Assembly: GCA_964406795.1 (NCBI GenBank)
Contig: CAYOTA010000004.1
Location: forward strand, 46,877-110,876
Direction: 5' to 3'
Length of the DNA stretch: 64,000 bases
Origin: an uncultured Gammaproteobacteria bacterium
GTDB taxonomy: Bacteria; Patescibacteriota; Microgenomatia; Levybacterales; GWA1-39-11
A program made the position numbers and the translations under genes. Within the stretch, counting starts at the first letter, position 1. Every line of letters begins with the position of its first letter. Below, piece after piece: positions 1 to 64,000 of the stretch. The notes beneath the pieces are model-generated. The model ran no database searches and was not told where the DNA came from. It saw nothing but the letters and a program-made list of their open reading frames with translations.

Positions 1-293
1 CCCCCGTCCGCCTTCCGATTCAGCCCACGCCCGGCTGCGGAAGCTGCGGCGATCCGGCCGGGAACCCGCCAGGTGCTTGGCCACGAGCAAGGCCAGAAGC
101 ATGTAGAGGTTGGGATCCGTCACCGCCGGAGACACGGTGCGCCCCGGCATCACGACGGCATGCCTGCGCAGGCGCCCGCCCTTGAGGAAGAAGATCAACC
201 CGGACTCGATGGTGGCATCGGCGAATTCCGGCGTCGGGCCGTGGTCTCCCAACAGAAATCGCACGGGCTCCAACCAATCCGAGATGTTTGCGA
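1..293 (-). CDS. hypothetical protein, truncated by window start (N-term MDPIANISDWLEPVRFLLGDHGPTPEF...)
   Basis: Minus-strand ORF with ATG at ~293 that runs off the window; lies just downstream of the terminator hairpin. Confidence 0.35.
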
Positions 294-314
294 TGGGGTC
301 CATGCGCTGGCCTT

Positions 315-358
315 AAAAAAATCCCCTCGGGCGGCGCTGACCAACGCCTCCCGAGGGG
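315..358 (-). terminator. rho-independent terminator
   Basis: GC-rich inverted repeat cccctcgggcggcg / cgcctcccgagggg with 8-nt loop, followed on the minus strand by a run of 7 U (A-run 315-321 on plus strand). Confidence 0.7.
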
Positions 359-401
359 TCCGGGCGACCCATGACCAAACGGGGAATCGAGGGAGCGGCT
401 A

Positions 402-1219
402 GTTGGCCCAGAAATTGGCGAAGAACCCCATGATCCCTTCGGCCTGCTGGGTGACCACATCGCTTCCGGAGCCCACCTCCGCGTTGACGCTGAAGATGCA
501 GTTGCCGGCCACCCACCGCTCCACGAGCAACACGCCGTTGGCCTTGCGGATGGCATAGACGGTGGCATTTCGCCCGGAGATCCGGGCCAATCCATCCGCG
601 AGACTGAAGTGGCTGGTGGTGATGCGCAGGCTGTTGGGTTCGCTGCGACCCGGGAGGACAAACCGCGAACCATCCATGCCGCACGGCACGGGCACCGGCG
701 TGGTGGGGCTGACGCTGGGCACGAAGCCATCGAGGCAGCCCACGAAGGAGAAGCTGGATTCAACCGGAAGCCGCCACAAGGCCAACCGACTGCCCGCATT
801 GCCGTTCGCGTTGACGGTCATGTTGGTGACCGTCTTGAACTTGGCCGCGCCCGGGGTCACCACATCCACCGCGGCGCCCTTGGGGAAATTGGGCGTCTGG
901 TTTCGCGCGTAGGCCGGCGGCGTGAAGGTCGCGGTCCCGGTCAACGCCTCGTCGGAGGCGTTGGTGCCGATCACGTTCACCACCACCGGGGCCGCGGCCT
1001 CCAGGAAGCCCTCCACCACCACCTGCAAATCGGTGGGCACTGCCGAGAAATCCACCCCGCCCAGACCCTCGTAAGTGCCCGTCGCGGTCGCCGTGTATTC
1101 GAAGTTGCCCACCTTCTCGCAGGCCTCGGAGCTGATATACAGCTCGAAGTGCCCGGCGAGCGCTGGCATTTGGGCGACGGGCCGATTGTTGGCGGCCACG
1201 GCAGCGGGTTTGTAGAGCA
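402..1219 (-). CDS. hypothetical phage structural protein (272 aa, T/G/V-rich)
   Basis: C-terminal 272 codons of track ORF 399..2156 from MLYKPAAV; upstream part overlaps the capsid-like gene in another frame and is rejected. Confidence 0.5.
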
Positions 1220-1282
1220 TGTGCTGTGCGTCTGAGGGTTGGCGGTGAGGAAGTGGTGCTGGAACGACAGGGAACCCAGCGA

Positions 1283-2425
1283 CTAGTGGCTGGTGTTGAA
1301 CTCCACGCGAACGAGATTGGGCCGCCAGTGCCCGGGAGCCATCGCGGCCATCACCATCTCGTCCCACCGGATTTCCACGTTTTCGTGGAGGCGGGTTTCG
1401 AGGTGCGACTGGTTCCACTCGTTCTTCAGCCACACCTGGACCGCCGGCTTGTTGAGGCGCGGCCAGGCGTACCCGGTCGGGATGGTGTTGGACGGGATCA
1501 GGTTGTAGTCCCGCCCCAGGTGCCGCACCGTGGCAAACCCATTCTGATCCATGCCCGCCAGCGCGTCGCCCTGTTGCTCGCTGCGGTTCAGATCCGCGGT
1601 GATTTGGATCACCTGATCCGCCGGGACCACCACATCCCCGGTGGGGGTCGGGTCCCCGTCGCTGTAGGCCCCCACCCAGCGCGCCGCGTAGTCCGCCAGC
1701 GCATCGAAGGTGCTGAACCCAAACTTCGTGGCGCCGCCCACGCTGGGAATGGCCAGCGCGTTGGTCGTGGGCAGCACCCCGCTGCGAATCGACGGATGGG
1801 GGACATAGGTCCGATCCACCCGCGCGCCCGTGAGCGTAAAGGCGCCGATCGACCCGCTGATAAGCGCGTACAACCTCTGGTCGAACTTCAGGCGGAGATC
1901 GCGCGCGATGTCGAACTGCTTCTGCGCCAAGCTCCCGATGTTGCCGCGCTGGTAGTCGCGCAGCGGGTATTTCACCGCATCGGTCTGGAGCCCGAAGAAC
2001 TCGGGGAAGACCCGGCTGCCGTCCTTGACGGCGCTCCGCGTGGTCTTGCCGCCATCCTGGGAGGCCTGGCGCACCTCGACGGTGTGACCCGTCTCGTTGA
2101 TCCACTCCACCTGCGTATCGGCGGGGACGTTCTCGATCTGGCAGAACATCGCCCACACGCTGGTGGCGAGCACGAAGTTGTTGGTGGTCTTCACCCGCAT
2201 CTCCAAGAGCTGCCGCCGCGAGTCCCGGTCCCCGTCGCGGGAGCGCTGAAGCAATTCGTAGCGCTCCGTGTCGGGCGTTTCGTCGGCCAGGATGCCGGCG
2301 AGGAACTGGGCCACCGCCGGGGATGTGACCGCGCGCTGCGAGCGATCATGCAGGAGAATGCGCTCCATGCGTTTCTCCATGCCCTTGAGGGTGGCGCGCT
2401 GGGCGGAATTGAGTGAATGCTTCAT
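1283..2425 (-). CDS. phage structural protein, possible major capsid protein (380 aa)
   Basis: Long ORF downstream of scaffold-like and decoration-like genes and upstream of terminator; family assignment not certain. Confidence 0.4.
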   Translation of the reverse strand: MKHSLNSAQRATLKGMEKRMERILLHDRSQRAVTSPAVAQFLAGILADETPDTERYELLQRSRDGDRDSRRQLLEMRVKTTNNFVLATSVWAMFCQIENVPADTQVEWINETGHTVEVRQASQDGGKTTRSAVKDGSRVFPEFFGLQTDAVKYPLRDYQRGNIGSLAQKQFDIARDLRLKFDQRLYALISGSIGAFTLTGARVDRTYVPHPSIRSGVLPTTNALAIPSVGGATKFGFSTFDALADYAARWVGAYSDGDPTPTGDVVVPADQVIQITADLNRSEQQGDALAGMDQNGFATVRHLGRDYNLIPSNTIPTGYAWPRLNKPAVQVWLKNEWNQSHLETRLHENVEIRWDEMVMAAMAPGHWRPNLVRVEFNTSH

Positions 2426-2487
2426 GGCGAAGTAGGGGTGGCAGACTCTGGATCAGCGATGGAGAACGATTGGGGGCGCAGGGTGAA

Positions 2488-3006
2488 TCACGCGGCGGGC
2501 ACGATGACCGCAGAACCGAGCGCCTCGAAGCGGATGCGGACCGCATCCGCAGTCACCGGGGTGGGCTTGGCGGTCAGGCGGAAGAAGGCCACGTCGCCCT
2601 CCTGCGCCACGCGCAGCTTGCCACCGAAGATGCCGAGTTCGGTTCCCACCGCGGTGCCGGACGAGATCAGTCCGGTACCGGAAAGCACGAGATGATCGGC
2701 GCCCTCGGCCTCGCCTTCGAGCACGCGCACGAGCGAGACCATGCCCCCGTCACCGGTGGACCCAACGCGAGCCACGACGGGCAGCTCCAGCCCGAGCGGT
2801 TGCAGCAGATCCAACGGGTCACGACTGGTCACCACCGCGCGCGTGTTCACGCCCAGGTAGTGGTCGGTGGCGGCCACTCCCAAGGTCGGGTCCGCATCGC
2901 TGCGGGTGAGAAAAGTGCCGCGCGGCAAGGCCGCCTCGGAGGCGACGGCGACGGGTTCTTCCGGCCCTTGCCGGAGGATTTCAAAATTGCGCGTTCCGGT
3001 TGCCAT
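2488..3006 (-). CDS. hypothetical protein, head-decoration-like (172 aa)
   Basis: Position between scaffold-like and capsid-like genes; G/V/A-rich beta-type composition. Confidence 0.3.
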   Translation of the reverse strand: MATGTRNFEILRQGPEEPVAVASEAALPRGTFLTRSDADPTLGVAATDHYLGVNTRAVVTSRDPLDLLQPLGLELPVVARVGSTGDGGMVSLVRVLEGEAEGADHLVLSGTGLISSGTAVGTELGIFGGKLRVAQEGDVAFFRLTAKPTPVTADAVRIRFEALGSAVIVPAA

Positions 3007-3056
3007 ATGTGTTTCGCGTTGCTGTCGTGGATCTGTCGTACCGGCGTGGTTCTAGG

Positions 3057-3760
3057 TCACGCCCAAGTCATCTTGCTCTCCGCCGGCTGGTCCGGCGGGG
3101 TTTTGCCCAGCAGGGGTTCGGGCTTCTTCGGATCGGTGGGCGACGCCTTGGGCAGGACGTCCCGCAGCACGTCGAACACCTCGCCCGTCCCGTAAAACAA
3201 GGCCACCCGGGCTTCCTCCTTCTCCGGAAGGCAACGACCAGACACCTCGCCCAGGCGCCGCTGGGCCTCCTTGCTGGTCAAGGCGAAGACTTCGTCACTG
3301 CCCAGCAACACGTGCATGGGCGGCGTCGGCAGGCCCAACTTCACCAACTCCGCCCGCCGCCCGTCCAGGCGCGCGATCCCCACCTGCACGCGGCGCTCCA
3401 CCTCGGCGACCTCGAGCAGATCACCACGGTCCACCCGCCCCTTCAATTCGTTGAGCGCCAGGCTCTGCGGTTCCAGCTTTTGAGCCATGGCGCGCAATTG
3501 GCTCATGGTGCTCTCCGCAAACTCCGTGACCCGCCGCAGCGTGTGCGCCAGCGAGTTCAGGGCATAGGAGGCATCGAGCGCCGCCGGCACGGCATCGGTG
3601 GGAGCCAGCTTCGCCAGGGAGGCGTCGAGGGCGTCCTTCATCTCCTTGACCTGCGCCGCCAGCGGCGCCGGGATGCCGGTGAGATCGAGCCCCTGAAGGG
3701 ACGTGCGCAGCTCGCCGAGCGACGCCACCGCTGCCGTGATGAGAATGGTTTTTGGGTCCA
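3057..3760 (-). CDS. coiled-coil protein, scaffold-like (start MDPKTILITAAV)
   Basis: Alpha-helical A/L/E/K-rich sequence; internal ATG with upstream purine tract chosen over the longer track ORF. Confidence 0.35.
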
Positions 3761-3842
3761 TGGCCTTTGTGGGCTTCAACGTTCTACACACCGTGACAGG
3801 TCAGCTTTCCGCTGGAGAGTCAAGAGGAGAATGTAAAATACT

Positions 3843-4706
3843 TCAGCCCATCTTTTCGACGGCGTCACGCAACTGCGCGGCGGCGGTGCGCAAGGCCTGC
3901 TCCAGCCGTGTCTCGGCAGGGTGCGCGGCGACCAAGTGCTGAATCTCCGCGGTCGGCTCCGCGCCGTGGGGCACCAAGCCGACTCCATGGTAGTCGAGGC
4001 GGCCACCCAGGCCGCCAAGGAGCAGGACGGCGGGCAGGTCACCAAACGTGCTTTTGACCATCCGCTGCTCGTCATCCCAACACGCCCGCAGATCCTCGGG
4101 CGCCGTGGCCCACGGCACGATCATGACCCCCTTGCGGCGCCACGGTTCCGGAGTGGCAGCTTCGCCCACCGCCCGGGCGGTGCCAGCGGCGGCGATAGTT
4201 TCCTCCCAATCTCCGCCCGGACGCCCCACCGCCCACACCGTCTCGTCGCGGCGATAGGCCACCTCCATGGATACCGTCCAGCGATGACGCCCGCCCAGGT
4301 GCTGGCCCACCACCGTTTGCATCGTGTGCGCGAGCTTCGCGTAGCTCGCGATCCCATCGATGGCATGGCCGGCCTCATCCGAAACCAGCTTGACCTCCAG
4401 CACGCTGCCAAGGATGGAGTCGCCCTTCATCTTGGGGCCATCCGGGTGATAGGCCTTCATGCGGTGGCCCAGATTGAAGACCTGGTGCCGCAGCGCCGCG
4501 AAGTTGCGCTGCACGGTCTCGGGCGCGATGGCGGTGCCGTAGGCGCTGACCACCGGAAAATTCCGGGACAGGCGAAACCGCACGTAGCCCTTGTACTCGT
4601 CCGGCTGGTAGCGCTGCCCACCAAACTCCACCTCCGTGCTACCGCACAACTGGACTTCGTCCCCGGCTCCGCACAGCAGTTCGGCGATCTCCTGATCCGT
4701 ATTCAT
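3843..4706 (-). CDS. hypothetical protein (288 aa, start MNTDQEIAELL)
   Basis: C-terminal part of track ORF 3843..5513; its start forms an ATGA overlap with the stop of the upstream HxH-repeat gene. Confidence 0.5.
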   Translation of the reverse strand: MNTDQEIAELLCGAGDEVQLCGSTEVEFGGQRYQPDEYKGYVRFRLSRNFPVVSAYGTAIAPETVQRNFAALRHQVFNLGHRMKAYHPDGPKMKGDSILGSVLEVKLVSDEAGHAIDGIASYAKLAHTMQTVVGQHLGGRHRWTVSMEVAYRRDETVWAVGRPGGDWEETIAAAGTARAVGEAATPEPWRRKGVMIVPWATAPEDLRACWDDEQRMVKSTFGDLPAVLLLGGLGGRLDYHGVGLVPHGAEPTAEIQHLVAAHPAETRLEQALRTAAAQLRDAVEKMG

Positions 4707-6352
4707 GGCAAGACCTCCACCGCGCTGAGGAACACATTCTGGGTGGCCCCGTGCGGCGCGAGACTCAGCAGGATCTCGCCCGCCGCGTCCGGGCGCAGCG
4801 TCAACTCCCGCACGCACGCCCGGAACGTGCCCGGAGCCACCGCAAACACGTCCAGCGAGGCGATGGTCGCCACCGTCGCGCCCGTGGCTGATACCGCCAT
4901 CACGCACACCCCGGCGGCGCCGCCCGTCCCCAAGTCCGCCCAGTGCAGCCGGAGGGTGTATTCGTGCTCCGGTGCGAGACCCGTGAGCACCAGAGTGAAG
5001 ACCCCGCCATCCGTGCGCGCCCGCGCTGTTTGGTAGATCGCCTCCGGCGCCGCCTCCGCCACGCCGCTGCGGTCGATGGCCTCCGCGGTGATGAGGTTGC
5101 TGCCCGCCGCCAGGAGTTGGTGCGCCAGGTAGGGATACAGCGCCGGCCCACCCAGATTGATCCGCCACCCCGGGTGCGGGCTCATGCGGTAGTGCAGGGC
5201 CACATCCAGCGCCGTGTGCCGCAGTCCTGAGGTGGCGCTGTGGGAAACCACCCGCCACGCCAACCTCGCGCCCGGAGGAACCACCAACTCCGACAGGGTA
5301 ACCGACGCCTCCACAGATACGCCCATAGCTCCCGCCGGCAAAGTCAGGGTAATCCCCGTGGCGACACCCGCCCAGAGCAACTCGAGCACCGTCGGCTCCG
5401 GCGCGCCCATCGCCAAGGCCTGCGCGCGGACGACCGTGGCCTGAATGGCGGCACCCCACTGGCGCCAGCCGGGCAGCAGCCCCTCGGCCTCCGGTTGCAC
5501 CCCGGCACTCCAACCCACCACGAATTCGGTGGCCGGCACCGATCCCAAGCCCAACGCGGAGAGCTGTCGCAGCAGGCTGTAATCCGCCGCAGCCAGAAAG
5601 CCGGGTGCCTCCTCGGTGGCCAGCGAATGCGAGTGGTTGCCCCTGGCCGCCTGCTCGGCCCCAGTGCCCGCCGGCACCGAGAGCCCGTCCTCACCGGCAG
5701 CAATCGGGATGCCCGAGGCCGGCGCCGCATCCAGCCTGACGCTGGCCCGCACCACCCCCGCTTCGATGTTGACCGCAGCGGTGGGCGTGTCCCCGCCCTC
5801 CAAGACTTCCGCGGCGGGTCCATGCTCATGATCCCCGCGCGCCGCTTGCCCGTGGGCGTCGCCGAAGTCGAGCGCCAGCCCAGCCTCGCCCACCACCAGT
5901 CCACCGCCGGGAGCCAGCCGCACGGCGCCGGTCAATTGCTGCCCGCTGAGCTGCAGCTCCACCGTGGTCGTAGCGGCCACGCTCAGTGGATCGTGCAACT
6001 GGTCATGGGAATGATCGCCAGGGGCGGCTTGTTGCGCACCGGCGCCCAACTGCACCGCCAAACCCGCCTCGGTCACCGCGAGCGGCCCCTCCGGCGCGAC
6101 CCGCACCACCAGCGTGCGCGTGCCGTCTCCGGCCACGAATTCCACTCCACCACCAGCCACGAGCCACGCCTCCGTGGCCGCCCGTACCGCCGCCGCCAAC
6201 CCCGTCACCTCGCCCGCAGCGTGGGCGTGCGCGGGCAACCCCAGGGACTCCAACAGGGTCAGCAGGTCCATCCGGCGCACGGGTTCCGTGCCGTCGGATG
6301 GGGCCTGCCCCACGAAAACCCGCCCCACCGTCAAGGCAACCAATTCATTCAT
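4703..6352 (-). CDS. HxH tail-fibre-repeat protein (549 aa)
   Basis: Three repeats G-x-x-Q-A-A-x-G-(D/N)-H-(S/E)-H (GDHSHDQLHD, GDHEHGP, GNHSHS) typical of phage tail-fibre HxH repeats; ATGA overlaps at both ends. Confidence 0.5.
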   Translation of the reverse strand: MNELVALTVGRVFVGQAPSDGTEPVRRMDLLTLLESLGLPAHAHAAGEVTGLAAAVRAATEAWLVAGGGVEFVAGDGTRTLVVRVAPEGPLAVTEAGLAVQLGAGAQQAAPGDHSHDQLHDPLSVAATTTVELQLSGQQLTGAVRLAPGGGLVVGEAGLALDFGDAHGQAARGDHEHGPAAEVLEGGDTPTAAVNIEAGVVRASVRLDAAPASGIPIAAGEDGLSVPAGTGAEQAARGNHSHSLATEEAPGFLAAADYSLLRQLSALGLGSVPATEFVVGWSAGVQPEAEGLLPGWRQWGAAIQATVVRAQALAMGAPEPTVLELLWAGVATGITLTLPAGAMGVSVEASVTLSELVVPPGARLAWRVVSHSATSGLRHTALDVALHYRMSPHPGWRINLGGPALYPYLAHQLLAAGSNLITAEAIDRSGVAEAAPEAIYQTARARTDGGVFTLVLTGLAPEHEYTLRLHWADLGTGGAAGVCVMAVSATGATVATIASLDVFAVAPGTFRACVRELTLRPDAAGEILLSLAPHGATQNVFLSAVEVLP

Positions 6353-7728
6353 TCGCGAGGCCCCCCATCCACCTGCCCCGGCGCGCGCCCGGGCAACTGC
6401 TTGGCGCCCGTTCCACGATTGAAGAGCGGGAGCACCCGCCCCGCGGTTTGCTGCTTTCCGGCCAACTGCGCCTCGGCCTCCTTGCGCTCCTGCTCTTCCT
6501 CCTGATCAAAGCCCTGATCCTCGAGGTAGGTGCGTTGGCTGATCGGGCCGGACTCCAGACCGTGCTTGAGAATATCCAGCGCCAGCCGAGCGTCCTGAAA
6601 GCACTGGGACCCCCACGCTGGCCGCACCGGCACCGGCGCCCCGAGCACCTCCGCGACCCGGCGGATAGCCCGCGCGACTTCCTGGCGCTGCTCCATCGCC
6701 TCGGTCCGGAAGAGGCTCCAGGCATTGAGCGCCGCCTGCGGGTCGTGCAAAATCTGACCGAGCGGCCCCAGAAACTCATACACCCGGCGGCGCAAACCAT
6801 CGTACCGGGTGCTGTCAAAAACCTCCGGGTCCGGGTGCGGGAACTCCAGCGTCCGGTCAAAATTGGTGACCATTTCCACGATCCCAAACCGCCCTTCGGT
6901 CATATTGCGGATCGCGGTCGCGTGTTCCTTTTTGCAGTGGTAGGTGGGCTTGCCAGCGGCGGGCCCGACGCGGATTTCATGCCCCACTTTCCACTGTGCG
7001 AAAACCCGGCGGTAGAGGAAGGCGTTGAGCTGATCCCCCACCTCCAGCGAGGCCTGCGCCTCGAGGGTTCGCAGCAGCCCTCGCAGGCGCGGCATCGCGA
7101 AGCCCAGGCCAGCTCGCTCGCGCTTGAGCACCAAAAACCTCTCGCCCACCCCTTCCCCCACCGTGATCTCTCCTTTCTGGTAGCGGGCGCGCTCCTTTGG
7201 TGGGAGCGCCTCGAGATCCTTGGCGTCCAAATGCACCTTCATCCGCAACTTCTCGACCCCCATGACGTCGCTGTACTCGCAGCGTTCCGGAGGGACCACG
7301 AGAACGCGCTCGACAGTTCCAGCACGAACTTCGCGCCAGAAGAGCACCACATTATCAAGCAGGAGCCAATCCCGCCACAAACAGCGCACCACCTCATGGA
7401 TGCTGTCCAGTGCGTCCGGATTGCCCTCGCACCAATCCTTCCACACCTGCCGGTCGCCGGTGCGCTGAGGCACCAGGCGCAGTCGGTAGTTGAGAAAACA
7501 GCCCTTGAGTTGCAGCAGAGCGCTCAGCGCATGGCTTTCCGACTCGAAGCGCCGAGCCTCCTTCATGATCCTGCCCTTATCCTCGTGCAGATCCTCGCCG
7601 CAGGATTCCCACGCCTTGCGATCCCGGGGCAACACGGGGCGTTCGGACAACTGAAAACCATATCCCCCGCCGCGGTTGGCGGTGGACTGCGCCCTTTTTC
7701 GTGCTGGCGTTCGGGCCATGTGCACCAC
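6349..7728 (-). CDS. hypothetical protein, possible portal (459 aa, acidic C-terminus DQEEEQERKEAEAQ)
   Basis: Large ORF heading the apparent head gene set; function inferred from position only. Confidence 0.3.
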   Translation of the reverse strand: MVHMARTPARKRAQSTANRGGGYGFQLSERPVLPRDRKAWESCGEDLHEDKGRIMKEARRFESESHALSALLQLKGCFLNYRLRLVPQRTGDRQVWKDWCEGNPDALDSIHEVVRCLWRDWLLLDNVVLFWREVRAGTVERVLVVPPERCEYSDVMGVEKLRMKVHLDAKDLEALPPKERARYQKGEITVGEGVGERFLVLKRERAGLGFAMPRLRGLLRTLEAQASLEVGDQLNAFLYRRVFAQWKVGHEIRVGPAAGKPTYHCKKEHATAIRNMTEGRFGIVEMVTNFDRTLEFPHPDPEVFDSTRYDGLRRRVYEFLGPLGQILHDPQAALNAWSLFRTEAMEQRQEVARAIRRVAEVLGAPVPVRPAWGSQCFQDARLALDILKHGLESGPISQRTYLEDQGFDQEEEQERKEAEAQLAGKQQTAGRVLPLFNRGTGAKQLPGRAPGQVDGGPRE

Positions 7729-7753
7729 CCAAATTCACAACTCCACCCCAATG

Positions 7754-8119
7754 TCAACCTCGGGTGCCGGCGTCCGTTATCACGACTTCAGTCGGATAAC
7801 GAGGGTTAGACGATTGAGCCTCACCGAGCATGTAGCGCAGCAGTGTCGGGCCGATTCCTTCGCCGCAAGCGCCATATTCCGCGATCCACACGTCCGTCCA
7901 TTCGTCCATCTTGTAGTCTCCGCCTTTGTAACCTTGGAAGGTTTTGCCGAGAGCGGATTTTGCATCAGCAAGCATCGCCCCGACAGTCACGTTTTCGCGT
8001 GGCTCGAACGCCAGTTGGTCATAGTAGCCGCGATAGCTGTGAGGATGTCTAAAGCCATGCGGCACGATTTTATCAGCCGGAGCTTTTTCGAGTGTTTCTA
8101 TCAGTTCTTTGAGTGTCAT
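7754..8119 (-). CDS. hypothetical protein (121 aa)
   Basis: Clean ORF in a locally lower-GC patch, MTLKELIETLEKAPADKIVPHGFRHPHSYRGYYD. Confidence 0.5.
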   Translation of the reverse strand: MTLKELIETLEKAPADKIVPHGFRHPHSYRGYYDQLAFEPRENVTVGAMLADAKSALGKTFQGYKGGDYKMDEWTDVWIAEYGACGEGIGPTLLRYMLGEAQSSNPRYPTEVVITDAGTRG

Positions 8120-8125
8120 AATCGT

Positions 8126-8436
8126 CTAACCAGTCGCTCCAACCAACGGCGGTTTCGCGTCACTCATGGCTACCCCCTCTCGCCGTGGCTGAGCGGTGGC
8201 GTTAGAACTCATCAGCACGTCCTCGGCCGTCCGCTGGGCCATGGCCGCGATCTGGACCAGCTCGGCCACCATCAGGTCTGTGCTCCGTTCGCTGCGCTTC
8301 TTCTTCACCTCTTCCCAGAACTCATCAACCTCCTCCAACAGCACCGCGTAGCCCTCGTGGACCGATGCCTGTTTTCCGTGCTTGGCGCGGGCGGATTCCA
8401 GCTCCCGCCTTTGGAGCTCGACGAACGTATTCACGG
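8126..8436 (-). CDS. hypothetical coiled-coil protein (GTG start)
   Basis: GTGA overlap with stop of the upstream gene at 8431-8436; the longer track ORF overlaps its neighbour out of frame. Confidence 0.4.
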
Positions 8437-8808
8437 CACCAAATTGATGAGCTTGGATTGCAGTTCGCCGGCCATGACGCTCGCCTTCGTCAGCATTTCG
8501 GACGCGCCGCAGCGTTCGATTTGATAGCACAACTCCAGCGCGGCCTGCCGGGCATCCGCAACGCCGTTGATTAGAGCGTCGAGGCGTTTCTCCACGCACG
8601 TCAGACAGACGTAGCCGCCAAGGTCGTCGCGTCGATACGGTAGCGGCTTCGATTCTCCGCAGCACGCACACAGCTTTCGGCTGACGTGGGCGTCAAGCAG
8701 CCGGCTGAGTGCGTCGCGCTCTTTTGAGATGGCAAGTTCTCTCGGGGTGGTTGCGGTCGCCACTTGCGAGAGTTCGAGGTAGAGGCGGTTGATTGTTTCG
8801 AGTTCCAT
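8431..8808 (-). CDS. Cys-rich putative zinc-binding protein (125 aa)
   Basis: CACCGESKP...CLTC motif pairs. Confidence 0.5.
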   Translation of the reverse strand: MELETINRLYLELSQVATATTPRELAISKERDALSRLLDAHVSRKLCACCGESKPLPYRRDDLGGYVCLTCVEKRLDALINGVADARQAALELCYQIERCGASEMLTKASVMAGELQSKLINLVP

Positions 8809-8826
8809 ACGTTCTAACCCATCAGT

Positions 8827-9248
8827 TCAGCGGTCCCGCCTGCCGCTGGGATTGTTGGTTTCGTCAGCGGGCGGGCCGCTGACTTCGGTGTTCGGTCCGA
8901 ATAGATGGTGGACCATCTTAAGCAGGTCCCCTTCGGCGCTGTTTGGGAACCGCATCGTTCCATCGGTTTGGCCGTAGAAGTGCAACATTCGTCGACGCAG
9001 CTCGTCGGCGATTTCCACCTTGGACCAGCCGGCCCAGCCGCCAGGCCGAACCATCCGCTCCATCGAACAATGGAAGGTGGTGGCGGTTGAGGGATCGGGC
9101 GCTCCGCTGCTCTCGTTGTCCCCGCCTTCACGCGGCGAATACGGCGCGCCACAACCATCGCACCGATCTCTGGAAGGGAGCTGCCGCCCGCAATAGTCGC
9201 AGCGCAATTGGAATTTCTGAGGCGGAGGAGGTGGAGTAAGCATACCCA
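8827..9248 (-). CDS. zinc-ribbon protein (CDYCG...CDGCG) with C-terminal PNTEVSG tail
   Basis: Internal start MGMLTPPPPP; C-terminus carries the same GPNTEVSG motif as the gene array at 17.4-20.5 kb. Confidence 0.45.
8868..8900 (-). repeat. isolated copy of the GGTGTTCGG / PNTEVSG junction motif
   Basis: gacttcggtgttcgg inside the 3' end of gene 8827..9248. Confidence 0.5.
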
Positions 9249-9250
9249 TT

Positions 9251-9782
9251 TTATACCCTTCTCGCTTCCATTGCACCGCTCCCTTCTGTACCGGAGATGG
9301 GAGGATCCGCGGCGCTATTGGCACCCGGAGGCGTTACCCGCTTGGGTCCACCTTTCCACGACATCTCCCACGAAGTGGAGCAATGGGCGACCAAGGTCTG
9401 GACGATCCGGCGAATCTGGTCCGGCGTGCGCGCAGATTTAAGTCCCGACCCTGGAATCAGGTTGATTTCCGGGATTCCGTCCAGACACGTGTTGAACCCC
9501 ACGAGCCAGGACCTTTGGTTCTCCAATCTTCTGGAGAGCATCTGAAAGACCGTTTCCGCGACGCTTTTCGGATAATGGCGAACATCGGCTCCACACCACG
9601 GACACCAATTGATGCCCACAGAGTCCACGCCGTCAGGCCGTTTAAGCCGCAACCAAATTCCGTGCGAACCCGCAGGCAGAGCAGTTTCCATTCGCAGGGC
9701 AGCAGAAAGCCTATCGCAACAAAAGCTCGACGGAGATTGCCCCGTGCTATCCCGCGGTGTTGTTGGCACGATAGGATTCATG
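9251..9782 (-). CDS. hypothetical protein
   Basis: Track ORF trimmed to internal Met (MNPIVPTTPRD); C-terminal composition is odd. Confidence 0.3.
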
Positions 9783-9804
9783 GGATAACGCAAACGGTTG
9801 GATT

Positions 9805-10134
9805 TTACTGCGCCCGGGCGGCCACGGCGGCCAGCAAAGTTGGATGCCATTCGTAAGTATCCTTGTCGGGATCAAATACATCATTCGTCATGGCAAGGTG
9901 GAATCCTCCAATCGTCCGCATGAGTCCACCTGGATGCCCTGCGAAGCATTCCGTCACGCGCTCATGGAATTTGCGGAGATGATCCACATTGTCCTTATCG
10001 AAGCAGTCCGCTCGGTCACCTTCATCCCAGGTACCATCGGGTTTACACGGGATCCCATCCTCCGCGGTGTTGAGAACGCGCATCAGTTTAAGGAGAGCAT
10101 CCACTTCCTGAGGTGTTGCCTTTGTCAGTTTCAC
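9805..10134 (-). CDS. hypothetical protein (109 aa)
   Basis: ATGA overlap with HNH gene stop at 10131-10134. Confidence 0.5.
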   Translation of the reverse strand: MKLTKATPQEVDALLKLMRVLNTAEDGIPCKPDGTWDEGDRADCFDKDNVDHLRKFHERVTECFAGHPGGLMRTIGGFHLAMTNDVFDPDKDTYEWHPTLLAAVAARAQ

Positions 10135-10486
10135 TTATCTTCTCCATTTCGATGTAACCAATCGGCATTCATCGACATGCTGTTGCCACGAGCCCGATTG
10201 CACTCCAAGCAGGCGAGGGCGAGGTTCTTGATGTTGTGTGTCCCACCCCTGCTGATGGGGCGCAGGTGCTCGATTGTGGCCGACTTCAGACCATTCTTGC
10301 CATCGAAGCAGAGTTGGCACTTGCACCAGATACACAACGAACCGTCCCGGGCACGGAGACGCCGGACCTTCTTGGCGCGACGGCGGGAGTCCCACCAGCG
10401 GAGCATTAATTTCTTATGCTCCCGAAGAGACCCAAGCAAATGGTCGGCAGGGGGCGAGATCGGCGCTGTGGATTCATTGCTCATCT
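10131..10486 (-). CDS. HNH endonuclease (~118 aa)
   Basis: CIWCKCQLC...HLRPISRGGTHNIKNLALACLECN: zinc-finger HNH motif. Confidence 0.7.
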
Positions 10487-11866
10487 TTATGCCGGTGAGG
10501 CCAAGATGCCCACGGTCGCGCGCTCTCCACTTTCCTCGACTACGGCTGAGCCCCGTTGGTTCTGCCAGCTTTGCCAGCAAGTCGAATCCTGCGATATCGC
10601 GCCAGCCACCAAGGCTCCCGAAAGCCCGCAGGGCACGGCATTGCCGATCTGTCGAACCACCTCGGTTTTGGTTCCGGTGAATCGATAACCGCGCGGGAAA
10701 CCCTGCGCGGCGGCGAGTTCGTGGGGCTGAAGCATCCGGAAGCGGATGTCGAGGAAGCATCGCTCGCCGCCGGAATCCACCTCGGGCATCGCCAGTCCGA
10801 AGCGGGACTTGGCGGTCACGGTACCGAGCGGTTCGGTGATTCTCCGGGCCCCGCCGGTGCCATAGTATTCAATCAGAAATGGCTCAACCAAGCCGTGGTG
10901 AATACCGCCCGCGGAGATAGTGGAGAGCGGTTCGGAAAGAGGGCGCGCGGAACCGCGCACCTGGGATGGCGAGGTGCCGCGCATTTGAATGATGAACGGT
11001 TCGGCCAGACCTATGGCACCACACCGAGCGGTCGTAATGGTGGGCAGCGGGGAATCCACCGAGACCACCCGCCCGCCGTGTTCCATGCAAACCAGGTGAG
11101 GCGCTCCACCGAACCGCCGCAATCCATCCAGAATGCGCTCCAGCGTGCGGGGCGCGAGGGGCTTCTTGCGCGCATAAATGCTGTCCGCCTGGATCGACCA
11201 ATCGATGATCTCGCGGGCCGCGCGCCACGGATGAAGCGGGCCAAATAGATCGGCGTCCGCATTCTTCCGGTGCGTCGGTTCCGGCCAGACGATTTTGCGC
11301 CGGCCAAGGACCGCTTGCACAAAGAGACGCTCGCGGCTCGTCGGATCGCCGTAGTCCGCGGCACAAAGCACCCGCCAGTCCACGCGGTAGCCGAGGGATT
11401 CGAGCATCCCGATCCACGCCCGGAAGGTGGCCCCCTTCCTGCTCCTCAAAGGGCGACCATCGACACCTAGAGGCCCCCACTCGGCAAATTCCTTCACGTT
11501 CTCCACGAGGATCACCGAAGGGCGCAACGTCTCTGCCCATCGGGTCACGCAATGCCCAGACGCGCGCGATTGGTCGGACATCGGTTTTCCGCCGCGGGCC
11601 CGAGAATGGTGGGTGCATTCCGGAGAGGCCCACAGCAGGTCCAACGTCCCGCTCGGGAAGAGATGCCTCGGGTTGATGCTGTCCACCGCGGCGCAGACAT
11701 GCCGGGAGGCCGGGTGGTTGGCCTCATGCGTCGCCACCGCCACCGGCCAGTGATTGACCGCGGTCAGTTCCGCTCGAAACCCCAGGCGGCGCAGGGCAAC
11801 CAAGGCCCCCGTGCTGGTCCCGCCCGCTCCGCAGAACAAATCGGCGATCTGGAACACTCGTGACAT
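10487..11866 (-). CDS. dcm: DNA (cytosine-5)-methyltransferase
   Basis: Motif I DLFCGAGG, PC motif ASPECTHHS, ENV, and QIGNAVP motif X. Confidence 0.85.
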   Translation of the reverse strand: MSRVFQIADLFCGAGGTSTGALVALRRLGFRAELTAVNHWPVAVATHEANHPASRHVCAAVDSINPRHLFPSGTLDLLWASPECTHHSRARGGKPMSDQSRASGHCVTRWAETLRPSVILVENVKEFAEWGPLGVDGRPLRSRKGATFRAWIGMLESLGYRVDWRVLCAADYGDPTSRERLFVQAVLGRRKIVWPEPTHRKNADADLFGPLHPWRAAREIIDWSIQADSIYARKKPLAPRTLERILDGLRRFGGAPHLVCMEHGGRVVSVDSPLPTITTARCGAIGLAEPFIIQMRGTSPSQVRGSARPLSEPLSTISAGGIHHGLVEPFLIEYYGTGGARRITEPLGTVTAKSRFGLAMPEVDSGGERCFLDIRFRMLQPHELAAAQGFPRGYRFTGTKTEVVRQIGNAVPCGLSGALVAGAISQDSTCWQSWQNQRGSAVVEESGERATVGILASPA

Positions 11867-11872
11867 GAGCGT

Positions 11873-13348
11873 TCAGGCGCGCGAAGGCGTGGGCACGACC
11901 CCGGATTGCATCGTGTCCGAGGAGAGATTCCCCATGAAGCGACAAGTCGCGCCATAGAGAAGATTGGCGCGGGCATCCTCGGGGAGACGACTCATCTGCA
12001 CGAGACCGCGAAATGTCGGCACGTCGGACGACACGGCGTAGAACGGCTTGGTGCCACCGGGCGGAACCCCGAAATGGCAATCCGTCACCACCCACCCGCC
12101 CATCACCGGGAAACCCGCCACCGGATCTCCGGAGTCATACCGCAGCCGAGCCCCGTCGATCCCGTCCCGCACGTGTCGCGGCGGCAGTGTCGCCGCCACT
12201 CCGATAAACGGGGTGCCGTTTGCGTCGATGTCGGCGAACTCAAAATGGCAACCTGAGGCGCGCACATTCCGCTTGGGCTGACTGATCGCCTGCAGCACGT
12301 GATTGATGGCCGCGTAGCTGATCAATCCACGCGATGACTCCAACTCCACGTCCTCAGTGATGTCCCAATCGTTGTAGAGGAAGGATCGGGCCCCAGCACC
12401 CACGATACTCCGGAACTTCGTTCGCCGGTTGGCCGCCAGACAGAACTGGTTGTCCGCCCCCAAATCCAAAACCCCGTCCTCTACCACGGACCACGCGCTT
12501 TGCTCGTCGGTGAAGCCGATGAAGCATCCACCCACGTAGCTGCCCGGCACCGCGCTGACCCACCAGTTCCTCCCGTGGGCGCCGCCCAAGCCGCGCTGAC
12601 AATTGATTCCGAAGACCTCCTTGCCCGCGTCCTCCGGCTTGGTCCGATCCGGCCAACGCCCTCTCACGGGGCCCACATGGAGATCCGACCACGCCGGTGC
12701 CGTACCGTAGAGCACCACGCCCCCCACAAGCACGGATGACGGGCAATCGTGGGTAAGCGTGAGCCCGTGCAGCTCGGGCGCCTTCCGGGCCGGATCACCC
12801 TGCCAGTGCCCGCCCCAGAGAATGTAGGTGTCGCGTTCATCCCGGGGCCGCCCGTCCGATTCCAGGACGGGATCGCGAACCACCAGCTCCGTCTGTCGCC
12901 GCCCGTACCTCCCATGAAGGTGCTGATCGTACCCGATCAGACACCAGCCGTTGTCCGGGTGCGCCCACGGCCCGCGGCTGAAATACCTGCCCGCCCCAAG
13001 GTCGAGTCGAAACGCGCGGGTGCGGTGCCGCCGCGCAAACGCATCCATGTCCCGGATACGGAAGGGATCTGCCAGGGTGCCACGCCCCCGGCCATCCTCC
13101 TGCTCGGAGCGCGCCTGCTCCGCGTGCCACAACCACTCGGTAGCGCCCACTTCGATACCGACAGGAGGCAAAGGATCCTCCTCGCCGGGACCTTCTTTCT
13201 CCGCCGGCACCGGCTCCGGTGGTGCCTCCACCACCACGGTGAAATTCATGGTCACCTTCCCGCCCGCCGGAATCGCCGAGGCCAGACTCACCGGAGCAGT
13301 CGTAGGATTATCGGGAGATCCATTTGCGGCAGGGGCGGGGTTGCTCAT
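11873..13348 (-). CDS. hypothetical protein (491 aa), possible beta-helix/tailspike-like
   Basis: ORF immediately downstream of a promoter-like element with almost no leader. Confidence 0.45.
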   Translation of the reverse strand: MSNPAPAANGSPDNPTTAPVSLASAIPAGGKVTMNFTVVVEAPPEPVPAEKEGPGEEDPLPPVGIEVGATEWLWHAEQARSEQEDGRGRGTLADPFRIRDMDAFARRHRTRAFRLDLGAGRYFSRGPWAHPDNGWCLIGYDQHLHGRYGRRQTELVVRDPVLESDGRPRDERDTYILWGGHWQGDPARKAPELHGLTLTHDCPSSVLVGGVVLYGTAPAWSDLHVGPVRGRWPDRTKPEDAGKEVFGINCQRGLGGAHGRNWWVSAVPGSYVGGCFIGFTDEQSAWSVVEDGVLDLGADNQFCLAANRRTKFRSIVGAGARSFLYNDWDITEDVELESSRGLISYAAINHVLQAISQPKRNVRASGCHFEFADIDANGTPFIGVAATLPPRHVRDGIDGARLRYDSGDPVAGFPVMGGWVVTDCHFGVPPGGTKPFYAVSSDVPTFRGLVQMSRLPEDARANLLYGATCRFMGNLSSDTMQSGVVPTPSRA

Positions 13349-13354
13349 GGGTTA

Positions 13355-13386
13355 CAGTGTAGCCACAGGCGGCCACACTGTGTCAA
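13355..13386 (-). promoter_or_regulatory. sigma70-like promoter (TTGACA-19nt-TACACT) overlapped by inverted repeat CAGTGTGGCC-N6-GGCTACACTG; -10 lies 7 nt from ATG
   Basis: Read directly on the minus strand in the 66-nt gap between 13349 and 13414. Confidence 0.45.
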
Positions 13387-13414
13387 GCGCGCCGCAAGCG
13401 GCAGGATGCGATTT

Positions 13415-14245
13415 CTACCAGCAACCCGCGTCGTCTTCGGGTTTCACATGGAATCCGCCTTCGGATTGCTCCTGCCACCAAATGCGGAAGGCCACATAGG
13501 CGTTGCGGCGGGAATCCACCAAATCGTCCCGTTCGGAGCTGAGGAAGCGCAACGCACCGTTTTTGGTCGTGTCCCACGCACCGTCCGCGCGGGTGGCCAC
13601 GGAGAACGCACCCATTTGCTGGAGCGCCTGCGAGCCCATGCGGCTCGCCCACTCCTTTTCCTCCGGCCAACCTTGCGCCAGAGGAGAACCATCGCTCGCG
13701 GTCATCTTCACCACCTCCTCGTGGCGGGCCGGGACCCCGATGGTCTCCTTGGTCCATGCCTCGCGAAACAGGGTGTGCATGTGGGTCTTGAGCACATCAT
13801 CACCCTGGGCGTGGGCCAGTTCGGTCGCCCACAGCGCCTGCATGCCACTGTCCCGCCGCAGCACGAAGGAGAGGATGGCGGCGGCGTCCAACTCCGCGTG
13901 GTCACGCGGCACAATCGGGCGGCAGTTGGTCTCCACCCCGCGAACCTTCTGCGCCCGATCTCCAAGTTTTTTCCACAACCACTGACCGCCGCCACCCCAA
14001 TCCAGCACGATGCAGGAGAAACCAAAGTCCATGTGTTTTTCGTGGATCAGCCCGCTCCACTGATCCAAGTCGTACCCACGCACCACGCGGTCGTAGACGA
14101 AGTCGGTCTGCCAATCGGACAACCCGGCAGGATCCTCCACGGAGGCCATGGCCCGGAGCACACTCAAGGCGCCATCGTCGCTGGATTTCTGCTGCGCCGG
14201 AGCGGGATCGATGCCCAGGAAAAAAAAGACGGGCTTGGCATTCAC
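13415..14245 (-). CDS. terminase large subunit-like nuclease (RNase H/RuvC-like) domain protein
   Basis: N-terminal FFFLGIDPAPAQQKSSDDGALSV plus LDWGGGG acidic motifs; GTG start in GTGA overlap with upstream ATPase ORF. Confidence 0.45.
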   Translation of the reverse strand: MNAKPVFFFLGIDPAPAQQKSSDDGALSVLRAMASVEDPAGLSDWQTDFVYDRVVRGYDLDQWSGLIHEKHMDFGFSCIVLDWGGGGQWLWKKLGDRAQKVRGVETNCRPIVPRDHAELDAAAILSFVLRRDSGMQALWATELAHAQGDDVLKTHMHTLFREAWTKETIGVPARHEEVVKMTASDGSPLAQGWPEEKEWASRMGSQALQQMGAFSVATRADGAWDTTKNGALRFLSSERDDLVDSRRNAYVAFRIWWQEQSEGGFHVKPEDDAGCW

Positions 14246-15273
14246 GCCACAGCCCCCCTTTGGCGCTCATCCTCCGCCCGGGAGACGGCCACCCGCACAT
14301 CCCTCTGCCGACCCAGTTCAAGCGCCGCATCAATGCTCTCGGTAGAGAACCATCCGAGCGCGGACGAACCCCACACGCCACAGCCCTCTCCCAGAAACGC
14401 CTCCGGGCTCAGCGAGTCGCGGAGTTCGCGGATCCCGCGGTCATTGCGGAAGAGGTCGCGAAAGGTCTTACCCTTCGTCGCGCTCGGCAACTGGGAGTAG
14501 TCCTTGTAGCAGAAGCCGAAGGTCCACACGTCCGGGCTGCCGCGCCGCTCCCGCTTCAACAGCGCCCGGTGGGTGCGAAGCGAGGGGTGCTGAGCACCTT
14601 CTGCAGTGGCCGTGCGGATCACCTTGTTGCCCCATATCGGGTGGTCCTGATTGCGGGATTCGCGGGTGCAACGTCCGATCAGTTGCTTGGCCACGTTGGC
14701 ATTGGCCTGTTCGGCCTTGGTCCACTCGTCCATCAGCAGCGTGTTGCACCGCAATGAAGCCAGCGTCCGGCTCTCCTGCGCCACCGAGGGCGCCGGCATG
14801 TTCACCAGGCTGCCGTTGCGATAGTACATCTTCCACGAGGACGGGTCCCGCAGCCCCGGGCGGGACTTCTCGTCCCCTTCCTCGGAGAAACGGCCCAACT
14901 GGGACCGGAAGAGCGGCGTGCCCAAGCTCGCGTAGTAGGACCAATACTGGTCCTTGCCGATCTGGAAGGTGGGGAAGATCACCAGCACCCGGTGATCCGG
15001 GATCAACATGGCCCGGAGTTGGGTGATGGCCCAATTCACGAAGGTCTTGCCCGTGGAAAACCCAGAGTGATCCTCCACGCTGCGGGTAAACCAGATCATG
15101 CGTGCCCGGGCGGCCTGGAAGGCATCCAACCGAACGCGGAAGAAGACGTGAATGGCCATCACCGGATCACACAACAGGTCTTCGACCATGTCGTCGGAGA
15201 TCCGGTTCCGGGCCGGGACGCTTGGGCTATGGATTTCCATCGTTCTCGGGAGTTGCAAGGTCCGGATACTCAT
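14242..15273 (-). CDS. terminase large subunit-like P-loop ATPase domain protein
   Basis: Walker A HSGFSTGKT and Walker B LLMDEWTKAE. Confidence 0.4.
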   Translation of the reverse strand: MSIRTLQLPRTMEIHSPSVPARNRISDDMVEDLLCDPVMAIHVFFRVRLDAFQAARARMIWFTRSVEDHSGFSTGKTFVNWAITQLRAMLIPDHRVLVIFPTFQIGKDQYWSYYASLGTPLFRSQLGRFSEEGDEKSRPGLRDPSSWKMYYRNGSLVNMPAPSVAQESRTLASLRCNTLLMDEWTKAEQANANVAKQLIGRCTRESRNQDHPIWGNKVIRTATAEGAQHPSLRTHRALLKRERRGSPDVWTFGFCYKDYSQLPSATKGKTFRDLFRNDRGIRELRDSLSPEAFLGEGCGVWGSSALGWFSTESIDAALELGRQRDVRVAVSRAEDERQRGAVA

Positions 15274-16480
15274 CCTCCTCCCGGGTCAGGTCGGGGACCG
15301 GTTCACCCGCATCCTGCACCGCTTCACGCACGGCGGCTTTGAATCCGGCATCCAGCTTCCCGAGCACGCCGGGCTTGAGTTGAGGCTGCCACGCCGCGTC
15401 CCACAGACCCTCCCGGGCCGCATTCACGTAGGCCACCCAACCCACGCGATACCTTGGCTCAGGGTTCTGCGTGCTGGTGCGCAGCATCACCTGCACTTCG
15501 GCCATGGTGAAAATCCCATCGACCAAGCGGGTGCTGCCGTCCCGCCGATACTCGGCGATGGCGTCCACGATCTCGGTGACGGCTCCCCGGAAGTCCATGG
15601 CCTGACCCGTGATGTTGAACCACGGGGCGCGCTCGGCGATCCGATCCACCACCTGATCGTACTCCCGAGTGCAGGCAGATAGGTCCTCCGAGTATTGCCT
15701 CCCGCGCTTCCGCTCGTTCACATCGAGAGCCGCCGGATCCACCTCGGCCACCGCCTCCTGAAGACGGTGCATGCGCACCTCCAGCAACAACGCGGCCCGG
15801 GCATGACCGGATACGATCTTGTCCTTGAGCAGCGGCTCCCATTCCCGCACTCGCGTCGCCAAGGACGCGGAGAGCCTGCCATCATCGTTCCACAAGGCCT
15901 GAGGAAACGAGTAGCGGGCGAGGATGTCGGCATCGCTCTCGGTCAAAGGAGGCGGGACGGGGCGTTCCGGCGGTCGTTCTGCGGGCAGAATCGGCAGCGG
16001 CACCCCGGCGGGTGGAGCGGTGGCCGCTTTCCAGGCGCGGCGCAGAATCTCCAGTTCGTCTCGGAGCTGCGCCGCGGTGACGCCCATCTCCTCCTGAACC
16101 AGACGCCTCGAGGTGGGGCGGCACCGGTCCGGGTCTGCCCCCACCGGAAGGATCACCGGGAACACGCCGTAGATCCGCGCCACCATGGCCCAACCTCGCT
16201 GGTGCGTGACCAGCACTCCATGCCAATCCGGCAGCATTTCCGCGCTTAAGCCATCAAACTCAGCGGATAACCCAGCGAAGTCCTCCACCCTCCAATCCTC
16301 ACCGCCGTAGTGGTACTCCGCAGCCTCGCCCACCACAGGCACCGCCCCGCGGCGGCGACGGCGCGTCTTCGGGGCGGGCAGCGCAGGCGGCTCCGGGGTG
16401 ATTGGCCCCGAGCAATCCACCGGCGGAACGGGCGGCAGCGCAGGGAAGAGCGGTAGCCCTGGCGGGCGGGGGCCACTCAT
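15227..16480 (-). CDS. hypothetical protein (417 aa, Pro-rich N-terminus)
   Basis: Start MSGPRPPG in ATGA overlap with upstream stop. Confidence 0.45.
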   Translation of the reverse strand: MSGPRPPGLPLFPALPPVPPVDCSGPITPEPPALPAPKTRRRRRGAVPVVGEAAEYHYGGEDWRVEDFAGLSAEFDGLSAEMLPDWHGVLVTHQRGWAMVARIYGVFPVILPVGADPDRCRPTSRRLVQEEMGVTAAQLRDELEILRRAWKAATAPPAGVPLPILPAERPPERPVPPPLTESDADILARYSFPQALWNDDGRLSASLATRVREWEPLLKDKIVSGHARAALLLEVRMHRLQEAVAEVDPAALDVNERKRGRQYSEDLSACTREYDQVVDRIAERAPWFNITGQAMDFRGAVTEIVDAIAEYRRDGSTRLVDGIFTMAEVQVMLRTSTQNPEPRYRVGWVAYVNAAREGLWDAAWQPQLKPGVLGKLDAGFKAAVREAVQDAGEPVPDLTREEDEYPDLATPENDGNP

Positions 16481-17157
16481 GGAACGCCGTTCCTTTCGGC
16501 CGCCGCGACCAGCTCGGGCCACTTCTCCAAAGCCGCTTCGGCGGAGGCCGGCAGTTCGCTGGCCCCGCTTTGGCGCAGAAACGAGAGCCACACGAGCACG
16601 CTTCGCACGCCCGCCTCAGCCGAGGAGACGGCCACCCGAGCCGCCGTGGCGAGCAAACCGGGAGGCAGGGTGTGCCCCGCGCGCACGACCCCACCCAGAA
16701 CCCGATCCAGATTGATGACCAAGGCTCGCGCATCACGCAAGGCGCTCGGCGGAATAGCGCGACCGGCTTCGTCTAGGATCCGGTCTACCGGAATCAGCGG
16801 GAGCTCCTTCATCGCTATATCCTGCGCGACGCGCATCTGGCGGTTGACGCCTGCTGTCATGCCGCCCTTGCCCTGCGGGTGCATGGAGCGAGCGTCCAGG
16901 TGCGGATTAAGCTCCGCGAAGAGCTGGCAGAAGAAGCCACCATCCACCGCCTTCAGCAGCGGCACGGCTCCGGAAGCTGCCGCCAAGACGTCCTTGCTAT
17001 GCAGCCCGAACTGGCACTCCAAATGTTCGGACGGGATGAAGCCGGCCCGGCGGGTGGATTGCGCCAAGGAGGCCAATTCCAACCACAGAATCAGCACCGC
17101 CCGGTGCGCGTCCTTCTCCACGGGCCGATTCCAAGCCCGCACCTCCACTCGGTGCAT
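16477..17157 (-). CDS. hypothetical protein
   Basis: Track ORF 16477..17265 trimmed to MHRVEVRAW to avoid overlap with the 80-aa gene. Confidence 0.4.
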   Translation of the reverse strand: MHRVEVRAWNRPVEKDAHRAVLILWLELASLAQSTRRAGFIPSEHLECQFGLHSKDVLAAASGAVPLLKAVDGGFFCQLFAELNPHLDARSMHPQGKGGMTAGVNRQMRVAQDIAMKELPLIPVDRILDEAGRAIPPSALRDARALVINLDRVLGGVVRAGHTLPPGLLATAARVAVSSAEAGVRSVLVWLSFLRQSGASELPASAEAALEKWPELVAAAERNGVP

Positions 17158-17188
17158 AATGTCCTTCGGCAGCACTACTTCGGATTCG

Positions 17189-17431
17189 TTATTCACGGCT
17201 TGCAGCACTCCTTTCGTGGTTGATTTCGAGCCACCGACGCAGCGTGGTAATTGCCTCCCTGACATCCTGCTCGAGATTCTTGTGTTTACGCCCGCGGCGC
17301 AGGAGCTTCTTCACCGCTTGGAAAAGGACCGGATCGAGCCCGTACTCGATGGCTATTCGGTAGGGGTCCAACAGCACCCCAGCGACGCGGATCTTGTAGG
17401 GGTCTCTATTGCGCACAATGTTCATTATCAC
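17189..17431 (-). CDS. hypothetical protein (80 aa), low-GC patch
   Basis: Clean ORF MIMNIVRNRDPYKI. Confidence 0.45.
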   Translation of the reverse strand: MIMNIVRNRDPYKIRVAGVLLDPYRIAIEYGLDPVLFQAVKKLLRRGRKHKNLEQDVREAITTLRRWLEINHERSAASRE

Positions 17432-17443
17432 GACTATTGTCGT

Positions 17444-18094
17444 CTAATCAGTGTTCGGAGGTGGTACAGGGCGCCAGGCGGTCACGAGCTCGCTGCTCCC
17501 TTCCCACGAAACGAATCCGGCACCGCGGTAGTATCGCGCTTCGTAGATACCTCCAGCGGTTCGCACTTGGACGACTTGCCCGTCAAGTGGTCGGCGAGCA
17601 TCGATGCCAAACCATCCATACAAATCAGCGGTCTCTGTGTTCGGGGATTGAAAGCCGACTGGTCCCGGTGGACCTGCTGGAGCATCGATTATTCCAGTCT
17701 CGCCGGTCGGCGCGGCGCTTGGTTTGTTGTATTGGCCACGACTTTCCATACCTTCCCGGGCCGCGCAGGAGATGGCCTGCTCTGGCTGGTATCCGGTACC
17801 CGTGGCCGTTGGAACGTCTGTGTTCGTTGGTGGTAGGACAGGCCGGCTCCATTCAACACCAGCGCTGGCGCTGACATCGTACTTCGGCCCCCATCCGCCC
17901 GATCCGTCGATGTACTCCCAACGGAGATCTCTCCTGTGTGGGTCAACCCACAGCGGCCTAAAAACCCTCACCAGCCGCCAGTGTCCTCTCGCTATAGACG
18001 TGCCGCGGAACCAGTAGTATCCCGGCTCTGTTGGGAGCCCCGAACCCACCACGTGAGCGGGCAGCGGGTCAGTTGTGGTCGTTGGGGTGCTCAT
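17444..18094 (-). CDS. array member E (216 aa): leader MSTPTTTTDPLPAHVVGSG, internal SPNTE and terminal PPNTD
   Basis: ATGA overlap with member D; shares a ~175-bp direct repeat with member C. Confidence 0.55.
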   Translation of the reverse strand: MSTPTTTTDPLPAHVVGSGLPTEPGYYWFRGTSIARGHWRLVRVFRPLWVDPHRRDLRWEYIDGSGGWGPKYDVSASAGVEWSRPVLPPTNTDVPTATGTGYQPEQAISCAAREGMESRGQYNKPSAAPTGETGIIDAPAGPPGPVGFQSPNTETADLYGWFGIDARRPLDGQVVQVRTAGGIYEARYYRGAGFVSWEGSSELVTAWRPVPPPNTD

Positions 18095-18890
18095 GATTCG
18101 CTGCCGCTCCGTTCGGTGTTCGGACTTTCGTCCGTCAGCAGCCGTTTCACCGCAAGCCCGATAACAAGAGCGAGACTGTCCCCGGTCTCACCATAACGCC
18201 GCCCCGCCTTGCTGGTGATCTCGACGCACGCCGATCCAGCCGACCCGCTCCCAATTCCCCACCGTTCCACGATCTGTCGCAGTCTCTCGAGCAGCCCGAT
18301 TGCGCAGTGGAGGTGCGATGAATATCCGGGGACAACTCGGGAGATTCTCCAGGAGACAAGCGGCCTGAAATCCGCGGCGGTCGCCGTGCTTGGCAGGCCG
18401 AATTGCTTGCAAATATCCGGCTTCCAGTTTTTCCACATCTCGGGCCATAGCGATTCCGCGGATCGATCGTTGAGTGATCTGATCAAACTCTCCCTGTCGG
18501 CGCGGTTCCGCGGGGTGTCGTATGGCGTCCCAAAACCTTCGAGTGGCACACCGTCAAGGCAGAGAGAGATAAAGTCGCTCGGCGCTTCACCAAGCAGGGC
18601 GCTCAATTCGAAATCGAGCGGCGATCCGGTGAGTATAACGTCCGAACCAGCCGCCTGAGCGGCCGTCGATTTCGGGTCGGGTGTAGTCATGGATTCGTTC
18701 CTCCGCCGCTCGGCTTGGTGTTCGGAGATTGAATGCCAACTGGTCCTGGTGGACCTGCTGGAGCTTCGATACTTCCAGTCTCGCCGGCCGGCGCGGCGCT
18801 TGGTTTGTTGTTTTGGCCACGGCTTTCCATACCTTCCAGGGCCGCGCAGGAAATGGCCTGCTCTGGCTGGCATCCGATACCCGTGGCCGT
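17635..18890 (-). repeat. ~175-bp direct repeat, copies ~17635-17810 and ~18716-18890
   Basis: Both copies encode TATG.G.QPEQAISCAA.EGMESRGQ.NKPSAAP.GETG.I.APAGPPGPVG.QSPNT at residues 96-153 of members E and C. Confidence 0.7.
18091..18690 (-). CDS. array member D (199 aa): leader MTTPDPKSTAAQAAGSD, tail SPNTERSGSES
   Basis: ATGA overlaps at both ends. Confidence 0.55.
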   Translation of the reverse strand: MTTPDPKSTAAQAAGSDVILTGSPLDFELSALLGEAPSDFISLCLDGVPLEGFGTPYDTPRNRADRESLIRSLNDRSAESLWPEMWKNWKPDICKQFGLPSTATAADFRPLVSWRISRVVPGYSSHLHCAIGLLERLRQIVERWGIGSGSAGSACVEITSKAGRRYGETGDSLALVIGLAVKRLLTDESPNTERSGSES

Positions 18891-19175
18891 TGGTAAGCGC
18901 TTCAGGATCTTCGCTCGGATCTGGCGCAGAAATCGCGCCGAATTCTCCAGCTTCTGGACCCGGACCTCGATTTCCGGATAGGCCCCATCCCAGACCCAGC
19001 CCCTGCCGCCATTGGCCGCGAACCCTTCGCACCAGGTGCGAGCCTCCGCGTCGAGTCGATCCGCGGCACGGCGGAGGTCGTCAAGGTCGCCGGAGCACAG
19101 TAGGGAACGAGGCTCCGAACCAGCCTCCGAACCCGCCGGCTCAACGACGTTCGGTTGTGTGGGGGTCGCGCTCAT
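18687..19175 (-). CDS. array member C (162 aa): leader MSATPTQPNVVEPAGSE, tail SPNTKPSGGGTNP
   Basis: ATGA overlaps at both ends. Confidence 0.55.
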   Translation of the reverse strand: MSATPTQPNVVEPAGSEAGSEPRSLLCSGDLDDLRRAADRLDAEARTWCEGFAANGGRGWVWDGAYPEIEVRVQKLENSARFLRQIRAKILKRLPTATGIGCQPEQAISCAALEGMESRGQNNKPSAAPAGETGSIEAPAGPPGPVGIQSPNTKPSGGGTNP

Positions 19176-19648
19176 GGCTTTTGGTCTCCGTCGTTGGCCT
19201 TGGTGTTCGGAGAATTAACCGGCCTCATGGTTACAGTCGTCCCCATTTCCAGGGCCGCCCGCGCATGCTCAAGGACGTATTCTAGATCCCCGGCAGCGCA
19301 GATGTCTGGGGCGATTGCCCCGGGTCTCATGGGGGACTTGATTTCGTATCGGTCCGAGTTCGGTGCCGTTGTTGCTTGATTCGTCGCCACCGGGTCAGCC
19401 TCGAATGCGTAGGTGCCGCGTGGAGTCATCTCGATCCTGAATAGGCGAACGCCGCCACGCCGCATCTTCTCGGCGAGCAAACTGGCATGTCTCGTCCACC
19501 ACTCTCCTGGGTTGCAGACCGGACATCTTGGATAAGATGGCTGTTCGTCCTTTTGCTCGTAACCGCAGATCGAGCATCGGCGCGTCATGGGGAAGTTTTC
19601 CGAACCCGCCGCCTGAGCGGTCGGGGTTGGGTTTTGTGGCGTGCTCAT
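19172..19648 (-). CDS. array member B (158 aa): leader MSTPQNPTPTAQAAGSE, zinc ribbon CSICG...CPVC, tail SPNTKANDGDQKP
   Basis: ATGA overlaps at both ends. Confidence 0.55.
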   Translation of the reverse strand: MSTPQNPTPTAQAAGSENFPMTRRCSICGYEQKDEQPSYPRCPVCNPGEWWTRHASLLAEKMRRGGVRLFRIEMTPRGTYAFEADPVATNQATTAPNSDRYEIKSPMRPGAIAPDICAAGDLEYVLEHARAALEMGTTVTMRPVNSPNTKANDGDQKP

Positions 19649-20050
19649 GCTTCAGGTCCTCCGCCGCTGACTTCGGTGTTCGGCAGATATTGGCGGTACC
19701 AATCCAACGTGTTCGGCGTCCACGGGCGGCGGCCTTTTTCTAAGTCCGAGACGTAGGGAGCGGAGCATCCCATCCGACGGGCCATCTCCCGGATCGACAG
19801 CCCTTGACGCTCTCTCTCCTCGCGCATACTGGCCCCAACGGCTTCATGGTCCCATTCGGATCGCTGGTTCCATGTATCGACTGCGTCCTCGCGGTCGAAA
19901 AATCCGTTCGTTTCGACTGGGCACACAGGGCATCTGGCGCGCCACACATTCGCGCATTCGTACACCTCCGCCAGACCCCCACAAAAAGGGCATGGGTACA
20001 GTTCCGAACCCGCCGCCTGAGCGGTCGGGGGTGTGGTCTGGGGTTCATTC
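19645..20050 (-). CDS. array member A (135 aa): leader MNEPQTTPPTAQAAGSE, zinc ribbon CPFCG...CPVC plus XRE-type HTH, tail LPNTEVSGGGPEA
   Basis: HTH segment GLSIREMARRMGCSAPYVSDLEKGRR. Confidence 0.55.
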
Positions 20051-20284
20051 ATAGTCTTCGCTCCAATCGAGGTCGTCTGCGCTGAAATCCGGATCGTGCC
20101 CCAACCTGTCACAGAGTCCTCCGGCCAGCACGCCAGCGCATGGACAGTCGTGGGGCGGACGGCAGGCGCAGTCCTTCGCGGATTCCTCAACGAATCGCAG
20201 GTACTCCACGGACTCGTACGGGTCCACACTGTCCGAACCCGGCACGTGAGCGGGCAGCGGTTCCGTTGGGGTGTCGGTCTTCAT
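20045..20284 (-). CDS. hypothetical Cys-rich protein (79 aa): leader MKTDTPTEPLPAHVPGSD
   Basis: Leader resembles member E; ATGA overlap. Confidence 0.5.
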   Translation of the reverse strand: MKTDTPTEPLPAHVPGSDSVDPYESVEYLRFVEESAKDCACRPPHDCPCAGVLAGGLCDRLGHDPDFSADDLDWSEDYE

Positions 20285-20556
20285 CTGGTGTCGCTGCCGC
20301 TCCGTTTGGTGTTCGGCGGCTGCGCGTCCGCAAGGGCGGTCAGCTCATTGGATAGAATTCGCACCTGGTCCTCCGTCACGCGCACGGAGTAAACCTCGTC
20401 GCACATCTCTCGGATCTCGATCTTCCCATCAGGCAGCCGACTGATCCGCATGATTCGAGAGCGATCCAGTCCCTCCAGAACCGATGCGAATTCTGTCAGC
20501 CCATCAAACGCCGACGAGTCGATTTCGAGCATCGTCGGCCAGAGTGCATTCGTCAT
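20281..20556 (-). CDS. hypothetical protein (91 aa), tail PPNTKRSGSDTR
   Basis: Carries the conserved C-terminal tail of the array. Confidence 0.5.
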   Translation of the reverse strand: MTNALWPTMLEIDSSAFDGLTEFASVLEGLDRSRIMRISRLPDGKIEIREMCDEVYSVRVTEDQVRILSNELTALADAQPPNTKRSGSDTR

Positions 20557-20665
20557 GGCATTCCATCAGCCCACAACAACACGGACAGTATAACTGATCC
20601 GTCAGCGATTTGATCATGCCTTCTCGGATCGTTTGAACTTCTTGTGCGCTCATGGCATTAACCGG

Positions 20666-21049
20666 TTATCTCGCAGGAACGTTCCACGATCCTTTGGCGC
20701 ACAACAACCCCTCGGACCGCGCCTGCTCCGGGTTTGCCGCAATCCAGTCGTGGCAGCTTCGGCAAACCGCGACCCAGAAGCGCGTGTCCATGAGCAGCGT
20801 CCCGACCCGTCCACGCGTGTGGTGAATGTCCGCCGTCAGCTTCGCGCATCCCGCCCGTTCGCAATGTCGATGCTCCCGCTTATACGCATCCGCCTTTACC
20901 CGGTATTCACGCATCCTCCGCGCCATTGATTTCGATCTGCGTGCGATCCTCTTCGGTTGAGCATTTGTCGACACAACGGCCCCCGAGACGGTCGTCCAGT
21001 TGGCCTTCGGACGTTTTGGCTTACGGTTTTTCATTGCCATAAAATCCAA
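20666..21049 (-). CDS. HNH endonuclease-like protein (127 aa)
   Basis: CERAGC...HH...CRSCHDWI motif arrangement. Confidence 0.55.
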   Translation of the reverse strand: MDFMAMKNRKPKRPKANWTTVSGAVVSTNAQPKRIARRSKSMARRMREYRVKADAYKREHRHCERAGCAKLTADIHHTRGRVGTLLMDTRFWVAVCRSCHDWIAANPEQARSEGLLCAKGSWNVPAR

Positions 21050-21233
21050 CTGCCTTCGATATCGCCTCGACTTGTTCAGGCTTTAGCTCCGCCTTCCGCT
21101 TGTCCATCATTGCAACGAAGTGCCTTCCTGTATCGCTATCAAAGATATAATATCCAGCCGGGGCATGGCGCCATATCTTAAGAAGCTCAAAGTATGACGC
21201 TTGATCGATCCATTCCTTATCTTTTGCCTTCAT
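21021..21233 (-). CDS. hypothetical protein (70 aa, MKAKDKEWIDQ), low-GC patch
   Basis: Internal start of track ORF 21021..21488. Confidence 0.4.
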   Translation of the reverse strand: MKAKDKEWIDQASYFELLKIWRHAPAGYYIFDSDTGRHFVAMMDKRKAELKPEQVEAISKAVGFYGNEKP

Positions 21234-21431
21234 TGCATTTCCTTTCTTCTGCGATTCTTGGCCATAACTCGACCGCCGAATAATGCCTTGCCGCGTGAAG
21301 GTGACGGCACTCCAACAACACCGATGGTCGAGCCCCGTTCTCCAGGTGCGGTCGAATCCGAATTTCAAACCACTCGCACCCGCACGCGCCATTACCGCCG
21401 TACTCCAACAAATCCACCCGATGCCGCATGT
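21217..21431 (-). CDS. hypothetical Cys-rich protein (~71 aa)
   Basis: Track ORF 21217..21537 trimmed to MRHRVDLLEYGG. Confidence 0.35.
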
Positions 21432-21484
21432 TGAGCCTCGACCTCGACTGCACCCAGTAACAGCCAAGCTCGCCATCCACCGGC

Positions 21485-22054
21485 TCAACGCGGGGCAACT
21501 GAACTGGCCGCTTTGTACCAGTCTTCGGCATGGGCATAGACTTTCATCCCGACGTTGGTCCCGATCACCGTGAACAGCCCGTTGACCGTTTTGTCATACA
21601 GCCCAAGCAACTGGCTTCCGCTCAAGTCTCCTTGAATCGTCGCATACATTTTGACCGAGTACGGATTCTTCACCTCGGTCCTCATCTGCGCCGGAAGTTC
21701 GAACACCGCCTCCGTCACGTCCTTCAACAGATTTTCAACCATGAACCGCGGCCAATCATGACGGGCAACAAACGGCAGAAACGGCGGCTCAGGATTGCTG
21801 TTCGGGATCAGGTAGCACAGCCCGACCTTTACGCCGCACCCGTGAGCAAGCATCCGAAACAGCGCCTCCAACTGGCGCAAGGTCTCCCGCTGACGCCCGA
21901 CAAGGCGCTTAGTGTCCGCCGGGTTCGCCGTGATTGTGACCTCGCACGTCCCAGCCGTCTGCTCAACCGCGAAGTCGAGTTCATCCGGTCGCTTGGCCAT
22001 CAAGGTCACCACGCGCCCCAACAGCTCCAGCGCCTTGTCGAGCCGGTCGTTCAT
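21485..22054 (-). CDS. hypothetical protein (189 aa)
   Basis: ATGA overlap with upstream gene. Confidence 0.55.
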   Translation of the reverse strand: MNDRLDKALELLGRVVTLMAKRPDELDFAVEQTAGTCEVTITANPADTKRLVGRQRETLRQLEALFRMLAHGCGVKVGLCYLIPNSNPEPPFLPFVARHDWPRFMVENLLKDVTEAVFELPAQMRTEVKNPYSVKMYATIQGDLSGSQLLGLYDKTVNGLFTVIGTNVGMKVYAHAEDWYKAASSVAPR

Positions 22055-22416
22055 TCGGGTGCCTCCTCACCGGGCACCACCGTTGACGTGATCGACTTAC
22101 GCGGACGCCCGCGTCCCCTCGTTTCCTCCGGTTCAAACAACGTCGGTTGCGCCGGGTCTTCGAGGCTGTCAATCACCTCGTCGGTGACGGTTTCGCAGTA
22201 CCGAATGCGGGTCCTGACCTTCGGCGCCGAGTCCGAGCAATCGATCAGGATCGAGAACGTGACGCTCACCTTTTTCTCGTCCGAATCCGATTGCACCTTG
22301 TCGATTGCCGTCGCGTGCCGGCGATACAGCGTGTCCACGTTGGCCGTGATCGACTTCAAAACACCCGACTGAATCTCACCAAGCTCGCGCTCGGTCGTGA
22401 TCTTCTTTCGTGCCAT
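22051..22416 (-). CDS. hypothetical protein (121 aa, MARKKITTERELGEIQ)
   Basis: Internal Met with a 74-nt gap to the DnaC-like gene. Confidence 0.45.
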   Translation of the reverse strand: MARKKITTERELGEIQSGVLKSITANVDTLYRRHATAIDKVQSDSDEKKVSVTFSILIDCSDSAPKVRTRIRYCETVTDEVIDSLEDPAQPTLFEPEETRGRGRPRKSITSTVVPGEEAPE

Positions 22417-22490
22417 ACAGTTCCTTTCAGTATTGGTTTTCCTACCGACATCGCGACGATCCCATATCGTTAGCCGAATTGCTAGCGCAT

Positions 22491-23318
22491 TTATCGTCCG
22501 AGATAGTTGCCACGATTGCCCGCACGCTGAGACCCGCCCTTGATGGTATTCCACGCGAACGTCGCCTCCCGGAGCCGACTGGCCATGCGCGGTCCGAACA
22601 CGTCCCGGAACTCCGAAGGCGGGATGTTCATCGTCATCACCGTTCGCCGCTTCGCTCCGTACCGGTCGGCCAGAACCTCATGCAACGTCGGCAACTCGTC
22701 CCGGCCACCGACCGAAATCCCGATGTCGTCCAAGATCAGCAACGGCGTTGCCTTTGCTTGTTCCACCACGTCCGGCGCGTGCCGATCATCGTAGCGCCGC
22801 CGAATCCCACGCAAGAACTCCGCCTGGGTCCACATCCGCCCGCCCGATCCGGCGTCAATCCGGTGCCGTAGAATCGCCACCGCCAGGTGGGTCTTGCCGT
22901 TCCCGTACTCCGGACTTTCGAGCATCAGGAACCCGACAGCATTCGAACTCTGTGCGAACTCGCGGGCCTTCGCCAGCACCCGCTGATCGTCCGGATGTTC
23001 GACCCGCCAGTTGTCGAACGAGGCCGCCACGAGGTTCAGCGGCACCCCGACCGCCGTCAGCCGCTCTCGCATCCAGCATTCCCGGCAATCCTCCCATGCC
23101 AGCGCAAACGCCGTCTCCATCGTTCGGGCGGTCTCGGTGCGGTCCAAGCGTTGCACCCCGACTCCGCACGCCCCGCAAGTCCGCTCCCACTTGGCTTCAT
23201 CAGCCCCAAGCAACTCCGCGATCCGTGGTCGAACCGCCTCGCGCCGCGCTACCGCCTTGGCCAACAGTTCGTCCATCCGGTTCTGGATGTCGACTGGCTT
23301 GTCCGTCGTAACCGTCAT
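22491..23318 (-). CDS. DnaC/IstB-like AAA+ helicase-loader ATPase
   Basis: Walker A GNGKTHLAVAI and Walker B LLILDDIG. Confidence 0.8.
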   Translation of the reverse strand: MTVTTDKPVDIQNRMDELLAKAVARREAVRPRIAELLGADEAKWERTCGACGVGVQRLDRTETARTMETAFALAWEDCRECWMRERLTAVGVPLNLVAASFDNWRVEHPDDQRVLAKAREFAQSSNAVGFLMLESPEYGNGKTHLAVAILRHRIDAGSGGRMWTQAEFLRGIRRRYDDRHAPDVVEQAKATPLLILDDIGISVGGRDELPTLHEVLADRYGAKRRTVMTMNIPPSEFRDVFGPRMASRLREATFAWNTIKGGSQRAGNRGNYLGR

Positions 23319-24219
23319 CGGTCCCCCCTCATCGGTGTCGTCAAGTTCCGCAGTTCATCCGCCCACTCGTCCGCCGTCTGCCCGTTGTCGGAGCTTCGAT
23401 TGCCATTCGCGCCCTGGGCAATCTCAGCCCCCACCTCATTCCAGAACCGGGCCAGCATCGGGAGGGTCGTGGTCTTGCTCGCCCGCCAGCCCTTGCACCG
23501 GGTCGCCGCCTCGAACACCCGCCCCACCTCCTCGGCGGTCACGCCCGCCGCAACCAAACCCGCTGCCGCCGCCCCATCCTGCCTCGCGTCCGGCACGTAC
23601 ACCCGCCCGAACCGCTGGCCATAGATGCCAGCGAACACCCGGACCACCTCCTTCGCCTCGGGGCTTGGCGGAACCGCGAGCTTGCGACGACGGGAAGGGG
23701 CGTCCCCTGCCAAGGGGACTGTAGGGGTTCCCCTCTTTGGTTCTACTGACGGTTCTACTGACGGATCAAGGGGGGGTGTTTTCTGCCCCCCTAGGGGTAT
23801 GTTTCTTGCCCCCCCCCGGGGGGTGTTTTCTGACCCCCGGGGGATATGATTTTCGACCCCCCCATTTTCAGTTGCTTCAACGGCTTCTTCGGAGGTCTCT
23901 GCCGCTGCTTCTCGTGCCAGTTCAGTCCTCGACTTTCTCGTCTCGCGGTCCAGCCTCTGAACGTCCCAAACTAGGATGCTCGATGTCTGGGAACCGTTCG
24001 GGCGAAATCTCGGTGTCCTCGTAAACCACTTCTCCGATTCCAGCTCGGCCACCATCGCCTTGGCCGTGCCTTCCGAAATCCCGCACCGCACCGCAATTCG
24101 CGTGATCGATGGCCAGCACACCCCTCGTTCATCCGCCAAGTCCGCAAGGTAAAGCGCAACGAGCTTCTTCGATGCTGGGGTGAATGGTAGGACCCAAATA
24201 GGTGCCGATATGTGAACGC
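23315..24219 (-). CDS. replication initiator-like HTH protein (GTG start)
   Basis: Winged-helix segment KKLVALYLADLADERGVCWPSITRIAVRCGISEGTAKAMV; central peptide repeats [IT]P[RL]GG are encoded by the iteron-like DNA repeats; GTGA overlap with the 79-aa gene. Confidence 0.5.
23770..23863. repeat. four abutting iteron-like units G(5-7)-T-rich core (TGTTTTCTG-like)-C(5-9), 21-25 bp each
   Basis: gggggggtgttttctgcccccc / ggggtatgtttcttgccccccccc / ggggggtgttttctgaccccc / gggggatatgattttcgaccccccc. Confidence 0.6.
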
Positions 24220-24459
24220 TCACGCCGCTCCTCCGATCCTCAGGTTTCTCCCCTGCTCGAACCGCTCGTCGCAGTACCAGCCGCCCGCACCATCGATCAG
24301 GATCGGGAACCAGCGAATGCCCATCTCGTCCCGGACGAATACATGGCCATGCGCGTTGGCCCGAAGCCTGATCCTCGCCCGCCCAGGCGGCAGTCCACGA
24401 ATCGGTTGAACCGGCTGAACCCCAACCACGCACGGCTGCCCATACATCACCGTCGCCAT
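24220..24459 (-). CDS. hypothetical protein (79 aa)
   Basis: Good RBS GGGAGGTAAGCG before ATG; first gene after a 214-nt intergenic gap. Confidence 0.5.
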   Translation of the reverse strand: MATVMYGQPCVVGVQPVQPIRGLPPGRARIRLRANAHGHVFVRDEMGIRWFPILIDGAGGWYCDERFEQGRNLRIGGAA

Positions 24460-24659
24460 CGCTTACCTCCCAACGAAAAACGGACCATCGAAAGGGAGGC
24501 GGGTGGTGGTAGAACCCCGCAGACGAAGGCTCCCAGCCGAAGCCGGTCACCGCGCCGCCCTTCCAATGGTCCAGTCGTTTTCAACATCTGCTCTTTCCGT
24601 CACCGGCTCGGGTACCACGCCTTGCCGATGCCCCACATTTAGGTCGCCGCAGGTCCGTT

Positions 24660-24935
24660 GTCTAGCCTGTTCGCTACCCCGACCCCGACCGCGACCACGA
24701 CCACGACCCCGACCGCGACCACGACCGCGACCCCGACCGCGACCACGACCGCGACCCCGACCGCGACCCCGACCGCGACCCCGACCCCGACCGCGACCAC
24801 GACCACGACCACGACCCCGACCACGACCCCGACCCCGACCCCGACCGCGACCGCGACCCCGACCACGACCCCGACCGCGACCGCGACCCCGACCACGACC
24901 ACGACCACGACCCCGACCACGACAAGTCGATTCCC
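24660..24935. repeat. hexanucleotide microsatellite (CGACCN), about 45 units
   Basis: cgaccc / cgaccg / cgacca units repeated without interruption. Confidence 0.9.
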
Positions 24936-24958
24936 GTCCTTGCGACCGCCGCGTTCAT
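24674..24958 (-). CDS. low-complexity [S][W/G/R] dipeptide-repeat protein (94 aa)
   Basis: Minus-strand frame of the microsatellite; its ATG forms an ATGA overlap with the upstream stop. The plus-strand PRPRPR frame is rejected. Confidence 0.45.
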   Translation of the reverse strand: MNAAVARTGIDLSWSGSWSWSWSGSRSRSGSWSGSRSRSGSGSGSWSGSWSWSWSRSGSGSRSGSRSGSRSWSRSGSRSWSRSGSWSWSRSGSG

Positions 24959-25284
24959 TTCTGGCTCCGGTTGAATTTCTTGATCCGTGCCGCCTCGATG
25001 ATCGCGCCACGCCCGACCAGCACGCGTCCGTCCGGGTATGGCTCGACCTCATTGAACAACGACGGGTCTTTCAGCGAGTCGCTGAAGCGTCCGGTGTCGG
25101 CAATCCACGCCGCATCCTCCAGCACGATCTCATGCGGTGTAACCGCCACCACGCGCCCGGTGTCGATCATCGTGACCGTCCGAATCAGGTAATGCTCGCC
25201 GATCTCCCACGGGCAGTCCGCCGTATTGGTTTCGGTCGGGCGCACCGACATCAGTTCTTTCAAGTCTGCGAGTGTGATTTCCAT
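24955..25284 (-). CDS. hypothetical protein (~109 aa, MEITLADLKEL)
   Basis: Internal Met of track ORF 24955..25344. Confidence 0.4.
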   Translation of the reverse strand: MEITLADLKELMSVRPTETNTADCPWEIGEHYLIRTVTMIDTGRVVAVTPHEIVLEDAAWIADTGRFSDSLKDPSLFNEVEPYPDGRVLVGRGAIIEAARIKKFNRSQK

Positions 25285-25354
25285 TTGCTTTCCGTTCTCC
25301 GGTGTTGTCCCGGGGGCCGGACTACCGAGTCCCGCACCCGTCACATGCGCCGGT

Positions 25355-25561
25355 TCATTCCAATTCCCACTGCGATTCGAGCTTGCCTGTTATCATCGCC
25401 TTTGCGCCACAGCATGTCGCAAATTTCTCCGCCCACACGATGCCATCCTGGTTCGTCACGCTCCACCATCCATCTGGCAAACGTGTCAGCAAGTAGCTTC
25501 GACCGCCGTGCTTGAACGTGGTTCGATACGCCCGATTTTTCACAGAACGATCATCGTGCAT
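25355..25561 (-). CDS. hypothetical protein (68 aa)
   Basis: ORF immediately downstream of the SbcC-like gene. Confidence 0.4.
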   Translation of the reverse strand: MHDDRSVKNRAYRTTFKHGGRSYLLTRLPDGWWSVTNQDGIVWAEKFATCCGAKAMITGKLESQWELE

Positions 25562-27433
25562 CGGTTGCCATACACGTCCAGTACATCACGTCCGTCGATC
25601 ATCCGGACCGTCCCGGGCACCGTCGCGTCGATCATGATCGCTTGATCGATCTTCCCATCCCGAATCAGTTCCTCCATCCGGATCGCCACATCCTGACGGC
25701 GGGAAAGCGACAGCCGTCCCATCTCGTCCAGCACGACCAACCGGAAGTTGGCGGTCCGCGCCAGAGCCACGCTGAACCCCGCGTAGGCCAGCAGTTGCTC
25801 GGTCCCGCTGAAACTCGTGTGCGGCACCCATCCTCCGTCCTCGGTCCTCCCAAGCTCACCGTCCCGGAACTCGAGCTTCGACCGAAGCAGCCCTGAAGTG
25901 AAGTCGTCCGAAAGCTTCAGCACCTCCGCAAACGCCCTTTCCGACACGTCCTTGACCACCTGATTGATGGCCTTCACCGCCTCGGCATAACAGGTGGCCG
26001 TGCACTCCTCGCGCAACACCTCAGATTCCTTCGCCTCACGTGCCTCCAGCAGGCGGTCGTAGTTGTCGGACTCGGTCTTCGCCTGCTCAGCCTGCGTCAC
26101 CGCCAGCGTGGCCTCGGGCAATGCCTCCACCTCCTTCGTCAGCTCGGCGATGCGCCCCGACTGATCGGTCTCGGCCTCCGCCAGTTGCGTACGGTAGCCC
26201 ATAAGTCGCTTCGTCTGTGCCTCCAGTTCGTTCGACCACTTCGCTCGCTGCGCCTGCGCCTGATTCCATGCCTCCAACTCCTGCTCGTACTGACCGGCAA
26301 TCGAAGCGATGTCCTCAAATTCATCATTCAACGCCTGCAACTGATCGTCGGTCCGTGCCAACCCAGATTCCAACTCAACCACGCTCGCCCGCTCGCGCTC
26401 GATCAGCTTCGAGTTGTCCGCGTGTTGTCCACAGGTCGGACAGATTGTGACGCCCGCCAGCCGTTCGATTATGGACCTGGCCATGGCCACTCGCTCGGCA
26501 ATGTTTTCGTGCGCCTCCCTGATCTCTTCGATCTCCGATATCGCCGCATCGTAGTCGGTCAGGATCTTCGGCTTGATCGGCTCTTCGCCAGGGTCCTTCG
26601 CGCCCTCCAAGGATTTGCTCGCGATCGCCACCACCGCCTCAGCCATCGAAATCTTCACCTTTAACGACGCGACCAACGCATTGCCGTCCAGAATGGTCCT
26701 CAGCTCGCCCCGCTTTGCCACCAGCGCGTCACGCTTGGCCTTCAGCTCCTCCATGTTCTCCGGTCGCTTAGGAAGCGAGAGCGGCAACGTCATGCCGGCG
26801 AACGCGCCAGCCGCCACCTTGTGCCTGACCTTCGCGTCCTTCGCCTCGGACGACCACGATGTCACCAGTTTCTCCACCGCCGCCTGGGCGGTCGTGCCAG
26901 CCTCGGCGAAGCCATCCGTGACCTCCGCCCCGAGCTTGCGCAATACCGCGTCCCGGACCTTCGCCGGACTCGCCTTGATCTTGCCAAGCTCAGCCTCAAT
27001 CGTCGCCGGCTCGATCTTGACGTTGCCCGCCGCGGCGAAGATCGCATCGATCCGTTCGGCTCCAGTCATCGCGAAGAACTGCCGGACATCCACCAACATC
27101 GGGTTGAGCATCAGATCGAACGGCACCGCGCTTTCGGTGCTTACCTTTCCCTTTGCGTTGCGCGTGAACCGAAGTCCGGACGTGCGCCCGGTGTCGAACG
27201 TCGCCTCGACCTCCATCAGGCCCGGGTCGTCCGGATGTCCGGCCAACGCGCCGTAAAGCGCACCCGGGAGCTTGCCAATCGCCGGCAGATAGCCCGTGAG
27301 CGCCAGCCGGAGCGCGTCGGGAATCGTACTCTTGCCGGTGAAGTTGTCGCCGCAGACCAACGTCAGCGATCCAAGCTCATGCTCGAACATCTGACCCTTG
27401 AAGTTGTTCCCTACGAGTTTCGTGACGTGCATG
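25540..27433 (-). CDS. SbcC/Rad50-like SMC-family ATPase
   Basis: Walker A GDNFTGKST, central coiled coil with zinc hook CPTC, D-loop/Walker B VVLDEMG. Confidence 0.7.
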
Positions 27434-27472
27434 TCGTTTTCTTTCCTTTTGGTTTCAAACTGACCGCCAATC

Positions 27473-28261
27473 TCAGAATCCACTCGGATGGTCGAAGTCA
27501 GGGACGGTGATCATCAGCGCATTCATGTTGCACTGGATGAACAGGCTGGTGGCCAACGCCTGAACGCTGGTGTCTCCAAGCTGGATTCCATTCGCCGCCG
27601 CCTCCGCATGAATCACCGCCGCGGTCTTCACGCACTCCCCATACATCCGCCGCATCTTGGTCAGCGCCGTGTCCACCTTCTCCCACGACTGACCAACCTT
27701 CGCCGGGGACGCCGCTGGTGCCCGTGACGCCACAGTCACCGTTCGCTCCGGAGGTGTGGGCGTCGCCGCCTCGAACGGAATCTCGTCCGGCTCGGGCGCG
27801 TAGTCGTGTCTGGCCCTGGGCGCCGCCTGCCGAGTCGGAATGACGCTCGCCGGTAATGCCGGTTGAACCGCCTGAGGCGCCGCGGGCCTCGAGTGCTGGC
27901 CCGTCCGCGTCGGGTCGTTGAACTCAACCGAGCAATTGTCCCCCGCCTGAATCTGCAAGGTCGTCACCCCCTCATGAGTGTTCAACATCGTCTTCAGTCC
28001 GACGGTCTTCCCCATCTTGCCCGCCCCGGCGATCACGTACAGCCGGTGGCCCTTCGCGTCAGGCTTGATCGCGTCCCACTTGAAAAGGACCTTGATCTTC
28101 GCCCCGTCGTCGTCGCCCAGAACCACGTTCTGAAGCGTCCACGGCCCGTAGTTTCCTTGGCCGCTTTTCGCCGGCCACACTTCAAGGACCGTCCCAGCAA
28201 TGCACTCCAACGCCGTGTTGGTCTCCATCGCCAACGCCTGTCCGACCGTAGTTACGTTCAT
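27473..28261 (-). CDS. hypothetical protein (262 aa), possible OB-fold N-terminal domain
   Basis: First gene after an AT-rich gap; RBS AGGAAAAAA before ATG. Confidence 0.45.
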   Translation of the reverse strand: MNVTTVGQALAMETNTALECIAGTVLEVWPAKSGQGNYGPWTLQNVVLGDDDGAKIKVLFKWDAIKPDAKGHRLYVIAGAGKMGKTVGLKTMLNTHEGVTTLQIQAGDNCSVEFNDPTRTGQHSRPAAPQAVQPALPASVIPTRQAAPRARHDYAPEPDEIPFEAATPTPPERTVTVASRAPAASPAKVGQSWEKVDTALTKMRRMYGECVKTAAVIHAEAAANGIQLGDTSVQALATSLFIQCNMNALMITVPDFDHPSGF

Positions 28262-28331
28262 AGTTTTTTCCTATCGTTTGTCGTTCGTTGTTCGCACGAC
28301 GGTTTATCTATTCAGTTTGCATTCCGAAAGT
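28262..28331 (-). promoter_or_regulatory. AT-rich intergenic region, candidate promoter
   Basis: Local GC drop in a 70-nt gap. Confidence 0.3.
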
Positions 28332-28622
28332 CTAGCTTTTATTACGCCTCGCGTATTTCGCCATTGCCATCACCGACTCAAGTCTTCCGTATGCTCTGGC
28401 GATCATTTGTTCGGCATCACTCGCTTCCGGCCAAATCTTTGTCGCGCACTTCACGACCGTCGTTGCGGCCCGCAAGCCGTCGCGGATGACCAGAAGATCG
28501 GCACGGGTTACGTCGTACAGCTTGGCCTTCGTCAGCTTCCGTTTTAGCCTCGTCCCGCACACCGGACATAGGCCGTCATGTCCAGATCCAAGATCAAACC
28601 CATGGCCGTTTTGGCAGATCAC
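28332..28622 (-). CDS. zinc-ribbon protein (96 aa, C..H...CPVC)
   Basis: GTG start in GTGA overlap. Confidence 0.45.
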   Translation of the reverse strand: MICQNGHGFDLGSGHDGLCPVCGTRLKRKLTKAKLYDVTRADLLVIRDGLRAATTVVKCATKIWPEASDAEQMIARAYGRLESVMAMAKYARRNKS

Positions 28623-28993
28623 AGTTCCTCCACCGTCGTCTCAATGCAGTCGTCCTCGGACCACGTGACCGGCCAATGGCGGCACCGCATAAACTCGATT
28701 ACCGCCTTCTCCGACCGCTGCATGAGCCGTCGCTTCATCTCGGACTCACACCCCGCGGGCGTAACCTTGTCCATCGCCGCTTGGTCGATGTTCGTCCGGA
28801 TCGTCAGGCTCGCTCCGGTCGCCCTCACCACCGCGTGACCCAACCGCGTCTCGTCGCCTCCGAAAGCCGAAGTGCGATAGACGAGCGACACTTTGAACTC
28901 GCGGAACCCATTGGTTTGGGCTTCCGGTTCACGTCTGCCGCGCCCGCCGCGCATCCAACTTCCGAATCCAGTTCGCTTCGAGTAGGTCTTCAT
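28619..28993 (-). CDS. hypothetical protein (~124 aa, MKTYSKRTGFGSW)
   Basis: RBS GGAAGGAAACGAA before ATG. Confidence 0.5.
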   Translation of the reverse strand: MKTYSKRTGFGSWMRGGRGRREPEAQTNGFREFKVSLVYRTSAFGGDETRLGHAVVRATGASLTIRTNIDQAAMDKVTPAGCESEMKRRLMQRSEKAVIEFMRCRHWPVTWSEDDCIETTVEEL

Positions 28994-29012
28994 TTCGTTT
29001 CCTTCCTTCAAT

Positions 29013-29230
29013 TCATGGTGTGGGACACCTGCGGACCGCATGCGTGTCGTTCAAGTACTCGGTGAAGCTTGCCGCTCGCGTCTTGCTTCTTGCCGCATCA
29101 CGGAATGCCTCAGTCTCAGCTTCCGTTTTCGGACGGAACATCACTTTGGACTCCACCCTGGCCTTGATGCGAGCTTCGGCGGCAAGCGCGGCGTGGCGCA
29201 TCTCCAACGCTTGATCTCGGTGCTTCATCG
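29013..29230 (-). CDS. hypothetical protein (72 aa, MKHRDQALEMRH)
   Basis: ATGA overlap. Confidence 0.4.
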
Positions 29231-29449
29231 GTTGCGATCCTGGTTGTCCCAAAGATCCTGGCACCATCGGCCAGCCTCCCGGTACCGACCGTTGACGTTG
29301 ATCCGTCGTTCCATCCCGCACCGGCAACTTTCGGTGATCGTCACTCCTCCGTGCGCTGCCGGGTTCGGTCCTCGGACAGAATTGTGAACCGGACCCATGA
29401 ACGGACGTTCGCGGGTCAATTCTCTAACCGGTGCATGTCGGTGCTTCAT
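29225..29449 (-). CDS. small Cys-containing protein (74 aa, MKHRHAPVREL)
   Basis: ATGA overlap. Confidence 0.4.
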   Translation of the reverse strand: MKHRHAPVRELTRERPFMGPVHNSVRGPNPAAHGGVTITESCRCGMERRINVNGRYREAGRWCQDLWDNQDRNR

Positions 29450-29739
29450 CGTGTTCCTTCAGCTTTGGCAATGACGTTACGGATTTTCTCCATCTCGTCC
29501 CGGGTCAGCACCACCACGGTTGCCGCCACATTCCCAGCAATCGCCTTGAGCACCTCCAGCAGCTCTGGCGCCGCGGCAATCAGGCGGGTGTTCGCCTCAT
29601 CTTCGGGCGATCCCTCGTGATGCACGGCGGCCACGCGCACCGAATCATCGGCTGTGTTGATGACGCGGGACGCGCCATCGAAATCTCTGTACGCCCCGCG
29701 CTCGCAGGCTTTCCACGGTCCAGGCGTGTGGGTGCTCAT
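29446..29739 (-). CDS. hypothetical protein (97 aa, MSTHTPGPWKACERG)
   Basis: ATGA overlap. Confidence 0.5.
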   Translation of the reverse strand: MSTHTPGPWKACERGAYRDFDGASRVINTADDSVRVAAVHHEGSPEDEANTRLIAAAPELLEVLKAIAGNVAATVVVLTRDEMEKIRNVIAKAEGTR

Positions 29740-30070
29740 CGCGCATCTCCATCGATAAGGATGTCGGTGAGCGCGATTCCATCGGTCGCCACCTGCTCAG
29801 GCTCCCCGAGAATATCGCCGCAGCCCAGACCGAACAGAACCGCCTCGGTCCGCGACAGGAACCACGCCGGCTCCTGACCAGAGTTGGCCTCGCGCCAGCC
29901 CCAGAGCGAACTGATGGCCATCCCGCTCCCGTTGTCGAACAAGTACAGCTCGCCCGAACTGTACCGGACGAGGCTGATCCCGGAGTCGCCCTCGCCGATC
30001 TCGCGGGACTCGGTGATCGTCAGGCCAGACTCAAGCTGGCGTCGGTGGGTGATCGATGATTCGAATTGCA
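29736..30070 (-). CDS. hypothetical protein (~111 aa, MQFESSITHRRQ)
   Basis: Internal Met of track ORF 29736..30128. Confidence 0.4.
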
Positions 30071-30242
30071 TGCGTTTCCTTCCTGAAATTGTCCCGCTCT
30101 CAGTTATTCGGTCGGCGCCGTCACGCACCGTTTGCCCTACTCAGGCACCGAGTCTGGAGCGGGTCCCCGCAAATCTCACGTAAGGATTCAGCGGGGGAAA
30201 GTTCGGTTTTCTGCCGGGATGTTCCACGTGGAACATTTCCGA

Positions 30243-30458
30243 CTATTCTCCATCCTCCGTGGTGATCAGCGCCATCGCTCGAGCCCCAGTCTCGTCGGCG
30301 CGCATTGCCGACACCGACGGATAGCAGTAGATGCCGTTCGGCGCCTCTAAGGATCGGACGCGAGCGACCCCGCATTCTCGGCGGACGATCCGGTATGCCT
30401 CCGCAATGCTGTCGGCGCGAAGGGCAGAGCGGCTCTGGAATCTGATCTGGTATTTCAT
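30243..30458 (-). CDS. hypothetical protein (71 aa, MKYQIRFQSRS)
   Basis: RBS CAGGAAACGAAT before ATG. Confidence 0.45.
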   Translation of the reverse strand: MKYQIRFQSRSALRADSIAEAYRIVRRECGVARVRSLEAPNGIYCYPSVSAMRADETGARAMALITTEDGE

Positions 30459-30826
30459 ATTCGTTTCCTGTCTGTCGCCATCCCAGTCCCGGGGTCCTGA
30501 CGACGGAAAAACCATAGCCGATGGACCCGGAGTTGTCTACAGAATTCGTCATCGATTCGGCGCCCATCGCCCATCCGGACAGCCCGGGAGTCCGCGCCAC
30601 GGCCAGCGCCGGCCCGGCGACCGCCAGCAACCTGCCTTCGGGTGGCAGCACCGGGTCGCGCCATCCGCGAACCACTGGCAGCCCGCACGGCAAGCCGCCT
30701 CCCTGCCCGCCAGCAACGCCGTAATCGCCTCCCGGCTCAATCCACCCGGACCCGGTGCCATCGGCGCGCCTGAGGCCGCCCTAGGGCCGCCCTTGGGCCT
30801 GATAATGCGGGCATCGACGCGGAAGT

Positions 30827-33800
30827 TCACGCGAAGGGGACGGTCAGGGTCGGGGTGTCGAACGCGAGGATGTCGGCAGTAACGCCCCGGCTCTGCCCGT
30901 TACCGTCGCAGATCGTGATGTCCCATCCGTGCCACGTGTCGTGCACGGTCAACCCCGGCGATTCCAAACGTCCCGTGAATGATTGACAGGTCACGGTCTC
31001 GACCGTGGTCGGGCGCCAGCCAAGCCAAGGACCTCCGGGAGCGATCTGCCACGTATCGCCGTTGCATTCCTCGCGTTCACCAATGTCCATCGTCGAAAAT
31101 CTGGTCCAAGTGACGTCCCTCCTCGTCATTCGCATCATGAACGATGGGGAGTCATTGAACAGGCTACGCCACGTCTCCGGAAACGCCTCGGTGATGTCCG
31201 AGTTTTCAAGATTCCACCGGAACTCAACAGCCTCACGATAGGTGTAGAGCACCCAATTCGATCCGTCGCAATCGCCATTCAGCCACGACGATGACTCAAC
31301 ACCTTCCCCTACCGTGTCCATCCACGTGCCAAGGCTTGGGTCAGGCGCCACCGAACCGCTGCCGGCAGTCAGCCACACCTCGGAAGTTCCATCGCACGGC
31401 ACGCCGCCTCCAGTTGCATCCACCGCACCGACTGGATCATATCGCTCCCCTCGGTTCCGGCGCATCTGCGGAATCGCCGGGACCATCACGCGCACGGTCG
31501 TAAGGAGGTTTACAGCCGATGACAGTTCATTGAACTGGCTGGCCATCGCGTCCGTGTTTGGCAACGGACCAAATCCTTGCTGGTTCTCGCCACCAGAAAC
31601 GTCCTGAGGAATGGTCGTCATCCACCGGTTGCCGAACGCTTGGAGACAGAGGTTTTCGAAGCTGAAGTCAAAGGTCGAACTCGTGCTGTGCTCGCATGCG
31701 TAGCTCGCCGTCGTCTCCCCATCGACGTACCCCTCGCACATCGCACGGAGGTAAAGTTCCATAACTCGGAAAGCATCGTGCTCAAATCTCGTGTCATGAA
31801 CATTCTGCGCATCGTTTCCATCGTCGTATGGTTCAGGAATCAGTTTCGTCAACCGCAATGTAGGGTAGCATGACCCAAACGGATTGTCGGGTAATCCTGA
31901 CGCAACACCGTTGATCGCCTCATCGCCGATGCGGACCTGGCAATGCGTGCCGTTTGTCTGGTGGACGAGGTAATCTCTAATTCCGTTCTCGGCAGTTCGG
32001 TATTCCTCGTTTCCAAGCGTAATAAGGTCCCATGACGCGACATCGCGAGGAATCACAGAATCCGCCGAATCACAATGGTGCAAGCGTCCAGTCAACGTCA
32101 CCCTAAGCACCTCGTCGTGCGTTGTCCCGCTGTCCCATTCCACGCTCTCGATCTCAATGTCCGGCTCATAGATGCGACAGGAGCGGTAGAAGTTGGCGCG
32201 ATACGCCTCGCACGTCGGGTCTCCAAAGCAAAGGGTCGTGTTCGCGTTGGAAATTCCACCGACCGTGACGCCCATTTCCGCGTAATTGTAGCCGCTTGGT
32301 GACTCCGGAGTGATGACGTATCCGCCGGCATGATTTCCGAATGCCATGTGGTTCAGAAGCATCCGGTCCCCGCCAACTTCCGGGCCATAGAAATGGCATC
32401 GGTTGAGCGTGCTCCAGTAGTCGGTGAACGCCCCCGGCTTCCAAATCGAGCTCTCGCTCGGGTGGTATGGACGAGTCTCCACCCCAAGCACCCAGCGGTT
32501 GCTGTAGTCCTGAGGTGGTGCGACCAACCGAATTCCGTCCGCGTCGTAAAGCTCGGTGCCGCCCTCGTAGGTGGTGGCTCCAAGGACCCCAACGAACTCC
32601 TCGCCCGCCTGGTATACCCGATCCTGATACCGGATGTTCCCCGTGCGTACCAGATAGCGCCGCCCACGCCGGATCTCGCCCGACGGAATCCTATCACGGT
32701 CAGGGCCAATGCCTCCCCAAGCGTCTGCAGGCGCCGAGCCAGCCAAGCCCATGACGTGCCGGCGAAAGTACAAGATCGACTTCCCGCCGCTCACCTCATA
32801 GCCAACCATCTCCTCGCGCCGGATCACCCGCACCACCTGGGAGAGCCGGCGGAACACGTCGAACACCGCGTTTTGATTCACCTCCGCCCACGCCGGCTGA
32901 GTCTCGGGCTGCCCGCTGATGTTCCAGATGCAACCCTTTGCGAAGTACGAGTCCGACAATTCAGTCGCCTGCGTTTCGTACAGACCAACTCCATCCGGAG
33001 CCCCTTGGCTGGCAAACGCCGCCCGGCAAAGCACAAACGCATCATGTATGCCCGGCTTGTACGCATACAACTCGGTGAACTCGATCAGCAGTTGCGCATT
33101 ACCGGTGTCGCGAAGCGTCAAGCTGGTTCCGAGCACCACCTTCATCTTCGGTCGCCATGCGGGCGTCGTCATCATCCAGATTTGTCGCACCGATCCGTTC
33201 TCGTCGGGCGTGATGATCTTCGACTCCACCATCGTCCCGTCGTCCCAGAGTTCGATGGTGACCGCCGAGGCCAAGTCATCGGCGACAATCAAGGCCGAGG
33301 CGCAGACGAATCCTTCCGCCCATTCGTGCACATTTCCATCTCCAGTGAACGGCACCACTGCTCCCGAAGGAGCGTTGTCACGCAATTGGACCGTCGGATA
33401 GCTCGGCTGGATCGATCCAGCCGTCTCGGTACCGATGCTCGGAGATAGGTGATATTGCGACGCGAAGAACCTTTGGAAATCGAAGGCGTTCCCAAGATGG
33501 TAGCTCTGATTGCGCCGGTCTTCAGCGGTGCCCCTAAACTCCGAGACGAACGCATTGAGCACTCGTGGGATTCCCTGGCTCGCGGTCTTGCGCAGGTACG
33601 CCTCGCCCGTGTACGGCCCTTCGATCCACTCGGTGAACGGCAAGATCGTCGCTGTCCCATCGTATTGGAACACGATGTACGCCCACGGTAGGTACGCGAT
33701 GCCTCCAACGTGGGTCGGTTCCTCGGGACAAGACCCGCTGAATGTCGCGGTCGATCCGTCCACCAAGCTCGTGAAGAACGGCTGGTAGTTCGTGATCTCC

Positions 33801-34390
33801 GGATCGACGCACGACGATGAATCGACTGGTGGTGTTGGCAAATAACCACCGTAGGCGTTCCCGTGCGGCGACGTGAGTGATGCCCTGATCTTCCAGTGCT
33901 CCCGTGCCAGAGTGAAGGCCGGGCTCGCCAGTCCTCTGGTGTTCGGATCGTAGGCTCCCCTCTGAAGTTTCGCGAGCGTCCACGCCGTCTCGTCATCAGG
34001 CTCTTCGATCAGCCACGGCAGATCATAGAACCTCGTGTTCTCGTCGTTCAGATTGATGGCCGATGCTCCAAACACGTAGGCGTTGATGAACGCCGCCACG
34101 TTCGCCCCTTCGAAGTCACCAGGACCGCTAAGCGGCCATTGGACGTCCTCGGGCTTGAGGTGCTGATAGATGGTGAAAAACTCGTGGTTCGGAGGGAACG
34201 CAAAAAATCCCTCACCCGGATTGCGAATCTGACGGCAGAGCGACAGAAGGTAGAAGAAAAGGCGGAACGTCGGATCGCCCAAGCCCGACTTGAGGCGGTC
34301 ATTGAACGCCGCGGCAAGCTGCGCGAACTGCGATGACGTGATTCGGTCACCGGTTGCAACGGTTGGCGCCCGAGTGAACGTGACGGCCAT
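30827..34390 (-). CDS. giant virion/tail-associated protein (1187 aa)
   Basis: Largest ORF of the tail module, downstream of TMP and Dit-like genes. Confidence 0.6.
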   Translation of the reverse strand: MAVTFTRAPTVATGDRITSSQFAQLAAAFNDRLKSGLGDPTFRLFFYLLSLCRQIRNPGEGFFAFPPNHEFFTIYQHLKPEDVQWPLSGPGDFEGANVAAFINAYVFGASAINLNDENTRFYDLPWLIEEPDDETAWTLAKLQRGAYDPNTRGLASPAFTLAREHWKIRASLTSPHGNAYGGYLPTPPVDSSSCVDPEITNYQPFFTSLVDGSTATFSGSCPEEPTHVGGIAYLPWAYIVFQYDGTATILPFTEWIEGPYTGEAYLRKTASQGIPRVLNAFVSEFRGTAEDRRNQSYHLGNAFDFQRFFASQYHLSPSIGTETAGSIQPSYPTVQLRDNAPSGAVVPFTGDGNVHEWAEGFVCASALIVADDLASAVTIELWDDGTMVESKIITPDENGSVRQIWMMTTPAWRPKMKVVLGTSLTLRDTGNAQLLIEFTELYAYKPGIHDAFVLCRAAFASQGAPDGVGLYETQATELSDSYFAKGCIWNISGQPETQPAWAEVNQNAVFDVFRRLSQVVRVIRREEMVGYEVSGGKSILYFRRHVMGLAGSAPADAWGGIGPDRDRIPSGEIRRGRRYLVRTGNIRYQDRVYQAGEEFVGVLGATTYEGGTELYDADGIRLVAPPQDYSNRWVLGVETRPYHPSESSIWKPGAFTDYWSTLNRCHFYGPEVGGDRMLLNHMAFGNHAGGYVITPESPSGYNYAEMGVTVGGISNANTTLCFGDPTCEAYRANFYRSCRIYEPDIEIESVEWDSGTTHDEVLRVTLTGRLHHCDSADSVIPRDVASWDLITLGNEEYRTAENGIRDYLVHQTNGTHCQVRIGDEAINGVASGLPDNPFGSCYPTLRLTKLIPEPYDDGNDAQNVHDTRFEHDAFRVMELYLRAMCEGYVDGETTASYACEHSTSSTFDFSFENLCLQAFGNRWMTTIPQDVSGGENQQGFGPLPNTDAMASQFNELSSAVNLLTTVRVMVPAIPQMRRNRGERYDPVGAVDATGGGVPCDGTSEVWLTAGSGSVAPDPSLGTWMDTVGEGVESSSWLNGDCDGSNWVLYTYREAVEFRWNLENSDITEAFPETWRSLFNDSPSFMMRMTRRDVTWTRFSTMDIGEREECNGDTWQIAPGGPWLGWRPTTVETVTCQSFTGRLESPGLTVHDTWHGWDITICDGNGQSRGVTADILAFDTPTLTVPFA

Positions 34391-34393
34391 GCT

Positions 34394-34789
34394 CTACACC
34401 TCGCAAATCCACCATTGGACGAGCGCAGTTCCCGCAGATGTGGCGACCATGAAAATCTTGTCGCAATCGATTCCACGAAAACTGGCGGCCTCTCCGGGTC
34501 CAAGAACCGACAATACCGAGTCCGCATCGAAAGTGGCCAGCGTGGACACCTTCACCGACAGCGCGGCATCCAGATTCTTCACCACGAAATGCACGGAACC
34601 ATTGATGTCCGTGCCGTTGAACGCAAGAGCCTCAGCCGTGCTGGCATGATACTCGATGCTCTGCGTTCCGGTCTGCATATCCGTTCCGGTCATATCGACC
34701 GTGTCGGAGAGCGTTCCTGAGTTGATTGCAGCTCCTCCGTTCGAAACGGATAGCGAGACGGCGTATGTGATTGCGTTGGCGGTTGGCAT
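34394..34789 (-). CDS. hypothetical structural protein (131 aa)
   Basis: ORF directly upstream of the giant gene. Confidence 0.45.
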   Translation of the reverse strand: MPTANAITYAVSLSVSNGGAAINSGTLSDTVDMTGTDMQTGTQSIEYHASTAEALAFNGTDINGSVHFVVKNLDAALSVKVSTLATFDADSVLSVLGPGEAASFRGIDCDKIFMVATSAGTALVQWWICEV

Positions 34790-34819
34790 GTTGATTGCGT
34801 GTTGAGTGTTTGACCTGCA

Positions 34820-35019
34820 TCAGCCCCAGCGCGGGACGTTCGATCCTGTTCCGCTTCCGGTCTGAGATTCCTTGGACTTCACGCGAATGGTCGTCCCTTC
34901 GCTGGTGGTGCTTATGCTGATACCCGACCCACCCTTGATCGTCGCAGTCCGGATCGCACGATCCTGTTTCCTCAGGTAATCGCCGGCTTTCGTTTGTCTT
35001 GGAGTTGTGCCGTTCATAG
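34820..35019 (-). CDS. small protein (66 aa, MNGTTPRQTKAGDY)
   Basis: ATGA overlap with the Dit-like gene stop. Confidence 0.4.
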
Positions 35020-35934
35020 AATCAATCCGTATCGCACCTCGTCGAATGCCTGCCATCCCCAGTATTCTTGGGTCAGGACCCGTTTTCCGTCGGAGCTGAT
35101 GTCCACCGACGGGAACCGCTTCTGCCACACCCAAGAATCATCGCCGTTCATCGTCTCCAGCGTATCAATGCCAATGACAAGAGCGGTGTCCAGAGTTGGC
35201 TCAGCCGCCTTCAGCGACGGCCAACTGTAGGCCCGTCCGGTGCTCGCGAACGATGCTTGTGTCGCCGAATTCGAACGCAGCACCGTGACCTTCCGAATCA
35301 CCGGTTGCGCGAATTCCCACTCGTCCCGCTCCAACGCCAATTCCTTGAACAACCAGCGCCGACGCCACAAGCGGTCAGCCGATGTGTCTCCGAATGCCCC
35401 CGCGAAGTATGGGTCTTGACCAGGAATCGCTAGGACATTCGCATTCGTGAACGTCTCCAGGTCCTCCACACCGCCGTATTCCTCGCTATCAGCCATTCGC
35501 TTCCGGTATATCCTCAAGATGTAGAGAAGCTCGCCGACCGCCATCTGACCAAGGCTATAGGGATTCCGAATCGTCGGTTCAACCGAACTGTACTTCGGAT
35601 GCGTCAGCAACGGAAGGTTGTGAATGTTCCCTCCGATGGACCATGCGTCCAAGATCGGGTCCTTGGCCGTGATCGATCCGATGTCCTCGTCGTTCGTTCC
35701 GGAATTGCTGGCATAGAGAATCGCAACGACCGCAACCGGCCCTTCGTAGGTAATGGTGATCTCGGTCACCGCCGGGTGTACGGTCGTCAGGAACCCAGAG
35801 AGATTTTCCTTCGGCCCTCGAAACGTACGGCCTCGCGTCCATCCGGTGTCCTGTCGGTATCGCGGGTCCTCCGCGCCCTCAACGAATCCGTAGGCATCAG
35901 CCGCTCCCGCCGCATAGAAGAAGGTGCCGCTCAT
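35014..35934 (-). CDS. distal-tail (Dit)-like protein (306 aa)
   Basis: Position immediately after the tape-measure gene; ATGA overlap. Confidence 0.4.
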   Translation of the reverse strand: MSGTFFYAAGAADAYGFVEGAEDPRYRQDTGWTRGRTFRGPKENLSGFLTTVHPAVTEITITYEGPVAVVAILYASNSGTNDEDIGSITAKDPILDAWSIGGNIHNLPLLTHPKYSSVEPTIRNPYSLGQMAVGELLYILRIYRKRMADSEEYGGVEDLETFTNANVLAIPGQDPYFAGAFGDTSADRLWRRRWLFKELALERDEWEFAQPVIRKVTVLRSNSATQASFASTGRAYSWPSLKAAEPTLDTALVIGIDTLETMNGDDSWVWQKRFPSVDISSDGKRVLTQEYWGWQAFDEVRYGLIL

Positions 35935-37178
35935 ATTCCACCACCATTCTCCCGTACGGCTTCGATCAACCGATTGGTCGCCGACACCTCGCGCTTCAAC
36001 TCGTCCAGCATCCGGCTTTGAATGGTCAGGAGCTTGGCGTTCAGATCGCGTTCACCGGCTGCCACGTACATCCCGGACGACGAACCGGAGCGAAGCGTCG
36101 AGAACATGGAGTTGACCCCGGAAATGTCGGACCGAAGTCCCTGCGCCCGATCTTGTAGCGCCCCCCTGAATCGCGTCACCTCCGCACGTTCGCGGTCGCG
36201 TCGTGCCTTGTCCGCTTCCTTCTCGGATTTGTCCGCCGCCTTCTCCTTGCGCTTCGCCGTATCGGAGTCGAGTTCGGCCCGCCTCTTGTCGGCCATCGCC
36301 CCGGCCTGAGCATCGACGCCGCCCATGCCACCCAGCCACTTCGGACGGTTGCCGACCGACTCCCACGACATGCGTTCCCCATGACTTGACAGCCACTCTC
36401 CGGCCTTCGTCAAACCAACTCCCTTAGCGGCATTCCCGAGCGCACTCGCGCCAAGCCCGATAGCGCCCTGGGCGACGTTTGCGGTCGCGCCCCAGATCTC
36501 GCCAAGGACCTTCTTCACACCCGCCCACAGTGTCGCGATGGCAACGCCCAACGAAGCCAGCCCCTCGGTCGCGCCCTCGCTGACCTCCATCAGCTTCTTC
36601 CGCTCTTCGACCGCCGCCTGTGCTGCCTGTGACCGCTCGTACGCCTCGGAGAACACCGCATGGATCGTTCGCCCGATGGCCATCACCATCGCCACCACTC
36701 CGCCAAGGCCACCGGCCCCCATGTCCTGTCCACCGAGTCCACCTAGGCCAAGGCTCGCCATTCCAGCGCCGGCCATGCGCATCACCGGCGACCCTGATTT
36801 TCTCTCCCTCCCGCCTCTCCCCGCGCTTCCACCGCCGGCACCGATCCCGGCGGCCATCGCGTCGATCCCGGACAAGCGGTTTCGAATGATCGCCGCCTGC
36901 CGCGACGACCCACGCTCTTCCGCGTAAGCCAATTGCTTCGCCAAGTTCAAGCGACGCTCCTCCAGCACCACGAGCTTCTGGGTTTCGCTGAGGCGATTGA
37001 ATCGTCGAAGGCGCTCCTCAGCCGCCGCCTGGGCCTTCAGACTGTTCAGCCGTGCCCGGTCCAGCTTCGCCGCCTCAGCACCGAGCTTCCGCAGGTCGTC
37101 CTGCGCTTTCTTGGTGCCAGCCCCAAATTGCTGCTCCTCGGCCACCAGCTCAACGATGTACCGGCTTCGGTCTTCCAT
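35931..37178 (-). CDS. tail tape measure-like protein (415 aa)
   Basis: Coiled-coil N- and C-terminal regions flanking a Gly-rich hydrophobic core. Confidence 0.55.
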   Translation of the reverse strand: MEDRSRYIVELVAEEQQFGAGTKKAQDDLRKLGAEAAKLDRARLNSLKAQAAAEERLRRFNRLSETQKLVVLEERRLNLAKQLAYAEERGSSRQAAIIRNRLSGIDAMAAGIGAGGGSAGRGGRERKSGSPVMRMAGAGMASLGLGGLGGQDMGAGGLGGVVAMVMAIGRTIHAVFSEAYERSQAAQAAVEERKKLMEVSEGATEGLASLGVAIATLWAGVKKVLGEIWGATANVAQGAIGLGASALGNAAKGVGLTKAGEWLSSHGERMSWESVGNRPKWLGGMGGVDAQAGAMADKRRAELDSDTAKRKEKAADKSEKEADKARRDRERAEVTRFRGALQDRAQGLRSDISGVNSMFSTLRSGSSSGMYVAAGERDLNAKLLTIQSRMLDELKREVSATNRLIEAVRENGGGI

Positions 37179-37187
37179 GCGTGTGCC

Positions 37188-37829
37188 TCAGACGTACTTC
37201 CGTTTCCAGTCGGTCGGTAGCCCAGCCTCGGCCCTGCCTTGTTCCTCGTCCTCGGCCATCACACGCCGGGTAAACTCGTCAAAGCTCTCGGTGGGTTCGC
37301 CACGAATCGTCAGCGCCCCGTCCATCGCCTGTTGATGATCTATGTTCCACAGCAACCGTCGCAGCGGTTCATCCATCGCCTCATCACAGGTCTGACCGCG
37401 CTCCATACACCACGCGACCCAGAACGCGAGGCTCGATCCCTTTAGGCTCACCGACCGCTTCTGATCTCGCTTCGTGTTCGGACGTTCCAGGCTCAGGTTG
37501 ATATACCGGACCACCCTGGCCCGCATCACCAACCGTTGTTCGGAGGTGTACCCGCGACGCCAGATCCAATCCATGATGCGCAACCCGAGTCCAGATGCCC
37601 GACCACTCAACATCCGCTCTGCCTTACGCCAGCCACGCGAGCAAACCCGGATGACTTGAAGAACGTCGATATCGTCCGGGGCATCTTCGCTCCACCATAA
37701 GAGCCGGCAGTTGATTGATGGCGTGCTCAACAGCACGGCATGCCCAAGCGTCATCGGAAGCAGACTTCGCCCGAAGACGTGAATCGTCGCCGGATGACAG
37801 ACCTCCGCATATTGAGCGTCGATGTTCAC
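37188..37829 (-). CDS. hypothetical protein (213 aa), possible tail assembly chaperone
   Basis: Position between tube-like and tape-measure genes. Confidence 0.35.
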   Translation of the reverse strand: MNIDAQYAEVCHPATIHVFGRSLLPMTLGHAVLLSTPSINCRLLWWSEDAPDDIDVLQVIRVCSRGWRKAERMLSGRASGLGLRIMDWIWRRGYTSEQRLVMRARVVRYINLSLERPNTKRDQKRSVSLKGSSLAFWVAWCMERGQTCDEAMDEPLRRLLWNIDHQQAMDGALTIRGEPTESFDEFTRRVMAEDEEQGRAEAGLPTDWKRKYV

Positions 37830-38287
37830 GTCGCGGCTGTCATTGCTGCGCCTCCGTACTGAACCAGAGGCATCGTGTAAGAGATGAAGCCTTCGCTGGT
37901 CAGCCCCATCGTTGCTCCACCAAAGTAGTTGTAGTCTCCATCGATGTCGCCTCCGAATCCCGCCAATGTAACCTTATAGGTTGCGGGTGTAGCGGCAGAG
38001 AACCCGGGGAAGATCGCGCTGGTCTTGGCGGCTGTTTCGCTTTGCGCGGCACCGCTTGGTGCGGTCGGAACCCATTCGAGAGTCAGACGCTTGCGTCGAT
38101 TCTCCGTCGCGGCTCCCACCACAGCTCCCGTCTTGTTCGGAAGCTCGACCATGTCCATTTCGTCCGTCAGACCAACGGAACGGCTGACCATGTCGTCATC
38201 TCCGATGGCCACAGATCCGGTCCCAGTAAACGCAATGGTTCCAGGAATCCCTCGCACCGCAACACGTCCAAAGTATGTTACGCTCAT
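37826..38287 (-). CDS. major tail/tube-like protein (153 aa)
   Basis: Size, composition and position upstream of chaperone and TMP. Confidence 0.4.
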   Translation of the reverse strand: MSVTYFGRVAVRGIPGTIAFTGTGSVAIGDDDMVSRSVGLTDEMDMVELPNKTGAVVGAATENRRKRLTLEWVPTAPSGAAQSETAAKTSAIFPGFSAATPATYKVTLAGFGGDIDGDYNYFGGATMGLTSEGFISYTMPLVQYGGAAMTAAT

Positions 38288-38297
38288 AGTCTGCCTT

Positions 38298-38804
38298 TCA
38301 TTCTGTCGTTGCTTCTCTCAAGTCAAGTACCACATCCGCATTGGCTCGAACCCTCCAGATCAACCTTGGCTGTTGAACCTGCATCGCGATTTCTTGCACA
38401 TCAATCTTGCTCCATCCTTGGGACTCTAATGCCTGTTGATCGATTGCCGCCGCGCATAGCTCAGCCAGTTGCATCGCCGTGACCGGCGATGGGTTCCGGT
38501 CGTTGCGGTTCAACCGCAGTTCCTCACCAACCAAAATCTCAATCGCCACCCGCCATGTACGATTCCTTAGAAACGTGCGGCTTGGGGTTTGCACGAAGAC
38601 CGCCAATGGATCGTTCGCCCCTTCCCATACCTGAATCGCGGCCTCCAATGGTCCAACGTTCTCGCTGAATACCTTCACCGCCTGACTGTGAATCAACTCA
38701 TGATTCTCGATCAGCTTTACGACAAACGCTTGGAACGCGCCCATCGGACTGCGATAGACCGTCCGCAAGATGTCGCTGGCGAATTTGTTGTCGAGATGCC
38801 TCAC
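38298..38804 (-). CDS. hypothetical protein (168 aa)
   Basis: Clean ORF. Confidence 0.45.
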   Translation of the reverse strand: MRHLDNKFASDILRTVYRSPMGAFQAFVVKLIENHELIHSQAVKVFSENVGPLEAAIQVWEGANDPLAVFVQTPSRTFLRNRTWRVAIEILVGEELRLNRNDRNPSPVTAMQLAELCAAAIDQQALESQGWSKIDVQEIAMQVQQPRLIWRVRANADVVLDLREATTE

Positions 38805-39028
38805 GGCTTAGGACCTTTCTGACCGAAGTAAAACCCAAGCGCAAGAAGTCCCATGGAATACAGAGGCTCGGTCACCTCAATGCGAAGCACCGACATTGCG
38901 CAGATCGTCCAGACAAGAAACAGGGACAGCCAAGCACGGATCGAGATTCCGAAGGCAACGCTGGTAGTGCCTTCGGATTCCGAAGCTGTCGCGATCTCCT
39001 GAACTTCAACCTTCGGATCTTCGGTCAT
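38801..39028 (-). CDS. small two-TM membrane protein (75 aa), holin-like
   Basis: Hydrophobic segments FGISIRAWLSLFLVWTICAM and LYSMGLLALGFYF. Confidence 0.4.
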   Translation of the reverse strand: MTEDPKVEVQEIATASESEGTTSVAFGISIRAWLSLFLVWTICAMSVLRIEVTEPLYSMGLLALGFYFGQKGPKP

Positions 39029-39416
39029 GTTTCCTCCGTAGTTTCAGAAGTCGATCCACGCTTTCGTCGACTTCGGTCTGCATCTGCGGTTTGACCTCCC
39101 CGTCCAATAAATCGCACAGCCGTTGTAGGCTGCGTGCAGTTTCAACAGCCGCCACCTGCGACTCGTGCGCCATGATGTCCTTGGCCCGGCTCTGCCACCA
39201 CGCGAACGCCATCGCGCAGAAGCTAAACACAACCGCAAGGTAGGTGACACCGCTGCTCTCTGCCTTCTCGGCAACCGTCAGCGCAGCCTTGGTGGCCATC
39301 TCGACCTGAGCCACGACCGCCGCACCGGTGAGCACCAGTGCGATTGCCCAGAGGACAAACGACGCGGCTGGTCTGATCTTGCCTTGCATGGCCCACCTTG
39401 CCTCGTTGTTGCTCAT
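39006..39416 (-). CDS. membrane protein (136 aa) with two TM segments and C-terminal coiled coil
   Basis: AASFVLWAIALVLTGAAVVA and YLAVVFSFCAMAFAWW segments. Confidence 0.4.
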   Translation of the reverse strand: MSNNEARWAMQGKIRPAASFVLWAIALVLTGAAVVAQVEMATKAALTVAEKAESSGVTYLAVVFSFCAMAFAWWQSRAKDIMAHESQVAAVETARSLQRLCDLLDGEVKPQMQTEVDESVDRLLKLRRKHDRRSEG

Positions 39417-39884
39417 TTCGCCTCAACCTCCGGTTGCGGTTTCGACGGATCGTCCACCGGGGCCAGCGTCCACTTCATGCCCGCGGGAGGCTCCATCTGG
39501 TTCGGCGGAATCTGGATGCCCTTGGATGCGGCCATTCCGCGCATTCCCGTCTCAGCCAGCCTCAAAGCGCCAAGGCCGACCACAGCTTGGGATTCAGCCT
39601 GCGCACGGGAAGCCTCGACGGCAGCGGCGGAGACGGTGCTCTGGTACCCCTCCAACACCAGACCCTCCCATTGCAGGCGCTTGATCGTCGTGTCCTTCGG
39701 GTTCGCGATGCGCACCACGTTCGTCCCGCGCTGAATCACGATGTCCGTGACAACAACCGGCTTCGGGCTGGCGCACCCCGTCGCCATGGCGAGCAAGGAG
39801 AAGAGGAGCGCCAGGGCGAAGATGCCCACAATGACGCGGAACAGGTTCCGGGGATGGTTGGGGAGTTGAATGGATGCGTTCATG
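39413..39884 (-). CDS. lipoprotein (157 aa)
   Basis: Signal peptide ending in lipobox LAMATGC; ATGA overlaps. Confidence 0.55.
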
Positions 39885-40919
39885 CGTTGGAGCAGTTGAG
39901 GATTGAACCCTTGCCGCTGATGAGCGCGCCCTCCGGCAACCGGCTGTTGGCGACGATCAGCGGCGCGTTGCTGCTCGTCGCTCCGGACACCGCCCACACC
40001 CGCGTCGCGGTCGAGCGGAAGTCGCAATCGAAGGCGAGGACGGCCCCGGTCTTGCCGCTGCCGACTTGGTCCCAGATTTCGACGATGCGCGCATCTCCGG
40101 CGCTGTCCGCAAGCACATCGGTCTCGACACCGCTCATGGTGACGTTGCCCTTGAACGTGTCGTCCCCGGGCTTCACTACGAGCGACAACACGCGCTCCAC
40201 GCCGCCGGTCACGGTCACGTACTCGATCTCGATCCCGTCAGTGCGTCGGGTGTCGTTGTAGATCAGATTCCGCAGCTTGCCATTCACCTTGGCGTTGCTG
40301 ATCCGAACCCGCTCGTTCACGCCGAACGCGAACCAGTTCCCATCCCCGATGTCCACGAGCACGTCTTCGCACGTCGTGGTACCCGTCCCGCCGATGTGCC
40401 CGAAGTTGACGGCAGACACGTACGATTCGGGAGCGCAGTCGATGAACTTGATGTCCTTCAACTTCGACGCCCCGGCACCGATTAGGGACAGCGGGAACGC
40501 CTCGACTTGGTTCGCATAACCGCCGCGGCAGCCGCCGAACTTCATCTCCTCGAGTTCACAGCAATACCCTCGTAGGGCGGCCTTCACCACGGAATCCATC
40601 CAATTCCGGTAATCGCCGTTGATAAACCCTCCGACCCACTTGGCGCCCTCGCCGTGCGTCATCACCCACACGTCTTTGCCTTCCCGAGGCTGACCGTCGA
40701 GCGACCGGGTAGCGTCCGGGTGCAGTCGAATCTCCCACGGACCGTCATTTGGGCGAACGACGCAGCCAGGGGCCAGCACGCGCTCCCAGTTCGCTCCGTG
40801 CCACCACACGCCACGGGTCCAGTGCACGCCGGATTGCAGCACGAACTCCGTGCCCGGGCGCCGGTTGTCGAACAGGGCCGCGTCGAGGTCGTCGGACGTG
40901 GAAAGATGGATCTTCACGG
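39880..40919 (-). CDS. right-handed beta-helix-like protein (346 aa, GTG start)
   Basis: Repetitive NxxVxxS / TDGIEIEYVTVTGG-type rungs; GTGA overlap. Confidence 0.4.
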
Positions 40920-41372
40920 GCGACGAAGCAGGAAGTCCACGCGGTTGGTTCCCAGCATGGCCTGGAAGGCGGGGATGGCGGCGGTGACGCGGGAGTTGGT
41001 GGGGTCCAACGCTTCCTGGTAGCTGGCGCGGAGCAGGAAACGGGCAAGCGGCACGTTGGCGCCCGGGAACGCCACCTGGATCAGGGTAGCCCACTCCTCG
41101 TCGGTGAGCTCGGCGAACACGCGGGCCACCGGAATCGTGTAGGGCGGCGGCACGACGATGGAGCCGCCGCGCAGCCAGTTGGTGCCGTCCTGGACATCGC
41201 CGGACCGGACCCAGACGGGGAGCTCCACCGCGCCCTCCGCGCGCTCGGCGTACGGGCGAGGAACGCCCACGATGCCGTTGGTGAGCTGGGCCCAGTGGGT
41301 CTGCCCGAGAGCCAGCCCAGTGACGAGAGCAGAAGCAACGAGACCGAACAGAAGTTCACGTTTCACCATCAC
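40914..41372 (-). CDS. secreted protein (152 aa) with N-terminal signal peptide
   Basis: MMVKRELLFGLVASALVTGLALGQT signal peptide. Confidence 0.5.
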   Translation of the reverse strand: MMVKRELLFGLVASALVTGLALGQTHWAQLTNGIVGVPRPYAERAEGAVELPVWVRSGDVQDGTNWLRGGSIVVPPPYTIPVARVFAELTDEEWATLIQVAFPGANVPLARFLLRASYQEALDPTNSRVTAAIPAFQAMLGTNRVDFLLRRP

Positions 41373-44300
41373 TTGAATCCTCCGTGTTGGGTGGTTGCGA
41401 CGATGTTCGTGGACGCGGTGTCGAAGGCTAGGCGGACCACGATCAGGTTGTTCGTCGAAAGATCGATCGTGGTTTCAACCCCCACGACGTTGCGGCTGGT
41501 GACCGTAGCTGCACTTGCCCACGCGCCAAACCCCACCGTTGGCGCGCTGGCGTTCCCTCCGGTGAACGTCGCCGACGTTTGCACCTTGTCCGAGGCAGTC
41601 CGGGCGATACTCACCGCAAAGGTCAGCGGTCTGGGCGTGAAGGCGCTGGCGATCGATGGCACCCCCACTTGGAGGTTTGTCTCGGTATTGACCAGCACCC
41701 CGAAGTTGCCCGTGACGGCGGACGCGGAGTTGTCCAACCGGACCACGATGTCTCCCGAGACCACGTCGCCGACGTTCGGCAAGTTGACATCGCTGATATT
41801 GAAACTCGTGATGGTTCCCCAGGAGGTGGAATTGGTGATGATCACCGTGGGCGTGATGCCGCCAATCGTGGGGGCTACGGGCACGTACGCGCTGGCATTG
41901 GTGCCGCTCTTCTGCCACCTCACGTTCATTGCCCCAGACGGTGCGGCTGGAGTCGAGTCGTTGAGGTTGTACCGCCGCCCGTCCTCCGTGCCGTCATTGT
42001 TCACGTACAATGGCGGCGTGATCTCTGAAACCTGAATCACGGCGTTGGAGCCAACTCCGGTGACCTGCCACAGCCAGGTGGGAAATAGATCGACCGACTG
42101 GATCTTGAGCCGGGTGACGTTGGTCACCTCCGCGGCGAAATCGTCGGTGATGGTCAGCGGCGATCCGCCACCGCCGCCGCCCAACTCCGCGGCCCACGAC
42201 CCGTTCTTCCGCACATAGCCCGTGCCGTCGCTTGGGGCGTCCGCGACCTCGGCCATGGCGGCGAGACCGAGGCTGGAGCGCTGAGCGGCCGCATTGGCGG
42301 CGGTGAGCAGGGCGCGACCCGCGGAAGTGCTGTCGGAGACCTCGCTGGCGGGGTGCGTGTGGCTGGCAGGAGTGCGGGCATCGCTCAGCCGGGTGTCGGT
42401 GCCCAGCACCACCTCGTTGGTCGCGGCGTTGCCGCTGGCCGGCACGTTGCGCGCAGCGGCGGTGCCGGCATCGGAAATCGTGCTGAGCGCCTGGGTGCCG
42501 GTATGGTTGGCCCGGGCCCGGTCGGCGGAATGATAATGCAGGCTGGTGTCGCCTCCGCCCACGAGATCAGAGGCCCCGCTCGCCGCGGCGATGGCGGCGA
42601 GATCGGAGTCCGCCGGCTGAAAATCGAACGAAGTCCACGCACCGTTCTGACGGGCGTAGTAGGACGAGTTCGTGGGCGCGTCGTCCTTGCGCGCCATGGT
42701 GCCCAACGCGGGGTCGGTCCCGGTGTAGAGTAGTCCGTACGACGCGCTGCGCATGATGCGGGCCCGGGTGCCGGAATCGTACAGGTAGAGCAGCACGCCC
42801 GACTCACCGGTCGCCGAAGGCGGGCTGGCAGAGAGAAGGGTTGTCCCCGAGACGCCGACGTCGACGGTGGCGTTGGTCCGCGCGGCGTGGACGGTGACGC
42901 CGTCGGTGTCGGAGTTGTCGTTGAGGACCATGCGGCCCGCAAACTGGCCGGTGTAGTCGCGCGAGAAGACGGCGATCTGGCCGGAGGCGCTGTTGGTCGT
43001 CCCGACGTTGATTTGGACGGTAGCAAGTGCCGCCGGCCCCCCGCTTTTGTTCCAGACCTGAAACCCTCGCTGGGCATTGGTCTCCACGGTCATGGCCCAC
43101 GGGTAGGTCGCAGATTGCGACGCGAGGGCTGTCCGGATCGCCTCGGTGGTGAGTTGGGTGGAGTCGATCCTCGTTTCGCTCAGACCCACGACCGGTTCCA
43201 CCTGCACGACGGAGGCCCGAATGTTGTTCACCAACACCACGTTGGTGCCGCCGACGCACCGGATCTGGCCATCGTAGAGGACGCGATTGATGTCGCCCCG
43301 AACATCGGAGGCCCCGACCAGAACGATGCCCAGCACGCTGGCCGGATTGATCACGCGGTTGAGCTGGAGATCGAGCCCGGTGATGTCGGTCGCCTGAATG
43401 CCGGCCTCGAAATTCTGCGTGCCGACGATGGTCACGTCGGTGACGGAGAAGTCCCGCCAGCCCAGATCGGTCTCGGCTTGGCCGCCAAAGAGAATGCCGA
43501 ACGAGGAGGAGGTGCCGCGACATCCCGAGATGGTGCCGCCGGAGATCCGCATTGAATCACCGCTCAGTCGGATTCCGACGTCGTTCGCGCTGCTCCCGTA
43601 CTCGCTGATCGTGTTCCCGCTGATCGAGGTTTCGGAGTTCCAGAAGGTGTTGGGGGAGATGCGAGTGTACCCGGCATCGATGCCATGCCGGCCCGCAAAA
43701 CGGATCGTGTTGCCGCTAACTACGGTGCCGAGGCCGGTGATCCAGTTGGTCGTGCCCGACCCCCATTTATTGGTGCTGAGGTGATATTCCCGCGTGCCCA
43801 CGGCAGGCACGGCGTGGATCGGGAAAGCGGCAATCCCAAGGCCAACGTTGGTCATGACGTTGCCGCTGATGATGTGATCCGAACCGTGCGCCTTGATGCC
43901 GGTGCCGCGCGTCGAGAAGACCCGGTTGCCCTTGATGGTGGAGGGGCCGGCGGCCACGAGGTAAACCCCGTTGTCGCCGCACTCCTGGATCAGGTTCTGT
44001 TCGACGTTGAGGGTGGGCCAGTCGTTGGTCTTGTTGAGCGCGCAGACCCCCTGGCCGGTGCCGAAGATCTCGTTGTCGATCGCCTTGCCCGAGCTATCGC
44101 GGGTGACGATTCCGGCCCCGTTGTTGATGCCGCTGACGTAGTTGGTGTGGCGCCAGAAGCCGGTGATCTGGCTCCGGCGGACGGCCCACGTCTCTCCCCC
44201 GTCGATGGAAATGCCGGTGGATTTCCCGAGGACCGCGACGCGCTCCGCCGAAAAGTTGGTGACGTTTTGGGCGAAGAGGGCGATGCGATCGAAGCCGACG

Positions 44301-44886
44301 TCGCTCACGAAGGTATCCGCCGTTTCGGAGCCGAGCAGGCGCAGGCCTTCGATGCGGACATTGTCCGCGGCGACGCGGACGAGGTTTGTGAGGATGGACA
44401 GCTCCGCGATGGTCCCCTTGCCCTGGAGCGTCTGCCCCGCGCGGGTGACGACCAGGGGGGAGCCGATCCAGTGAGTGCCTTCGGGGATCTCCAGCGTGGC
44501 GGGGCCGGCATCCAGCGCAGCCTGGAGGAGGGCGGCCTGGTCATTCGTGGCGTTGGGCCGCACCCGATACCACCGGGTGTCATGCACCAGGTTGGATCGG
44601 TCGGGGAAGATCCACCGGCCCGTCCAGCTTCCGGACCCGAAAACGAACAGGTTGGTGCTCTCGGCGGAGGCGCGGTCGAAGGCGAGCAGGCGGAGGGGAA
44701 ACTCGTTGCGCTGGGAAAGGCCCGAGACCCAGATCTCGGCGCGGCCACCTTTCGAGACCGCCGCGGGTTCCAGGGCCAGGACCTCGTCCACGGTGTCCAT
44801 GGCCCGGACGGTGCGGACGTCCGGTGCGGCGAAGGCGCTGGCCAAGAGGGCGAGCCATAGCCCGAGAATGGAAGCGATGGTCTTCA
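41369..44886 (-). CDS. tail fibre/tailspike-like protein (1172 aa) with N-terminal signal peptide, parallel beta-helix region and HxH fibre repeats
   Basis: MKTIASILGLWLALLASAFAAPD; beta-helix rungs such as GNRVFSTRGTGIKAHGSDHIISGNV; HYHSADRARANHTG and ASHTHPASE repeats. Confidence 0.6.
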
Positions 44887-44888
44887 TG

Positions 44889-45389
44889 TCATCCCGATAT
44901 CCAGGTTCGAACCGCGTAGGCATCGCCGTCATCCGTTTCCAACACGCTGTCCCCGTTGTCCGACAGACTGCTGGCGGCGGGATCGGTTTTCAAGATCAGT
45001 TGCCATCCGCTGATAATCCCGTCGCTGCCATAGCTGTTGATCGTTCCGGCTTGCGTCCAATCACCGCTACTTTCCGCCAACAAAGCGGCAATGTTGGCAT
45101 ACCAGAATGATCCGATCTGCGCTTCGCTGCCCCCCACGCGAATCTCGTCCAACGTGACGGTTCCTGATCCTGGCAGCAGTATCAGGTAAGGACGATTCTT
45201 TCCGACTTCCACTTGGTAATACGATGGCCCTCTAAGACTGGTGCTCAACGCTCCTGCCGTGACAGTGACGGTTACCGGTGCATGATCGTCACCAGTCAAA
45301 CCTCCGATTCTTCCCCATGCCGTGAAACGGATCGAACCGCTCCAGTTGGCACCGGAGTCGTCTTTCATCGTCTGAGCAATGGTTGTCAT
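44889..45389 (-). CDS. hypothetical structural protein (166 aa)
   Basis: ATGA overlap upstream. Confidence 0.45.
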   Translation of the reverse strand: MTTIAQTMKDDSGANWSGSIRFTAWGRIGGLTGDDHAPVTVTVTAGALSTSLRGPSYYQVEVGKNRPYLILLPGSGTVTLDEIRVGGSEAQIGSFWYANIAALLAESSGDWTQAGTINSYGSDGIISGWQLILKTDPAASSLSDNGDSVLETDDGDAYAVRTWISG

Positions 45390-45958
45390 TGTGATGCTGC
45401 GGTTGCTCCTCGAATGAACGCTCCTTTAATCTGCCGATCCGTTGGCATCGTTCCCGGCCAAGGACCTTGCGTTACGCTGTACTTGAGAAGGTAATACCTC
45501 ACAAGCACCTTGTTCTTCTTGCCGGCAAGAAAAGCGTGTCCGGATTTGCTTCTCATCACGAACAGCTTCACGCCCTCGACCAAAGCGAGGAACGATGCGC
45601 GAACAGCGTAGGCCGCTGGATGAATCGGAATCGTCAGCGCCTTCGCACTCTTCGGACGGATCGTTCCTCCGCTGATCTTGTGCCCGAGTCGATAGTCGTG
45701 ATTGGCAATCTCGACACGACCCTCGGATCGAAATGACCTCACCGACTCCAAGCTTTCGGCGATGGTTCGCCAGAAATGCGTTCGTCGCGCACCTCCAGTC
45801 AACTTGTTCGGCTCCCGTCGGTCTTTCGTCATCCAGTGATCAACCAGAAGACGCCTCACATTCACGCTTCCATGACGCAGCATGTTCGCGCCAAAGCCTT
45901 CCAGACGCTCGCGCTGTTTCTTCGTCCCGTCCGAAATCTTGAACTTCAGTCTGATCAT
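45386..45958 (-). CDS. hypothetical protein (190 aa), possibly virion-morphogenesis-like
   Basis: Position in the Mu-like head module. Confidence 0.35.
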   Translation of the reverse strand: MIRLKFKISDGTKKQRERLEGFGANMLRHGSVNVRRLLVDHWMTKDRREPNKLTGGARRTHFWRTIAESLESVRSFRSEGRVEIANHDYRLGHKISGGTIRPKSAKALTIPIHPAAYAVRASFLALVEGVKLFVMRSKSGHAFLAGKKNKVLVRYYLLKYSVTQGPWPGTMPTDRQIKGAFIRGATAASQ

Positions 45959-46737
45959 CGCTGGGTGAGAATTCCGGCTCTCGTGATGCGATAGCCTCGT
46001 GGATCGTCCTGATTTAAACTGTCGAGCAGGGCCTTGCGAAGGTCCGGTTGATCGACCAACAGCGCCGCACGCCGGACTGGAACGAATTCGCTCGGCGCCT
46101 GTCGCTCCTGCTTCGGGCGCTTCAACCCGACCGCCGCGCCTTCGGTCGTGGTGAGGCTGCGCACGCCCATCCCGGAGTTGAAATCAAACGGCGGATACGG
46201 CAGTTCGAACCGACTGATGGCCGTCCAGATTCCGTCGTTGATCGGCGCGACAAACCTTCGTCCGCGCACTCGGCCACCAGCGGACCTCCATCGGCTGATC
46301 CAATCCCGAGGCTCTTTCCGTGGCGATTGTCGGTACATCTCCCAAAACGGACGCCGCCCGAGGTTCTCTTGGGCCGCCACTCGCTTTCCATACCCTCGCG
46401 CCATCCCAACGTTCGTCCGAATGATCAGGTCCGTCCGCGCCTCACTCGCGAGATCTTCGATGGTCCCTTCCTTGCCTTCCGGTGCCTTGTACCCCGTACC
46501 CTTGACGTACTTCTCCAAGGCCAGCCTCGCGTCCTCAGGCTTCTTCTTTCCGGTCACGACATCCAGGGCCAGCCTACGAATTCGCCCAAGCACCTCGGTC
46601 TTGACCACCTTGGCCGAGAACACAGCTTGCTGCCGGATGTTCGACGAAATGCCTTGAAGCTCATCCGACGAGAGCGTGGCCGGGATCGTCCGCGATCCAC
46701 GCAGCTTCTTGAGCGACGCTTCCAAGGACGTTTTCAT
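45955..46737 (-). CDS. hypothetical head-module protein (260 aa)
   Basis: ATGA overlaps. Confidence 0.4.
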   Translation of the reverse strand: MKTSLEASLKKLRGSRTIPATLSSDELQGISSNIRQQAVFSAKVVKTEVLGRIRRLALDVVTGKKKPEDARLALEKYVKGTGYKAPEGKEGTIEDLASEARTDLIIRTNVGMARGYGKRVAAQENLGRRPFWEMYRQSPRKEPRDWISRWRSAGGRVRGRRFVAPINDGIWTAISRFELPYPPFDFNSGMGVRSLTTTEGAAVGLKRPKQERQAPSEFVPVRRAALLVDQPDLRKALLDSLNQDDPRGYRITRAGILTQR

Positions 46738-47198
46738 GAGCCTTCCTGCGATTCACGGTCCCACTTGTCGGTCGTGAAATAGTCGTAGACCACCGGCACA
46801 TCCGGAAGCGTTGAAGCGATGGCACCGGAATCCGGCGCAATGACCTTCAACTTTCCTTCGGCGATCCGCTCCATCAGGCGCATCGCGTCCTTGTACCCAT
46901 CCCGCCTGGGATTGGCCTCACCGTCAATCACCTGACCACCGGAGCGCGCCATCAGCCTCCAGACGATGATCGCCACCGTCGGGTCCACCAGAGTCTCCGG
47001 AACCGTGCTGACCGCCCCAAGGATGTTTGGTCGATGGGAAGCGATGGCACCCCGCACGAAGTCCACCACCGACGTGATGATACCGGTTGTCGGATCGGTG
47101 TCCCCCGGCTCCGTGCCGTTCTGATAGACCGCCGTGAACTCCCGAGCCGAAAGCTGGCCCTTGATGTCGGCGACCGTGATTGCTCTCCAGTTCGGCAT
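46734..47198 (-). CDS. DUF1320 (Mu gp36-like) head-tail connector-like protein
   Basis: Size and position; weak motif similarity. Confidence 0.35.
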   Translation of the reverse strand: MPNWRAITVADIKGQLSAREFTAVYQNGTEPGDTDPTTGIITSVVDFVRGAIASHRPNILGAVSTVPETLVDPTVAIIVWRLMARSGGQVIDGEANPRRDGYKDAMRLMERIAEGKLKVIAPDSGAIASTLPDVPVVYDYFTTDKWDRESQEGS

Positions 47199-47305
47199 GG
47201 AAGTCAGTCCTGAAAATCAAACCGGGGGGCTGCCCACCTCTGAAGGCAACCCCCCGGCCCCATACGATGCGACTCGCTTTGTCCAGAATCAGGGCCGGTC
47301 GTGCA

Positions 47306-47839
47306 TCACCTGGTGCCAGCGGCGGTCGTCGCAAGACCGCCCCCGAACGGCACACGGATCGGCTGTTTGCCGGCGATGGTGAACGCACTGAGCGTCGCGA
47401 TGTTCGTCGCCGAATTGACGTACTGATTGAACTTCAGATACCCGGCCCCTCCGAGGTTCATGTTCGTCGCCCACGTGATGATATTCGTCCCGCTGTAGGT
47501 CAGAAGCAGGGTTGTGGTTGCCGTGGTCTCGAAGGTCGTTCCATCGAACGATCTGTGCACCGGGATCGAGAGCGTCGCCGTGTTGACGTTCGTGTTGGCC
47601 AACGTTGCCGTGATCTGAAGGTATGCGACATCGAAATCGCGCACGTCGATCACCGCCGTATTGGTCGCGGTCGTGCTCGCCGCGATAGTCGCCGGCTTGT
47701 TCGGCACCGCCGGGGATTGGTAACCGAACCCAAGGGCGAGATTGGTGGTCGTCGCCGTGGCCGTAGGCGCCACTCCGAAAGCGATGGCGATCATGGCCAT
47801 CGCCAGCACGCCGAACAAACTGAAGGTCTTGTTTTTCAT
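47306..47839 (-). CDS. secreted Thr-rich protein (177 aa) with signal peptide
   Basis: MKNKTFSLFGVLAMAMIAIAFGVAP followed by T/A/N-rich sequence. Confidence 0.5.
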   Translation of the reverse strand: MKNKTFSLFGVLAMAMIAIAFGVAPTATATTTNLALGFGYQSPAVPNKPATIAASTTATNTAVIDVRDFDVAYLQITATLANTNVNTATLSIPVHRSFDGTTFETTATTTLLLTYSGTNIITWATNMNLGGAGYLKFNQYVNSATNIATLSAFTIAGKQPIRVPFGGGLATTAAGTR

Positions 47840-47885
47840 TGTCGTATGCGTTTGCGATTTGCGGTTGCTGTTCGTCGTTCGCCGC

Positions 47886-48815
47886 TTAGCTCGCGCTGAA
47901 GTTCAGCCGCAGGATGGCCCCGGAGTTGACGGCCTTGATGTCGCGACTCCAGTCAAACCCGAACACCTCGCCACGACCGTCGGTGGTCGTGTACGCCCGC
48001 GGCCCGAGCCAGCGTCCCATCTGCCGAAACGTCTTGAGCGCGCTCGAATCCGTCCGCGTCGGCTGACTGGATGCCCGAAACACCAGCACCGCCGAATCGA
48101 GAAGGAAGGCGTAGCTGGCCGTCTGCCCTTCGTCCGCCGTGTCGTAGATCATCTCCGACTCCATGATCTCCGGGGATCCGACGAACAGGCTGCGAGCCAT
48201 CTCAATGCTGACGTTCGGAACCGCCTTGCTTCCCGCGGCGACAAAGCGCGAACGCACGAACGCGCAGTTCTTGAACAGCCGCCACGCGGTCGGTCCAAAC
48301 AAGATGCGGTTGACCATCCCGGACCCACCCGGAGCCGCCTTGCGCACGTTGTTGATCAGCGTGTCGATCTGGTCCACGGGATCGACGGCGTTGACGTTGA
48401 CGCCCGTCCCGGCACCAGCAGTCGAAAGCGCCAGATCGATGGTCGATTTCTCGTGCTCCATCGATGCCACCTCAGCCGCCAAGTCCGCTGCCTCCATCGC
48501 GGCGTTCATACCGACTTCGCCGGCCTCGGCGATCTCCTGCTGATCGAGCGGCACGTCGATCGCATGCGGCTGGCAGTTGTAGGTCCCGTCTTCGGCGCTG
48601 AAGCCGATGCGAGCGGCGGTACCTCCGGGAGTGCGGCGGGTGTCCGGAAGCTTGAACCGATTCTTGGCAGTGAACACCTTGTAACGTCCCGTGACAGAAG
48701 CCACAGGCACAGTCGGTGCGAGGAAGTTGCCCACCGGCTGAAGGTGGCGTTGACTGGCATTCTGCGCGTATTCGAGCAGAACCGGATTGGCGGCGAGACC
48801 GGAAAGAAGACTCAT
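47886..48815 (-). CDS. major head protein, Mu gpT-like (309 aa)
   Basis: Size and position after the I-like protease/scaffold and small Z-like gene. Confidence 0.55.
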   Translation of the reverse strand: MSLLSGLAANPVLLEYAQNASQRHLQPVGNFLAPTVPVASVTGRYKVFTAKNRFKLPDTRRTPGGTAARIGFSAEDGTYNCQPHAIDVPLDQQEIAEAGEVGMNAAMEAADLAAEVASMEHEKSTIDLALSTAGAGTGVNVNAVDPVDQIDTLINNVRKAAPGGSGMVNRILFGPTAWRLFKNCAFVRSRFVAAGSKAVPNVSIEMARSLFVGSPEIMESEMIYDTADEGQTASYAFLLDSAVLVFRASSQPTRTDSSALKTFRQMGRWLGPRAYTTTDGRGEVFGFDWSRDIKAVNSGAILRLNFSAS

Positions 48816-48867
48816 GGTGTTTCGGTGTTGCTGACGTTGTGGTTTCTGGTTTCGTCGTGGTCTCGGA

Positions 48868-49281
48868 TTACGTCACGACGACGAGTTGCGACATCACGCG
48901 CACGCGCACATATCCGCCCGCCGTCGCGTCCGTCTCGGCAATTCCCGGACTGAAGTACGTGTCGGCAGCCGCTCCGGTGGCCGTCACGACCTTGCCGAAC
49001 GTCCCCGACAGGTACACCCGAGTCCCTCCGGCAATGGTTCCAGCGGCAATCAGACGGACACTCTGGCCCGGTGTAAGCGGGCGCAGGTCCACCGGAGCGT
49101 TGTCGGCGGCGGTGGCAAGAGCCACGAACGGACATTCATCGGCCACGTCGGTCGGAAGAATGACTCGGGTCTGACCGTTTTCGACGGTCGAAAGCTTCAC
49201 GAGGTAACCTTCGGTCACCGCGCCGTCGGCAATCAGGCTCAGATCGCCGTCATGCGTGTTGGATTGAATGATGCTGGTCAT
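48868..49281 (-). CDS. small head protein (137 aa), Z/decoration-like
   Basis: Position between protease/scaffold and major head genes. Confidence 0.35.
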   Translation of the reverse strand: MTSIIQSNTHDGDLSLIADGAVTEGYLVKLSTVENGQTRVILPTDVADECPFVALATAADNAPVDLRPLTPGQSVRLIAAGTIAGGTRVYLSGTFGKVVTATGAAADTYFSPGIAETDATAGGYVRVRVMSQLVVVT

Positions 49282-49320
49282 ACTGATTTTGGTTGATCGG
49301 TTGCGGTTGACTTGCTTCGG

Positions 49321-50445
49321 CTACTTCTGATTCGCCATCAGTTCCCGGTTGGCGGCGATATACGCCTCGGAAGGCGTCATCCGGTTCTTCGCCATCAGTT
49401 CGTTCGCCCTGGCCGAGACCCGCGTCGCATGCTCTTCGGTGACGGTGTTCTCGTCCGCATCGGGATTTCCGGGATTCTTGCCGGACCGATTGTGCACCGG
49501 CTTCGGCACCGTCTTGGTCTCGACACCAGCATCCTTCAGAAGCGCCAGCGTTCCATCGCGGTCGGCGATCAGCCGCGCCTTGATGGCGTCGCGATTCTTG
49601 ATCGCCGGCCCCAGGTTGGCGAGGTCCTGTTCAGCCACGGCCTCCCGGAGCTTTCCGACTTCGGTTTTCAGCGCGTCACGTTCGCTCTTGAGCGCGTCAC
49701 CGGCAGCAGTAGCGACGGTCAGGCGGTTCTTCACCTCGGCGACCTCGGCGGGCAGTGCCGCGAGCTTCGGCTTGGATTCGACGTACTTGTTGGCCGCCGC
49801 CTCGATTTCGGCGTCAGGCGTGGTATCAGGGATGTCGAGCATCCGGCAGAGCGCTTTCTTGTAGTCCATAGTGGTGATTTCGGTGTGTTGGTTGTCGCGA
49901 TTCGTGACCGGCTTCATCCCCCTCATGTTCGGCGCGTTGGTCAGGGCGATGCGCGTAAAGCGCCGGGGTCGCTTGCGTCCACCGCCAAGATCCTCGAAAT
50001 CTTCCAGCACCGGGCTGACCAATCGAAACGCCCCGCCCTCCACCGCCTGTTGACCCGGAACGGACCATCGGACCTTCGCCCACAGACCGTCGTCCCGGAC
50101 CTGAACGTCATCGATCCATCCCATCGCCTCAGACGTCAACTTCGGGTCGTGGCTGAAATGATCGCGATCCACCAGCATCCCCGGCCAGTCCTCACCAGCA
50201 TCCTCCTTCGACTTCAGGAACGACGCCTGAATGGCTCGCACTGTCACGGGGTCAATGACCTGGGTGCCGACCTCGGGATGCTCGAACTCGCCGAGCTTGA
50301 GCACCTGAATCCATCCGTCGTCAGGTAGCGCGAAGGCTGCGCGGTTCAGCGCCGTGCCTGTCCCATTTCGGACAGGCAAAGCAACTGGTGTTCCGTAGGC
50401 CGTCATCTCAACGGCCTTGTGCGACCGTTCGACGGCATCCGTCAA
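49321..50445 (-). CDS. Mu I-like head maturation protease/scaffold
   Basis: N-terminal domain with IQVLKLGEF-type motif followed by a long coiled coil. Confidence 0.6.
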   Translation of the reverse strand: MTDAVERSHKAVEMTAYGTPVALPVRNGTGTALNRAAFALPDDGWIQVLKLGEFEHPEVGTQVIDPVTVRAIQASFLKSKEDAGEDWPGMLVDRDHFSHDPKLTSEAMGWIDDVQVRDDGLWAKVRWSVPGQQAVEGGAFRLVSPVLEDFEDLGGGRKRPRRFTRIALTNAPNMRGMKPVTNRDNQHTEITTMDYKKALCRMLDIPDTTPDAEIEAAANKYVESKPKLAALPAEVAEVKNRLTVATAAGDALKSERDALKTEVGKLREAVAEQDLANLGPAIKNRDAIKARLIADRDGTLALLKDAGVETKTVPKPVHNRSGKNPGNPDADENTVTEEHATRVSARANELMAKNRMTPSEAYIAANRELMANQK

Positions 50446-50463
50446 TAGTGTAATTTTGGCGAC

Positions 50464-52032
50464 CTACTCGTCCCCACCAGCGAAGCCATCCAGAAGCAGC
50501 GTCTCGATTGCAGCCGTCAGGTCATCCGATTTGTCGATTTCCTTCGGAATGCGCTCAATCACCTTGAGGATTGCCGCGCCGCGTTCGTGCGGGTCCTGAA
50601 TCTCCAGCGCCGCCTCGAACTCCTGCACCACCTCTTCGCCCTCCTTGCGCAGGACCTCCATGACGGTCTGCATTCCTTCGGACGACCGATTCTTGGCCAC
50701 ATTGTCGATGTCCTGATCCTCCGTCTGATCCTTGACCTTGCTCCAATCCTTCGCCGGCTCTTCGCGCTTGGCCAGCGGCATGTCCACCAGCTTCTCGGCA
50801 TCCGCCTCTTCGACATCCCACCCTGCCGACTTCAAGCCGGTCAGGACCTTGACCCCCTCCTCCTTTGACACCGGGCGGTTTCGTCGAATCGCCAGACGGA
50901 CCAACACCGGCTCCCCCGGGAACTGGCGTTGCAACGCCGGACGTCCGTGTTGCTCGTCCAACACCTCCGCGATCTCCATCCCCTCGGCATCCGCGATTTC
51001 ATCGAACGCATCCTGGTGCGCGCCGGTCGACCCCTGACCGATGCCGGTTGCATCCGTCAACATCGTCAACTTGCCGCCCGTTCCGGCCAACACCAAAGCC
51101 GTGTCCAAGTATTTGATAAGCGTTTCGAACGGAATGTTGTCCGACGCTTCGGGTCCGGTCACCAGCTTGCAGTGCGGTGGCAGAATGTACCTGCCGTTGC
51201 TGACGAAATTGTTGAGGATAGTTGTCCGCAACAGTTCGAACGTCCCTTGATCGGCTGCCGCATCAGGTCCGATCTCAACTCCCATGTTTGGAATTCCGAA
51301 CGTCGCTGCGTACGTTGCCCAATCCTTGATCCCCATGTTTTTGACGATGTACCGCGTGCAAGCCAATTCTCCGATGCTACCTTCCTGTTCACGAACGATC
51401 CAGTTATCCGATTCGATCTTGTCTCCCCTGTTGGTTTGAGTAGCGTTTGCGTTGTACCGCCACGACAGATCAGGCATTTCACGGCACAAGAACCATTGCT
51501 GTACCGGCTCAAGATGCTTCACGATCATCTTGCCATCTCGCATAGCCCAATGCTTCTCAAGATGCGCAAACGCCCGAAACGTCGCCATCCCAAGCCAGCA
51601 CCACGCTTGCCGTAAGTTGTCGATACTCCCGTACTCTGACTTCAGGAAGTCCCTTTGACGGTGAGCCATCGCCTTCGCCTCCGGATCTTGACTGACCTCG
51701 GGCGTCAGTTCGACCGACCACTCGCAGGCTCGCAAGGCCGAGATGCGGCGCGTCTTCAGCGCCAGCACCACGTCATCCCGTCGCTCGATGAAGCTGTAGA
51801 GCCACGTCAAATCCGCGTAGTAGCCCTGCATCGCCAGGTCGAGCAACGTGACCGCCCTAGCAATCGTCAGGCTTCGCAGCGGGTTCAGCGATTGCCGGTA
51901 CAGGCTGGCGGTCATGCTCTCATGCATGCCCAACTTGTCTGCCCACCGCCGCCGAAGGTCAATCCAAACGAAACCGGCGCCACCCCGAGCAATGAGGTGG
52001 CGCCGTGCAATGCAGGGTGCGACTTTTTCCAA
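50464..52032 (-). CDS. portal protein, DUF935 (Mu gp29-like)
   Basis: YADLTWLYSFIERRDDVV-type motif; probable true start is a downstream Met (MHESMTASLY). Confidence 0.65.
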   Translation of the reverse strand: MEKVAPCIARRHLIARGGAGFVWIDLRRRWADKLGMHESMTASLYRQSLNPLRSLTIARAVTLLDLAMQGYYADLTWLYSFIERRDDVVLALKTRRISALRACEWSVELTPEVSQDPEAKAMAHRQRDFLKSEYGSIDNLRQAWCWLGMATFRAFAHLEKHWAMRDGKMIVKHLEPVQQWFLCREMPDLSWRYNANATQTNRGDKIESDNWIVREQEGSIGELACTRYIVKNMGIKDWATYAATFGIPNMGVEIGPDAAADQGTFELLRTTILNNFVSNGRYILPPHCKLVTGPEASDNIPFETLIKYLDTALVLAGTGGKLTMLTDATGIGQGSTGAHQDAFDEIADAEGMEIAEVLDEQHGRPALQRQFPGEPVLVRLAIRRNRPVSKEEGVKVLTGLKSAGWDVEEADAEKLVDMPLAKREEPAKDWSKVKDQTEDQDIDNVAKNRSSEGMQTVMEVLRKEGEEVVQEFEAALEIQDPHERGAAILKVIERIPKEIDKSDDLTAAIETLLLDGFAGGDE

Positions 52033-52050
52033 TGCCTTTCGGCGAAATCT

Positions 52051-52127
52051 TGGGGGCGGGAGCCGGATTTGAACCGGCGGCCTGAACGTTATGAGCGTTC
52101 CGATCTACCAGGCTGATCTATCCCGCC
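52051..52127 (-). tRNA. tRNA-Met (anticodon CAT)
   Basis: Cloverleaf folded by hand: acceptor GGCGGGA/TCCCGCC, D stem GATC, anticodon stem GAACG/CGTTC with loop CTCATAA, T arm GCCGG-TTCAAAT-CCGGC, encoded CCA. Confidence 0.85.
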
Positions 52128-52136
52128 ACGAGCTTC

Positions 52137-52388
52137 CTACGCCTCCAACGTAGTCCCGTCAACACGCTTCCAACCGCGACGGTCGTATTCCCAACCCGCC
52201 AGCTTCTTGGCCATGAACGGAACGATGAACCAGCTCAAGCCTCCGGTGACCAGACCAAGCAACGCCACGAAAGCGGCGCATCTCCACAGGTCCCACTTCG
52301 CGAAGTAGAACGGGCCGAAGAAGAGCGTCCAACAGCCCGCCGATTCAAGTCGGTCGGTCTTTCCGGTTATCGGATTTTTCCATTCCAT
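52137..52388 (-). CDS. small membrane protein (83 aa, MEWKNPITGKTD)
   Basis: Hydrophobic segments WTLFFGPFYFAKW and AAFVALLGLVTGGLSWFIVPF. Confidence 0.45.
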   Translation of the reverse strand: MEWKNPITGKTDRLESAGCWTLFFGPFYFAKWDLWRCAAFVALLGLVTGGLSWFIVPFMAKKLAGWEYDRRGWKRVDGTTLEA

Positions 52389-52508
52389 GATTCGGTTCCT
52401 TCGTTCGCGGGATGAATCGGACGGCCTGACGGTTTTTTGTCTGAACCGACACCGGCACGAACCCGTTTCTCCACGCATGCTTAGGACTCGGAACGCTGGT
52501 GCTGTGTT

Positions 52509-53954
52509 TCATCCTTCGAGCGCCCTTTCCGGCGCTGTACTTCCAGACGATGCACCATCGGCGCTCCACGTCCAACCCTTTGCCATCACCCCGAACGCCC
52601 CCGAGAGCGTGTCCACCTGATCATCGTGCGCGCCTTGAGGGAAGGCATCGCACTCCCCGATGAACGCATCATTCCATTCGCCGCGCACCAGACGGACGCT
52701 CCCATGCTCCACCTGAGGCGAGACGAACTGCGCCCGTTCGACCTTGCCCGTCCTCGGCACCGGGTTGAACCTGAGTCCTAGATGCGGGAACGTGCGGAGG
52801 TAGTGCGATACCTCGACCTTCCCTGCCTGCCCAGGGTCGGTTTCCAGCCACGTCTCTACCTTCGACCCGTCCAGCTTTGCCGTCGCTTCAATCGTCGCCT
52901 CGACCTGCGCGGGTGTTCCGCGCATCCGTCGAACGTCCATTACCCACCACTGGCCGTTCTTGCCCTTCCCAAGCTTCAGCCCCGTCGTCCAATCGGGGTC
53001 GGTGTTCTTCTTCGTCACGTCCGAGGCTGCCCGGTCCCAATACCTCACCACCCTGACGAGACCTGCCGGCGCCGCGTCGTCGATCCGCCACCAGTCGCGC
53101 TTCAGGATCATGCCAGCCGTTGCCCTGACCGACCAATCTCCAAGCTCAAGCTGTTGCCGAAGCACGTGCCCCAGTCCGCGGAGCCTCGTCAGATACGTTG
53201 GATCGGTCTTCAGCAGCGGCGCGTTGTCGGTCAGCAGCGCCGGAATGAACGTCACGCTCGTTGCCGAGTTTGGCCCGTGATTCCGTTCCGCCTCATCCTT
53301 CGTCGCGTACCACAGAAACTCATCTCGCTCGCGCACCATCCACCGGAGCACACCGGCCTTTGACCGGTCCGGAAATCGTCCTTCGTCATCCAGCCACCAG
53401 CGGATAAAGCCCTTCACCCAGCTCTCGCTGTCGGCATTACAGGTCGCCCGCATCGTCCCCGGGATGCCAGTCGTCGAACGGTTGCGGGAGAGCATGTACA
53501 GGAATTGCTCCCGCGTGAAGTGCGTCAGCTCATCGAACGCAATAAGCGGCACCTGACTGCCCTGCAACGCCCCGAGCGCCGCGTCGTCCTCCAAGTGCCG
53601 AAAGGATACCGTGAACCCGTTCGGCCAGCGCCAGATTTTCTTCCCCGGGTAACCGGTCCCGCCCGCCCACGGATAGAGCTTCACCGACGAATCCCAAAGC
53701 CCACCCGGGAGCGTTATCTGCGCCCCCACCCGTCGAAAGATCAGGCAATCGAAGTTCGGAACGTTCCTTCGCTTCAGCGGATCTAGAAGCAGTCCGAAAG
53801 TTTTTCCTCCACCGGCGCTTCCTCCATAGATCGCGATATCAGCGGCGGTCCGTAGAAACTCGTACTGCGGTCCGGGGTTCGGCTGGATCTTGATCGGGTT
53901 CGGCATTGATCGGCTCGATAATGAACTTCTGGATGTTTCGATAGGCTTCCGCAT
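52509..53954 (-). CDS. terL: terminase large subunit
   Basis: Walker A GGSAGGGKT, Walker B IAFDELTHF, C-terminal nuclease motif AHDDQVD. Confidence 0.85.
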   Translation of the reverse strand: MRKPIETSRSSLSSRSMPNPIKIQPNPGPQYEFLRTAADIAIYGGSAGGGKTFGLLLDPLKRRNVPNFDCLIFRRVGAQITLPGGLWDSSVKLYPWAGGTGYPGKKIWRWPNGFTVSFRHLEDDAALGALQGSQVPLIAFDELTHFTREQFLYMLSRNRSTTGIPGTMRATCNADSESWVKGFIRWWLDDEGRFPDRSKAGVLRWMVRERDEFLWYATKDEAERNHGPNSATSVTFIPALLTDNAPLLKTDPTYLTRLRGLGHVLRQQLELGDWSVRATAGMILKRDWWRIDDAAPAGLVRVVRYWDRAASDVTKKNTDPDWTTGLKLGKGKNGQWWVMDVRRMRGTPAQVEATIEATAKLDGSKVETWLETDPGQAGKVEVSHYLRTFPHLGLRFNPVPRTGKVERAQFVSPQVEHGSVRLVRGEWNDAFIGECDAFPQGAHDDQVDTLSGAFGVMAKGWTWSADGASSGSTAPERALEG

Positions 53955-54074
53955 GCACCGCGCACACCGGCATCTTGTGGCGCCCAGGTAAGCTTACCAA
54001 ATTCGTTGCCTCACGCCGACACGGCGATTGTCCAGAGTGATGCCACTCGCACGATGCTCCGTTTGTTATCACGA
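53839..54074 (-). CDS. HNH endonuclease C-terminal fragment (GTG start)
   Basis: CEWHHSGQSPCRREATNLVSLPGRHKMPVCAVH fits HH...N...C..H; surrounded by frame-shifted ORFs. Confidence 0.35.
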
Positions 54075-54558
54075 CAATGGTCGGCTATTGAGGGTTCGGC
54101 TGCTGGTACGACCAGCAGGCTCGGGCCGTGGTCGGAATGAACGTCGCAAGACGACCAACGCGCATTCCGTCCCCGTCTCCCAATTGCACCCATTCGCCAC
54201 GGAATCGCCAGTACACGGTACCCGAGCCTCGGTGGCGCCGCGCTGCACAACATCCGGAATCTCCGTGGAAGACCACGGAGCCGGGCTGGTAGAACAGCCA
54301 ATCCAACAGCATGCACAGGTACCATCGCGGGCGTCAGCCACTCGCGAAGGTCCTCGGGGTTGTCCGCGACCGTAGTGCCATACTTGGCAATGCCCTTCTG
54401 CTGCCGCGCGGCAATGTCAGCGCAGACTTGGGCTTCAATGCCGGTCGGTGCTGGTGTGGTGCTCATGGCGCCTCCTCCTTCCTGACCGCGAACATACTCG
54501 GGTTTCCGTGTCCGCCGCCTTCGTGGACGATCTCCAACAGTCCACGCTCAACCATGCG

Positions 54559-54780
54559 TCACATGACCGTGTTGGCGGTGTGCGGCAGGATTCCGAGAGC
54601 GCGGGCGACGCTGCGGTAGTTCGCCGCGCCGTGAGACGTGAGCCAAGCGAGGATGCGGCGGGAGGTGCCTTTGCAGGACGCGAACGTGCGGGGTGCCTTC
54701 GGTTCCGGCGGCTTCGGCGCCGCGGGTGGGCAGAACTTCACGGCCATGGCGCGAACTCGGTCGGGGTTGATTGGACTCAT
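54559..54780 (-). CDS. small winged-helix-like protein (73 aa)
   Basis: RRILAWLTSHGAANYRSVARALGI; ATGA overlap. Confidence 0.4.
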   Translation of the reverse strand: MSPINPDRVRAMAVKFCPPAAPKPPEPKAPRTFASCKGTSRRILAWLTSHGAANYRSVARALGILPHTANTVM

Positions 54781-54965
54781 CGAATACCCTCCATCTTCGC
54801 CATCGCCAATCGCGCTCCATGATTGTTGTGCTCGCGAAAGGTCTTCGGCTTCCCATCCTTGAACCGACCGGCACGCTCAAGCTCCTGAATTCGCATTCGA
54901 ATCAATTGCGCCTCCCTGGGTTTCCTTGGCGCTCGCGTTTTCACCACCTTTGCCTTGGCGCTCAC
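54777..54965 (-). CDS. small basic protein (62 aa)
   Basis: ATGA overlap with terS stop. Confidence 0.4.
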   Translation of the reverse strand: MSAKAKVVKTRAPRKPREAQLIRMRIQELERAGRFKDGKPKTFREHNNHGARLAMAKMEGIR

Positions 54966-55444
54966 TTTTTTTCCTCCCCGGTCTTCGCCTCGGGCGTCCC
55001 ATACTTCTCCGCCAGCTCGAAAAACCGATCTTGCGGAAGGAGGATCACCGCCCCCTGGGCCGCCACCGCCGGCACAATCGGCGCCCCGTCGGCCCCCGTG
55101 TGCTCCAGCCGGTAGTTGTCCCGGAACTTCGCCGGTCGCCTGCCCTTCAGCAGGAAGATCAAGAGCGTATCGCTAGGGTCGGCCTCCCGTGTCGCCCTCT
55201 GGACCGCCACCGCCTCCAGATAGTCCGCCGCCTCTTCGCCAGCCGCATCCACCTCTGCTTTGAAATCAGGGTTTCGCAGTATCGCCATGTTGACCGTCTG
55301 CCGATTCACACCCGCCGCTTTCGCCGAGACGGTTACGATACCGGTCTTGCGAAACGCCTCCAGAAACGCCGCTCGCCACGGTTTTGCTCGATGCCTTCTT
55401 TTAGTGGCCACCTTTGGCACCTCTTCGCTCGCATTCTTCTCCAT
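54962..55444 (-). CDS. terS: terminase small subunit
   Basis: N-terminal HTH FLEAFRKTGIVTVSAKAAGVNRQTVN, typical of TerS. Confidence 0.6.
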   Translation of the reverse strand: MEKNASEEVPKVATKRRHRAKPWRAAFLEAFRKTGIVTVSAKAAGVNRQTVNMAILRNPDFKAEVDAAGEEAADYLEAVAVQRATREADPSDTLLIFLLKGRRPAKFRDNYRLEHTGADGAPIVPAVAAQGAVILLPQDRFFELAEKYGTPEAKTGEEKK

Positions 55445-55447
55445 AAG

Positions 55448-56110
55448 CTACGCCTTTCGCATGTTCTTCGGCAGTTCGTCGCCCACAATCGTCTTTTTGA
55501 ATCCAACGTTGGCGGCGACGTGAAACACAACAATTCCTTCCGGATTTTGGTAACCGGGTGCAGCTCGACTGCCATTCTTCCACAACTCGTCCAACGCCAG
55601 GTCGCATGCGGCGGTCGTGAACGGTCCACGGTACAGCACCGGAACCACGCCGCAGCATCGCGGACATCGCTCCTGATACTTTTCCACCCGTAGATCGACC
55701 GATTGGATGCGCTGCGGTTCTTCGCCATGCCCGCACCATCTGGCGACGTTGAACAGGCTCCATCGCTTCTCGCCATTCATCAGTCCATAGCCCCTTTGAA
55801 TTCCGCTGCCCCACCACTCGCCGAAGTGTCGTCCCTCTCCGAGCGCCATCAGTTCATCGCCGTGCCGTTCCGCCCAAGCGGCAAATCCGAAGTTATCCTG
55901 CTCCTTGGTCAACCACCTGTTCCGACTTCCGGCCCACAACGCCAATCCGTTTGCTCTGAACAACGCGCCATCCGCAGGCTTGTCCTCCATCGATTGGATC
56001 AATACATGCGCGTTCGTGCCGTCGATCTTCTCGGTGATTATCACGTCCCGCGATAGTCGCGGCATTTTCGGGAACTCTTTGAACTCCGGTAGTATTGCTT
56101 TCGTTTCCAT
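55448..56110 (-). CDS. RNA ligase, Rnl2-like nucleotidyltransferase
   Basis: Motif I EKIDGTN matches the T4 Rnl2 EKIHGTN lysine-adenylate motif. Confidence 0.6.
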   Translation of the reverse strand: METKAILPEFKEFPKMPRLSRDVIITEKIDGTNAHVLIQSMEDKPADGALFRANGLALWAGSRNRWLTKEQDNFGFAAWAERHGDELMALGEGRHFGEWWGSGIQRGYGLMNGEKRWSLFNVARWCGHGEEPQRIQSVDLRVEKYQERCPRCCGVVPVLYRGPFTTAACDLALDELWKNGSRAAPGYQNPEGIVVFHVAANVGFKKTIVGDELPKNMRKA

Positions 56111-56129
56111 TTCGTCTTCGATTGTTTGC

Positions 56130-56522
56130 TCAGCTTCCGTGTTTGGCAACCTCTGCATCGTCGTACAGGTTGAACGCCGTCGCGCCGTCCCGCAACAACT
56201 TGGTCCGTTCGAACACGCCTTGAACCGCCGACTCGCCGAGGATGCGCTCGACCCCCATGCTCACCGCCCGATAGCCGAAGCCTTGTAGCCTCCGATATTC
56301 GTTGGGCGTGAACCACCGTTGCAGTTGCGCGACCGTCCGGCATCCGCACCCAAGACTCATTTCGTAGCGGTGCCGGCTCAGCACGTCCGGGAACTCCTCG
56401 AACATCGGACGCAGGTTTTCGTGGTCTGGCCGTTCATCGATCCACAGCAATCCCATGCCCGGGCGCCATGGGCCGCGTCCTTCGGCATCCTGCACGCGGT
56501 AAATGATGACCGGCTCGCTCAT
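56130..56522 (-). CDS. hypothetical protein (130 aa)
   Basis: ATGA overlap. Confidence 0.45.
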   Translation of the reverse strand: MSEPVIIYRVQDAEGRGPWRPGMGLLWIDERPDHENLRPMFEEFPDVLSRHRYEMSLGCGCRTVAQLQRWFTPNEYRRLQGFGYRAVSMGVERILGESAVQGVFERTKLLRDGATAFNLYDDAEVAKHGS

Positions 56523-57322
56523 GCGAACAGCGTTTCCCGCGGCTGGCCAGCGACCTTCCGCGGGGTCGGGAACTTACGCACCGTCTGCCCGTCCAGGGTC
56601 GTCCCCATCTCGGTCCGGATCGCCGCCGATTGCTTGAAGAAATAGGCCACACCCTGCGCCTCGCACGCCCGCCGCATCGACCGTGCCCACTCAAGATCCA
56701 TCGGACGATAGCCACGCCCGCTCTCCCCTCCCTGGATCACCCAATCGATTCCGCGAAGGGCGAGCGTGTCGTGGATCGGTCCCAGGGCCGGCTCGTAGCT
56801 GATGAACCGCACAACCGCCGGGATGGTTCGGAGTTCGTCCGCCCGCCAGCATCCCTTCTCCTCCGCGATGCTCACCCCAAGCCAGACATTCGGGTAGCCC
56901 TTTCCCCAGTCCTCCGGAAGGCATCGCGCTATCCGATCCGCCCGCTTGGTCAGGATCTGCCAGTGAAGGTTCGGGGTCGCCCTGATCAACGGCCAAAGCT
57001 TGGCCCGTTCCTCATCGATGGTCGGGTGATCCTCGAACACGTCGCACATCGAAGAGGTGAACACCAGCGGCGGATGGCCGTCGCCCATCACAGACACGGT
57101 CTTGCCCGCCGCCGCGTCCCGGTCCCACTTCAGCGGTTCCGCCCAGTGCTTCTCGCCGAATACACGCCGCCGCTTGTTCTTCCCCCAGATGTCCAACCCT
57201 TGCCGCCCGGTCGCGAAGGCTTCGGCGTAGCAGTTCGCACACCCAGGATCGATCTTCGTGCAGCCCCACGCAATGTTGTGCGTGTGGTTTGTCCAAGCGA
57301 TGATGGTCTTGTCTCCCATGGT
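56519..57322 (-). CDS. phage Gp37/Gp68 family protein
   Basis: N-terminus IAWTNHTHNIAWGCTKIDPGCANCYAEA. Confidence 0.75.
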   Translation of the reverse strand, partial: TMGDKTIIAWTNHTHNIAWGCTKIDPGCANCYAEAFATGRQGLDIWGKNKRRRVFGEKHWAEPLKWDRDAAAGKTVSVMGDGHPPLVFTSSMCDVFEDHPTIDEERAKLWPLIRATPNLHWQILTKRADRIARCLPEDWGKGYPNVWLGVSIAEEKGCWRADELRTIPAVVRFISYEPALGPIHDTLALRGIDWVIQGGESGRGYRPMDLEWARSMRRACEAQGVAYFFKQSAAIRTEMGTTLDGQTVRKFPTPRKVAGQPRETLFA

Positions 57323-57382
57323 ATTGATTCGATGATGGTTTGAAAAAGTGGCCCCACCTGGGGCCACCGTTTGTTCACTTGT

Positions 57383-58351
57383 TCAGTTCGCCGCCTTGGC
57401 GATATCGAGCGCCACCTCGAACGCCCGTTGCTTCAGCCTTGCCCCGCCTCCGTCCACGAGGTATCCAAGATCCGCCTTCGTTCGGTTGTGATCCACGTAC
57501 TCGGTCACCGCGTTGTAGGCTCCCAAAAGGGTACCGCGGACGCCCTTGATGTCGTGGCCAACCCCGGTCTCGTTCATCTTCTCCACCTCCGCCACGCGGT
57601 TACGGGTCACCGGGTGCAGATCCTCAAGCTTCGCACCAGCCTCGCGCTCCGGCGCCACCACGTCCAACACGTAGGACCGCAGAGTCGCCGCCTTGAGCTT
57701 CGTCGTCGCGAAGGCCCGGAAGTTCGCTGCCGCCTCGTCGAAGTACACGCCCGCCGCCTTGAGGAGTTTGCCAGCAATCTCGAGCTTGGCCGAGACGTTC
57801 CCAATGTGCTGCACCCTTACCTCCGACTGCGTTCCGGCCATCGCGAGGCTCAACGTGTTCTGGCACACCACGCGGACCGGCGTGAACCGGGCGCGAACCG
57901 GCTCGTTGGTGTCGAATCCGTTCGTCAACAGCAGGTACCGGTTGACGCTGTCGCCTTTCAACGCCTCGAATTCACCCGGTAGCTTTGCAAGCATCCAGAC
58001 CCGTTCCCCGGCCCCGAGCGCCCCGGCGACCTCGTATCGCGCCTTGTCCCGACCGAACACGCCATCGAAGAAACTGAACGCCTCACGGTTCTGCAAGGGC
58101 CGGTACATGCCGGCGCAGATTCCAAGGACTGCCCTGGTGTCGGTCCGGCGAAGCGCGTACCGGTCGTTGATGCTGTCGCCGTCAATGGTCTGGACTGCGA
58201 CCTTTTCCACCGTGTAGTCGAGTCCACCGTGCCGAAGAGCTTCCGCCGCCGTGAAGGCTTCAGGAAGAGCGGTGCCGAGGCGATGCCAAGGGGTTTGACC
58301 GGTCCAAACGATGGAGTCCTTGCCGCCCGTCCGATTGATGTTGTGTGCCAT
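57383..58351 (-). CDS. DUF932 (phage/plasmid-related) protein
   Basis: N-terminus MAHNINRTGGKDSIVWTGQTPWHRLGT. Confidence 0.5.
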   Translation of the reverse strand: MAHNINRTGGKDSIVWTGQTPWHRLGTALPEAFTAAEALRHGGLDYTVEKVAVQTIDGDSINDRYALRRTDTRAVLGICAGMYRPLQNREAFSFFDGVFGRDKARYEVAGALGAGERVWMLAKLPGEFEALKGDSVNRYLLLTNGFDTNEPVRARFTPVRVVCQNTLSLAMAGTQSEVRVQHIGNVSAKLEIAGKLLKAAGVYFDEAAANFRAFATTKLKAATLRSYVLDVVAPEREAGAKLEDLHPVTRNRVAEVEKMNETGVGHDIKGVRGTLLGAYNAVTEYVDHNRTKADLGYLVDGGGARLKQRAFEVALDIAKAAN

Positions 58352-58431
58352 ATTCGTTTCGTTTCCTGTCTGTCGCCGGGGTTCCGGTCGACGTGTTGAA
58401 TATGCCGAACAACATCCTCCAACGCAACACT

Positions 58432-59013
58432 TTATTTCGCAAATCGATTCATCCTGATCCCCAGGTATCGGGCATTCCGCTGCGGGAACGCCTCGACGAT
58501 TTCCGTTGCCGTCAAGCCGTTGGCCTGCGCCTCGCCGACCGCGAAATCGATTGCTCGTTCGCCGAGTTTGACGCCCAACGAATTCGGAATCTTGAGCGCG
58601 TGGAATTTGCAGCCAGCCATCTGCATCACAGCGCGATCATAATTTCCAACTCCGATGCGAACCATCCCGATGGTTACGAACACCGTCAGCGCCTCACCTC
58701 CGAACGTCCGAACCAGATGACACCAGTGCTTCCACGGCGAGCCGTAGGCGTCCAAATCCACCACGTCCGCCTTCCATCCACGTTGCTCAAGGATGCGCGC
58801 CGAATCAATCTTGAGCCGTCCCGCTTTCGGCTTCACGTCCACACCCCAGTATCCGGCCAGCCTAAACTCGGTGCGAAGCTGTCCCCACAACAGGCCAGAT
58901 CCCTGGAAGCAATCGAGCACCATCGGCGGTTGTTCCACGTGGAACATTTGTAGGAAGTGCCTCCGAAGCGCGAGTTTCACCTCCGGGTTGTGGTTGTCGG
59001 TCTTGGCGCTCAT
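58432..59013 (-). CDS. class I SAM-dependent methyltransferase-like protein
   Basis: Motif I VLDCFQGSGLL and degenerate motif IV DVVDLDAYGSPW. Confidence 0.4.
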   Translation of the reverse strand: MSAKTDNHNPEVKLALRRHFLQMFHVEQPPMVLDCFQGSGLLWGQLRTEFRLAGYWGVDVKPKAGRLKIDSARILEQRGWKADVVDLDAYGSPWKHWCHLVRTFGGEALTVFVTIGMVRIGVGNYDRAVMQMAGCKFHALKIPNSLGVKLGERAIDFAVGEAQANGLTATEIVEAFPQRNARYLGIRMNRFAK

Positions 59014-59693
59014 GCGCTGGTGATCGTCGTTTCGACCATTGCCCCGGGTAGCGCCGCGATCCGTTCGACCGCCTCATTAATCTCGCCAAACCGCACCGTC
59101 GGAATTCCGATCAACACCCATGCCATAGCCGGCGCCGCTTGTGGCTTGATCGCCTTCAACTCCACCTTGCCTTGCACCTCCTCCTGCAAGTCTCCCATCA
59201 GTTCGTCCAACTTCAGTCCAGCGAACAGCTCTCCCGTCTCGATCTTCATCGTCTCCAACATCGCAACCACACCGTCCGTCCAGTCGCCTTGGATCTCCGG
59301 GTTGTTGGCCGTCAGCATCGCCGCCTGATGTCGTTGCTCGTCCCAATCGACGAACCGCACGTTCCACGACCCGTTGAGCGTCACGATCCGACCGTTGCCG
59401 TCGTCGTCCCGGGTGATCTCAAGATCGTCCCCGTACTTCGTCTTGAGCGCCTCGACCCGCTGATGGCCGGCCACGAGGCAACCAAGCCTCAGGTTGTAGA
59501 CGATGCCGCTGATGTCGCCGAACTCGATCACCGATGCCGTCAGGCCACCCAGCGCATCAGCCGTGATCGTTCGCGGGTTGAACTCCGCGGCCTTCAAGTC
59601 GCCTATGGTCTTCAGTTCCGTTCCGGTCTTCGTTCGTCGCTTCACGTTCGTTCCTGTCCGAACCCGGCGCCAAGCCTCTTGGTCGCCGGGCAT
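59010..59693 (-). CDS. ParB-like nuclease domain protein
   Basis: NPRTITADALGGLTASVIEFGDISGIVYN...LVAGHQRVEAL. Confidence 0.6.
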   Translation of the reverse strand: MPGDQEAWRRVRTGTNVKRRTKTGTELKTIGDLKAAEFNPRTITADALGGLTASVIEFGDISGIVYNLRLGCLVAGHQRVEALKTKYGDDLEITRDDDGNGRIVTLNGSWNVRFVDWDEQRHQAAMLTANNPEIQGDWTDGVVAMLETMKIETGELFAGLKLDELMGDLQEEVQGKVELKAIKPQAAPAMAWVLIGIPTVRFGEINEAVERIAALPGAMVETTITSA

Positions 59694-59727
59694 GATTCAC
59701 CGCTGCCCGCGGGGTCAATGCCCCATC

Positions 59728-60024
59728 CTACTCCCGCCAGACGCCCACCATGTTCTCGCCCGCCTCCGGTGCCGGTCGCACGATGACCTTCACACCCAGC
59801 GCCTTGGCCGCGTGCCGGAATGCCTGGGCCTTTCGGACGGTCGTCACCACCGAATCGCCGCTAAACATCTTCGCCAGCGCCTCCTTGGCCTTGGACCGCC
59901 GATTGGCGCCCCGTGGGGGAATCGCGATTCCGGACCGAATCTCGAATCCTTGATCCGCCGAAGTGTCGGTCACCGGTTGCGAAGCCGATTGATCTTTGTT
60001 CTTTCGATTTGCTTTGGTTTTCAT
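59728..60024 (-). CDS. hypothetical protein (98 aa)
   Basis: Clean ORF. Confidence 0.45.
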   Translation of the reverse strand: MKTKANRKNKDQSASQPVTDTSADQGFEIRSGIAIPPRGANRRSKAKEALAKMFSGDSVVTTVRKAQAFRHAAKALGVKVIVRPAPEAGENMVGVWRE

Positions 60025-60070
60025 AGTGCGCTTTTCGCGTCTCGAACGTCTCGCTTTTTGTCGTTCGTGT

Positions 60071-60319
60071 CTAGCTCGTTTTCTTTCTGATTTTGCGAAT
60101 CCACTCCCGGCGATAAGCCAATCGATGAAGCCTCTGTAACGACCTCGCCTGCTCCGTATCGGCCCAACGTCGTCCCCTTCCTTGCAGCTCAGTGCAACAC
60201 CTCAGCTCCAGTGCCTTGGCCAAAATCTCGTCGGCGGTCATGATACTCGTCACCGTCGGATTGGCCGTCGCCTTTGCCTTGCCGCGCATCGCCTTCTTCA
60301 TATCAATTTCCTGTTTCAT
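60071..60319 (-). CDS. hypothetical protein (82 aa)
   Basis: ATGA overlap. Confidence 0.45.
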   Translation of the reverse strand: MKQEIDMKKAMRGKAKATANPTVTSIMTADEILAKALELRCCTELQGRGRRWADTEQARSLQRLHRLAYRREWIRKIRKKTS

Positions 60320-60648
60320 GCTTTGCCTTTCGTTCCTTTGGTCAACGCGCTGATGTCACCTGCGGTCGCCCACATACGCACTCGCGTCGGTTGAACATCG
60401 TTGTAGCCGCATTCGATGTACACCACCAAGACGTTACCGCTCCGAAGAGTCTTCATTGCCTCACGGCAGACCGTGCAGTATCCGTCTTCGGTCAGCGTGT
60501 GGGCCATCAATCGGGCCAGCCTTTCCATCACGCCGTTGTGCCACGGCTCAGGGTCTTTGTTCTTCTTCTTCGGCTTAAGCTTGCCGTTCGTCCACTTGCC
60601 AGACTTCAGACCGCCCGCGCCTTCCCCTGGGTTCGATTCGCTGATCAT
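60316..60648 (-). CDS. hypothetical basic protein (110 aa, MISESNPGEG)
   Basis: C-terminal part of track ORF 60316..61269; ATGA overlaps both ends. Confidence 0.45.
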   Translation of the reverse strand: MISESNPGEGAGGLKSGKWTNGKLKPKKKNKDPEPWHNGVMERLARLMAHTLTEDGYCTVCREAMKTLRSGNVLVVYIECGYNDVQPTRVRMWATAGDISALTKGTKGKA

Positions 60649-61377
60649 TGACGTTCCTTCAGATCGACCGTTCGCCCAACCAACTTCTCCGCCGCCTCGA
60701 CCGCTTCGAGGTAGCCTGGTGTCCAGCATTCCCGCGGAAGCTCCGACCCAGTCTCTGGATTGTCCGGATGGAACTTCAGCAACGCCCGCAACGCCTCCTC
60801 CGCCGTCGCTGGCGCATCCTCGCCTTCGTTCGACGGCACGGGTGGCAGTCCTTCCATCTCCGACATCAGCGTATGCAAACGGTAATACAGGACGCTCCGC
60901 GCATGTGCCTCCACCTTGGGGTCGCTCCTTTGCCGATGCAGCCTCGGCGCCACGATTGACTGGCGCTCGTGCATCCGAAGTGGGCGCGTCATCGGGTCCA
61001 TCCGCATCTCGATCAGCCCCGCCCAATCCGGAACCTGCTCCAGAGGAATAACCCCCATTGGCGCGACGAACCAGAATTGGGTTGGCCCCGACGGATCTCC
61101 CCGAGCTATCCGCTGGTGCTTCGTCTCTTTGTCGGTCGGCAATCCAATCCGGCGCCATCGATCTTCCTTCCGCTTTTCCGCGTCGGCCCGAAAGTCCGCG
61201 AGCGTCAGCTTGATCTCGTACTCGCGAAAGTACCTGGATGCCGTCAGTTCGAACACATCGGCCTCCCACCAGTTGCGCGGGGTGTAGCGCGGGAGCACGA
61301 ACGACCGACGATAACGGGCGTACATCAGGTTGCGCGCCACATCGCCCTCCGTGATTTGAATCGGTTCACTCATCGCT
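60645..61377 (-). CDS. PD-(D/E)XK nuclease-family protein
   Basis: WWEADVFEL...REYEIKLT motif pair. Confidence 0.45.
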
Positions 61378-61568
61378 TTGCCTCTCCCATCATCTTGACC
61401 GCATTCAGGATCGCTTGCCTTGGTGTTCTCCCTGGCGTCCAAGCCGTCTCCTCGGTGTGGCACCACCATCCTTGAACACGCCCCGCATCGTCCGTCAGGC
61501 ACGCGAGGCTCGCCCGGTTCGCCTCCAACCAGTGCAGGAGTTCGCTGTCGGTCTTGGGCGTCACATCA
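61370..61568 (-). CDS. small protein (66 aa, MTPKTDSELLHWLEANR)
   Basis: ATGA overlaps. Confidence 0.4.
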
Positions 61569-61784
61569 TGCCCCCGTGTCAGTCGTGTGCTCGGCCACCA
61601 GACGGCGCAGCTTCTCCGGTCGGTCATGCTCGTCCGGCCACGCCAGCCTGATCTGCTCAACCCGCAATCGCCGCAAGTCCCGCGTCATCTGTTCGACCTT
61701 GGCGCTGGTCTCACGCATCAGGTCCTCCTGCGGATGCTTCACATCCGGCATCATCGCTCGTTGTTCTGGGGTCATGTTGTTCAT
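61566..61784 (-). CDS. small protein (72 aa, MNNMTPEQRAMMPD)
   Basis: ATGA overlap. Confidence 0.4.
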   Translation of the reverse strand: MNNMTPEQRAMMPDVKHPQEDLMRETSAKVEQMTRDLRRLRVEQIRLAWPDEHDRPEKLRRLVAEHTTDTGA

Positions 61785-61785
61785 T

Positions 61786-61909
61786 CGATCAGAAAGCAGA
61801 GTGTGACGAACGCGAATGCCAGCACGGACGCTACAATAGCGACAATGACATATTTCGCTACCTCCGACATGCTTACTTGTTCGCGTTCGCGTTTCCAATT
61901 TTGTTTCAT
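61786..61909 (-). CDS. single-TM miniprotein (~42 aa, MKQNWKRERE...VIVAIVASVLAFAFVTLCFLIE)
   Basis: Start overlaps helicase stop (ATGA); too short for the ORF track. Confidence 0.35.
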
Positions 61910-63576
61910 TCAGTTCCTTTCTCTCGTTTGTCAGGCATCAGTCCTCGCGCTCGTTCAACCAGTTCGCTCGGTAGCTGACGCTGGTAGCGAATGACCAAGC
62001 GCGCACCCAGCACAACCTGTTTGTCGGTCAGCCACGCCCGATCTGCCAAGCTCTTCCCAATTGCAACGTCCATCTTGCTGAACCCCGCGCCATCAATCCG
62101 TCGCGCACCATCGCAATACGCGGCAAGCGTCTGAAGTCCGGCCAGAACCGCCTTCCTCTGGTCTTCGTTCACCAGCAACGCGCTGCTCTCCATATCGCGC
62201 TTGGTCGTCAGCGGCTTCCACTCCGGAACAACCGTCACCTCCTCGACCGCCTGACGCTTCGTCATCTCGTCCAGCGCCTTGTCCGCCAGATCCGCCTTCT
62301 CCACGCAAGTCTTCGCCATCTTCGCGTCAATCGTTCCGGCGACCAGACAGACCTCGACCGTCACGTTGTCCTTTTGGCCAATTCGATGTGCGCGATCCTC
62401 CGCCTGTACCATCTTCGACGGCACCCAATCCATCTCGTGAAAGATCACGTGCGTCGCCGCCGTCAGCGTCAGTCCCTCGCCACAGGCCCTGATCGATCCG
62501 AAGAAATTCAGGCACGTTGGGTCGGTCATGAACCGGTGAACGCGCTCGTCCCGCTGGCCCTGGTTGTGCTGGCCGTGAACCACCACGCTCTCGCCCGGGA
62601 ATGCCGCGTGCAGCCTTTCAAGGACCTCCGTGTGATGGGCGAACACCAGCATCTTGCCCACCTCGTCCATGCGCTCCCGGATGTGCTCGATCATGCGCGG
62701 GATCTTCGCCACCGCCGTTTCCTTCCGGACCAACGCCATCTCGGTGAAGGCAATGCCTTGGACGGTCCGCAGGTTCTCGACCGCCCGCTTGTACTCGTCC
62801 GGGTTGTCGCTCGCCCGGGCAATCTCCACCGCCGCCTGAGCGTTCACCCGCGCTTCCTCGCTCCCGTCCCACGTCGCCTGCTCGCGCCGCCGCAGCGCCT
62901 CGAACTCTTCGCCGTCGAACTCGATGACGGTCCGAGTCTTCGCCGGCAACTCGGGAAGCACATCCTTCTTCAGCCGACGAATCATCACGTTCTCGCGCAG
63001 ATACGTCTGAAGCCGCTCCAGCCCAGGCTCTGTCGGCTCCGTCATCCCAACGCCTTGGACGTACTTCGCGCCAGCCATGTCCAGCAGCTTCCACTTGCTT
63101 GGGAACCGCTCCCGGTCCAACCACCACAGGACCGTCCAGAGTTCTTCCAGCCGGTTCTCGATTGGGGTCCCGGTCAGCGCCAGCTTGATCTTCCCCGGGA
63201 TGCCAGATGACGCGAGCTTCGAGTCCTCCGTCTTCTTCGGCTTGTACCCGAATATCGCCTTGGTCCTTTTGGCCGTTGGGTTCTTCGCCGTGTGGCACTC
63301 ATCGACGATCACCACATCCCAATCCCTATCTGTCAGTCGGCGCTCGAACTTGTGGCACAGGTCGTAATTGATGATCACCACATCCGAACTCGGGAACACC
63401 TTGCCCTCGACGATGCCGATGCTGAGCGCCCGATTGACCAGCCACTTCTTCGCCTCACGCCACCAGTTTAGCTTTAGGCTGGCCTTGGTGATGATCAGGA
63501 TATTGCTCGCCTCCGGGTGCGCGTTGCAGACTCCTAGAGCCTGGATGGTTTTTCCGAGTCCATTTAGCCCATCTCG
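61906..63576 (-). CDS. SNF2-family helicase; frame broken within motif I (possible pseudogene or sequencing error)
   Basis: GLGKTIQAL (motif I), DECH (motif II), LTGTPIENRLEELW (motif III), helicase-C QAEDRAHRIGQ; in-frame TGA six codons upstream of GLGKT. Confidence 0.7.
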   Translation of the reverse strand, partial: RDGLNGLGKTIQALGVCNAHPEASNILIITKASLKLNWWREAKKWLVNRALSIGIVEGKVFPSSDVVIINYDLCHKFERRLTDRDWDVVIVDECHTAKNPTAKRTKAIFGYKPKKTEDSKLASSGIPGKIKLALTGTPIENRLEELWTVLWWLDRERFPSKWKLLDMAGAKYVQGVGMTEPTEPGLERLQTYLRENVMIRRLKKDVLPELPAKTRTVIEFDGEEFEALRRREQATWDGSEEARVNAQAAVEIARASDNPDEYKRAVENLRTVQGIAFTEMALVRKETAVAKIPRMIEHIRERMDEVGKMLVFAHHTEVLERLHAAFPGESVVVHGQHNQGQRDERVHRFMTDPTCLNFFGSIRACGEGLTLTAATHVIFHEMDWVPSKMVQAEDRAHRIGQKDNVTVEVCLVAGTIDAKMAKTCVEKADLADKALDEMTKRQAVEEVTVVPEWKPLTTKRDMESSALLVNEDQRKAVLAGLQTLAAYCDGARRIDGAGFSKMDVAIGKSLADRAWLTDKQVVLGARLVIRYQRQLPSELVERARGLMPDKREKGTE

Positions 63577-63583
63577 TCAGCGA

Positions 63584-63979
63584 TTAAAACTCCGCAAGAA
63601 TCGCCGCGAGATGGGATGGGCATACCTCCTTTCCGTGCTTGATCCGAAACACTCTCCAGCCGAGCGCCGTCAGGACCGTTGTCTTTCGTAAATCCTCCAG
63701 TTGCTTCGCCCGTCCGTGGTGCGAAACCCCGTCCAGTTCTACCGCTATCCGGCGGGTCGGGTGGGCGAAGTCGGCCTTGTAGTTGAGGGGACACCGCAGC
63801 CCCGTCCCGTGTCCGGCCGTCCGAATTGCCACCTCCCGCTTGAACCCTATCGGTTCCAGAATTGCGGCAGCTTGCAGAACTTGCTTGGTCGGTGGCTGCC
63901 CGTTCCCTCCCCTGAAGTTCAGTCCCTCCCGCTTGGCCAACCCCGCAAGGTGCCGAGCCCGAACGCATGGGTCTCTCAT
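63584..63979 (-). CDS. DUF559 (Vsr-like endonuclease fold) protein
   Basis: ADFAHPTRRIAVELDGVSHH...DLRKTTVLTALGWRVFRI. Confidence 0.65.
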   Translation of the reverse strand: MRDPCVRARHLAGLAKREGLNFRGGNGQPPTKQVLQAAAILEPIGFKREVAIRTAGHGTGLRCPLNYKADFAHPTRRIAVELDGVSHHGRAKQLEDLRKTTVLTALGWRVFRIKHGKEVCPSHLAAILAEF

Positions 63980-64000
63980 CCGCTCCCTGGTTACGTCCGA

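Follow-up and report, generated by a model that had tools for sequence, protein, structure and literature searches.

Two overlapping reading frames on the reverse strand of the 64,000-nucleotide stretch of DNA analysed here (the window), ORF-A and ORF-B (Table 1), probably encode the two subunits of a functional large terminase, TerL2, which belongs to a second phage head module and of which the nuclease subunit would be translated by coupling. Both halves would be produced from one mRNA as separate polypeptides. Ribosomes that end at the TGA of ORF-A would re-initiate at the overlapping GTG of ORF-B or, alternatively, fresh ribosomes may bind the AGGGGGG sequence 7 nt upstream and start at this same GTG. 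The two chains presumably assemble non-covalently on the portal of their own module, and the assembled chains would then cut and pump DNA. A preliminary description of this DNA had recognized a second large terminase homologue in separate ATPase and nuclease frames, and had considered a two-piece enzyme maintained by translational re-initiation, a decayed gene, and an unrelated ATPase plus resolvase pair. The first of these is favoured by the recurrence of the split in related genomes and by purifying selection on both halves.

Table 1 Positions of the features discussed in the text, in coordinates of the window
Feature	Position	Strand	Remarks
ORF-A, proposed TerL2 ATPase subunit	14242..15273	-	343 aa from ATG at 15273
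ORF-B, proposed TerL2 nuclease subunit, RNase H-like	13415..14245	-	276 aa, GTG start
GTGA overlap (ORF-A TGA and ORF-B GTG)	14242..14245	-	Sequence
AGGGGGG, Shine-Dalgarno-like	14253..14259	-	7 nt upstream of ORF-B GTG; sequence, three-frame translation
T8 run (A8 on + strand)	14220..14227	-	Encodes Phe-Phe-Phe, first nuclease beta-strand
TerL2 module, proposed second tailed-phage head-packaging module	roughly 1..17.3 kb	-	Synteny
p239, conserved upstream protein	16477..17196	-	10 loci
p417, conserved protein immediately upstream of TerL2	15227..16480	-	Present in 16 of 18 related loci, more constant than any other neighbour
p459, portal-protein candidate	6349..7728	-	Homologue downstream of TerL2 in 13 loci
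Conserved head-module gene upstream of p380	4703..6352	-	Synteny, BLASTP
Conserved head-module gene upstream of p380	3843..4706	-	Synteny, BLASTP
Conserved head-module gene upstream of p380	3057..3791	-	Synteny, BLASTP
Head-module gene just upstream of p380	2488..3006	-	Homologue of L004 protein with weak Phage_cement match
p380, major-capsid candidate	1283..2425	-	Synteny and BLASTP to L003, L004, L014, L022
TerL1, canonical single-chain large terminase	52509..53954	-	Terminase_6N 1e-14, Terminase_6C 4e-14
Mu-type portal, TerL1 module	50464..52032		
Mu-like protease, TerL1 module	49321..50445		
Major head protein, TerL1 module	47886..48815		

Two reading frames and their single-chain relatives

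The coordinates of both frames, the Walker A (GFSTGKT) and Walker B (LLMDEWT) motifs, the GTGA overlap and the T8 run located 15 nt past the GTG were re-checked in the sequence and agree with the earlier account. ORF-A carries a Q-motif (DAFQ), an extended Walker A motif (SGFSTGKT), a Walker B motif with the catalytic Glu (LLMDEWT) and a C-motif (TATAE), and it possesses the counterparts of Q44, K67 and E174 (numbering of the fused homologue P0001), which are invariant across 32 homologues. Its real start is probably Met12 (ATG at 15240), which would give a protein of 332 aa, since homologues start at this position and the NCBI form also has 332 aa. The acidic motifs GIDPAP, LDWGGGG, GDD and RDDLVD are all retained in ORF-B, the N-terminus of which reads (M)NAKPVFFFLGIDPAPAQ. 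The nuclease aspartates D346, D415 and D582 (P0001 numbering), invariant in the homologue alignment, are kept as well.

At least 29 relatives are single proteins of 567–678 aa (most 600–640 aa) that cover 91–99% of ORF-A plus ORF-B. The closest fused relatives are P0001 and P0002; ORF-A is 62% identical to residues 8–325 of P0001 and ORF-B is 58% identical to its residues 340–614. Alignment to the fused relatives places the break at the inter-domain linker, where the preliminary description had expected it, without loss of length. ORF-B also shares 33% identity with the separate nuclease gene of locus L004, and the N-terminal boundary of the two is identical.

The junction and its variation among relatives

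ORF-B is read in the -1 frame relative to ORF-A. Upstream of the GTG this frame is open for 8 codons only, from 14266, and no other start codon retains the first catalytic Asp of ORF-B. Overlaps of 4 nt are, according to the gene calls, the usual gene junction of the TerL2 operon. The AGGGGGG sequence may serve as the ribosome-binding site of ORF-B; similar purine runs precede ORF-B in L005 and L012, and in L012 and L022, as in the window, the protein begins with (M/V)-N.

The G6 run (14253..14258) is the sole homopolymer in the 27-nt stretch that is open in both frames (14242..14266), which leaves room for some fused product. Whether such a product, a TerL of ~619 aa obtained by -1 frameshifting or RNA-polymerase slippage at G6, could be the functional one, with the separate ORFs as a regulatory device or by-product, deserves consideration, but this seems rather unlikely. 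One G added to the run fuses the ORFs to ...ERQRGGCGVNAKPVFFFLGID..., with a linker length as in fused relatives and equal to that of P0002, and the junction-spanning peptide of the fused product would be …ERQRGGCGVNAK…. A tRNA-Gly that reads GGG could slip back into the -1 frame on G GGG, and interrupted ter genes for which recoding was proposed are found in Streptomyces phages (PMC10732093). However, frame A (CAA AGG GGG GCT GTG GCG TGA) contains no X XXY YYZ heptamer, and local structure in the 141-nt junction RNA is not significant (z = -0.65 against shuffles), with only a small hairpin predicted that has the GUGAAU stop/start in its loop. Locus L012 shares the GTGA with an overlap of just two codons and without a slippery run. 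Furthermore, the relatives would need shifts of -1, +1 or 0, or carry whole genes between the halves, and therefore a common recoding signal does not exist.

The T8 run was also considered as a slippage site and was rejected. It lies beyond the ORF-A stop, so that slippage at this position cannot fuse the ORFs, and at the DNA level it is not kept in L009, L012 and L022, even though the FFF strand is conserved. Thus, neither its position nor the DNA comparison with these three loci gave evidence for a role of T8 in recoding.

The comparison with related genomes that had been proposed earlier revealed that the split recurs with many junction types. The closest relative, L022 (69% and 63% identity for ORF-A and ORF-B, respectively), is split too and has the junction TGA-CGCG-ATG. 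The same GTGA as in the window is present in L012 (47% identical), where frame B is open for just 2 codons upstream, and other junctions are ATGA (L017), an 11-nt overlap (L005) and an in-frame TGA followed by a 72-nt spacer (L006/L007). The halves are separated by a 46-codon ORF in the P0036 contig and by three unrelated genes in L004, where a distance of 1.5 kb lies between them. Among the ~75 cluster representatives in which the ATPase domain is complete, ~26, or roughly a third, are stand-alone ATPases of 300–357 aa; most of the 25 that were read stop a few residues past the last ATPase motif, in the same linker. This is best explained by a gene that would have been repeatedly cut, or re-joined, exactly at the ATPase–nuclease linker. 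The number of fissions and fusions is only approximate, since the neighbour-joining tree of the family is unbootstrapped and predates the inclusion of L022. L009 and L018 were rejected as split cases because their frameshifts are elsewhere and probably reflect pseudogenes or long-read errors, as was L016, of which the apparent frame change is an N-gap.

A recent inactivating frameshift, which would mean that TerL2 is a pseudogene and that the second prophage is decaying, is considered improbable. It is true that the window differs from its closest fused relatives by, in effect, a frame change of 1 nt in a linker that contains a homopolymer, that damaging changes are found elsewhere in the family (a frameshift within the nuclease in L009/P0047, multiple shifts in L018), and that the second element yielded neither an integrase nor any other sign of activity; a search of the 64-kb window detected neither an integrase nor an att repeat. 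On the other hand, the nearest relative L022 has the split as well, and the dN/dS values between the window and L022, 0.21 for ORF-A and 0.26 for ORF-B at a dS of ~1.3, imply that both halves remained under selection. The catalytic residues are all intact in both halves, a well-placed start codon and an SD-like sequence occur exactly at the domain boundary, and the remaining ORFs of the module are intact, most of them with homologues in related loci. Of the earlier proposal of a decayed terminase in a second phage-like element, the element is borne out by a second head module with a portal-like gene, whereas the decay is contradicted by the recurrent split and the purifying selection. Judged from the relatives, the split appears to be a recurrent, selected arrangement in the TerL2 family and not gene decay. 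It could nevertheless be neutral rather than advantageous, since the single chain of the fused P0001 and P0002 is viable as well.

Terminase identity and the second head module

The relationship of ORF-A and ORF-B to large terminases is not apparent from sequence profiles. Searches of both halves against Pfam (E ≤ 0.1) and PHROGs (E ≤ 0.01), as suggested in the preliminary description, gave no hits, neither to a terminase family nor to a non-terminase family. Nothing relevant was found when PDB sequences were searched with single TerL2 sequences (phmmer) or with profiles, and a tblastn search of P0001 against 50,697 deposited phage records gave no match; IMG/VR contains one related contig only.

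Structural comparison was more informative. The protein modelled with AlphaFold (AF2) was the fused homologue P0001, which is 59% identical to the window proteins and stands in for them (pLDDT 85.7). Its model matches the large terminases T4 gp17, Sf6 gp2, HK97, D6E and T7 in the PDB over 570–630 columns (E 2e-14 to 1e-10), and the best 23 PDB matches are all full-length TerLs with both domains covered. The nuclease domain of G20c TerL is matched at E 2e-6, and the fold comparison also picks up the ATPase domains of T4 gp17 and P74-26. In BFVD, the best match has an E value of 2e-27, TM-scores are 0.60–0.66, and of the named matches among the best 50, nearly all carry a large terminase annotation. 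These results support the view, already put forward in the preliminary description, that ORF-A plus ORF-B represent a second, very divergent TerL homologue that is recognizable by fold and not by sequence profile.

The genes around TerL2 agree with this assignment. The order p239, p417, TerL2, followed further on by the portal-like p459 and then the capsid candidates, is kept in 13–18 Verrucomicrobiota loci. The AF2 model of p459, built from an alignment of four sequences, is of low confidence (pLDDT 49); its best 50 Foldseek matches in the PDB are all portal proteins (E 4e-6 to 6e-3), which makes p459 a candidate for the portal of the TerL2 module. A Pfam search with 15 homologues of this portal candidate gave only noise, and its profile found nothing relevant among PDB sequences. 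For p380, which has no direct family match, a role as major capsid protein is suggested by its position. No Pfam, PHROG or PDB match was obtained for p417 with the single sequence or a profile, nor for p239, with profiles included in the PDB search. It is possible that p239 is the small terminase; Pfam, PHROGs and PDB searches identified no such partner in the TerL2 module.

The window also encodes the canonical TerL1, and the earlier report of an intact terL gene at this place is confirmed by its Terminase_6N and Terminase_6C matches (Table 1). TerL1 and TerL2 have no detectable sequence similarity, also when the TerL2 family profile is aligned to TerL1 with hhalign, and the TerL2 module is unrelated to the Terminase_6/Mu-portal module at 47–54 kb. 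A kinship of the two 1187-aa ORFs was rejected, as they are unrelated.

It may be asked whether the pair is a terminase at all, rather than an ATPase with a RuvC/RNase H-like resolvase, or a TerL exapted for replication, recombination or defence. Curated terminase profiles match neither half, a canonical TerL is already present in the window, the neighbours p417 and p239 have no assigned function, and replication-type genes (IstB/DnaC-like, HTH_36, AAA_23) lie upstream. Nevertheless, a non-terminase function is very improbable. The whole-length fold matches are TerLs, domain order included, and most relatives are single chains that span both halves; on these grounds the unrelated pair that had been considered initially is rejected. 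Portal-like and capsid-module genes are present downstream in at least 13 loci, the L004 ATPase/nuclease pair stands first in a gene block with a cement-like and a capsid-sized gene, and the related loci carry no other TerL within the 10-kb flanks that were read. Finally, a sequencing or assembly artefact in which G6 or T8 was miscalled is hardly credible. It is true that homopolymers lie on both sides of the junction and that the supporting assemblies, with their consecutive SRR numbers, apparently all belong to a single study. However, the junction DNA is identical in the window and in contigs of three sequencing runs (SRR13608703, -04 and -05) and thus no one-off assembly error, the split recurs at this site in independent relatives that were sequenced in other studies, and an error in T8 could not produce the upstream ORF-A stop.

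Relation to known terminases and implications

In domain order and catalytic motifs, TerL2 corresponds to T4 gp17, HK97 TerL, Sf6 gp2 and D6E/P74-26 TerL. With the canonical TerLs (Pfam Terminase_1/3/6), which provide its best fold matches, it also shares a gene position ahead of the portal gene, but it has no detectable similarity to curated TerL profiles or PDB sequences. Furthermore, canonical TerLs are one chain, whereas TerL2 is encoded by two separate genes in the window, as it is in roughly a third of the family. A motor without a covalently attached active nuclease is also known from phi29 gp16, and phi28 gp11 is among the weaker fold matches. The C-terminal domain of gp16 is vestigial and inactive but still belongs to the same chain, and no cutting is required, since the genome is protein-primed and of unit length (PMC7672431). 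TerL2 differs in that an apparently active nuclease is kept as a separate subunit.

The phages phiHau3 and StrepC.1 of Streptomyces resemble TerL2 in that the terL frame lies in adjacent pieces in phages that are otherwise intact. Their ter genes are interrupted at UUA codons by short non-coding inserts of 7–10 nt, where bypassing or frameshifting was proposed to restore one chain (PMC10732093). In contrast, TerL2 is broken where its two domains meet, both pieces begin with a start codon of their own, and whole genes lie between the pieces in some relatives. Inteins and introns, when removed, likewise restore a single chain. They often interrupt terL, as in the TerL of cyanophage Mic1, which has two inteins (PMC7156551). 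TerL2 has no intein or intron features, and its products would stay separate. In the literature that was searched, no description of a TerL split into ATPase and nuclease was found; the interrupted ter genes encountered there were all of the intein or the recoding type.

In textbooks, the large terminase is a motor with two domains in one chain. Packaging models disagree on whether translocation is driven by movement of the ATPase–nuclease hinge, and they also differ as to the domain that touches the portal. The TerL2 family is best explained as a very divergent, small family of ~150 members in Verrucomicrobiota prophages. The TerL/portal/capsid module of these prophages is invisible to Pfam and PHROGs, and therefore virus-detection pipelines keyed to terL will overlook such elements or report them as incomplete. 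Automatic annotation of a two-ORF terminase as a pseudogene should be avoided. On balance, we lean towards the view that the two-chain motors of this family form a natural series. The covalent ATPase–nuclease linker would be dispensable in them, the nuclease would act as a subunit encoded on its own, in some genomes with other genes between it and the ATPase gene, and several rounds of fission and fusion would have taken place. With its fused, coupled, overlapping and spaced forms, and forms with genes between the halves, the family offers matched natural variants for testing hinge and portal models. If the two-chain series is real, it would be a ready-made test of hinge-dependent packaging models, as well as of which of the two domains attaches to the portal.

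The split gene pair and its junction

ORF-A, encoding the P-loop ATPase half, and ORF-B, encoding the RNase H-like nuclease half, are best explained, and quite likely so, as a functional two-subunit large terminase (TerL2) of a second, Pfam-invisible head module. The preliminary description had considered a decayed terminase of a second phage-like element, a functional two-piece terminase, or an ATPase with an unrelated resolvase; the two-piece reading is favoured by the recurrence of the split and by selection on both halves. The pair, its GTGA overlap and the T8 run were confirmed in the window sequence. On the plus strand 14242..14245 is tcac, hence GTGA on the complementary strand, so that the TGA of ORF-A overlaps the GTG of ORF-B, which lies in the -1 frame. 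In three-frame translation, ORF-A ends in ...VSRAEDERQRGAVA before its stop, and frame B upstream of the GTG has eight open codons only (APKGGCG-V), none of them a start; one extra G in the G6 run would yield a fused ...ERQRGGCGVNAKPVFFFLGID... product. ORF-A probably starts at Met12 (15240), since homologues begin there and the NCBI version of the protein has 332 aa; its contig measures up to 117,850 bp.

Features of TerL2 and of the two modules in the window
Feature	Position	Strand	Remarks
ORF-A	14242..15273	minus	343 aa; motifs GFSTGKT and LLMDEWT
ORF-B	13415..14245	minus	276 aa; GTG start; N-terminus NAKPVFFFLGIDPAPAQ
T8 run	14220..14227	minus (A8 on plus)	15 nt past GTG
G6 run	14253..14258	minus	inside 27-nt stretch open in both frames
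p459	6349..7728		portal candidate
HNH endonuclease	10131..10406		91 aa; PF01844/PF14279 (precomputed)
C5 cytosine methylase	10487..11866
458/491-aa protein	11873..13348		downstream of TerL2
p417	15227..16480
p239	16477..17196
Repeated element, ~50-85 nt	18040..20316; 8875..8895		TCCGAACCCGCCGCCTGAGCGG...CAT, with GCCGCTGACTTCGGTGTTCGG
HTH_36 gene	23315..24550
Tandem array	24616..24977		~30 copies of 12-nt unit, occasionally 18 nt
AAA_23 ATPase gene	25540..27483
Palindromes	30217..30238; 58928..58949		near-identical, GGATGTTCCACGTGGAACATTT
Start-region motif	30443..30472; 58336..58365		common to both sites
ORFs of 1187 aa each	30827..34390; 41369..44932		no mutual similarity
491-aa protein	39880..41355
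tRNA-Met (CAT)	52051..52127		between TerL1 and Mu-type portal genes
TerL1	52509..53954	minus	Terminase_6N/6C

Recurrence of the split and probable synthesis of the nuclease half

With ORF-A and ORF-B joined into one query, 39 relatives were found, of which 32 are single proteins of 567-678 aa covering 91-99% of the query (best P0001, 59% identity, and P0002, 58%), and seven are proteins of ~345 aa ending at the same boundary. Alignment with the fused relatives places the window break, as had been anticipated, in the variable inter-domain linker (...G-x-x-R-G-L-x-P-x-x-S-R / Y-F-L-G-V-D-P-A-P-A, break at the slash), with loss of no residue. The family is small: when 1.84 billion cluster representatives were searched exhaustively by HMMER with ORF-A, no more than 156 relatives came up. 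About 26 of the ~75 representatives with a complete ATPase domain are 300-357 aa long, and most of the 25 short ones that were read end a few residues past the last ATPase motif. In a rough neighbour-joining tree (unbootstrapped and built without the closest relative, L022) split forms are scattered among fused ones, which implies several fission or fusion events, their number being approximate.

When the contigs of the ~345-aa relatives were inspected and 18 related loci were analysed for reading frame by tblastn, the same ATPase/nuclease cut appeared with many different junctions. L022 (69% and 63% identity for the two halves) has TGA-CGCG-ATG in the +1 frame; L012 (47% and 44%) has the overlap of the window (GCG-TGA / GTG-AAC), with frame B open just two codons upstream; L017 has an ATGA overlap, and L005 an 11-nt overlap in the +1 frame. 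In L006 and L007 an in-frame TGA is followed by a 72-nt spacer, a 46-codon ORF separates the halves on the P0036 contig, and in L004 three unrelated genes do so (DUF5662, a pol-beta-like protein and a 192-aa protein), the nuclease gene (33% identical to ORF-B) starting with MQTPAHFFFEGVDPAPS at the same boundary as ORF-B. Neither the L006 spacer (7285..7362) nor that of L007 contains a further in-frame stop; both have an imperfect inverted repeat (GAAAGCTGACAGCGGAAA ... TTTCCGCTTTTCC) and might serve as a terminator or attenuator, or else allow readthrough. Loci with frame changes elsewhere were not counted as split: L018 (several frame shifts), L016 (N-gap) and L009/P0047. The last carries a frameshift after VLRARPAP in a GC-rich run (L009 ~11060..11090, VHDE01000002.1), giving a 410-aa product; in contrast to the clean linker splits this break lies within the nuclease domain, and it probably points to a genuine pseudogene or to misassembly.

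Since these junctions need -1, +1 or 0 shifts or stand physically apart, they cannot be explained by one shared recoding signal, and separate polypeptides are the parsimonious product. ORF-B is probably made from its own GTG, the sole start codon that retains the catalytic first strand. The 4-nt stop/start overlap is the commonest junction type among gene calls in the same operon, and 7 nt upstream of the GTG lies AGGGGGG, able to pair with the anti-Shine-Dalgarno sequence; similar purine-rich runs precede ORF-B in L005 and L012, and the N-terminus is (M/V)-N in the window, L012 and L022. The junction RNA is not unusually structured (z = -0.65); in the small hairpin predicted there, the loop contains the overlapping stop and start. 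A fused chain made by recoding is improbable: some low-level -1 slippage on G GGG is conceivable, but no X XXY YYZ heptamer was found in frame A at the junction, and the diversity of junctions among relatives argues against it as well. The T8 run was rejected as a slippage site, being merely FFF codons, unconserved in relatives and 3' of the ORF-A stop.

Recent decay of TerL2 is slightly less probable still. A comparison of the window with L022, both of them split, gives dN/dS values of 0.21 (ORF-A) and 0.26 (ORF-B) at dS ~1.3, which indicate purifying selection on both halves. Of the suggestion of a decayed terminase in a second phage-like element, the second element thus holds, as a head module, whereas the decay is contradicted by the split relatives and these ratios.

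Identity as a large terminase

Neither phmmer nor profile searches with ORF-A and ORF-B matched anything in Pfam, PHROGs or PDB sequences, be it a terminase or a non-terminase family; hhalign detected no similarity to TerL1, the window's canonical terminase, and tblastn against deposited phage genomes gave no match to the TerL2 family. An AlphaFold2 model of the fused relative P0001 (32 homologues in the alignment, mean pLDDT 85.7) was more informative. Its 23 best Foldseek matches in the PDB are full-length large terminases over 570-690 columns, including T4 gp17 (2e-14), Sf6 gp2, HK97, D6E, PhiV-1 terminase and T7, followed by isolated TerL ATPase and nuclease domains. In BFVD the named matches are almost all annotated large terminases (best E 2e-27), one having TM 0.60/0.66 over 598 columns. 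The Walker A Lys, Walker B Glu, Q-motif Gln and three nuclease Asp are invariant in the family and kept in the window ORFs. Judged by modelled fold, motifs and context, the pair is a large terminase, as first described, albeit one that curated profiles do not recognize and that lacks the single-chain architecture. On the strength of these fold matches and invariant residues an ATPase with an unrelated resolvase is rejected, and any non-terminase function is very unlikely. Least likely of all is that a sequencing or assembly artefact created the split, as the junction DNA is 100% identical in contigs from SRR13608703 and SRR13608704, and the L020 contig (from SRR13608705) matches the window without difference over 3415 to 20080.

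Two head modules and their significance

Read on the minus strand, with coordinates falling from 64 kb, module 1 consists of SNF2 helicase, DUF932, DUF5131, RNA ligase, a small ORF, TerL1 (intact, as described before), tRNA-Met, Mu-type portal, Mu-like protease, major head protein (phrog_1005) and tail genes including a beta-helix protein. The 41369..44932 product has NosD/beta-helix and fibritin-like matches, pointing to a tail spike or fibre. Module 2, on the minus strand from about 30.7 kb, comprises the AAA_23 ATPase, HTH_36 protein, IstB/DnaC-like ATPase, Lar/HTH protein, p239, p417, ORF-A, ORF-B, the 458-aa protein, C5 methylase, HNH protein, p459, p549, p287, p244, a homologue of a weakly cement-like protein, p380 and p278.

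TerL2 is assigned to module 2 as the terminase of that head module, and not to module 1 as a spare copy, because BLAST finds only the module 2 block shared with related loci (almost nothing from 30.8-64 kb), no paralogues between the modules were found, and p459 is portal-like. Homologues of p417, p459, p239 and p287 occur in 16, 13, 10 and 8 loci, respectively, and the capsid-side genes in L003, L004, L014 and L022. The p459 model was built from four sequences only (pLDDT 49), and all of its 50 best PDB matches are portal proteins (E 4e-6 to 6e-3; HFTV1, T4, HK97, T7, lambda, Mu, SaPI1, GTA), which gives moderate support to p459 as a portal candidate. The most constant TerL2 neighbours, p417 and p239, matched no Pfam, PHROG or PDB family and are candidates for a small terminase or DNA-recognition partner. 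The HNH and methylase genes lie between TerL2 and the portal candidate; in HK97-like phages, HNH proteins adjoining terminase genes assist cos cleavage.

The modules could be tandem prophages or belong to a single composite genome; the 64-kb window showed neither an integrase nor an att-like repeat. The L020 contig has 26 SNPs in 20081..20307 and unrelated genes beyond ~20314, where the last copy of the ~50-85-nt element stands; this break may mark the edge of a mosaic recombination or come from the assembly. Five or six small genes in a row on the minus strand have this element at their 5' end. The 12-nt array, between the HTH_36 and AAA_23 genes, might serve as an iteron-type origin or be coding sequence. 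The palindromes and the start-region motif, at the heads of both gene blocks, may be shared operator sites; the proteins of these blocks are otherwise unrelated. Besides DUF5131, the sole distant inter-block link is the likeness of the proteins at 11873..13348 and 39880..41355 (29% and 23% identity) to the same L003 protein.

The closest known precedents differ in kind from the TerL2 split: phi29-type ATPases have a vestigial nuclease domain, ter genes may be interrupted by inteins, as in Mic1 (PMC7156551), and in Streptomyces phages they are broken by 7-10-nt inserts for which a bypass was proposed (PMC10732093). Full-text searches of an incomplete body of literature brought up no account of a terminase whose ATPase and nuclease are naturally encoded apart, so that the missing precedent is absence of evidence only. 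A recurrent natural split is unexpected for such a well-studied packaging motor, and the TerL2 family, as described from sequence and models, would give direct access to a mechanistic question that is still debated.

Follow-up and report, generated by a model that had tools for sequence, protein, structure and literature searches.

We found that the gene junctions repeated in a small-gene array of the window, that is the whole 64-kb stretch of DNA analysed, are best explained as integron-type attC sites, and the region from 17.4 to 20.3 kb as a CALIN within a phage genome. We give this reading, in which recombination of the sites is inferred, a probability of roughly three in four. attC sites and CALINs, including cases in phages, have been described before (Cury 2016, PMC4889954; Nivina 2016, PMC5027507; Qi 2023, PMC9892861). 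Where the first-pass annotation saw an architecture without a described family, we would place it in the attC/CALIN family, of which phage examples are on record (PMC9892861). The other part of that annotation, a cassette array in which the junction is a portable recombination substrate, gains support from the attC-type structure, covariation, reciprocal model matches and edges of homology blocks laid out below. As judged from the sequence, the array departs from classical cassettes, which have their ORF on the top strand and attC 3' of the ORF, in two ways: the ORFs lie on the putative attC bottom strand, and the candidate attC sites are embedded in coding sequence.

The array occupies positions 17444-20556 on the minus strand and comprises seven translationally coupled genes (G1 to G7) with six junctions (J1 to J6) between them, to which an element of ~85 nt is common. 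The upstream stop and downstream start codons overlap as ATGA at five junctions and as ATGAATGA at G2/G3; the ORFs and overlaps, together with a common leader and tail, are as first described. The junction DNA repeat was recovered as the direct-repeat families D2-D4, with spacings of 229-633 nt, and junction pairs share 30-90 nt at 80-100% identity. The tail pattern CCGAACACCRANNNNAGCGGC has 6 matches in the window versus 0.05 expected, a count reached by 0/100 shuffles. As first noted, the bodies between the junctions are unrelated to one another rather than diverged paralogues.

At the upstream end, G1 (20281-20556, 91 aa) has the tail without the leader, and its C-terminus runs into J1; a homologue search with G1 found none, and it is probably flanking phage DNA and not a cassette. 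G2 (20045-20284, 79 aa, Cys-rich) is a cassette ORF with the leader and without the PNT tail, 91% identical to its counterpart in the related contig L027. The next cassette ORFs are G3 (19645-20052), with a Lar-like restriction-alleviation zinc ribbon and an XRE-type HTH (matches to Pfam Lar_restr_allev, HTH_31 and HTH_3, and to PHROG 599), G4 (19172-19648), with a zinc ribbon, G5 (18687-19175) and G6 (18091-18690), which belongs to a family of 17 homologues; homology sets the gene orientation of G3 and G6. The C-terminal 176 nt of G5 recur in G7 (17444-18094) at 92% identity (17637-17812 versus 18718-18893) and start at residue 95 in both, which confirms the ~175-bp direct repeat at equal offset noticed earlier in two members. 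Small early or accessory genes make up the cassettes, including one for Lar-like restriction alleviation.

All six junction elements lie on the minus strand. J1 (G1/G2; 20230..20320) has the R box CCGAAC...GTTCGG and a loop with the G1 stop and the G2 start; it scored 94.6 bits with model R1 and 18.3 bits (E 0.015) with R3, a canonical-attC model, and its ssDNA fold has a z of -3.6. High scores were also obtained for J4 (G4/G5; 19124..19214; R1 91.5 bits), in whose L box GGCCAACGACG/CGTCGTTG(A)GCC there are compensatory changes with respect to J1, for J5 (G5/G6; 18639..18729; R1 93.8 bits; R3 20.9 bits, E 0.003) and for J6 (G6/G7; 18037..18127; R1 90 bits; R3 20.4 bits, E 0.004). J2 (G2/G3; 20001..20080) reached 18.5 bits with R1, its upstream arm being degenerate with only the 3' box kept, and 32 nt of its leader arm are nearly identical to J3 (blast self-match 20002-20037 versus 19598-19632). 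J3 (G3/G4; 19597..19687) scored 82.9 bits with R1 and 14.2 bits with R3; its arms barely pair, and its fold is no better than those of shuffles. The tail arm of J3 resembles the copy at 8.9 kb and the leader arm that of J2, which gives J3 the look of a hybrid between two types of junction.

The element is an imperfect hairpin in which an AAC...GTT R box, an internal loop, a covarying L-box stem, one bulged base and a variable loop follow one another; in 4/5 array junctions and in the short form of L025, folding gave the R box, the internal loop and the L stem with its bulge. Across 15 distinct elements, 89% of the cells are paired, versus 30-41% with the partner slid, and 10/17 pairs have changed on both sides, the observed score being matched by 0/500 shuffles. 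In the L helix, 8/9 pairs are compensatory and 93% of the cells are paired. The R-box triplets of these 15 elements are near-invariant (A-U in 15/15, A-U in 14/15 and C-G in 15/15), and CCGAAC...GTTCGG is present in 5/6 array junctions, J2 being the exception. The L box varies wholesale by locus (CCAATTCCGGGGA, CAGCAACGCCG, GAGCGGCAGC and others; at least six unrelated sequences) with the R box kept.

Compared with the attC consensus RYYYAAC/GTTRRRY, the array R boxes are CCGAAC/GTTCGG and agree (as GCCGAAC / GTTCGGA) at 5-6 of 7 positions; those of the related contigs L033-L035 (GCTCTAAC, GGCTAAC / GTTAGCC, GTTAGGG, GTTGGCC) agree at 6-7 of 7. The R-L spacer is an internal loop of 7-12 nt, longer than in class 1 sites (5-6 nt), and is partly paired, often with 1-2 C-G pairs. 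In J1, J4, J5, J6, L025, the 8.9-kb copy and L034, the 3' arm of the gene-sense strand has one bulged base, usually A. This is the arm opposite AAC, and the bulge aligns with the extrahelical G of attC-aadA1, the unpaired column of the model; extrahelical bases on the arm opposite AAC in the recombinogenic strand are an attC trait (PMC5027507). Element lengths are 53 nt (L025), 58 nt (L005), 64 nt (L034), 85-91 nt (array) and 113-122 nt (L035, L024), and we judged them attC-like against a total length of ~57-141 nt with a variable terminal structure. These sizes of 53-122 nt, and the spacing of co-oriented sites 0.2-0.7 kb apart around small ORFs mostly of unknown function, agree with attC sites and cassettes (PMC4889954, PMC5027507).

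Covariance models recognised class 1 attCs and phage elements reciprocally. First, R2, built from phage elements only, returned 6/8 genuine attCs of two class 1 integrons as top matches, all on the bottom strand: in L039, the aadA1 attC was the sole strong match (26 bits, E 9e-6), and in L040 the top five matches were 5/6 attCs (22-29 bits), the next match being at 11 bits. The R2 background over ~236 kb of other loci was at most 13.8 bits. Second, R3, a proxy model made from only 6 class 1 attC bottom strands, with alignment columns set by the phage-derived model, gave phage elements as its top six matches in the 64-kb window (35.5 to 14.2 bits), all gene-sense, and also matched elements in L024, L033, L034 and L035. 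Phage elements match canonical attCs only as gene-sense strand versus attC bottom strand. With Rfam 15, the sole match in the window at the gathering threshold was a tRNA, and there was none in 17300-20700 at E<=1.

A second cluster lies at 8.1-8.9 kb, also on the minus strand. A separate attC-like site at 8810..8899 scored 34.1 bits with R1 and 18.8 bits with R3 (fold z -4.1); the upstream ORF has the tail GPNTEVSGPP.., and the next ATG lies past the R' box GGGTTAGA. This is the orphan copy that had been placed inside the gene 8827..9248: the copy itself is real, and it lies at the 3' end of that gene. A further, more canonical copy lies beyond this orphan at 8122-8210. With the boxes GTTCTAAC...GGTTAGAC, which agree with the consensus at 6-7 of 7 positions, it is the most canonical attC of the window and its best R3 match (35.5 bits, E 2.3e-7; R1 20.7 bits). 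The two sites enclose one cassette of ~690 nt.

By the CALIN definition of at least two close attC sites and no intI nearby (PMC4889954), there are six sites in 2.3 kb in the array and two in 0.8 kb in the second cluster. An integrase or other tyrosine recombinase was absent from the window in searches of ~50 ORFs against Pfam and by tblastn with IntI1, and both clusters are therefore classed as CALINs; an integrase was likewise not found in L038 or L042. A complete integron, with an intI that has the IntI-specific extra segment by attC, is thus not what the window holds. It is found in the related viral contig L033, in which three such sites accompany the gene of an integron-integrase-like protein of 319 aa (9986-10945). 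Along its full length, the protein has 37% identity to IntI1; it matches the TIGR02249 integron integrase at E 4e-74 with 250 bits, just missing the curated cut-off of 265, and has VchIntIA (2A3V) as its best solved relative. A distance of 2.9 kb separates its gene from the last site. The gene shares a strand with the bottom-strand-like sites and is located 3' of them, which is the canonical arrangement of class 1 integrons. Unlike classical cassettes, the phage ORFs are co-directional with intI in L033 and would be read from phage promoters, not from Pc. In the mechanism we propose, the host or a co-infecting element would provide an integron integrase in trans. This enzyme would fold the gene-sense strand of the phage sites, with strand exchange in the AAC triplet, CCGAA|CACC; units made of a hairpin and its downstream ORF could then be excised, inserted and reshuffled.

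In contrast to classical attCs, the arms and loop of the array elements are translated. The upstream ORF takes its C-terminal tail from the 5' arm (CCG AAC ACC = PNT...), and the 3' arm encodes ...AAGSE. Between the arms, the loop contains a GGAGG Shine-Dalgarno, a downstream ATG overlapped by the upstream stop, and a C/A-rich leader of ~16-20 codons. It is this content of the attC loop that gives rise to the "PNT..SG" tails and "M(S)TP..AAGSE" leaders, and since each hairpin carries stop, SD and ATG, any cassette order stays translationally coupled. The conserved peptides would then be by-products of a DNA site. The opposite view, that leader and tail are functional peptides for capsid targeting, secretion or protease processing and that selection on protein made the DNA similar, is very improbable to us. 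It would suit the fact that leaders and tails are translated in frame six to eight times in the window, and the Mu-type prohead protease at 49321-50445. Against it, the PNT tail is absent from 17/17 homologues of G6 and the N-terminal extension from 15/17. Moreover, the upstream ORFs of L027, L024 and L031 end at the R box or ahead of it, so that the tail is untranslated or different (PQNNQAQQRREERP) with the hairpin kept; both points also speak against the targeting or processing peptide suggested by the first-pass annotation. Finally, leaders differ among contigs exactly where the L box differs, the two arms are mutually complementary, and third codon positions are invariant in CCGAACACC and GGTTCG.

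Could the hairpin instead be mainly an mRNA device, a portable module for translation initiation and coupling, with recombination edges that simply outline modular gene units? The SD, AUG and unstructured C/A-rich leader would be presented in a stem-clamped loop, or the hairpin would be the operator of a translational regulator. All elements found are in sense orientation relative to the genes, the long forms keep GGAGG, the ATGA overlap and a similar M-(S/E)-T-P-T-T leader in unrelated contigs, and a loop ATG is needed by both G6 and G3, the latter having no other in-frame start codon than that of the J2 loop. Nevertheless we regard this explanation as rather unlikely: short forms (53-64 nt, with 3-9 nt loops) have the same R and L boxes without the initiation region in the loop, an RNA clamp needs no near-invariant AAC/GTT at the stem base across divergent phages, canonical attC models recognise the sites, and an integron-integrase-like gene lies beside such sites in L033. 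Most likely, an mRNA role is a layer added on attC and not an alternative to it. It is known that attC hairpins can modulate how downstream cassettes are translated and that translation is coupled by short ORFs in attCs (review PMC8876359). Termination-reinitiation across attC is a known route to expression of the next cassette, and translation through attC or attI has been described for ORF-11 and for short ORFs in attC (PMC8876359, PMC4670013). The phage arrangement differs in that the ORF starting inside the attC is the downstream gene, not a short helper, and in that it is systematic across the array and several phage lineages.

Homology blocks among related contigs start or stop at the elements. 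Upstream of 20315, L027 and L042 show no relation to the window; over J1 and G2 they are ~89% identical to it, and between 20080 and 11189 the identity is 100%. For L024 and L025, the point of divergence is exactly upstream of GCCGAACACC. L038 continues from G2-J2 into another body at GGGTTCG|, a joint that may be a k-mer assembly chimera; this contig has at least two more elements, upstream of a stretch in common with the right end of the window. Boundaries occur at both element edges, as any recombination within a shared junction would produce, so that they do not fix the crossover point or strand. The identity of the junctions, these boundaries at either edge, the hybrid look of J3, as if exchange had taken place inside the element, and a window without integrase would all suit mere linker homology exchanged by general or phage homologous recombination, the hairpin being incidental or a relic. 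We consider this improbable, as it leaves unexplained the compensatory L-box changes with an almost invariant AAC/GTT, the constant position of the bulge and the mutual recognition with class 1 attCs.

Other elements bear a partial likeness. The start-associated sequences and stoperators of mycobacteriophages and the RNase III sites between T7 early genes are motifs or hairpins that are conserved, keep one orientation and recur at many gene junctions within a phage transcription unit. They serve as promoter, repressor, translation or RNA-processing signals; to our knowledge, they have no AAC/GTT R box, attC similarity or integron integrase. Rickettsia palindromic elements are selfish repeats inserted inside genes, palindromic DNA being translated in frame within host proteins. 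As far as we know, these do not lie at gene junctions, carry no start or stop signals and are not attC-like.

A further likeness to attC sites is that stop codons lie inside the R box in relatives. Like the homology boundaries at the boxes, lone half-sites would be indirect signs of recombination by an integron integrase at the A|C of AAC. In the window, additional lone CGAACAC boxes are present in G3 at 19716 and in G7 at 17827, 17644 and 17458, and half-sites CCGAA|CAC occur inside G7 and at the end of the array, which is the last G7 box, CCGAA|CACTGATTAG. Loss of attC is known to yield fused cassettes (PMC8876359). G7 consists of three segments, each with a P(P)xNT(D/E) end (17827-17820, 17644-17637 and 17458-17451), and looks like three cassettes joined after their attC hairpins were lost, with only the R-box half kept.

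Seven minus-strand ORFs were found packed head to tail in the array: G1 (20281-20556), G2 (20045-20284), G3 (19645-20052), which encodes a Lar-like zinc ribbon and an HTH, G4 (19172-19648), G5 (18687-19175), G6 (18091-18690), for which we found 17 homologues, and G7 (17444-18094), made of three segments. Neighbouring ORFs share an ATGA stop/start overlap at five junctions and ATGAATGA at G2/G3. By searching for repeats, we found that the junction forms direct-repeat families of five or six copies spaced by 229-633 nt, and the tail motif CCGAACACCRANNNNAGCGGC occurs 6 times in the window versus 0.05 expected. ORFs, overlaps, repeat families and motif counts thus confirm the tandem of coupled genes with a conserved junction proposed in the first-pass annotation. 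Also, we could confirm the repeat common to G5 and G7, which is 176 nt long, 92% identical and begins at residue 95 in both. The sharing of leader and tail holds across the array, except that G1 has the tail only, G2 the leader only and the upstream arm of J2 (the G2/G3 junction) is degenerate. Likewise, the copy described as an orphan inside its gene exists (8810-8899) but sits at the gene's 3′ end, and a second copy outside the array was found at 8122-8210.

At the DNA level, tail and leader pair as opposite arms of one imperfect inverted repeat, CCGAAC-spacer-GAGCGGCAGC ... GCTGC(C)CGCTC(A)CG-spacer-GTTCGG. A common fold is seen in four of the five full junctions, in the 8.9-kb copy and in a metagenomic short form of 53 nt, with an outer stem of 6-8 bp, an internal loop and an inner stem of 9-14 bp whose single bulged bases are on the 3′ arm in every case. 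The hairpin loop contains GGAGG, the stop of the upstream ORF, the ATG of the downstream ORF and a C/A-rich stretch. A crude GAAC...GTTC-plus-stem scan returned no other sites in the window and hardly any in shuffles. By using a covariance model built from six junctions (R1), we found further elements, every one gene-sense, in the window, in the metagenome contigs L024 and L025, in the contigs with G6 homologues L031, L033, L034 and L035, and in contig L038. Among 15 distinct elements, 89% of cells are paired versus 30-41% with partners slid, 10 of 17 pairs change on both sides, and compensatory pairs account for 8 of 9 in the inner stem. The AAC/GTT triplets are nearly invariant (a single exception among the 15), and some inner stems are of wholly different sequence, e.g. 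CCAATTCCGGGGA and CAGCAACGCCG. Together these data show an attC-type structure, that of integron recombination hairpins, with covariation. Three other kinds of element were dropped: boxA/nut-like antitermination sites, since the resemblance to GCTCTAAC is found in a subset of elements only; RNase III processing sites, since in the long forms cleavage would separate the AUG from its ORF; and IS91/IS200-type ends, REP/RAYT and dif-like sites, for which there are no matching motifs.

The leader and tail had alternatively been viewed as selected peptides, which was not borne out by the comparison with relatives. First, the PNT tail is absent from all 17 G6 homologues (42-68% identical), and 15 of them start near the R′ box position without the leader. 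Second, the arms are untranslated or read differently elsewhere: the upstream gene ends at a TGA inside the box in contig L027, and in L024 and L031 it ends at a TAA within or ahead of the box, or the arm encodes a different peptide. Other elements read in the same frame give HPNAKLRD.., PANAEVSE.. and ..PNTK(P/S)SGA*. Hence, judging from these comparisons, the conserved tail and leader peptides are a by-product of the DNA site, and a class of unusual peptides conserved at the N- and C-termini of hypothetical phage proteins is explained as a translated DNA site. Third, G3 and G6 lack any other start codon past the R′ box, therefore the loop ATG is their real start; the site itself contains translation signals. 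It is likely that the hairpin also acts at the RNA level in translation (PMC8876359), as an added layer and not as a replacement for the attC reading.

The anatomy of the phage elements agrees with the published definition of integron attC sites, that is an AAC/GTT R box, an unpaired spacer, an L box, extrahelical bases and a variable terminal structure, the recombinogenic strand being the one with extrahelical bases opposite AAC (PMC5027507, PMC4889954). We searched two class 1 integrons with a model built from 19 phage elements only (R2). In the Salmonella integron, the aadA1 attC was the sole strong match (26.1 bits, E 9e-6), and in a six-cassette E. coli integron the top five matches were five of the six attCs (22-28.9 bits), the next one scoring 11 bits. 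All six matches were on the bottom strand, with the canonical extrahelical G in the model's unpaired column. Conversely, a model built only from these six canonical bottom strands, with columns set by the phage-derived model (R3), was run against the full window with filtering disabled. Its best match, with those phage-derived columns, was 8122-8210 (35.5 bits, E 2e-7), followed by J5, J6, 8810-8899, J1 and J3, the top six all being gene-sense; it also matched elements of L024, L025, L033, L034 and L035. Across 236 kb of other loci, the R2 background did not exceed 13.8 bits, and the matches above it were limited to additional real elements of four IMG/VR contigs (L005, L008, L013 and L021), which are among the 22 single matches of a tail-only pattern in viral_contigs. 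The strict junction pattern had no match in viral_contigs or genome_contigs, and the array elements had none in Rfam. The R2 and R3 searches show mutual recognition with canonical attCs, and a bottom-strand geometry that lies on the gene-sense strand of the phage.

Pfam scans of some 50 ORFs of the window and tblastn with IntI1 found no tyrosine recombinase, therefore the sites are CALINs, attC clusters lacking an integron integrase, in the sense of PMC4889954. We put the probability of this attC/CALIN identification at about 0.75. A relative, the IMG/VR viral contig IMGVR_UViG_3300005660_000015 (L033), has attC-like sites at 5058-5152, 5566-5662 and 7009-7100 and, 2.9 kb beyond the last one, a plus-strand gene (9986-10945) for a 319-aa protein. 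This protein is 37% identical to IntI1 over its full length, matches TIGR02249 "integron integrase" (E 4e-74, 250 bits, just below the 265 cut-off), has VchIntIA as its best solved relative and contains the IntI-specific segment (..ARKYP..W.FLFP..HPRSG..). These features show an IntI-like gene beside the sites, and this contig seems to hold a complete integron. The gene lies 3′ of the bottom-strand-like sites and on the same strand, as in class 1 integron geometry, and every intervening ORF is co-directional with it. In contrast to class 1 integrons, the ORFs are inverted, on the bottom strand and running towards intI; in the window, ORF orientation is set by homology for G3 and G6. A tyrosine recombinase of L025 (827-2023, minus) was dropped as an IntI, being a highly divergent phage-type integrase (Pfam Phage_integrase E 1e-3 only, no NCBIfam or PDB match). 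It adjoins a tRNA-like fragment (~2037-2110), and the two are probably the phage's own int/attP, with a short attC-like site ~600 nt away.

Comparison of related contigs shows that mosaic boundaries fall at the sites. Two contigs of sister samples, L027 and L042, have no relation to the window upstream of 20315, are ~89% identical over J1 and G2, and match it at 100% between 20080 and 11189. From GCCGAACACC on, L024 and L025 have the same sequence, and before it they are unrelated. In L038, which over 12 kb does not otherwise differ from the window, G2-J2 is joined right after GGGTTCG to a different body, X, then another long-type junction, although this may be an assembly artefact. Homologues of the G1 and X proteins were not found, nor were relatives of the flank proteins in IMG/VR. 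Both edges of the element act as homology boundaries. A crossover bracketed to GAACAC from three boundaries was dropped because J1 of L027 is only 84% identical, the level of paralogous attCs, and the L038 boundary is at the other box; junction edges are expected from any recombination within a shared junction, thus the boundaries do not fix the crossover point. Counts of G.T versus A.C (9 versus 6) gave no strand signal. Each of the three segments of G7 is closed by a lone CGAACAC box, as expected of cassettes fused after attC loss (PMC8876359). A Pro/Gly/Ala-rich linker that forms part of the G5/G7 repeat (17732-17799) matches L031:1069-1136, in an otherwise unrelated contig, at 81% identity, and this linker itself seems to move between phages. 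In 17400-20600, G3, G5, G6 and G7 have a weaker GC bias at third positions than the rest of the phage, which is consistent with a foreign origin of the cassettes, and a simple GC3-based gene picker favours antisense ORFs there. From the sequences at the array end (CCTCCGAA/CACTGATTAG) and beginning (after GCCGCCGAA/CACC), the 2.86-kb block 20311-17454 may have been inserted at a secondary AAC site where G1 ends. Directly past the G7 stop, just before the start of the next gene, a short palindrome, ACGACAATAGTCGT (17430-17443, minus), lies at this presumed joint and might form a hairpin or be bound by a protein.

Mechanistically, an integron integrase acting in trans would recombine the folded gene-sense strand at CCGAA/C and thereby move [hairpin + ORF] units, the fixed PNT frame and the stop/start overlap keeping any cassette order translationally coupled. 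More tentatively, and at somewhat under even odds, we propose a phage-adapted integron lineage with bottom-strand cassettes. Phage early promoters would drive cassette transcription towards intI, and the attC, with its tail, stop, SD, start and leader, would have been recruited as a universal joint for translational coupling, so that small anti-defence or host-takeover genes would be expressed immediately in whatever order they are reshuffled. An integrase would have inserted the array (20311-17454) into the phage at the secondary AAC site.

Integrons are known mostly from bacteria, as platforms that carry antibiotic-resistance cassettes, and, to our knowledge, reports of phage integrons are recent and concern the classical site and ORF geometry only. 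The cassette array with a portable junction, first put forward as an undescribed architecture, is supported by attC structure, reciprocal recognition and mosaic boundaries, but its kind is known, since there is a description of phage integrons and CALINs (PMC9892861). What appears to be new is an attC that lies within coding sequence and has its own SD, stop/start overlap and leader, the inversion of the ORFs relative to classical cassettes, and the fact that this design recurs across several uncultivated phage lineages, one of them with an integron-integrase-like gene of its own; one G6 relative is located in an Akkermansiaceae MAG. The attC sites sit in coding sequence on both sides and supply stop, ribosome site, start and leader to their neighbours. 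If active, they would give phages site-specific shuffling of small early genes, such as those for restriction-alleviation proteins, provide a natural case of context-independent expression of mobile ORFs, and open a new angle on the origin of cassettes and attC sites.

An HNH endonuclease gene (PHROG 740; 20666-21049, minus) adjoins the array ~110 nt upstream of G1. Elsewhere in the window, a tRNA-Met gene (52051-52127, minus) lies between the large terminase (52509-53954) and a Mu-type portal (50464-52032). From 64000 down to 51906, L038 is an exact match to the window, and it extends ~7 kb further upstream (L038:1-7139), with genes for two DNA methyltransferases, a helicase, an ASCH protein and a DUF559 protein, and two more long-type junctions (145-224 and 463-565). 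Its first 220 nt are the exact G2-J2 duplicate, and a 36-nt segment a short distance upstream of the terminase region (54065-54100) recurs at L038:837-872 with 97% identity.

Follow-up and report, generated by a model that had tools for sequence, protein, structure and literature searches.

Replication Initiator and Helicase-Loader Genes

The analyzed stretch of DNA, 64,000 nucleotides long (hereafter, the window), was phage-like and contained genes for a portal protein, a methyltransferase and an SbcC-like protein. It also contained two ORFs of exactly 1187 aa, which were unrelated. An ORF on the minus strand (23315..24223), with a GTG start preceded by the ribosome-binding site GGAGGAG, encoded a replication initiator of 302 aa that was 100% identical to the public protein P0001. 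The sole Pfam match of this protein was HTH_36 (E = 3e-9), and it also matched PHROGs 1032 and 391, annotated as replication initiation (O-like) (E = 1e-19 and 2e-16, respectively). The gene immediately downstream on the same strand (22491..23318), which had a 4-nt overlap with the initiator stop codon, encoded a DnaC/IstB-like AAA+ helicase loader (Pfam IstB_IS21, E = 7e-12; PHROG 50 "DnaC-like helicase loader", E = 4e-34). A nucleotide search with the replication module revealed no match to cultured phages.

The initiator was composed of an N-terminal winged-helix domain, an unstructured linker and a C-terminal helical domain. The N-terminal winged helix-turn-helix DNA-binding domain (residues 1–112; 23888..24223, minus strand) was modeled with AlphaFold2 from an alignment of 58 sequences; the model (pLDDT 95.6) had the order H-H-H-H, beta-hairpin wing and long helix (residues 88–111), and it separately confirmed the domain boundary. 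Among solved structures, the best matches of this model were winged helices of the MarR and TFE types (TM about 0.5). A word-based protein search with the N-domain alone and a PDB sequence search gave no match, and homologues of the N-domain surfaced in an exhaustive HMMER search (3388 cluster representatives at E ≤ 0.001). No secondary structure was predicted for residues 121–187, situated between the N-domain (to approximately residue 111–120) and the C-domain (from residue 188), according to a low-confidence full-length single-sequence AlphaFold model (pLDDT 44.8), from which no conclusion other than this lack of structure was drawn. The segment encoding the C-terminal domain (23315..23737, minus strand) is shared with the proteins P0002 and P0003, initiators with unrelated N-domains whose C-domains are 79–90% identical to that of the window, and this domain is presumed to be a loader-interaction module. 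In L002/L003 and L148, too, a gene for an IstB-like loader comes after the gene containing the C-domain, either immediately or with one small gene in between.

Iteron-Like Array within the Initiator Gene

Four iteron-like units of 21–25 bp were found at 23770-23863, wholly inside the initiator ORF; on the plus strand, they read GGGGGGGTGTTTTCTGCCCCCC TA GGGGTATGTTTCTTGCCCCCCCCC GGGGGGTGTTTTCTGACCCCC GGGGGATATGATTTTCGACCCCCCC. On the gene strand (minus), each unit consisted of a run of G4–9, an A-rich core (GAAAAC) and a run of C4–7, namely, unit 1 at 23839-23863 (G7-TCGAAAATCATAT-C5; full sequence GGGGGGGTCGAAAATCATATCCCCC), unit 2 at 23818-23838 (G5-TCAGAAAACA-C6; GGGGGTCAGAAAACACCCCCC), unit 3 at 23794-23817 (G9-CAAGAAACATA-C4; GGGGGGGGGCAAGAAACATACCCC) and unit 4 at 23770-23791 (G6-CAGAAAACA-C7; GGGGGGCAGAAAACACCCCCCC), the last of which abutted a conserved 12-mer element. 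Thus, the four abutting units that the sequence-only reading had placed inside an HTH initiator-like gene were recovered there, with the amendments that one of them has a run of four rather than five G residues on the plus strand and that a TA dinucleotide parts two of them. The start-to-start spacing was 25, 21 and 26 bp, which is less regular than in most relatives. Tandem Repeats Finder (TRF) reported periods of 23–24 and 47 in the array (score up to 130), and a repeat search gave three copies of a 46-nt double unit. The pattern G5-N8-13-C5 had six overlapping matches in the window, all of them in the array (the shuffles gave an expectation of 1.05, and none of 100 reached six), and no further copy of the unit and no other iteron-like array was found elsewhere in the 64 kb.

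The arms of each unit are complementary G and C runs of 4–9 nt, and the core of 9–13 nt is asymmetric, so that dyad symmetry is limited to the homopolymer arms; neighboring units form CCCCCGGGGG palindromes, and each strand carries four G runs. The units encode residues 121–152, i.e., part of the inter-domain linker, and the resulting peptide (...GGVENHIPRGSENTPRGGARNIPLGGQKTPPL...) agrees with the repeated linker peptide read earlier from the translation. Three units have the core in a common reading frame; in the fourth, the frame is shifted. A search of Rfam over positions 22000–26000 at E ≤ 1 revealed no RNA family.

Conserved Element and Inverted Repeat 3′ of the Array

Directly 3′ of the units on the gene strand, at 23739..23767, there were 2.4 copies of a 12-mer of the form GA(A/T)CCGTCAGTA (GATCCGTCAGTA GAACCGTCAGTA GAACC; TRF period 12, 100% match), with the core GAACC(A/G)TCA. 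These copies were the only ones in the window, and they encode residues 154–162 in the unstructured linker segment. The core GAACC(A/G)TCA recurred right after unrelated iteron arrays in many loci with a GC content of 0.41–0.76; at least two such units, on the sense strand and directly 3′ of the array, were present in the window and in L005, L007–L024, L080–L145 and L148–L152. It should be noted that the loci found by the DNA pattern are biased to a motif with a 12-bp period, and the unbiased evidence consists of L005, L148–L152 and a degenerate scan. Signatures of the EPS/NHQ/NRQ type were present at least twice in 23 of the 117 unbiased N-domain homologues, versus 0.2 in shuffles.

The synonymous positions of the element were fixed: the TCA, GTA and GAA codons were kept in contigs with a GC content of 0.6–0.76, in which the background share of TCA and GTA codons was about 0.1–0.2, and only the Pro wobble position varied. 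Moreover, the element was read in different frames across the loci: the L041 group has AVSRAVSR, and L149–L152 have EPS, NRQ/NHQ or TV. Consequently, judging from these sequence comparisons, the element is constrained as DNA, independently of reading frame and codon bias. Many matches of the degenerate EPSVEPSV scan (giant-virus and low-GC contigs, and L078/L079 of Pseudomonadales) proved to be unrelated peptide repeats; since their codons were varied, they were used as a control and not as members of the group.

Assignment of the 12-mer to a DnaA box or to an IHF or CtrA site was rejected after inspection by eye (at most 5 of 9 positions), and nothing resembling a DnaA box was noticed by eye beside the repeats. 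The only likeness of the element to lambda was CGTCAG, which was treated as a coincidence. In the literature, the only occurrences retrieved for EPSVEPS, TCAGTAGAACC, GAACCGTCAG and other exact motifs were unrelated primers. The element has a GC content of about 50%, and no pronounced AT-rich tract was found next to the array. The GC content dipped over the conserved element only, for approximately 30–40 bp and to about 0.12–0.14 below the local mean, a dip that arises partly by construction; a GC meta-profile of 25 lineages likewise revealed a dip over the element itself and no broader AT-rich region around it.

An inverted repeat with 7-bp arms (GTCCCCT-TGGC-AGGGGAC, 23702..23719) was found approximately 20 bp beyond the 12-mers, where the coding sequence of the conserved C-domain begins. 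Equivalent inverted repeats were present in L002 (TCCCCT-CGGC-AGGGGA), L148 (GTCCCCC-GGT-GGGGGAC) and L149 (GTCGCCA-AC-TGGCGAC), and in L149 both arms were changed and the 5′ arm lay in a different frame; this comparison, comprising four sequences, is anecdotal.

Repeat Arrays in Related Initiators

The closest orthologues, L148 and L149 (N-domain identity of 47–48%), contained seven and four units, respectively, of the same G-run/A-rich-core/C-run type at the same place, and they also carried G8–G9 runs, all in frame. In P0002 (L002) and P0003 (L004), the unrelated N-domains were accompanied by different repeats of 23–24 bp at the same site, and the DNA homology of these loci to the window began exactly after the 12-mers; hence, one C-domain was paired with three distinct N-domains, each accompanied by a repeat set of its own. 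The more distant P0004 (L005, 29% identity) contained seven palindromic GGGGTGTCCT..AGGACACCCC units, and clearly palindromic units were found in both L005 and L146. The retention of the repeats in homologous initiators was one of the points on which the sequence-only reading was to stand or fall; homologues keep them at the same place, and the repeats change with the N-domain while the C-domain remains constant. A second public assembly (L006), which may derive from the same sample, was identical to the window through the array.

At least three copies of a 10-mer at a spacing of 19–26 bp were detected within the 200 nt upstream in 23 of 62 metagenome loci (themselves found through the 12-mer) and in 2 of 244 control windows. 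Each of at least 17 further lineages had an array of its own; the 17 distinct repeat types had spacings of mostly 22–23 bp, only 8 of 40 being multiples of 3, which indicates that the repeat unit is DNA and not peptide. A period of roughly two helical turns is typical of plasmid iterons (R6K, RK2 and pPS10). A match to HTH_36 was obtained for six of the seven sampled motif-bearing ORFs (viral-contig loci), as well as for P0004 and the initiators of phages Min27, YeP1 and PP9W2.

Comparison with Known Replication Origins

In phage lambda, four iterons (TCCCTCAAAACGAGGGA) at a spacing of 20, 24 and 23 bp lie in the middle of gene O and are followed by an A-rich region and then by a palindrome (PMC7466680). 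Gene 18 of phage P22 has iterons of its own, a similar A-rich tandem and a palindrome. The locus studied resembles both in that the putative origin lies midway along the initiator gene, where the linker that joins the N-terminal DNA-binding domain to the C-terminal domain of loader or helicase interaction is encoded; in the four iterons of about 19–25 bp at a spacing of 20–26 bp; in the short tandem repeats of lower GC content after the iterons and the subsequent inverted repeat; in the next gene, which encodes a helicase loader or helicase; and in the joint exchange of iterons and N-domain between relatives while the C-domain stays. The unit of lambda also has complementary G/C-rich arms around an A-tract (TCCCTC-AAAAC-GAGGGA in lambda, GGGGGG-CAGAAAACA-CCCCCC in the window). 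However, the initiator of the window belongs to HTH_36, whereas lambda O and P22 gp18 belong to Phage_rep_O (PF04492), and the loader is a DnaC/IstB-type AAA+ protein rather than lambda P. The arms in the window, unlike those of lambda, are pure homopolymers in the order G then C; the genome, that of an uncultured phage, has a GC content of about 62%; and in place of the long A+T tract of lambda and P22 there are the 12-mer repeats.

Initiators of the same family as that of the window were found among genes annotated as replication protein O or primosomal protein I in cultured temperate phages (Stx phage Min27 and the phi24B type, Yersinia YeP1 and Pseudomonas PP9W2, gene ULG00188.1) and in prophages of Neisseria gonorrhoeae. 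They share with it a lineage-specific array of approximately 22–27 bp repeats followed by units of the GAACC..TCA type: PP9W2 has five copies of CCGGCA-N6-TGCC and then GAACCGTAATA GAACCATCAAGT GAACCGTCAGTA, YeP1 has GATCCGTCAGTA, identical to the first 12-mer unit of the window, and Min27 has three copies of GGTGGGGCAGGAGCTGCCC. In contrast, their N-domains are only about 33–39% identical to that of the window, their iterons are unrelated, and the partner gene encodes a DnaB helicase in PP9W2 and a large "P" in Min27. No origin is annotated at the position of the array in the records of PP9W2, Min27 and YeP1, which are phages of the lambdoid type.

The iteron-containing theta plasmids (R6K, RK2, F, pPS10 and the Paracoccus plasmids with an HTH_36 Rep) are similar in having a winged-helix Rep and three to seven direct repeats with a period of about 22 bp next to an unwinding element (PMC3832669). 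Their iterons, however, lie outside rep, as a rule upstream of it, and are frequently accompanied by DnaA and IHF boxes and by a distinct A+T-rich region (PMC3832669). The repeats of the window differ from them in being intragenic, with no DnaA box seen by eye and no A+T-rich tract. The literature found on HTH_36 and origins consisted of plasmid papers with oriV upstream of rep. What appears to be new here, as far as sequence comparison goes, is the presence of the GA(A/T)CCGTCAGTA repeats and of the frame-independent GAACC(A/G)TCA core beside the iterons.

Interpretation of the Array and Alternative Explanations

The O-like gene with its loader, the linker position of the units, their retention in orthologues, their co-variation with the N-domain and the conservation of the flanking element argue for the four units being the iterons of a replication origin of the lambda style, located within the very gene whose product recognizes them, with a probability of about 0.8. 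The lambdoid arrangement suggested by the sequence-only reading is supported by the gene identity, the linker position, the adjacent loader gene and the homologue retention, and according to the sequence data the locus is most likely an intragenic origin like that of lambda, but with an initiator of another family, HTH_36. There was no inflection of the GC skew at the locus; since the skew was monotonic and followed gene orientation, it was uninformative about the origin.

By analogy with lambda O and the iteron plasmids, we infer the steps from protein binding and unwinding to loader recruitment and the firing of the origin as follows. The N-terminal winged-helix domain would bind each unit, probably with a dimer spanning the complementary G/C arms, and the central A-tract of the unit may help the DNA bend. 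With a distance of about two helical turns between them, the four occupied units would build a nucleoprotein complex that may destabilize the adjoining lower-GC segment containing the 12-mer repeats and the inverted repeat. The C-terminal domain of the initiator would then recruit the product of the next gene, the DnaC/IstB-like loader, and this protein would load the DnaB helicase of the host onto the unwound stretch.

It is unlikely that the units, although bound by the initiator, serve as an operator for autoregulation or as a transcription roadblock, or as a handcuffing site for the control of copy number, while the true origin is located elsewhere. Binding of the initiator within its own gene could indeed repress that gene, the array lacks a strong adjacent AT-rich region, and plasmid iterons serve both roles, origin and regulation; however, the window offers no second iteron-like array or further copy of the unit, the succession of iterons, conserved low-GC repeats, inverted repeat and loader gene is the layout of the mapped lambda and P22 origins, and a pure operator would not readily account for the conserved DNA element that flanks the array. 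Very little probability is given to the repeats being a by-product, with no function as DNA, of a low-complexity Gly/Pro-rich linker expanded by slippage. The region does encode an unstructured linker, and three of the four units share a frame and encode similar peptides, but the frame of the fourth unit is shifted, the 22–23-bp period of the relatives is seldom a multiple of 3, the repeats change together with the DNA-binding domain, and the inverted-repeat arms of the units are meaningless at the peptide level.

It could also be that the alternating G and C runs work chiefly by adopting non-B structures (cruciforms, hairpins on the unwound strand, a G-quadruplex or an i-motif) rather than through sequence-specific protein binding, since the G run can pair with the C run in each unit, neighboring units form palindromes and there are four G runs per strand. 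The hairpins or cruciforms envisaged in the sequence-only reading are possible but not indicated, because, although hairpins form in the single-strand fold, it does not stand out from dinucleotide-shuffled controls (z = −1.1), 28 of 200 of which fold equally well. Moreover, the loops between the G runs are 14–20 nt long, and the iterons of most related initiators have no G/C runs, so that these runs are not a feature of the family; such a mode of action is therefore regarded as highly improbable. Finally, it is barely credible that the long homopolymers (G9, G7 and C7) form a slippage-based phase-variation switch of the initiator gene. Runs of 7–9 G in a coding sequence are mutable in principle, as the slippage-prone tracts proposed earlier would imply; nevertheless, the L006 assembly shows the same tracts, though it is perhaps from the same sample, the long G/C runs of the orthologues L148 and L149 are in frame as well, and an essential replication gene is an unlikely target of on/off switching.

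Under the preferred reading of the units as iterons of an intragenic origin, the GAACC(A/G)TCA element holds the place of the AT-rich region of lambda and is a candidate for the unwinding or helicase-loading part of the origin. A broader proposal, made tentatively and at slightly less than even odds, is that GAACC(A/G)TCA(GTA), in two to four copies after the iterons, is an unrecognized origin component of very many HTH_36-type initiator genes of phages, prophages and plasmids, conserved as DNA while the iterons diversify, and that it opens the duplex or engages either a universal host component (DnaB helicase or primase) or the initiator in a single-strand-binding mode. The scope of this proposal covers Neisseria, Pseudomonas, enterics, Actinobacteria and uncultured lineages with a GC content of 0.41–0.76. 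If it is true, the EPSVEPS, NHQ and NRQ peptide motifs would be frame-dependent read-outs of one DNA signal.

Significance

An uncultured, largely unannotated phage thus gains a candidate origin of replication, and two genes of the window gain a functional assignment, as an O-like initiator and its loader. The lambda principle, namely, an origin in the initiator gene, iterons that are exchanged along with the DNA-binding domain and, beside them, an unwinding segment of higher conservation, appears to be valid in a second, much larger initiator family, HTH_36. To judge from its fixed codons, the GAACC(A/G)TCA element is a clean example of DNA-level selection that overrides codon usage in a protein-coding gene. 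It could mark origins in prophages and metagenomic phages, and what recognizes it is a tractable question in cultured systems such as PP9W2, the Min27/phi24B-type Stx phages and the Neisseria prophages.

Initiator Gene and Four-Unit Array

The array was located within an ORF on the minus strand (23315–24223), the true start of which was the GTG codon at 24223, with GGAGGAG ahead of it. The product of 302 aa was identical to a public protein (P0001), had an HTH_36 N-terminus (Pfam) and matched the PHROGs annotations "replication initiation protein" and "replication initiation O-like" (E-values from 1e-19 to 1e-7). As modeled by AlphaFold (58 homologues, pLDDT 95.6), residues 1–112 comprised a winged helix and then a long helix, and the solved folds closest to this model were MarR-type and TFE-type winged helices. 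The units encoded residues 121–152, part of a stretch (121–187) that a low-confidence model placed between two domains and that had no predicted secondary structure. The adjoining gene (22491–23318) encoded a DnaC/IstB-like helicase loader, while a portal protein, a DNA methyltransferase and an SbcC-like protein were encoded elsewhere in the window; a phage or prophage nature fits these genes and the location of every large gene on the same strand. Past the loader gene, ORFs encoding an AT-hook-containing protein (22051–22554) and a KH-domain-like protein (21485–22054) were found. The KH-like gene occupied the matching relative position in comparison loci L002 (4003–4937) and L149 (1927–2861), where it was preceded by a small gene (122–130 aa). 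This arrangement suggests that a conserved replication module extends past the loader gene.

The four G-run/C-run units at 23770–23863, described as iteron-like in the sequence-only reading, were borne out and needed only minor correction (one run was G4, and two units were set apart by TA). The plus strand read GGGGGGGTGTTTTCTGCCCCCC-TA-GGGGTATGTTTCTTGCCCCCCCCC-GGGGGGTGTTTTCTGACCCCC-GGGGGATATGATTTTCGACCCCCCC. On the gene (minus) strand, the units were G7-TCGAAAATCATAT-C5 (unit 1, 23839–23863), G5-TCAGAAAACA-C6 (unit 2, 23818–23838), G9-CAAGAAACATA-C4 (unit 3, 23794–23817) and G6-CAGAAAACA-C7 (unit 4, 23770–23791), with start-to-start distances of 25, 21 and 26 bp. The array was picked up by Tandem Repeats Finder (TRF) and by a separate repeat finder. 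The pattern G5-N8-13-C5 gave six overlapping matches in the 64-kb window versus 1.05 expected, all six in the array, and no further copies of the unit were found elsewhere in the 64 kb. Directly 3' of the units, the gene strand carried the 12-mer tandem GATCCGTCAGTA GAACCGTCAGTA GAACC (23739–23767), followed after about 20 bp by an inverted repeat with 7-bp arms (23702–23719). The only other tandem arrays of the window were a weak 21-bp repeat (26700–26746) and an array of hexamers (24676–24923). The latter, the sole other strong array in the 64 kb, comprised 41 hexamers (gene strand GGTCGN) in 248 bp (TRF superperiod of 24 bp, score 356) and lay upstream of the initiator start at a distance of about 450 bp, between a small ORF (24220–24459) and a gene at 24955–25344; its product could be a low-complexity peptide (ORF 24639–25052), or the array could represent a non-coding element close to the replication module.

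Repeats in Homologous Initiator Genes

The two closest relatives of the N-terminal domain (L148 and L149, 47–48% identity) were found by exhaustive HMMER searching. L148 carried seven units at the matching site, e.g., GGGGGGG-AGAAAACCA-CCCCCC, together with the same C-terminal domain as in the window and an IstB-like loader gene after it, and L149 carried four G-run/C-run units at the matching site. The repeats were thus kept at the same place in homologous initiator genes, the point at which the sequence-only reading had been exposed to refutation. The homologues P0002 (from L002) and P0003 (from L004) had C-terminal halves 79–90% identical to that of the window and unrelated N-terminal halves; at the equivalent position, L002 contained three copies of about 23 bp of GCAGGGTGGAAATGCGCTTCAGG and L004 three 24-bp copies of CGAAACGCCGAAACGGCATCTCG. 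The DNA homology of the window to both genes started exactly past the 12-mer repeats, which, with the common C-terminal and differing N-terminal halves and repeats, indicates that the N-terminal domain and the repeats were swapped as a single cassette, as they likewise are in lambdoid phages. The more distant homologue P0004 (HTH_36, 29% identity) contained seven palindromic GGGGTGTCCT..AGGACACCCC units. This pattern of retention argues for a function of the repeats.

In the mosaic initiators (L002, 1716–2552; L003; L004, 38–802; compared with 23315–23737 of the window), one C-terminal domain (79–90% identity) was found fused to three N-terminal domains unrelated to each other, the switch between shared and unrelated sequence falling precisely where the iteron/12-mer cassette ended. 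The GAACCGTCAGTA repeats were replaced in L002 by the perfect 16-bp palindrome AGACGCGCGCGCGTCT together with A-rich 12-mers (GAAAGAAAAGTA GAAAACAAAGTA). The inverted repeat was retained in L002 (~2150–2170), L148 (~2572–2590) and L149 (~543–558), i.e., in an anecdotal four sequences including the window; in L149, both arms were changed and the 5' arm lay in a different reading frame.

Conserved Element Adjoining the Arrays

The 12-mers share the core GAACC(A/G)TCA. An exact search with TCAGTAGAACCNTCAGTAGAACC recovered 22 viral contigs versus about 0.01 by chance (rough estimate of collection size), a codon-degenerate search 66 viral contigs, and a metagenome scan 65 loci. Wherever it fell in an HTH_36-type ORF (Pfam check), the element was on the sense strand and directly past a lineage-specific direct-repeat array. 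Arrays defined strictly (at least three copies of a 10-mer with at least two spacings of 19–26 bp in the 200 nt upstream of the element) were present in 23 of 62 metagenome loci versus 2 of 244 control windows. They represented 17 distinct repeat types, in which spacings of 22 bp (n = 13) and 23 bp (n = 17) dominated and multiples of three accounted for 8 of 40; classical iterons (R6K, RK2, pPS10) have a period of about 22 bp. The tandem after lineage-specific iterons was observed in L005, L007–L028, L040–L067 and L080–L152. In many relatives, L007, L008, L018, L024 and L095 among them, an alternating GCGCGC-type palindrome (peptide ...ARARA...) lay right past the GAACCNTCAGTA repeats and may correspond to the inverted repeat of the window.

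Judged from sequence comparison, the element is conserved as DNA, whatever the reading frame and GC content. In contigs with a GC content of 0.60–0.76, its codons remained TCA, GTA and GAA (TCA/GTA background of ~0.1–0.2 of their codon families), and free variation was confined to the proline wobble base. The element DNA of the L041 group (GAGCCGTCAGTA ×2) fell in a different frame of an initiator-like ORF, giving AVSRAVSR; in L149, where the period was 11, a single motif was read in turn as EPS, NRQ and TV, and in L150 (GC 0.74), L151 and L152 (GC 0.41) as EPS and NRQ/NHQ/NHH. Among 117 N-domain homologues gathered without regard to the motif, 23 had at least two element signatures within 25 residues (0.2 in shuffled sequences). 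Unrelated EPSV peptide repeats, used as a control (giant-virus contigs and Pseudomonadales loci L078/L079), showed mixed codons.

Comparison with Mapped Origins and Cultured Phages

An origin within the initiator gene is the textbook case of phage lambda. The annotated lambda iterons (TCCCTCAAAACGAGGGA and variants) lie in the middle of gene O with spacings of 20, 24 and 23, followed by an A-rich stretch and a palindrome; gene 18 of P22 contains iterons of its own (TCGGTAAAAC), along with a palindrome and an A-rich tandem resembling that of lambda. Each 19-bp lambda iteron is an imperfect inverted repeat, the origin is mid-O, and the O protein also binds the single-stranded AT-rich region (PMC7466680). 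The order of parts in the window was the same: iterons (G/C arms, AAAAC tract), conserved lower-GC tandem, inverted repeat and loader gene. However, the initiator belonged to HTH_36 and not, as in lambda and P22, to Phage_rep_O, the loader, unlike that of lambda, was of the DnaC/IstB type, and a true AT-rich tract was replaced by a GC dip limited to the ~40 bp of the conserved element.

An HTH_36 gene of the same internal layout was present in the cultured temperate phages Min27 (Stx phage, "O"), YeP1 (Yersinia, "replication protein O") and PP9W2 (Pseudomonas, "primosomal protein I"). The gene stood where a replication initiator is expected: in Min27 and PP9W2, just downstream of cI/cro/cII-type regulatory genes; in YeP1, just downstream of a LexA-like repressor gene. 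YeP1 carried GATCCGTCAGTA, identical to the first 12-mer of the window; none of the three phage records had an annotated origin at this gene. N. gonorrhoeae chromosomes also carried the element (34 nt matched exactly), placed with respect to the 12-mers as it is in viral-contig family L007; these copies presumably lie in prophages (the region is unannotated in the collection). The plasmid collection listed two such 2.17-Mb chromosomes (L147; NZ_CP119140.1, NZ_CP119142.1) as "plasmids". The Pseudomonas phage records MK511001, MK511004-6, MK511010 and MK511013 began inside the initiator gene, at most a few dozen bases from GAACC-type repeats (positions 4–79); the repeat region may be where these assemblies broke or were opened.

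Proposed Function and Alternatives

Beyond what was observed (the anatomy and position of the array, its retention and co-variation, and a constraint at the level of DNA), we infer binding, unwinding and loading, with a probability of about 0.8 for the reading as a whole: the winged-helix domain of the initiator would bind the units as iterons, the bound array would open the conserved segment beside it, and the C-terminal domain would recruit the loader and the helicase. That the units serve as an operator only is unlikely, and a role as a pure peptide linker is improbable, the reading frame in the metagenome arrays shifting from copy to copy, which points to a repeat of DNA and not of peptide. 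Non-B DNA as the main function is also highly improbable (fold z = −1.1), and least credible is a slippage switch formed by the homopolymer runs, against which stand the identical second assembly (L006, which may come from the same sample) and the in-frame long runs of the orthologues.

Candidate readers of GAACC(A/G)TCA include the initiator, acting through single-strand binding such as is described for lambda O and plasmid Rep proteins, the helicase/loader complex, and primase. The partner genes varied by lineage (IstB-like, DnaB, SSB), which favors a host-universal or initiator-intrinsic reader. The literature that could be searched contained no description of a family-wide, frame-independent element of this kind beside variable iterons, though one may exist elsewhere. 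The array of the window would be a further case of the lambda-type intragenic origin, in a different initiator family (HTH_36).

Follow-up and report, generated by a model that had tools for sequence, protein, structure and literature searches.

Organization of the repeat locus

The window, by which we mean the whole 64 kb stretch of DNA that was analysed, belongs to a tailed phage and encodes a large terminase, a portal protein, a helicase and a methyltransferase. On its minus strand, an open reading frame at 24674–24958 (TAG stop codon included) encodes a 94-residue protein built on a Ser-[Trp/Gly/Arg] repeat. Translation of this ORF reproduces the sequence that was quoted in the first-pass annotation. 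The product has a mass of 10.0 kDa and a pI of about 12, and is composed of 44% Ser, 18% Gly, 14% Arg and 14% Trp.

The repeat is encoded by a hexanucleotide array of 40 perfect units (24680–24919, minus strand) that reads CGACCN on the plus strand and TCG-NGG, for Ser-Trp, Ser-Gly or Ser-Arg, in the coding frame. Regular-expression matching of the units showed five positions to be invariant, while the sixth is C in 15 units, A in 13, G in 12 and T in none. The array was recovered by TRF as the single strong repeat of the window (24676–24923; period 6, 41.3 copies, score 321; also reported with period 24, score 356). No repeat in the rest of the 64 kb scored above 130, which argues that the array is not a chance product. 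By these two methods the array spans 240–248 bp and 40–41 units; its existence is therefore confirmed, although it is slightly smaller than the approximately 270 bp and 45 units first estimated. The order of Trp, Gly and Arg along the array is indistinguishable from random.

The start codon of the repeat ORF (24958–24956) and the TGA stop codon of the upstream ORF (24957–24955) overlap as ATGA, as had been claimed, and a Shine–Dalgarno-like GGAG (24965–24968, minus strand) can be read 6 nt upstream of the ATG, within the last codons of the upstream gene (RSQK). This GGAG/GAG-N6-ATGA layout is common to most of the related loci. The first 11 codons (24926–24958, minus strand) encode the motif MNAAVARTGID, for which an alignment of 45 distinct leaders gives the family consensus MNAAILRTGFD. 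The upstream gene (24955–25284, minus strand; MEITLADL...NRSQK) encodes a 109-residue protein with a predicted Sm/LSm/Hfq-like fold, referred to below as the partner.

The genes neighbouring the repeat ORF are all on the minus strand. A terminator-like hairpin with a U-tract lies downstream of the repeat ORF, and a gap of 214 nt separates the ORF from the next one with a good ribosome-binding site, which encodes 79 residues from an ATG at 24459. This 79-residue ORF is followed by genes for an O-like replication initiator and a DnaC-like loader, so that the pair formed by the partner gene and the repeat ORF lies between these replication genes and a gene for an SbcC-like ATPase. Two ORFs of 1187 residues in the window were also considered and found to be unrelated.

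A conserved two-gene module

The 109-residue partner has 113 confirmed relatives in IMG/VR and 1425 in a large protein collection. The same small ORF lies beside the gene for a partner homologue at about 60 distinct IMG/VR loci and at about 18 of 20 loci from metagenome-assembled genomes (MAGs). Each of these ORFs opens with the conserved 11-residue N-terminus (MNAAILRTGFD-like) and continues as (Ser-X)n, and the products are 37–105 residues in length, all in frame. When the repeat protein itself was used as the query no homologue was returned, because its sequence is of low complexity. The order of the two genes is reversed in a few phages, with the repeat ORF first and the partner second, and in some phages the repeat ORF is present two to four times in tandem, with the same leader.

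At least 120 stretches in viral contigs matched (CGACCN)6, and these exposed a second class of repeat ORF, which has a basic leader (M..RKQKYR; for example, MARSSKQKYRSLW). Each ORF of this second class is preceded by a gene for a protein of 85–90 residues that is a distant homologue of the partner according to hhalign (probability 93.7%, E = 2e-7). The type of leader thus co-varies with the partner subfamily, as would be expected if the leader contacts the partner. Several hundred arrays were found in IMG/VR, and the mixed, Trp-containing kind was present at 55 of the 87 TCA-type loci and 33 of the 120 AGC-type loci among the matches listed. The MAG bins that contain the module span many phyla, and the module is mostly found on contigs of about 35–40 kb, which are probably phage genomes. 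A megablast search of positions 22000–28000 against GenBank phages gave no near-identical match, and a protein search found the module in only two GenBank phage records, both of them uncultured viral genomes.

In many uncultured tailed phages the module is found among genes for replication and recombination. Annotated neighbours in the relatives include helicases, DNA polymerases, a primase, a DnaB-like helicase, single-stranded DNA-annealing proteins, nucleases and methyltransferases. Most of the genes that flank the module across loci are unknown, and among 213 flanking ORFs the 25 most frequent PHROG families on each side are concerned with DNA metabolism or are structural. The comparison of neighbours across loci revealed no constant third gene. 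The gene after the repeat ORF abuts it, overlaps it (as TGATG in locus L222) or lies on the opposite strand, depending on the locus. The 214 nt gap that had been described as preceding the replication genes is present in the window, but the link of the repeat ORF to this gap and to the replication genes is not conserved in the relatives. A role as a leader peptide for transcription attenuation was rejected, since the position, strand and family of the next gene differ among loci despite the hairpin in the window.

From these comparisons, the repeat ORF and the gene for its predicted Sm-like partner of about 100 residues form a conserved two-gene module, which the ATGA overlap indicates to be translationally coupled in most lineages.

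Reading frame and translation

None of the six frames has a stop codon within the array of the window, and one of them, a minus-strand Gly-Arg frame, continues the frame of the partner gene beyond its TGA stop codon. The variable base falls at the wobble position in two frames, the plus-strand Arg-Pro frame and this Gly-Arg frame. The choice of frame was therefore examined across relatives, whose arrays use different serine codons. In 63 distinct arrays the Ser codons are TCG (932), TCA (257), AGC (237), TCT (96) and TCC (21), and the X codons are GGG (454), TGG (429), CGG (311) and AGG (158), such that Arg, Gly and Trp occupy about 35, 34 and 32% of the X positions, respectively. The TCN and AGC types are each nearly pure within their own arrays, the Ser codon being swapped wholesale between lineages. 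No single substitution that preserves serine leads from a TCN codon to AGC or back.

The Ser-[Trp/Gly/Arg] reading on the minus strand, which had been proposed from the window, is the only one common to all of the Ser-codon types. The other five frames (GR, V[GAV], RP, T[PAT] and D[PRH]) are not conserved across these types; in AGC-type arrays they turn into GA, LE, AP and others, with Gly-Arg becoming Gly-Ala or Gly-His/Gln. The long plus-strand RP and T[PAT] ORFs of the window (229 and 285 residues) were rejected as coding candidates, as they are not conserved and overlap well supported minus-strand genes.

Further evidence comes from the leader. Over the 11 codons of 45 distinct leaders, the entropies add up to 9.9 bits for first, 7.5 bits for second and 16.2 bits for third codon positions, which makes third positions about twice as variable as first and second positions. 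The codon for Gly9 is drawn from all four GGN codons and that for Arg7 from both CGN and AGR. By this pattern of substitution, the leader behaves as protein-coding sequence under purifying selection.

The manner in which translation would begin also varies. Among the 46 distinct ORFs that have a recognizable leader, the start codon overlaps the partner stop codon as ATGA or GTGA in 39 and is separate in the other seven, 2–57 nt past a TAA, TAG or TGA stop codon of the partner. The layouts seen comprise ATGA, GTGA, TAATG, TAGATG and a separate Shine–Dalgarno sequence with its own ATG, and in every case it is the Ser frame that is opened. Degenerate versions that have lost the periodicity (loci L002, L030, L043 and L065) retain a high content of Ser, Arg and Trp. 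The swaps of Ser codon, the conservation of the leader, the varied starts and the retention of composition in the degenerate versions together argue that the Ser-[Trp/Gly/Arg] frame is translated. On this evidence the repeat is very probably a real, translated protein gene within a conserved module. A purely noncoding microsatellite is excluded by the conserved frame and leader.

The separate starts and the reversed gene order exclude extension of the upstream gene by read-through or frameshifting as a general mechanism. A read-through tail of the form (RG)41 on the partner had a certain appeal, with the variable base at a wobble position and RG tails known on eukaryotic Sm proteins. This candidate was rejected, as the frame is not preserved in lineages of the TCA, TCT and AGC types and the genes are arranged in several ways.

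Stability and evolution of the array

Short-read contigs often end inside or just before an array, and the Logan assembly of the same phage ends 21 codons into the repeat ORF. The possibility that the array is an artefact of assembly was assessed using nine groups of contigs that come from different metagenomes and have identical partner genes. In all nine the arrays are 100% identical in both length and sequence, so where the flanks are identical independent assemblies agree and an artefact can be discounted. Where the partner genes are 91–93% identical the numbers of units differ (31 versus 38 and 16 versus 19), and the arrays are only 70–76% identical, below the identity of their flanks. 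The array is thus indicated to be real, to be stable over short times and to evolve faster than its surroundings. It had been suggested that slippage would alter the length of the protein without switching the gene off. The range of 37–105 residues among relatives fits this suggestion, but no short-term instability was seen where flanks are identical.

Several candidate processes for generating the array were rejected. Recent block duplication is not supported, as the order of Trp, Gly and Arg is no more repetitive than in shuffled arrays (P = 0.39). Mutagenesis of the N position in the manner of a diversity-generating (DGR-like) system is at odds with the presence of only one array in the window, with a variable base that is never A on the coding strand and with the stability of the arrays across samples. 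A phase-variable contingency locus does not agree with a 6 bp unit that keeps the frame or with the products of all relatives being in frame.

The array is restricted in its codons to a striking degree. In the window all 68 synonymous third positions (41 Ser and 27 Gly/Arg codons) are invariant, whereas three bases share the first position of the X codon almost equally. Across arrays, 90% of Gly codons are GGG and 91% of Arg codons are CGG or AGG, compared with 23 and 30%, respectively, in the adjacent partner genes. Trp is present in all 63 arrays, with a median content of 13%. The restriction would be explained if gain and loss of units, that is, concerted evolution, homogenizes every position and leaves one Ser codon per array, while selection keeps every odd residue as Ser and, at the even ones, a mixture from which Trp is never missing. 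Because TGG is the sole codon for Trp, homogenization would then pull all units to the NGG family, which on this model is the only Trp-including family in which first-base changes yield Trp, Gly or Arg and never a stop codon or Cys. The same codon design would keep the array evolvable, since any such change of the first base would exchange one of the three residues for another. We infer that homogenization and the single Trp codon together produce the five invariant bases and the one free base. An additional constraint at the level of RNA or DNA could act on the GG dinucleotide or on the third-position G.

Predicted structure of the partner protein

The partner is predicted to have an Sm/LSm/Hfq-like fold, in which a helix at the N-terminus precedes a five-stranded antiparallel β-sheet that is strongly bent, and on the basis of this model we describe it as a predicted Sm-like protein. 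SH3-like barrels are common, and the Sm-like call rests on the predicted structure. Searches with the sequence gave no match in Pfam at E values of up to 10 (the LSM and Hfq models included), no match in PHROGs or NCBIfam and, in a profile search of PDB sequences, nothing below an E value of 0.49. A Foldseek search of BFVD with the predicted structure gave weak matches to KleE-like and DUF6948 proteins (E of about 3e-4).

The family is large: a profile search of 1.84 billion cluster representatives returned 1633 members with an E value of 1e-3 or better, 983 of them with 1e-10 or better, and the family thus comprises at least 1633 clusters at 50% identity. Nearly all of the members are 90–130 residues long. 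Two long members that were inspected are tandem double domains, an arrangement compatible with oligomers. None of the long members inspected is a fusion of the partner with a repeat. An AF2 model of an artificial leader–repeat–partner fusion, calculated with a partner-only alignment, had a pLDDT below 50 for the leader and no confident docking.

Proposed function of the module

The repeat proteins of the family have net charges of +1 to +19 (median +9) and a median of zero acidic residues, and neither their length nor the order of Trp, Gly and Arg is conserved. A chain that is Trp-rich, basic, nearly free of acidic residues and free in length and order is likely to be intrinsically disordered, and we infer that composition and valency matter in the repeat region rather than a fold. 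In the mechanism that we propose, this polycationic, Trp-rich and intrinsically disordered chain would be docked onto the Sm-like partner, which is probably oligomeric, by the N-terminal motif, and its Arg and Trp side chains would bind RNA or single-stranded DNA in a multivalent manner. The chain would in effect provide the Sm-like core with a low-complexity tail in trans, at an early stage of infection or in replication or recombination. The Sm-like partner, the positive charge, the aromatic residues and the replication and recombination neighbourhood together make multivalent RNA or single-stranded DNA binding the most likely role. The nucleic acid-binding tail is nevertheless a tentative proposal, to which we would give well below an even chance, and a protein target or a membrane may take the place of the nucleic acid. 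Taken overall, a translated and conserved module, an array evolving under the NGG restriction and an RNA- or single-stranded DNA-binding tail in trans form the best explanation of the data, with a probability of roughly 0.6.

A more speculative extension is that an Sm-like core displaying many disordered Arg/Trp chains might condense phage RNA or single-stranded DNA into a replication or recombination compartment, or might present a multivalent Trp hook that inactivates a host factor, for instance a defence nuclease, an Argonaute or Rho; either would make the module a widespread and unrecognized phage system.

The Trp residues could also be the principal functional element of the chain. Each Ser-flanked Trp would then enter a hydrophobic pocket of a protein target, with Arg and Gly as spacers, and the repeat protein would be an inhibitor or a scaffold. 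A host factor, a defence protein and the Sm-like partner itself were considered as targets. Trp is kept in every array and is always flanked by Ser, with order and length free, which is the grammar of the W-motifs of GW182/TNRC6 and of the viral GW/WG 'Ago-hook' suppressors. Small phage proteins from early regions often inhibit host factors, and modulation of Rho or of mRNA fate is discussed for the Sm-like proteins Rof and T4 GoF. However, the uniform positive charge and the replication and recombination neighbours suit nucleic acid binding at least equally well, and the very broad host range implied by the MAG bins argues against a single host target. This use of the Trp residues is therefore unlikely.

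The restriction to NGG bears on a less probable alternative, in which function resides in the periodic (NGG + 3 nt)n sequence and translation is secondary. Such an element might be an autoregulatory RNA with one unit per partner subunit, a G-rich structure or a site of recombination or replication. The G at the third position of about 90% of the array Gly/Arg codons, against the 23–30% of the neighbouring gene, would fit this idea. The array RNA also folds somewhat better than shuffled sequences (z = −2.6), and Sm and Hfq rings bind short periodic RNA motifs. Yet the triplet other than NGG changes completely between lineages (TCG, TCA, TCT and AGC) and always encodes Ser, the N-terminal peptide is conserved as protein, and the degenerate, aperiodic versions retain the amino-acid composition. 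A search of window positions 23000–26000 with the Rfam covariance models gave no match at E values of up to 1, and the NGG restriction follows more simply from the sole Trp codon and the homogenization of units. We regard an element of this type as improbable.

It is very unlikely that the product is a membrane-active Arg/Trp peptide or the toxin of a toxin–antitoxin-like pair that is neutralized by the upstream protein, with perturbation of the host membrane serving exclusion or the timing of lysis. (RW)n peptides, indolicidin and tritrpticin are membrane-active, and a small upstream gene in an ATGA overlap resembles the pairs of type II toxin–antitoxin systems. Against this, a Ser content of 44–50% makes the chain very hydrophilic, the repeat protein has neither a signal peptide nor a hydrophobic segment, and the module lies among replication genes and not among lysis genes.

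There is even less reason to favour a RiPP precursor, in which the hypervariable, Ser-rich core behind the conserved leader would be modified, for example by dehydration, cyclodehydration or glycosylation. The leader–core architecture and the tandem copies with the same leader are both reminiscent of such precursors, which often occur in several copies. However, the 25 commonest PHROG families of the 213 neighbouring ORFs include no YcaO protein, lanthipeptide synthetase, radical SAM enzyme or glycosyltransferase, the sole constant neighbour is a predicted Sm-like barrel and not a winged-helix RiPP recognition element, and the leader has only 11 residues.

Least probable of all is that the ORF is not a gene product as read, being an assembly artefact, another frame or an attenuating leader peptide for the replication genes: the six open frames, the continuation of the partner in the GR frame past its TGA, the contigs that end within arrays and the hairpin with its U-tract could each be taken in this sense, but the case is largely refuted by the identical arrays of independent assemblies, by GR, RP, TP and VG translations that are not conserved across Ser-codon types, by the seven of 46 ORFs with a separate ATG, the varying partner stop codon (TGA, TAA or TAG) and the reversed order at some loci, and by a downstream context that is not conserved.

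Comparison with known repeat proteins

The closest parallel to the proposed tail in trans is found in eukaryotes, where SmB, SmD1, SmD3 and LSm4 have Sm cores with tails of Arg-Gly dipeptide repeats that contact RNA or partner proteins. The phage module likewise combines an Sm-like core, here a predicted one, with a low-complexity dipeptide-repeat segment that contains Arg and Gly. It differs in that the repeat is a separate ORF and not a C-terminal tail, and in that its unit is Ser-X, with Trp at one third of the X positions, in place of Arg-Gly. In addition, the phage partner has no detectable Sm sequence motifs and is described here from its sequence and predicted fold.

The long alternation of Ser with basic residues, the disorder and the variable length recall the RS domains of SR splicing factors. 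In the phage proteins, however, Arg occupies only about one third of the X positions, with Trp and Gly equally frequent, and the repeat protein has neither an RRM nor any other domain and belongs to a phage. The repeats of GW182/TNRC6 and the viral Argonaute hooks are similar in having many Trp residues flanked by small residues in a disordered chain of free order, whereas the phage repeat has a strict period of two residues, is strongly basic and measures only about 10 kDa; we know of no link between it and Argonaute.

The only matches of the repeat protein in the family libraries were to models of Ser-Asp and serine-rich adhesins. These matches are weak and compositional (NCBIfam E of about 1e-3), with scores of 14–17 bits against membership cut-offs of 999–2500. 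The Ser-Asp regions of ClfA, ClfB, SdrC and SdrD and the serine-rich adhesins resemble the phage protein as Ser-X arrays encoded by short DNA repeats of variable number. The staphylococcal adhesins are acidic stalks on large, secreted, wall-anchored and glycosylated proteins, in contrast to the small and basic phage protein, and no signal peptide, ligand-binding domain or wall anchor was found in the 94-residue sequence.

At the level of DNA, the C9orf72 GGGGCC expansion is also a G-rich hexanucleotide that is open in all frames, with poly-GR and poly-PR among the alternative products. That expansion is pathological and is translated without a start codon, whereas one frame of the phage array corresponds to an ATG-initiated, conserved gene that appears to be under purifying selection. 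Finally, (RW)n, indolicidin and tritrpticin share the cationic, Trp-rich character of the phage protein, which differs from these antimicrobial peptides in being nearly half Ser, in its length of 37–105 residues and in being presumably cytoplasmic and encoded within a replication module.

Ser-X dipeptide repeats, RS domains, GW repeats and Sm proteins with low-complexity tails are therefore known kinds of sequence; a stand-alone phage Ser-[Trp/Gly/Arg]n protein with an Sm-like partner is, as far as we have found, not among them. Neither gene of the module is covered by the curated families of Pfam, PHROGs, NCBIfam or Rfam, and a search of open-access papers and preprints for the peptide strings and related concepts found no description. 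Few known conserved proteins are as extreme in composition as the repeat protein, whose strictly alternating sequence is about 45% Ser and 13% Trp. What was noticed as one odd ORF extends to a large conserved two-gene module and, counting partner clusters and repeat arrays, to a large uncharacterized family. The array also offers a case in which concerted evolution and the single Trp codon would have shaped a coding microsatellite. If the model of an Sm core with a tail in trans is true, the module would be a prokaryotic-virus parallel to the eukaryotic Sm proteins with low-complexity tails and a candidate for phage-driven formation of condensates.

The way in which these genes enter databases is also of practical interest. 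The breakage of short-read assemblies at the arrays is a problem for assembly, and a collection of 15 billion proteins does not contain the repeat product of the window. Gene callers skip the repeat ORF, and at locus L222 a wrong frame was instead fused to the next gene. One uncultured viral genome in GenBank does annotate a repeat ORF, of 43 residues, as a hypothetical protein.

Repeat arrays in gene calling and assembly

Arrays of the type found in the repeat ORF, which encodes the 94-residue Ser-[Trp/Gly/Arg] protein, are mishandled by gene callers. In L222, a related contig from ENA (ERZ1292644), the Val/Ala frame of the array has been fused to the true downstream gene, resulting in a 561-residue product (positions 8362-10047). 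The plus-strand ORFs at 24503-25192 and 24658-25515 of the window, which correspond to long RP and T[PAT] frames, were rejected as spurious. A collection of 15 billion proteins does not include the product of the repeat ORF of the window itself.

The arrays also interrupt assembly. Many short-read viral contigs end inside or just before an array (including L005, L008, L018, L021, L051, L052 and L062, as well as L063, L066, L073, L075, L200, L223 and others), and the arrays are therefore systematic assembly breakpoints. Such breakpoints may have introduced false 'genome ends' into viral catalogues.

Module layout and other simple repeats

The two-gene module formed by the repeat ORF and its partner, a gene encoding a predicted Sm-like fold, varies in layout among related phages. 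The repeat gene is present in two to four tandem copies in L088, L091, L128, L129, L140, L142 and L157/L053, with the same leader (the conserved 11-residue N-terminus) but a different array in each copy. The gene order is inverted in L103, L110, L114 and L132, where the repeat ORF comes first and the Sm-like partner second. Pure arrays of the (AGCAGG)n and (TCAAGG)n types, many of which are present in IMG/VR among the matches listed (L224-L231, L344, L353 and others), would give SRSRSR in one frame and have no Trp, leader or partner. These are a class of simple repeats separate from the module arrays.

The gap and the replication genes

The 214-nt gap 3' of the repeat ORF contains an imperfect GC-rich hairpin of 91 nt on the minus strand (24572 to 24482), followed immediately by UUUUU (24480-24476). 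Together these elements (24476-24572) look like an intrinsic terminator between the repeat-gene operon and the replication genes. The gap as a whole folds no better than shuffled sequences (z = -1.3), and a simple terminator scan did not pick up the hairpin and U-tract. Between the U-tract and the ATG (24459) of a 79-residue minus-strand ORF (24220-24459) lies GGGAGG (24471-24466), and this ORF, which separates the gap from the initiator gene, matches no family and is preceded by a strong ribosome-binding site. A 411-residue ORF called from GTG 24550 is probably over-extended, because the HTH_36/O-like match starts near 24220.

A repeat cluster at 23739-23864 lies within the minus-strand ORF for the O-like replication initiator (about 23315-24220). 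It comprises 2.2 copies of GGTTCTACTGAC (23739-23764) and about four copies of an iteron-like GGGGG-N-GAAAAC/T-A-CCCCC element (23771-23864; TRF periods of 23-24 and 47). This arrangement resembles that in lambda, in which the origin is embedded in gene O, and on the basis of this resemblance the cluster probably serves as the origin of phage replication. A 167-residue minus-strand ORF (22051-22554) lies downstream of the DnaC-like loader; it ends in RGRGRPRK, a motif that resembles an AT-hook (Pfam AT_hook, E = 0.0011).

Elsewhere in the window, two minus-strand ORFs are each exactly 1187 residues long (30827-34390 and 41369-44932). Neither has a PHROG match and they are not related to each other; both probably encode large structural or tail proteins.
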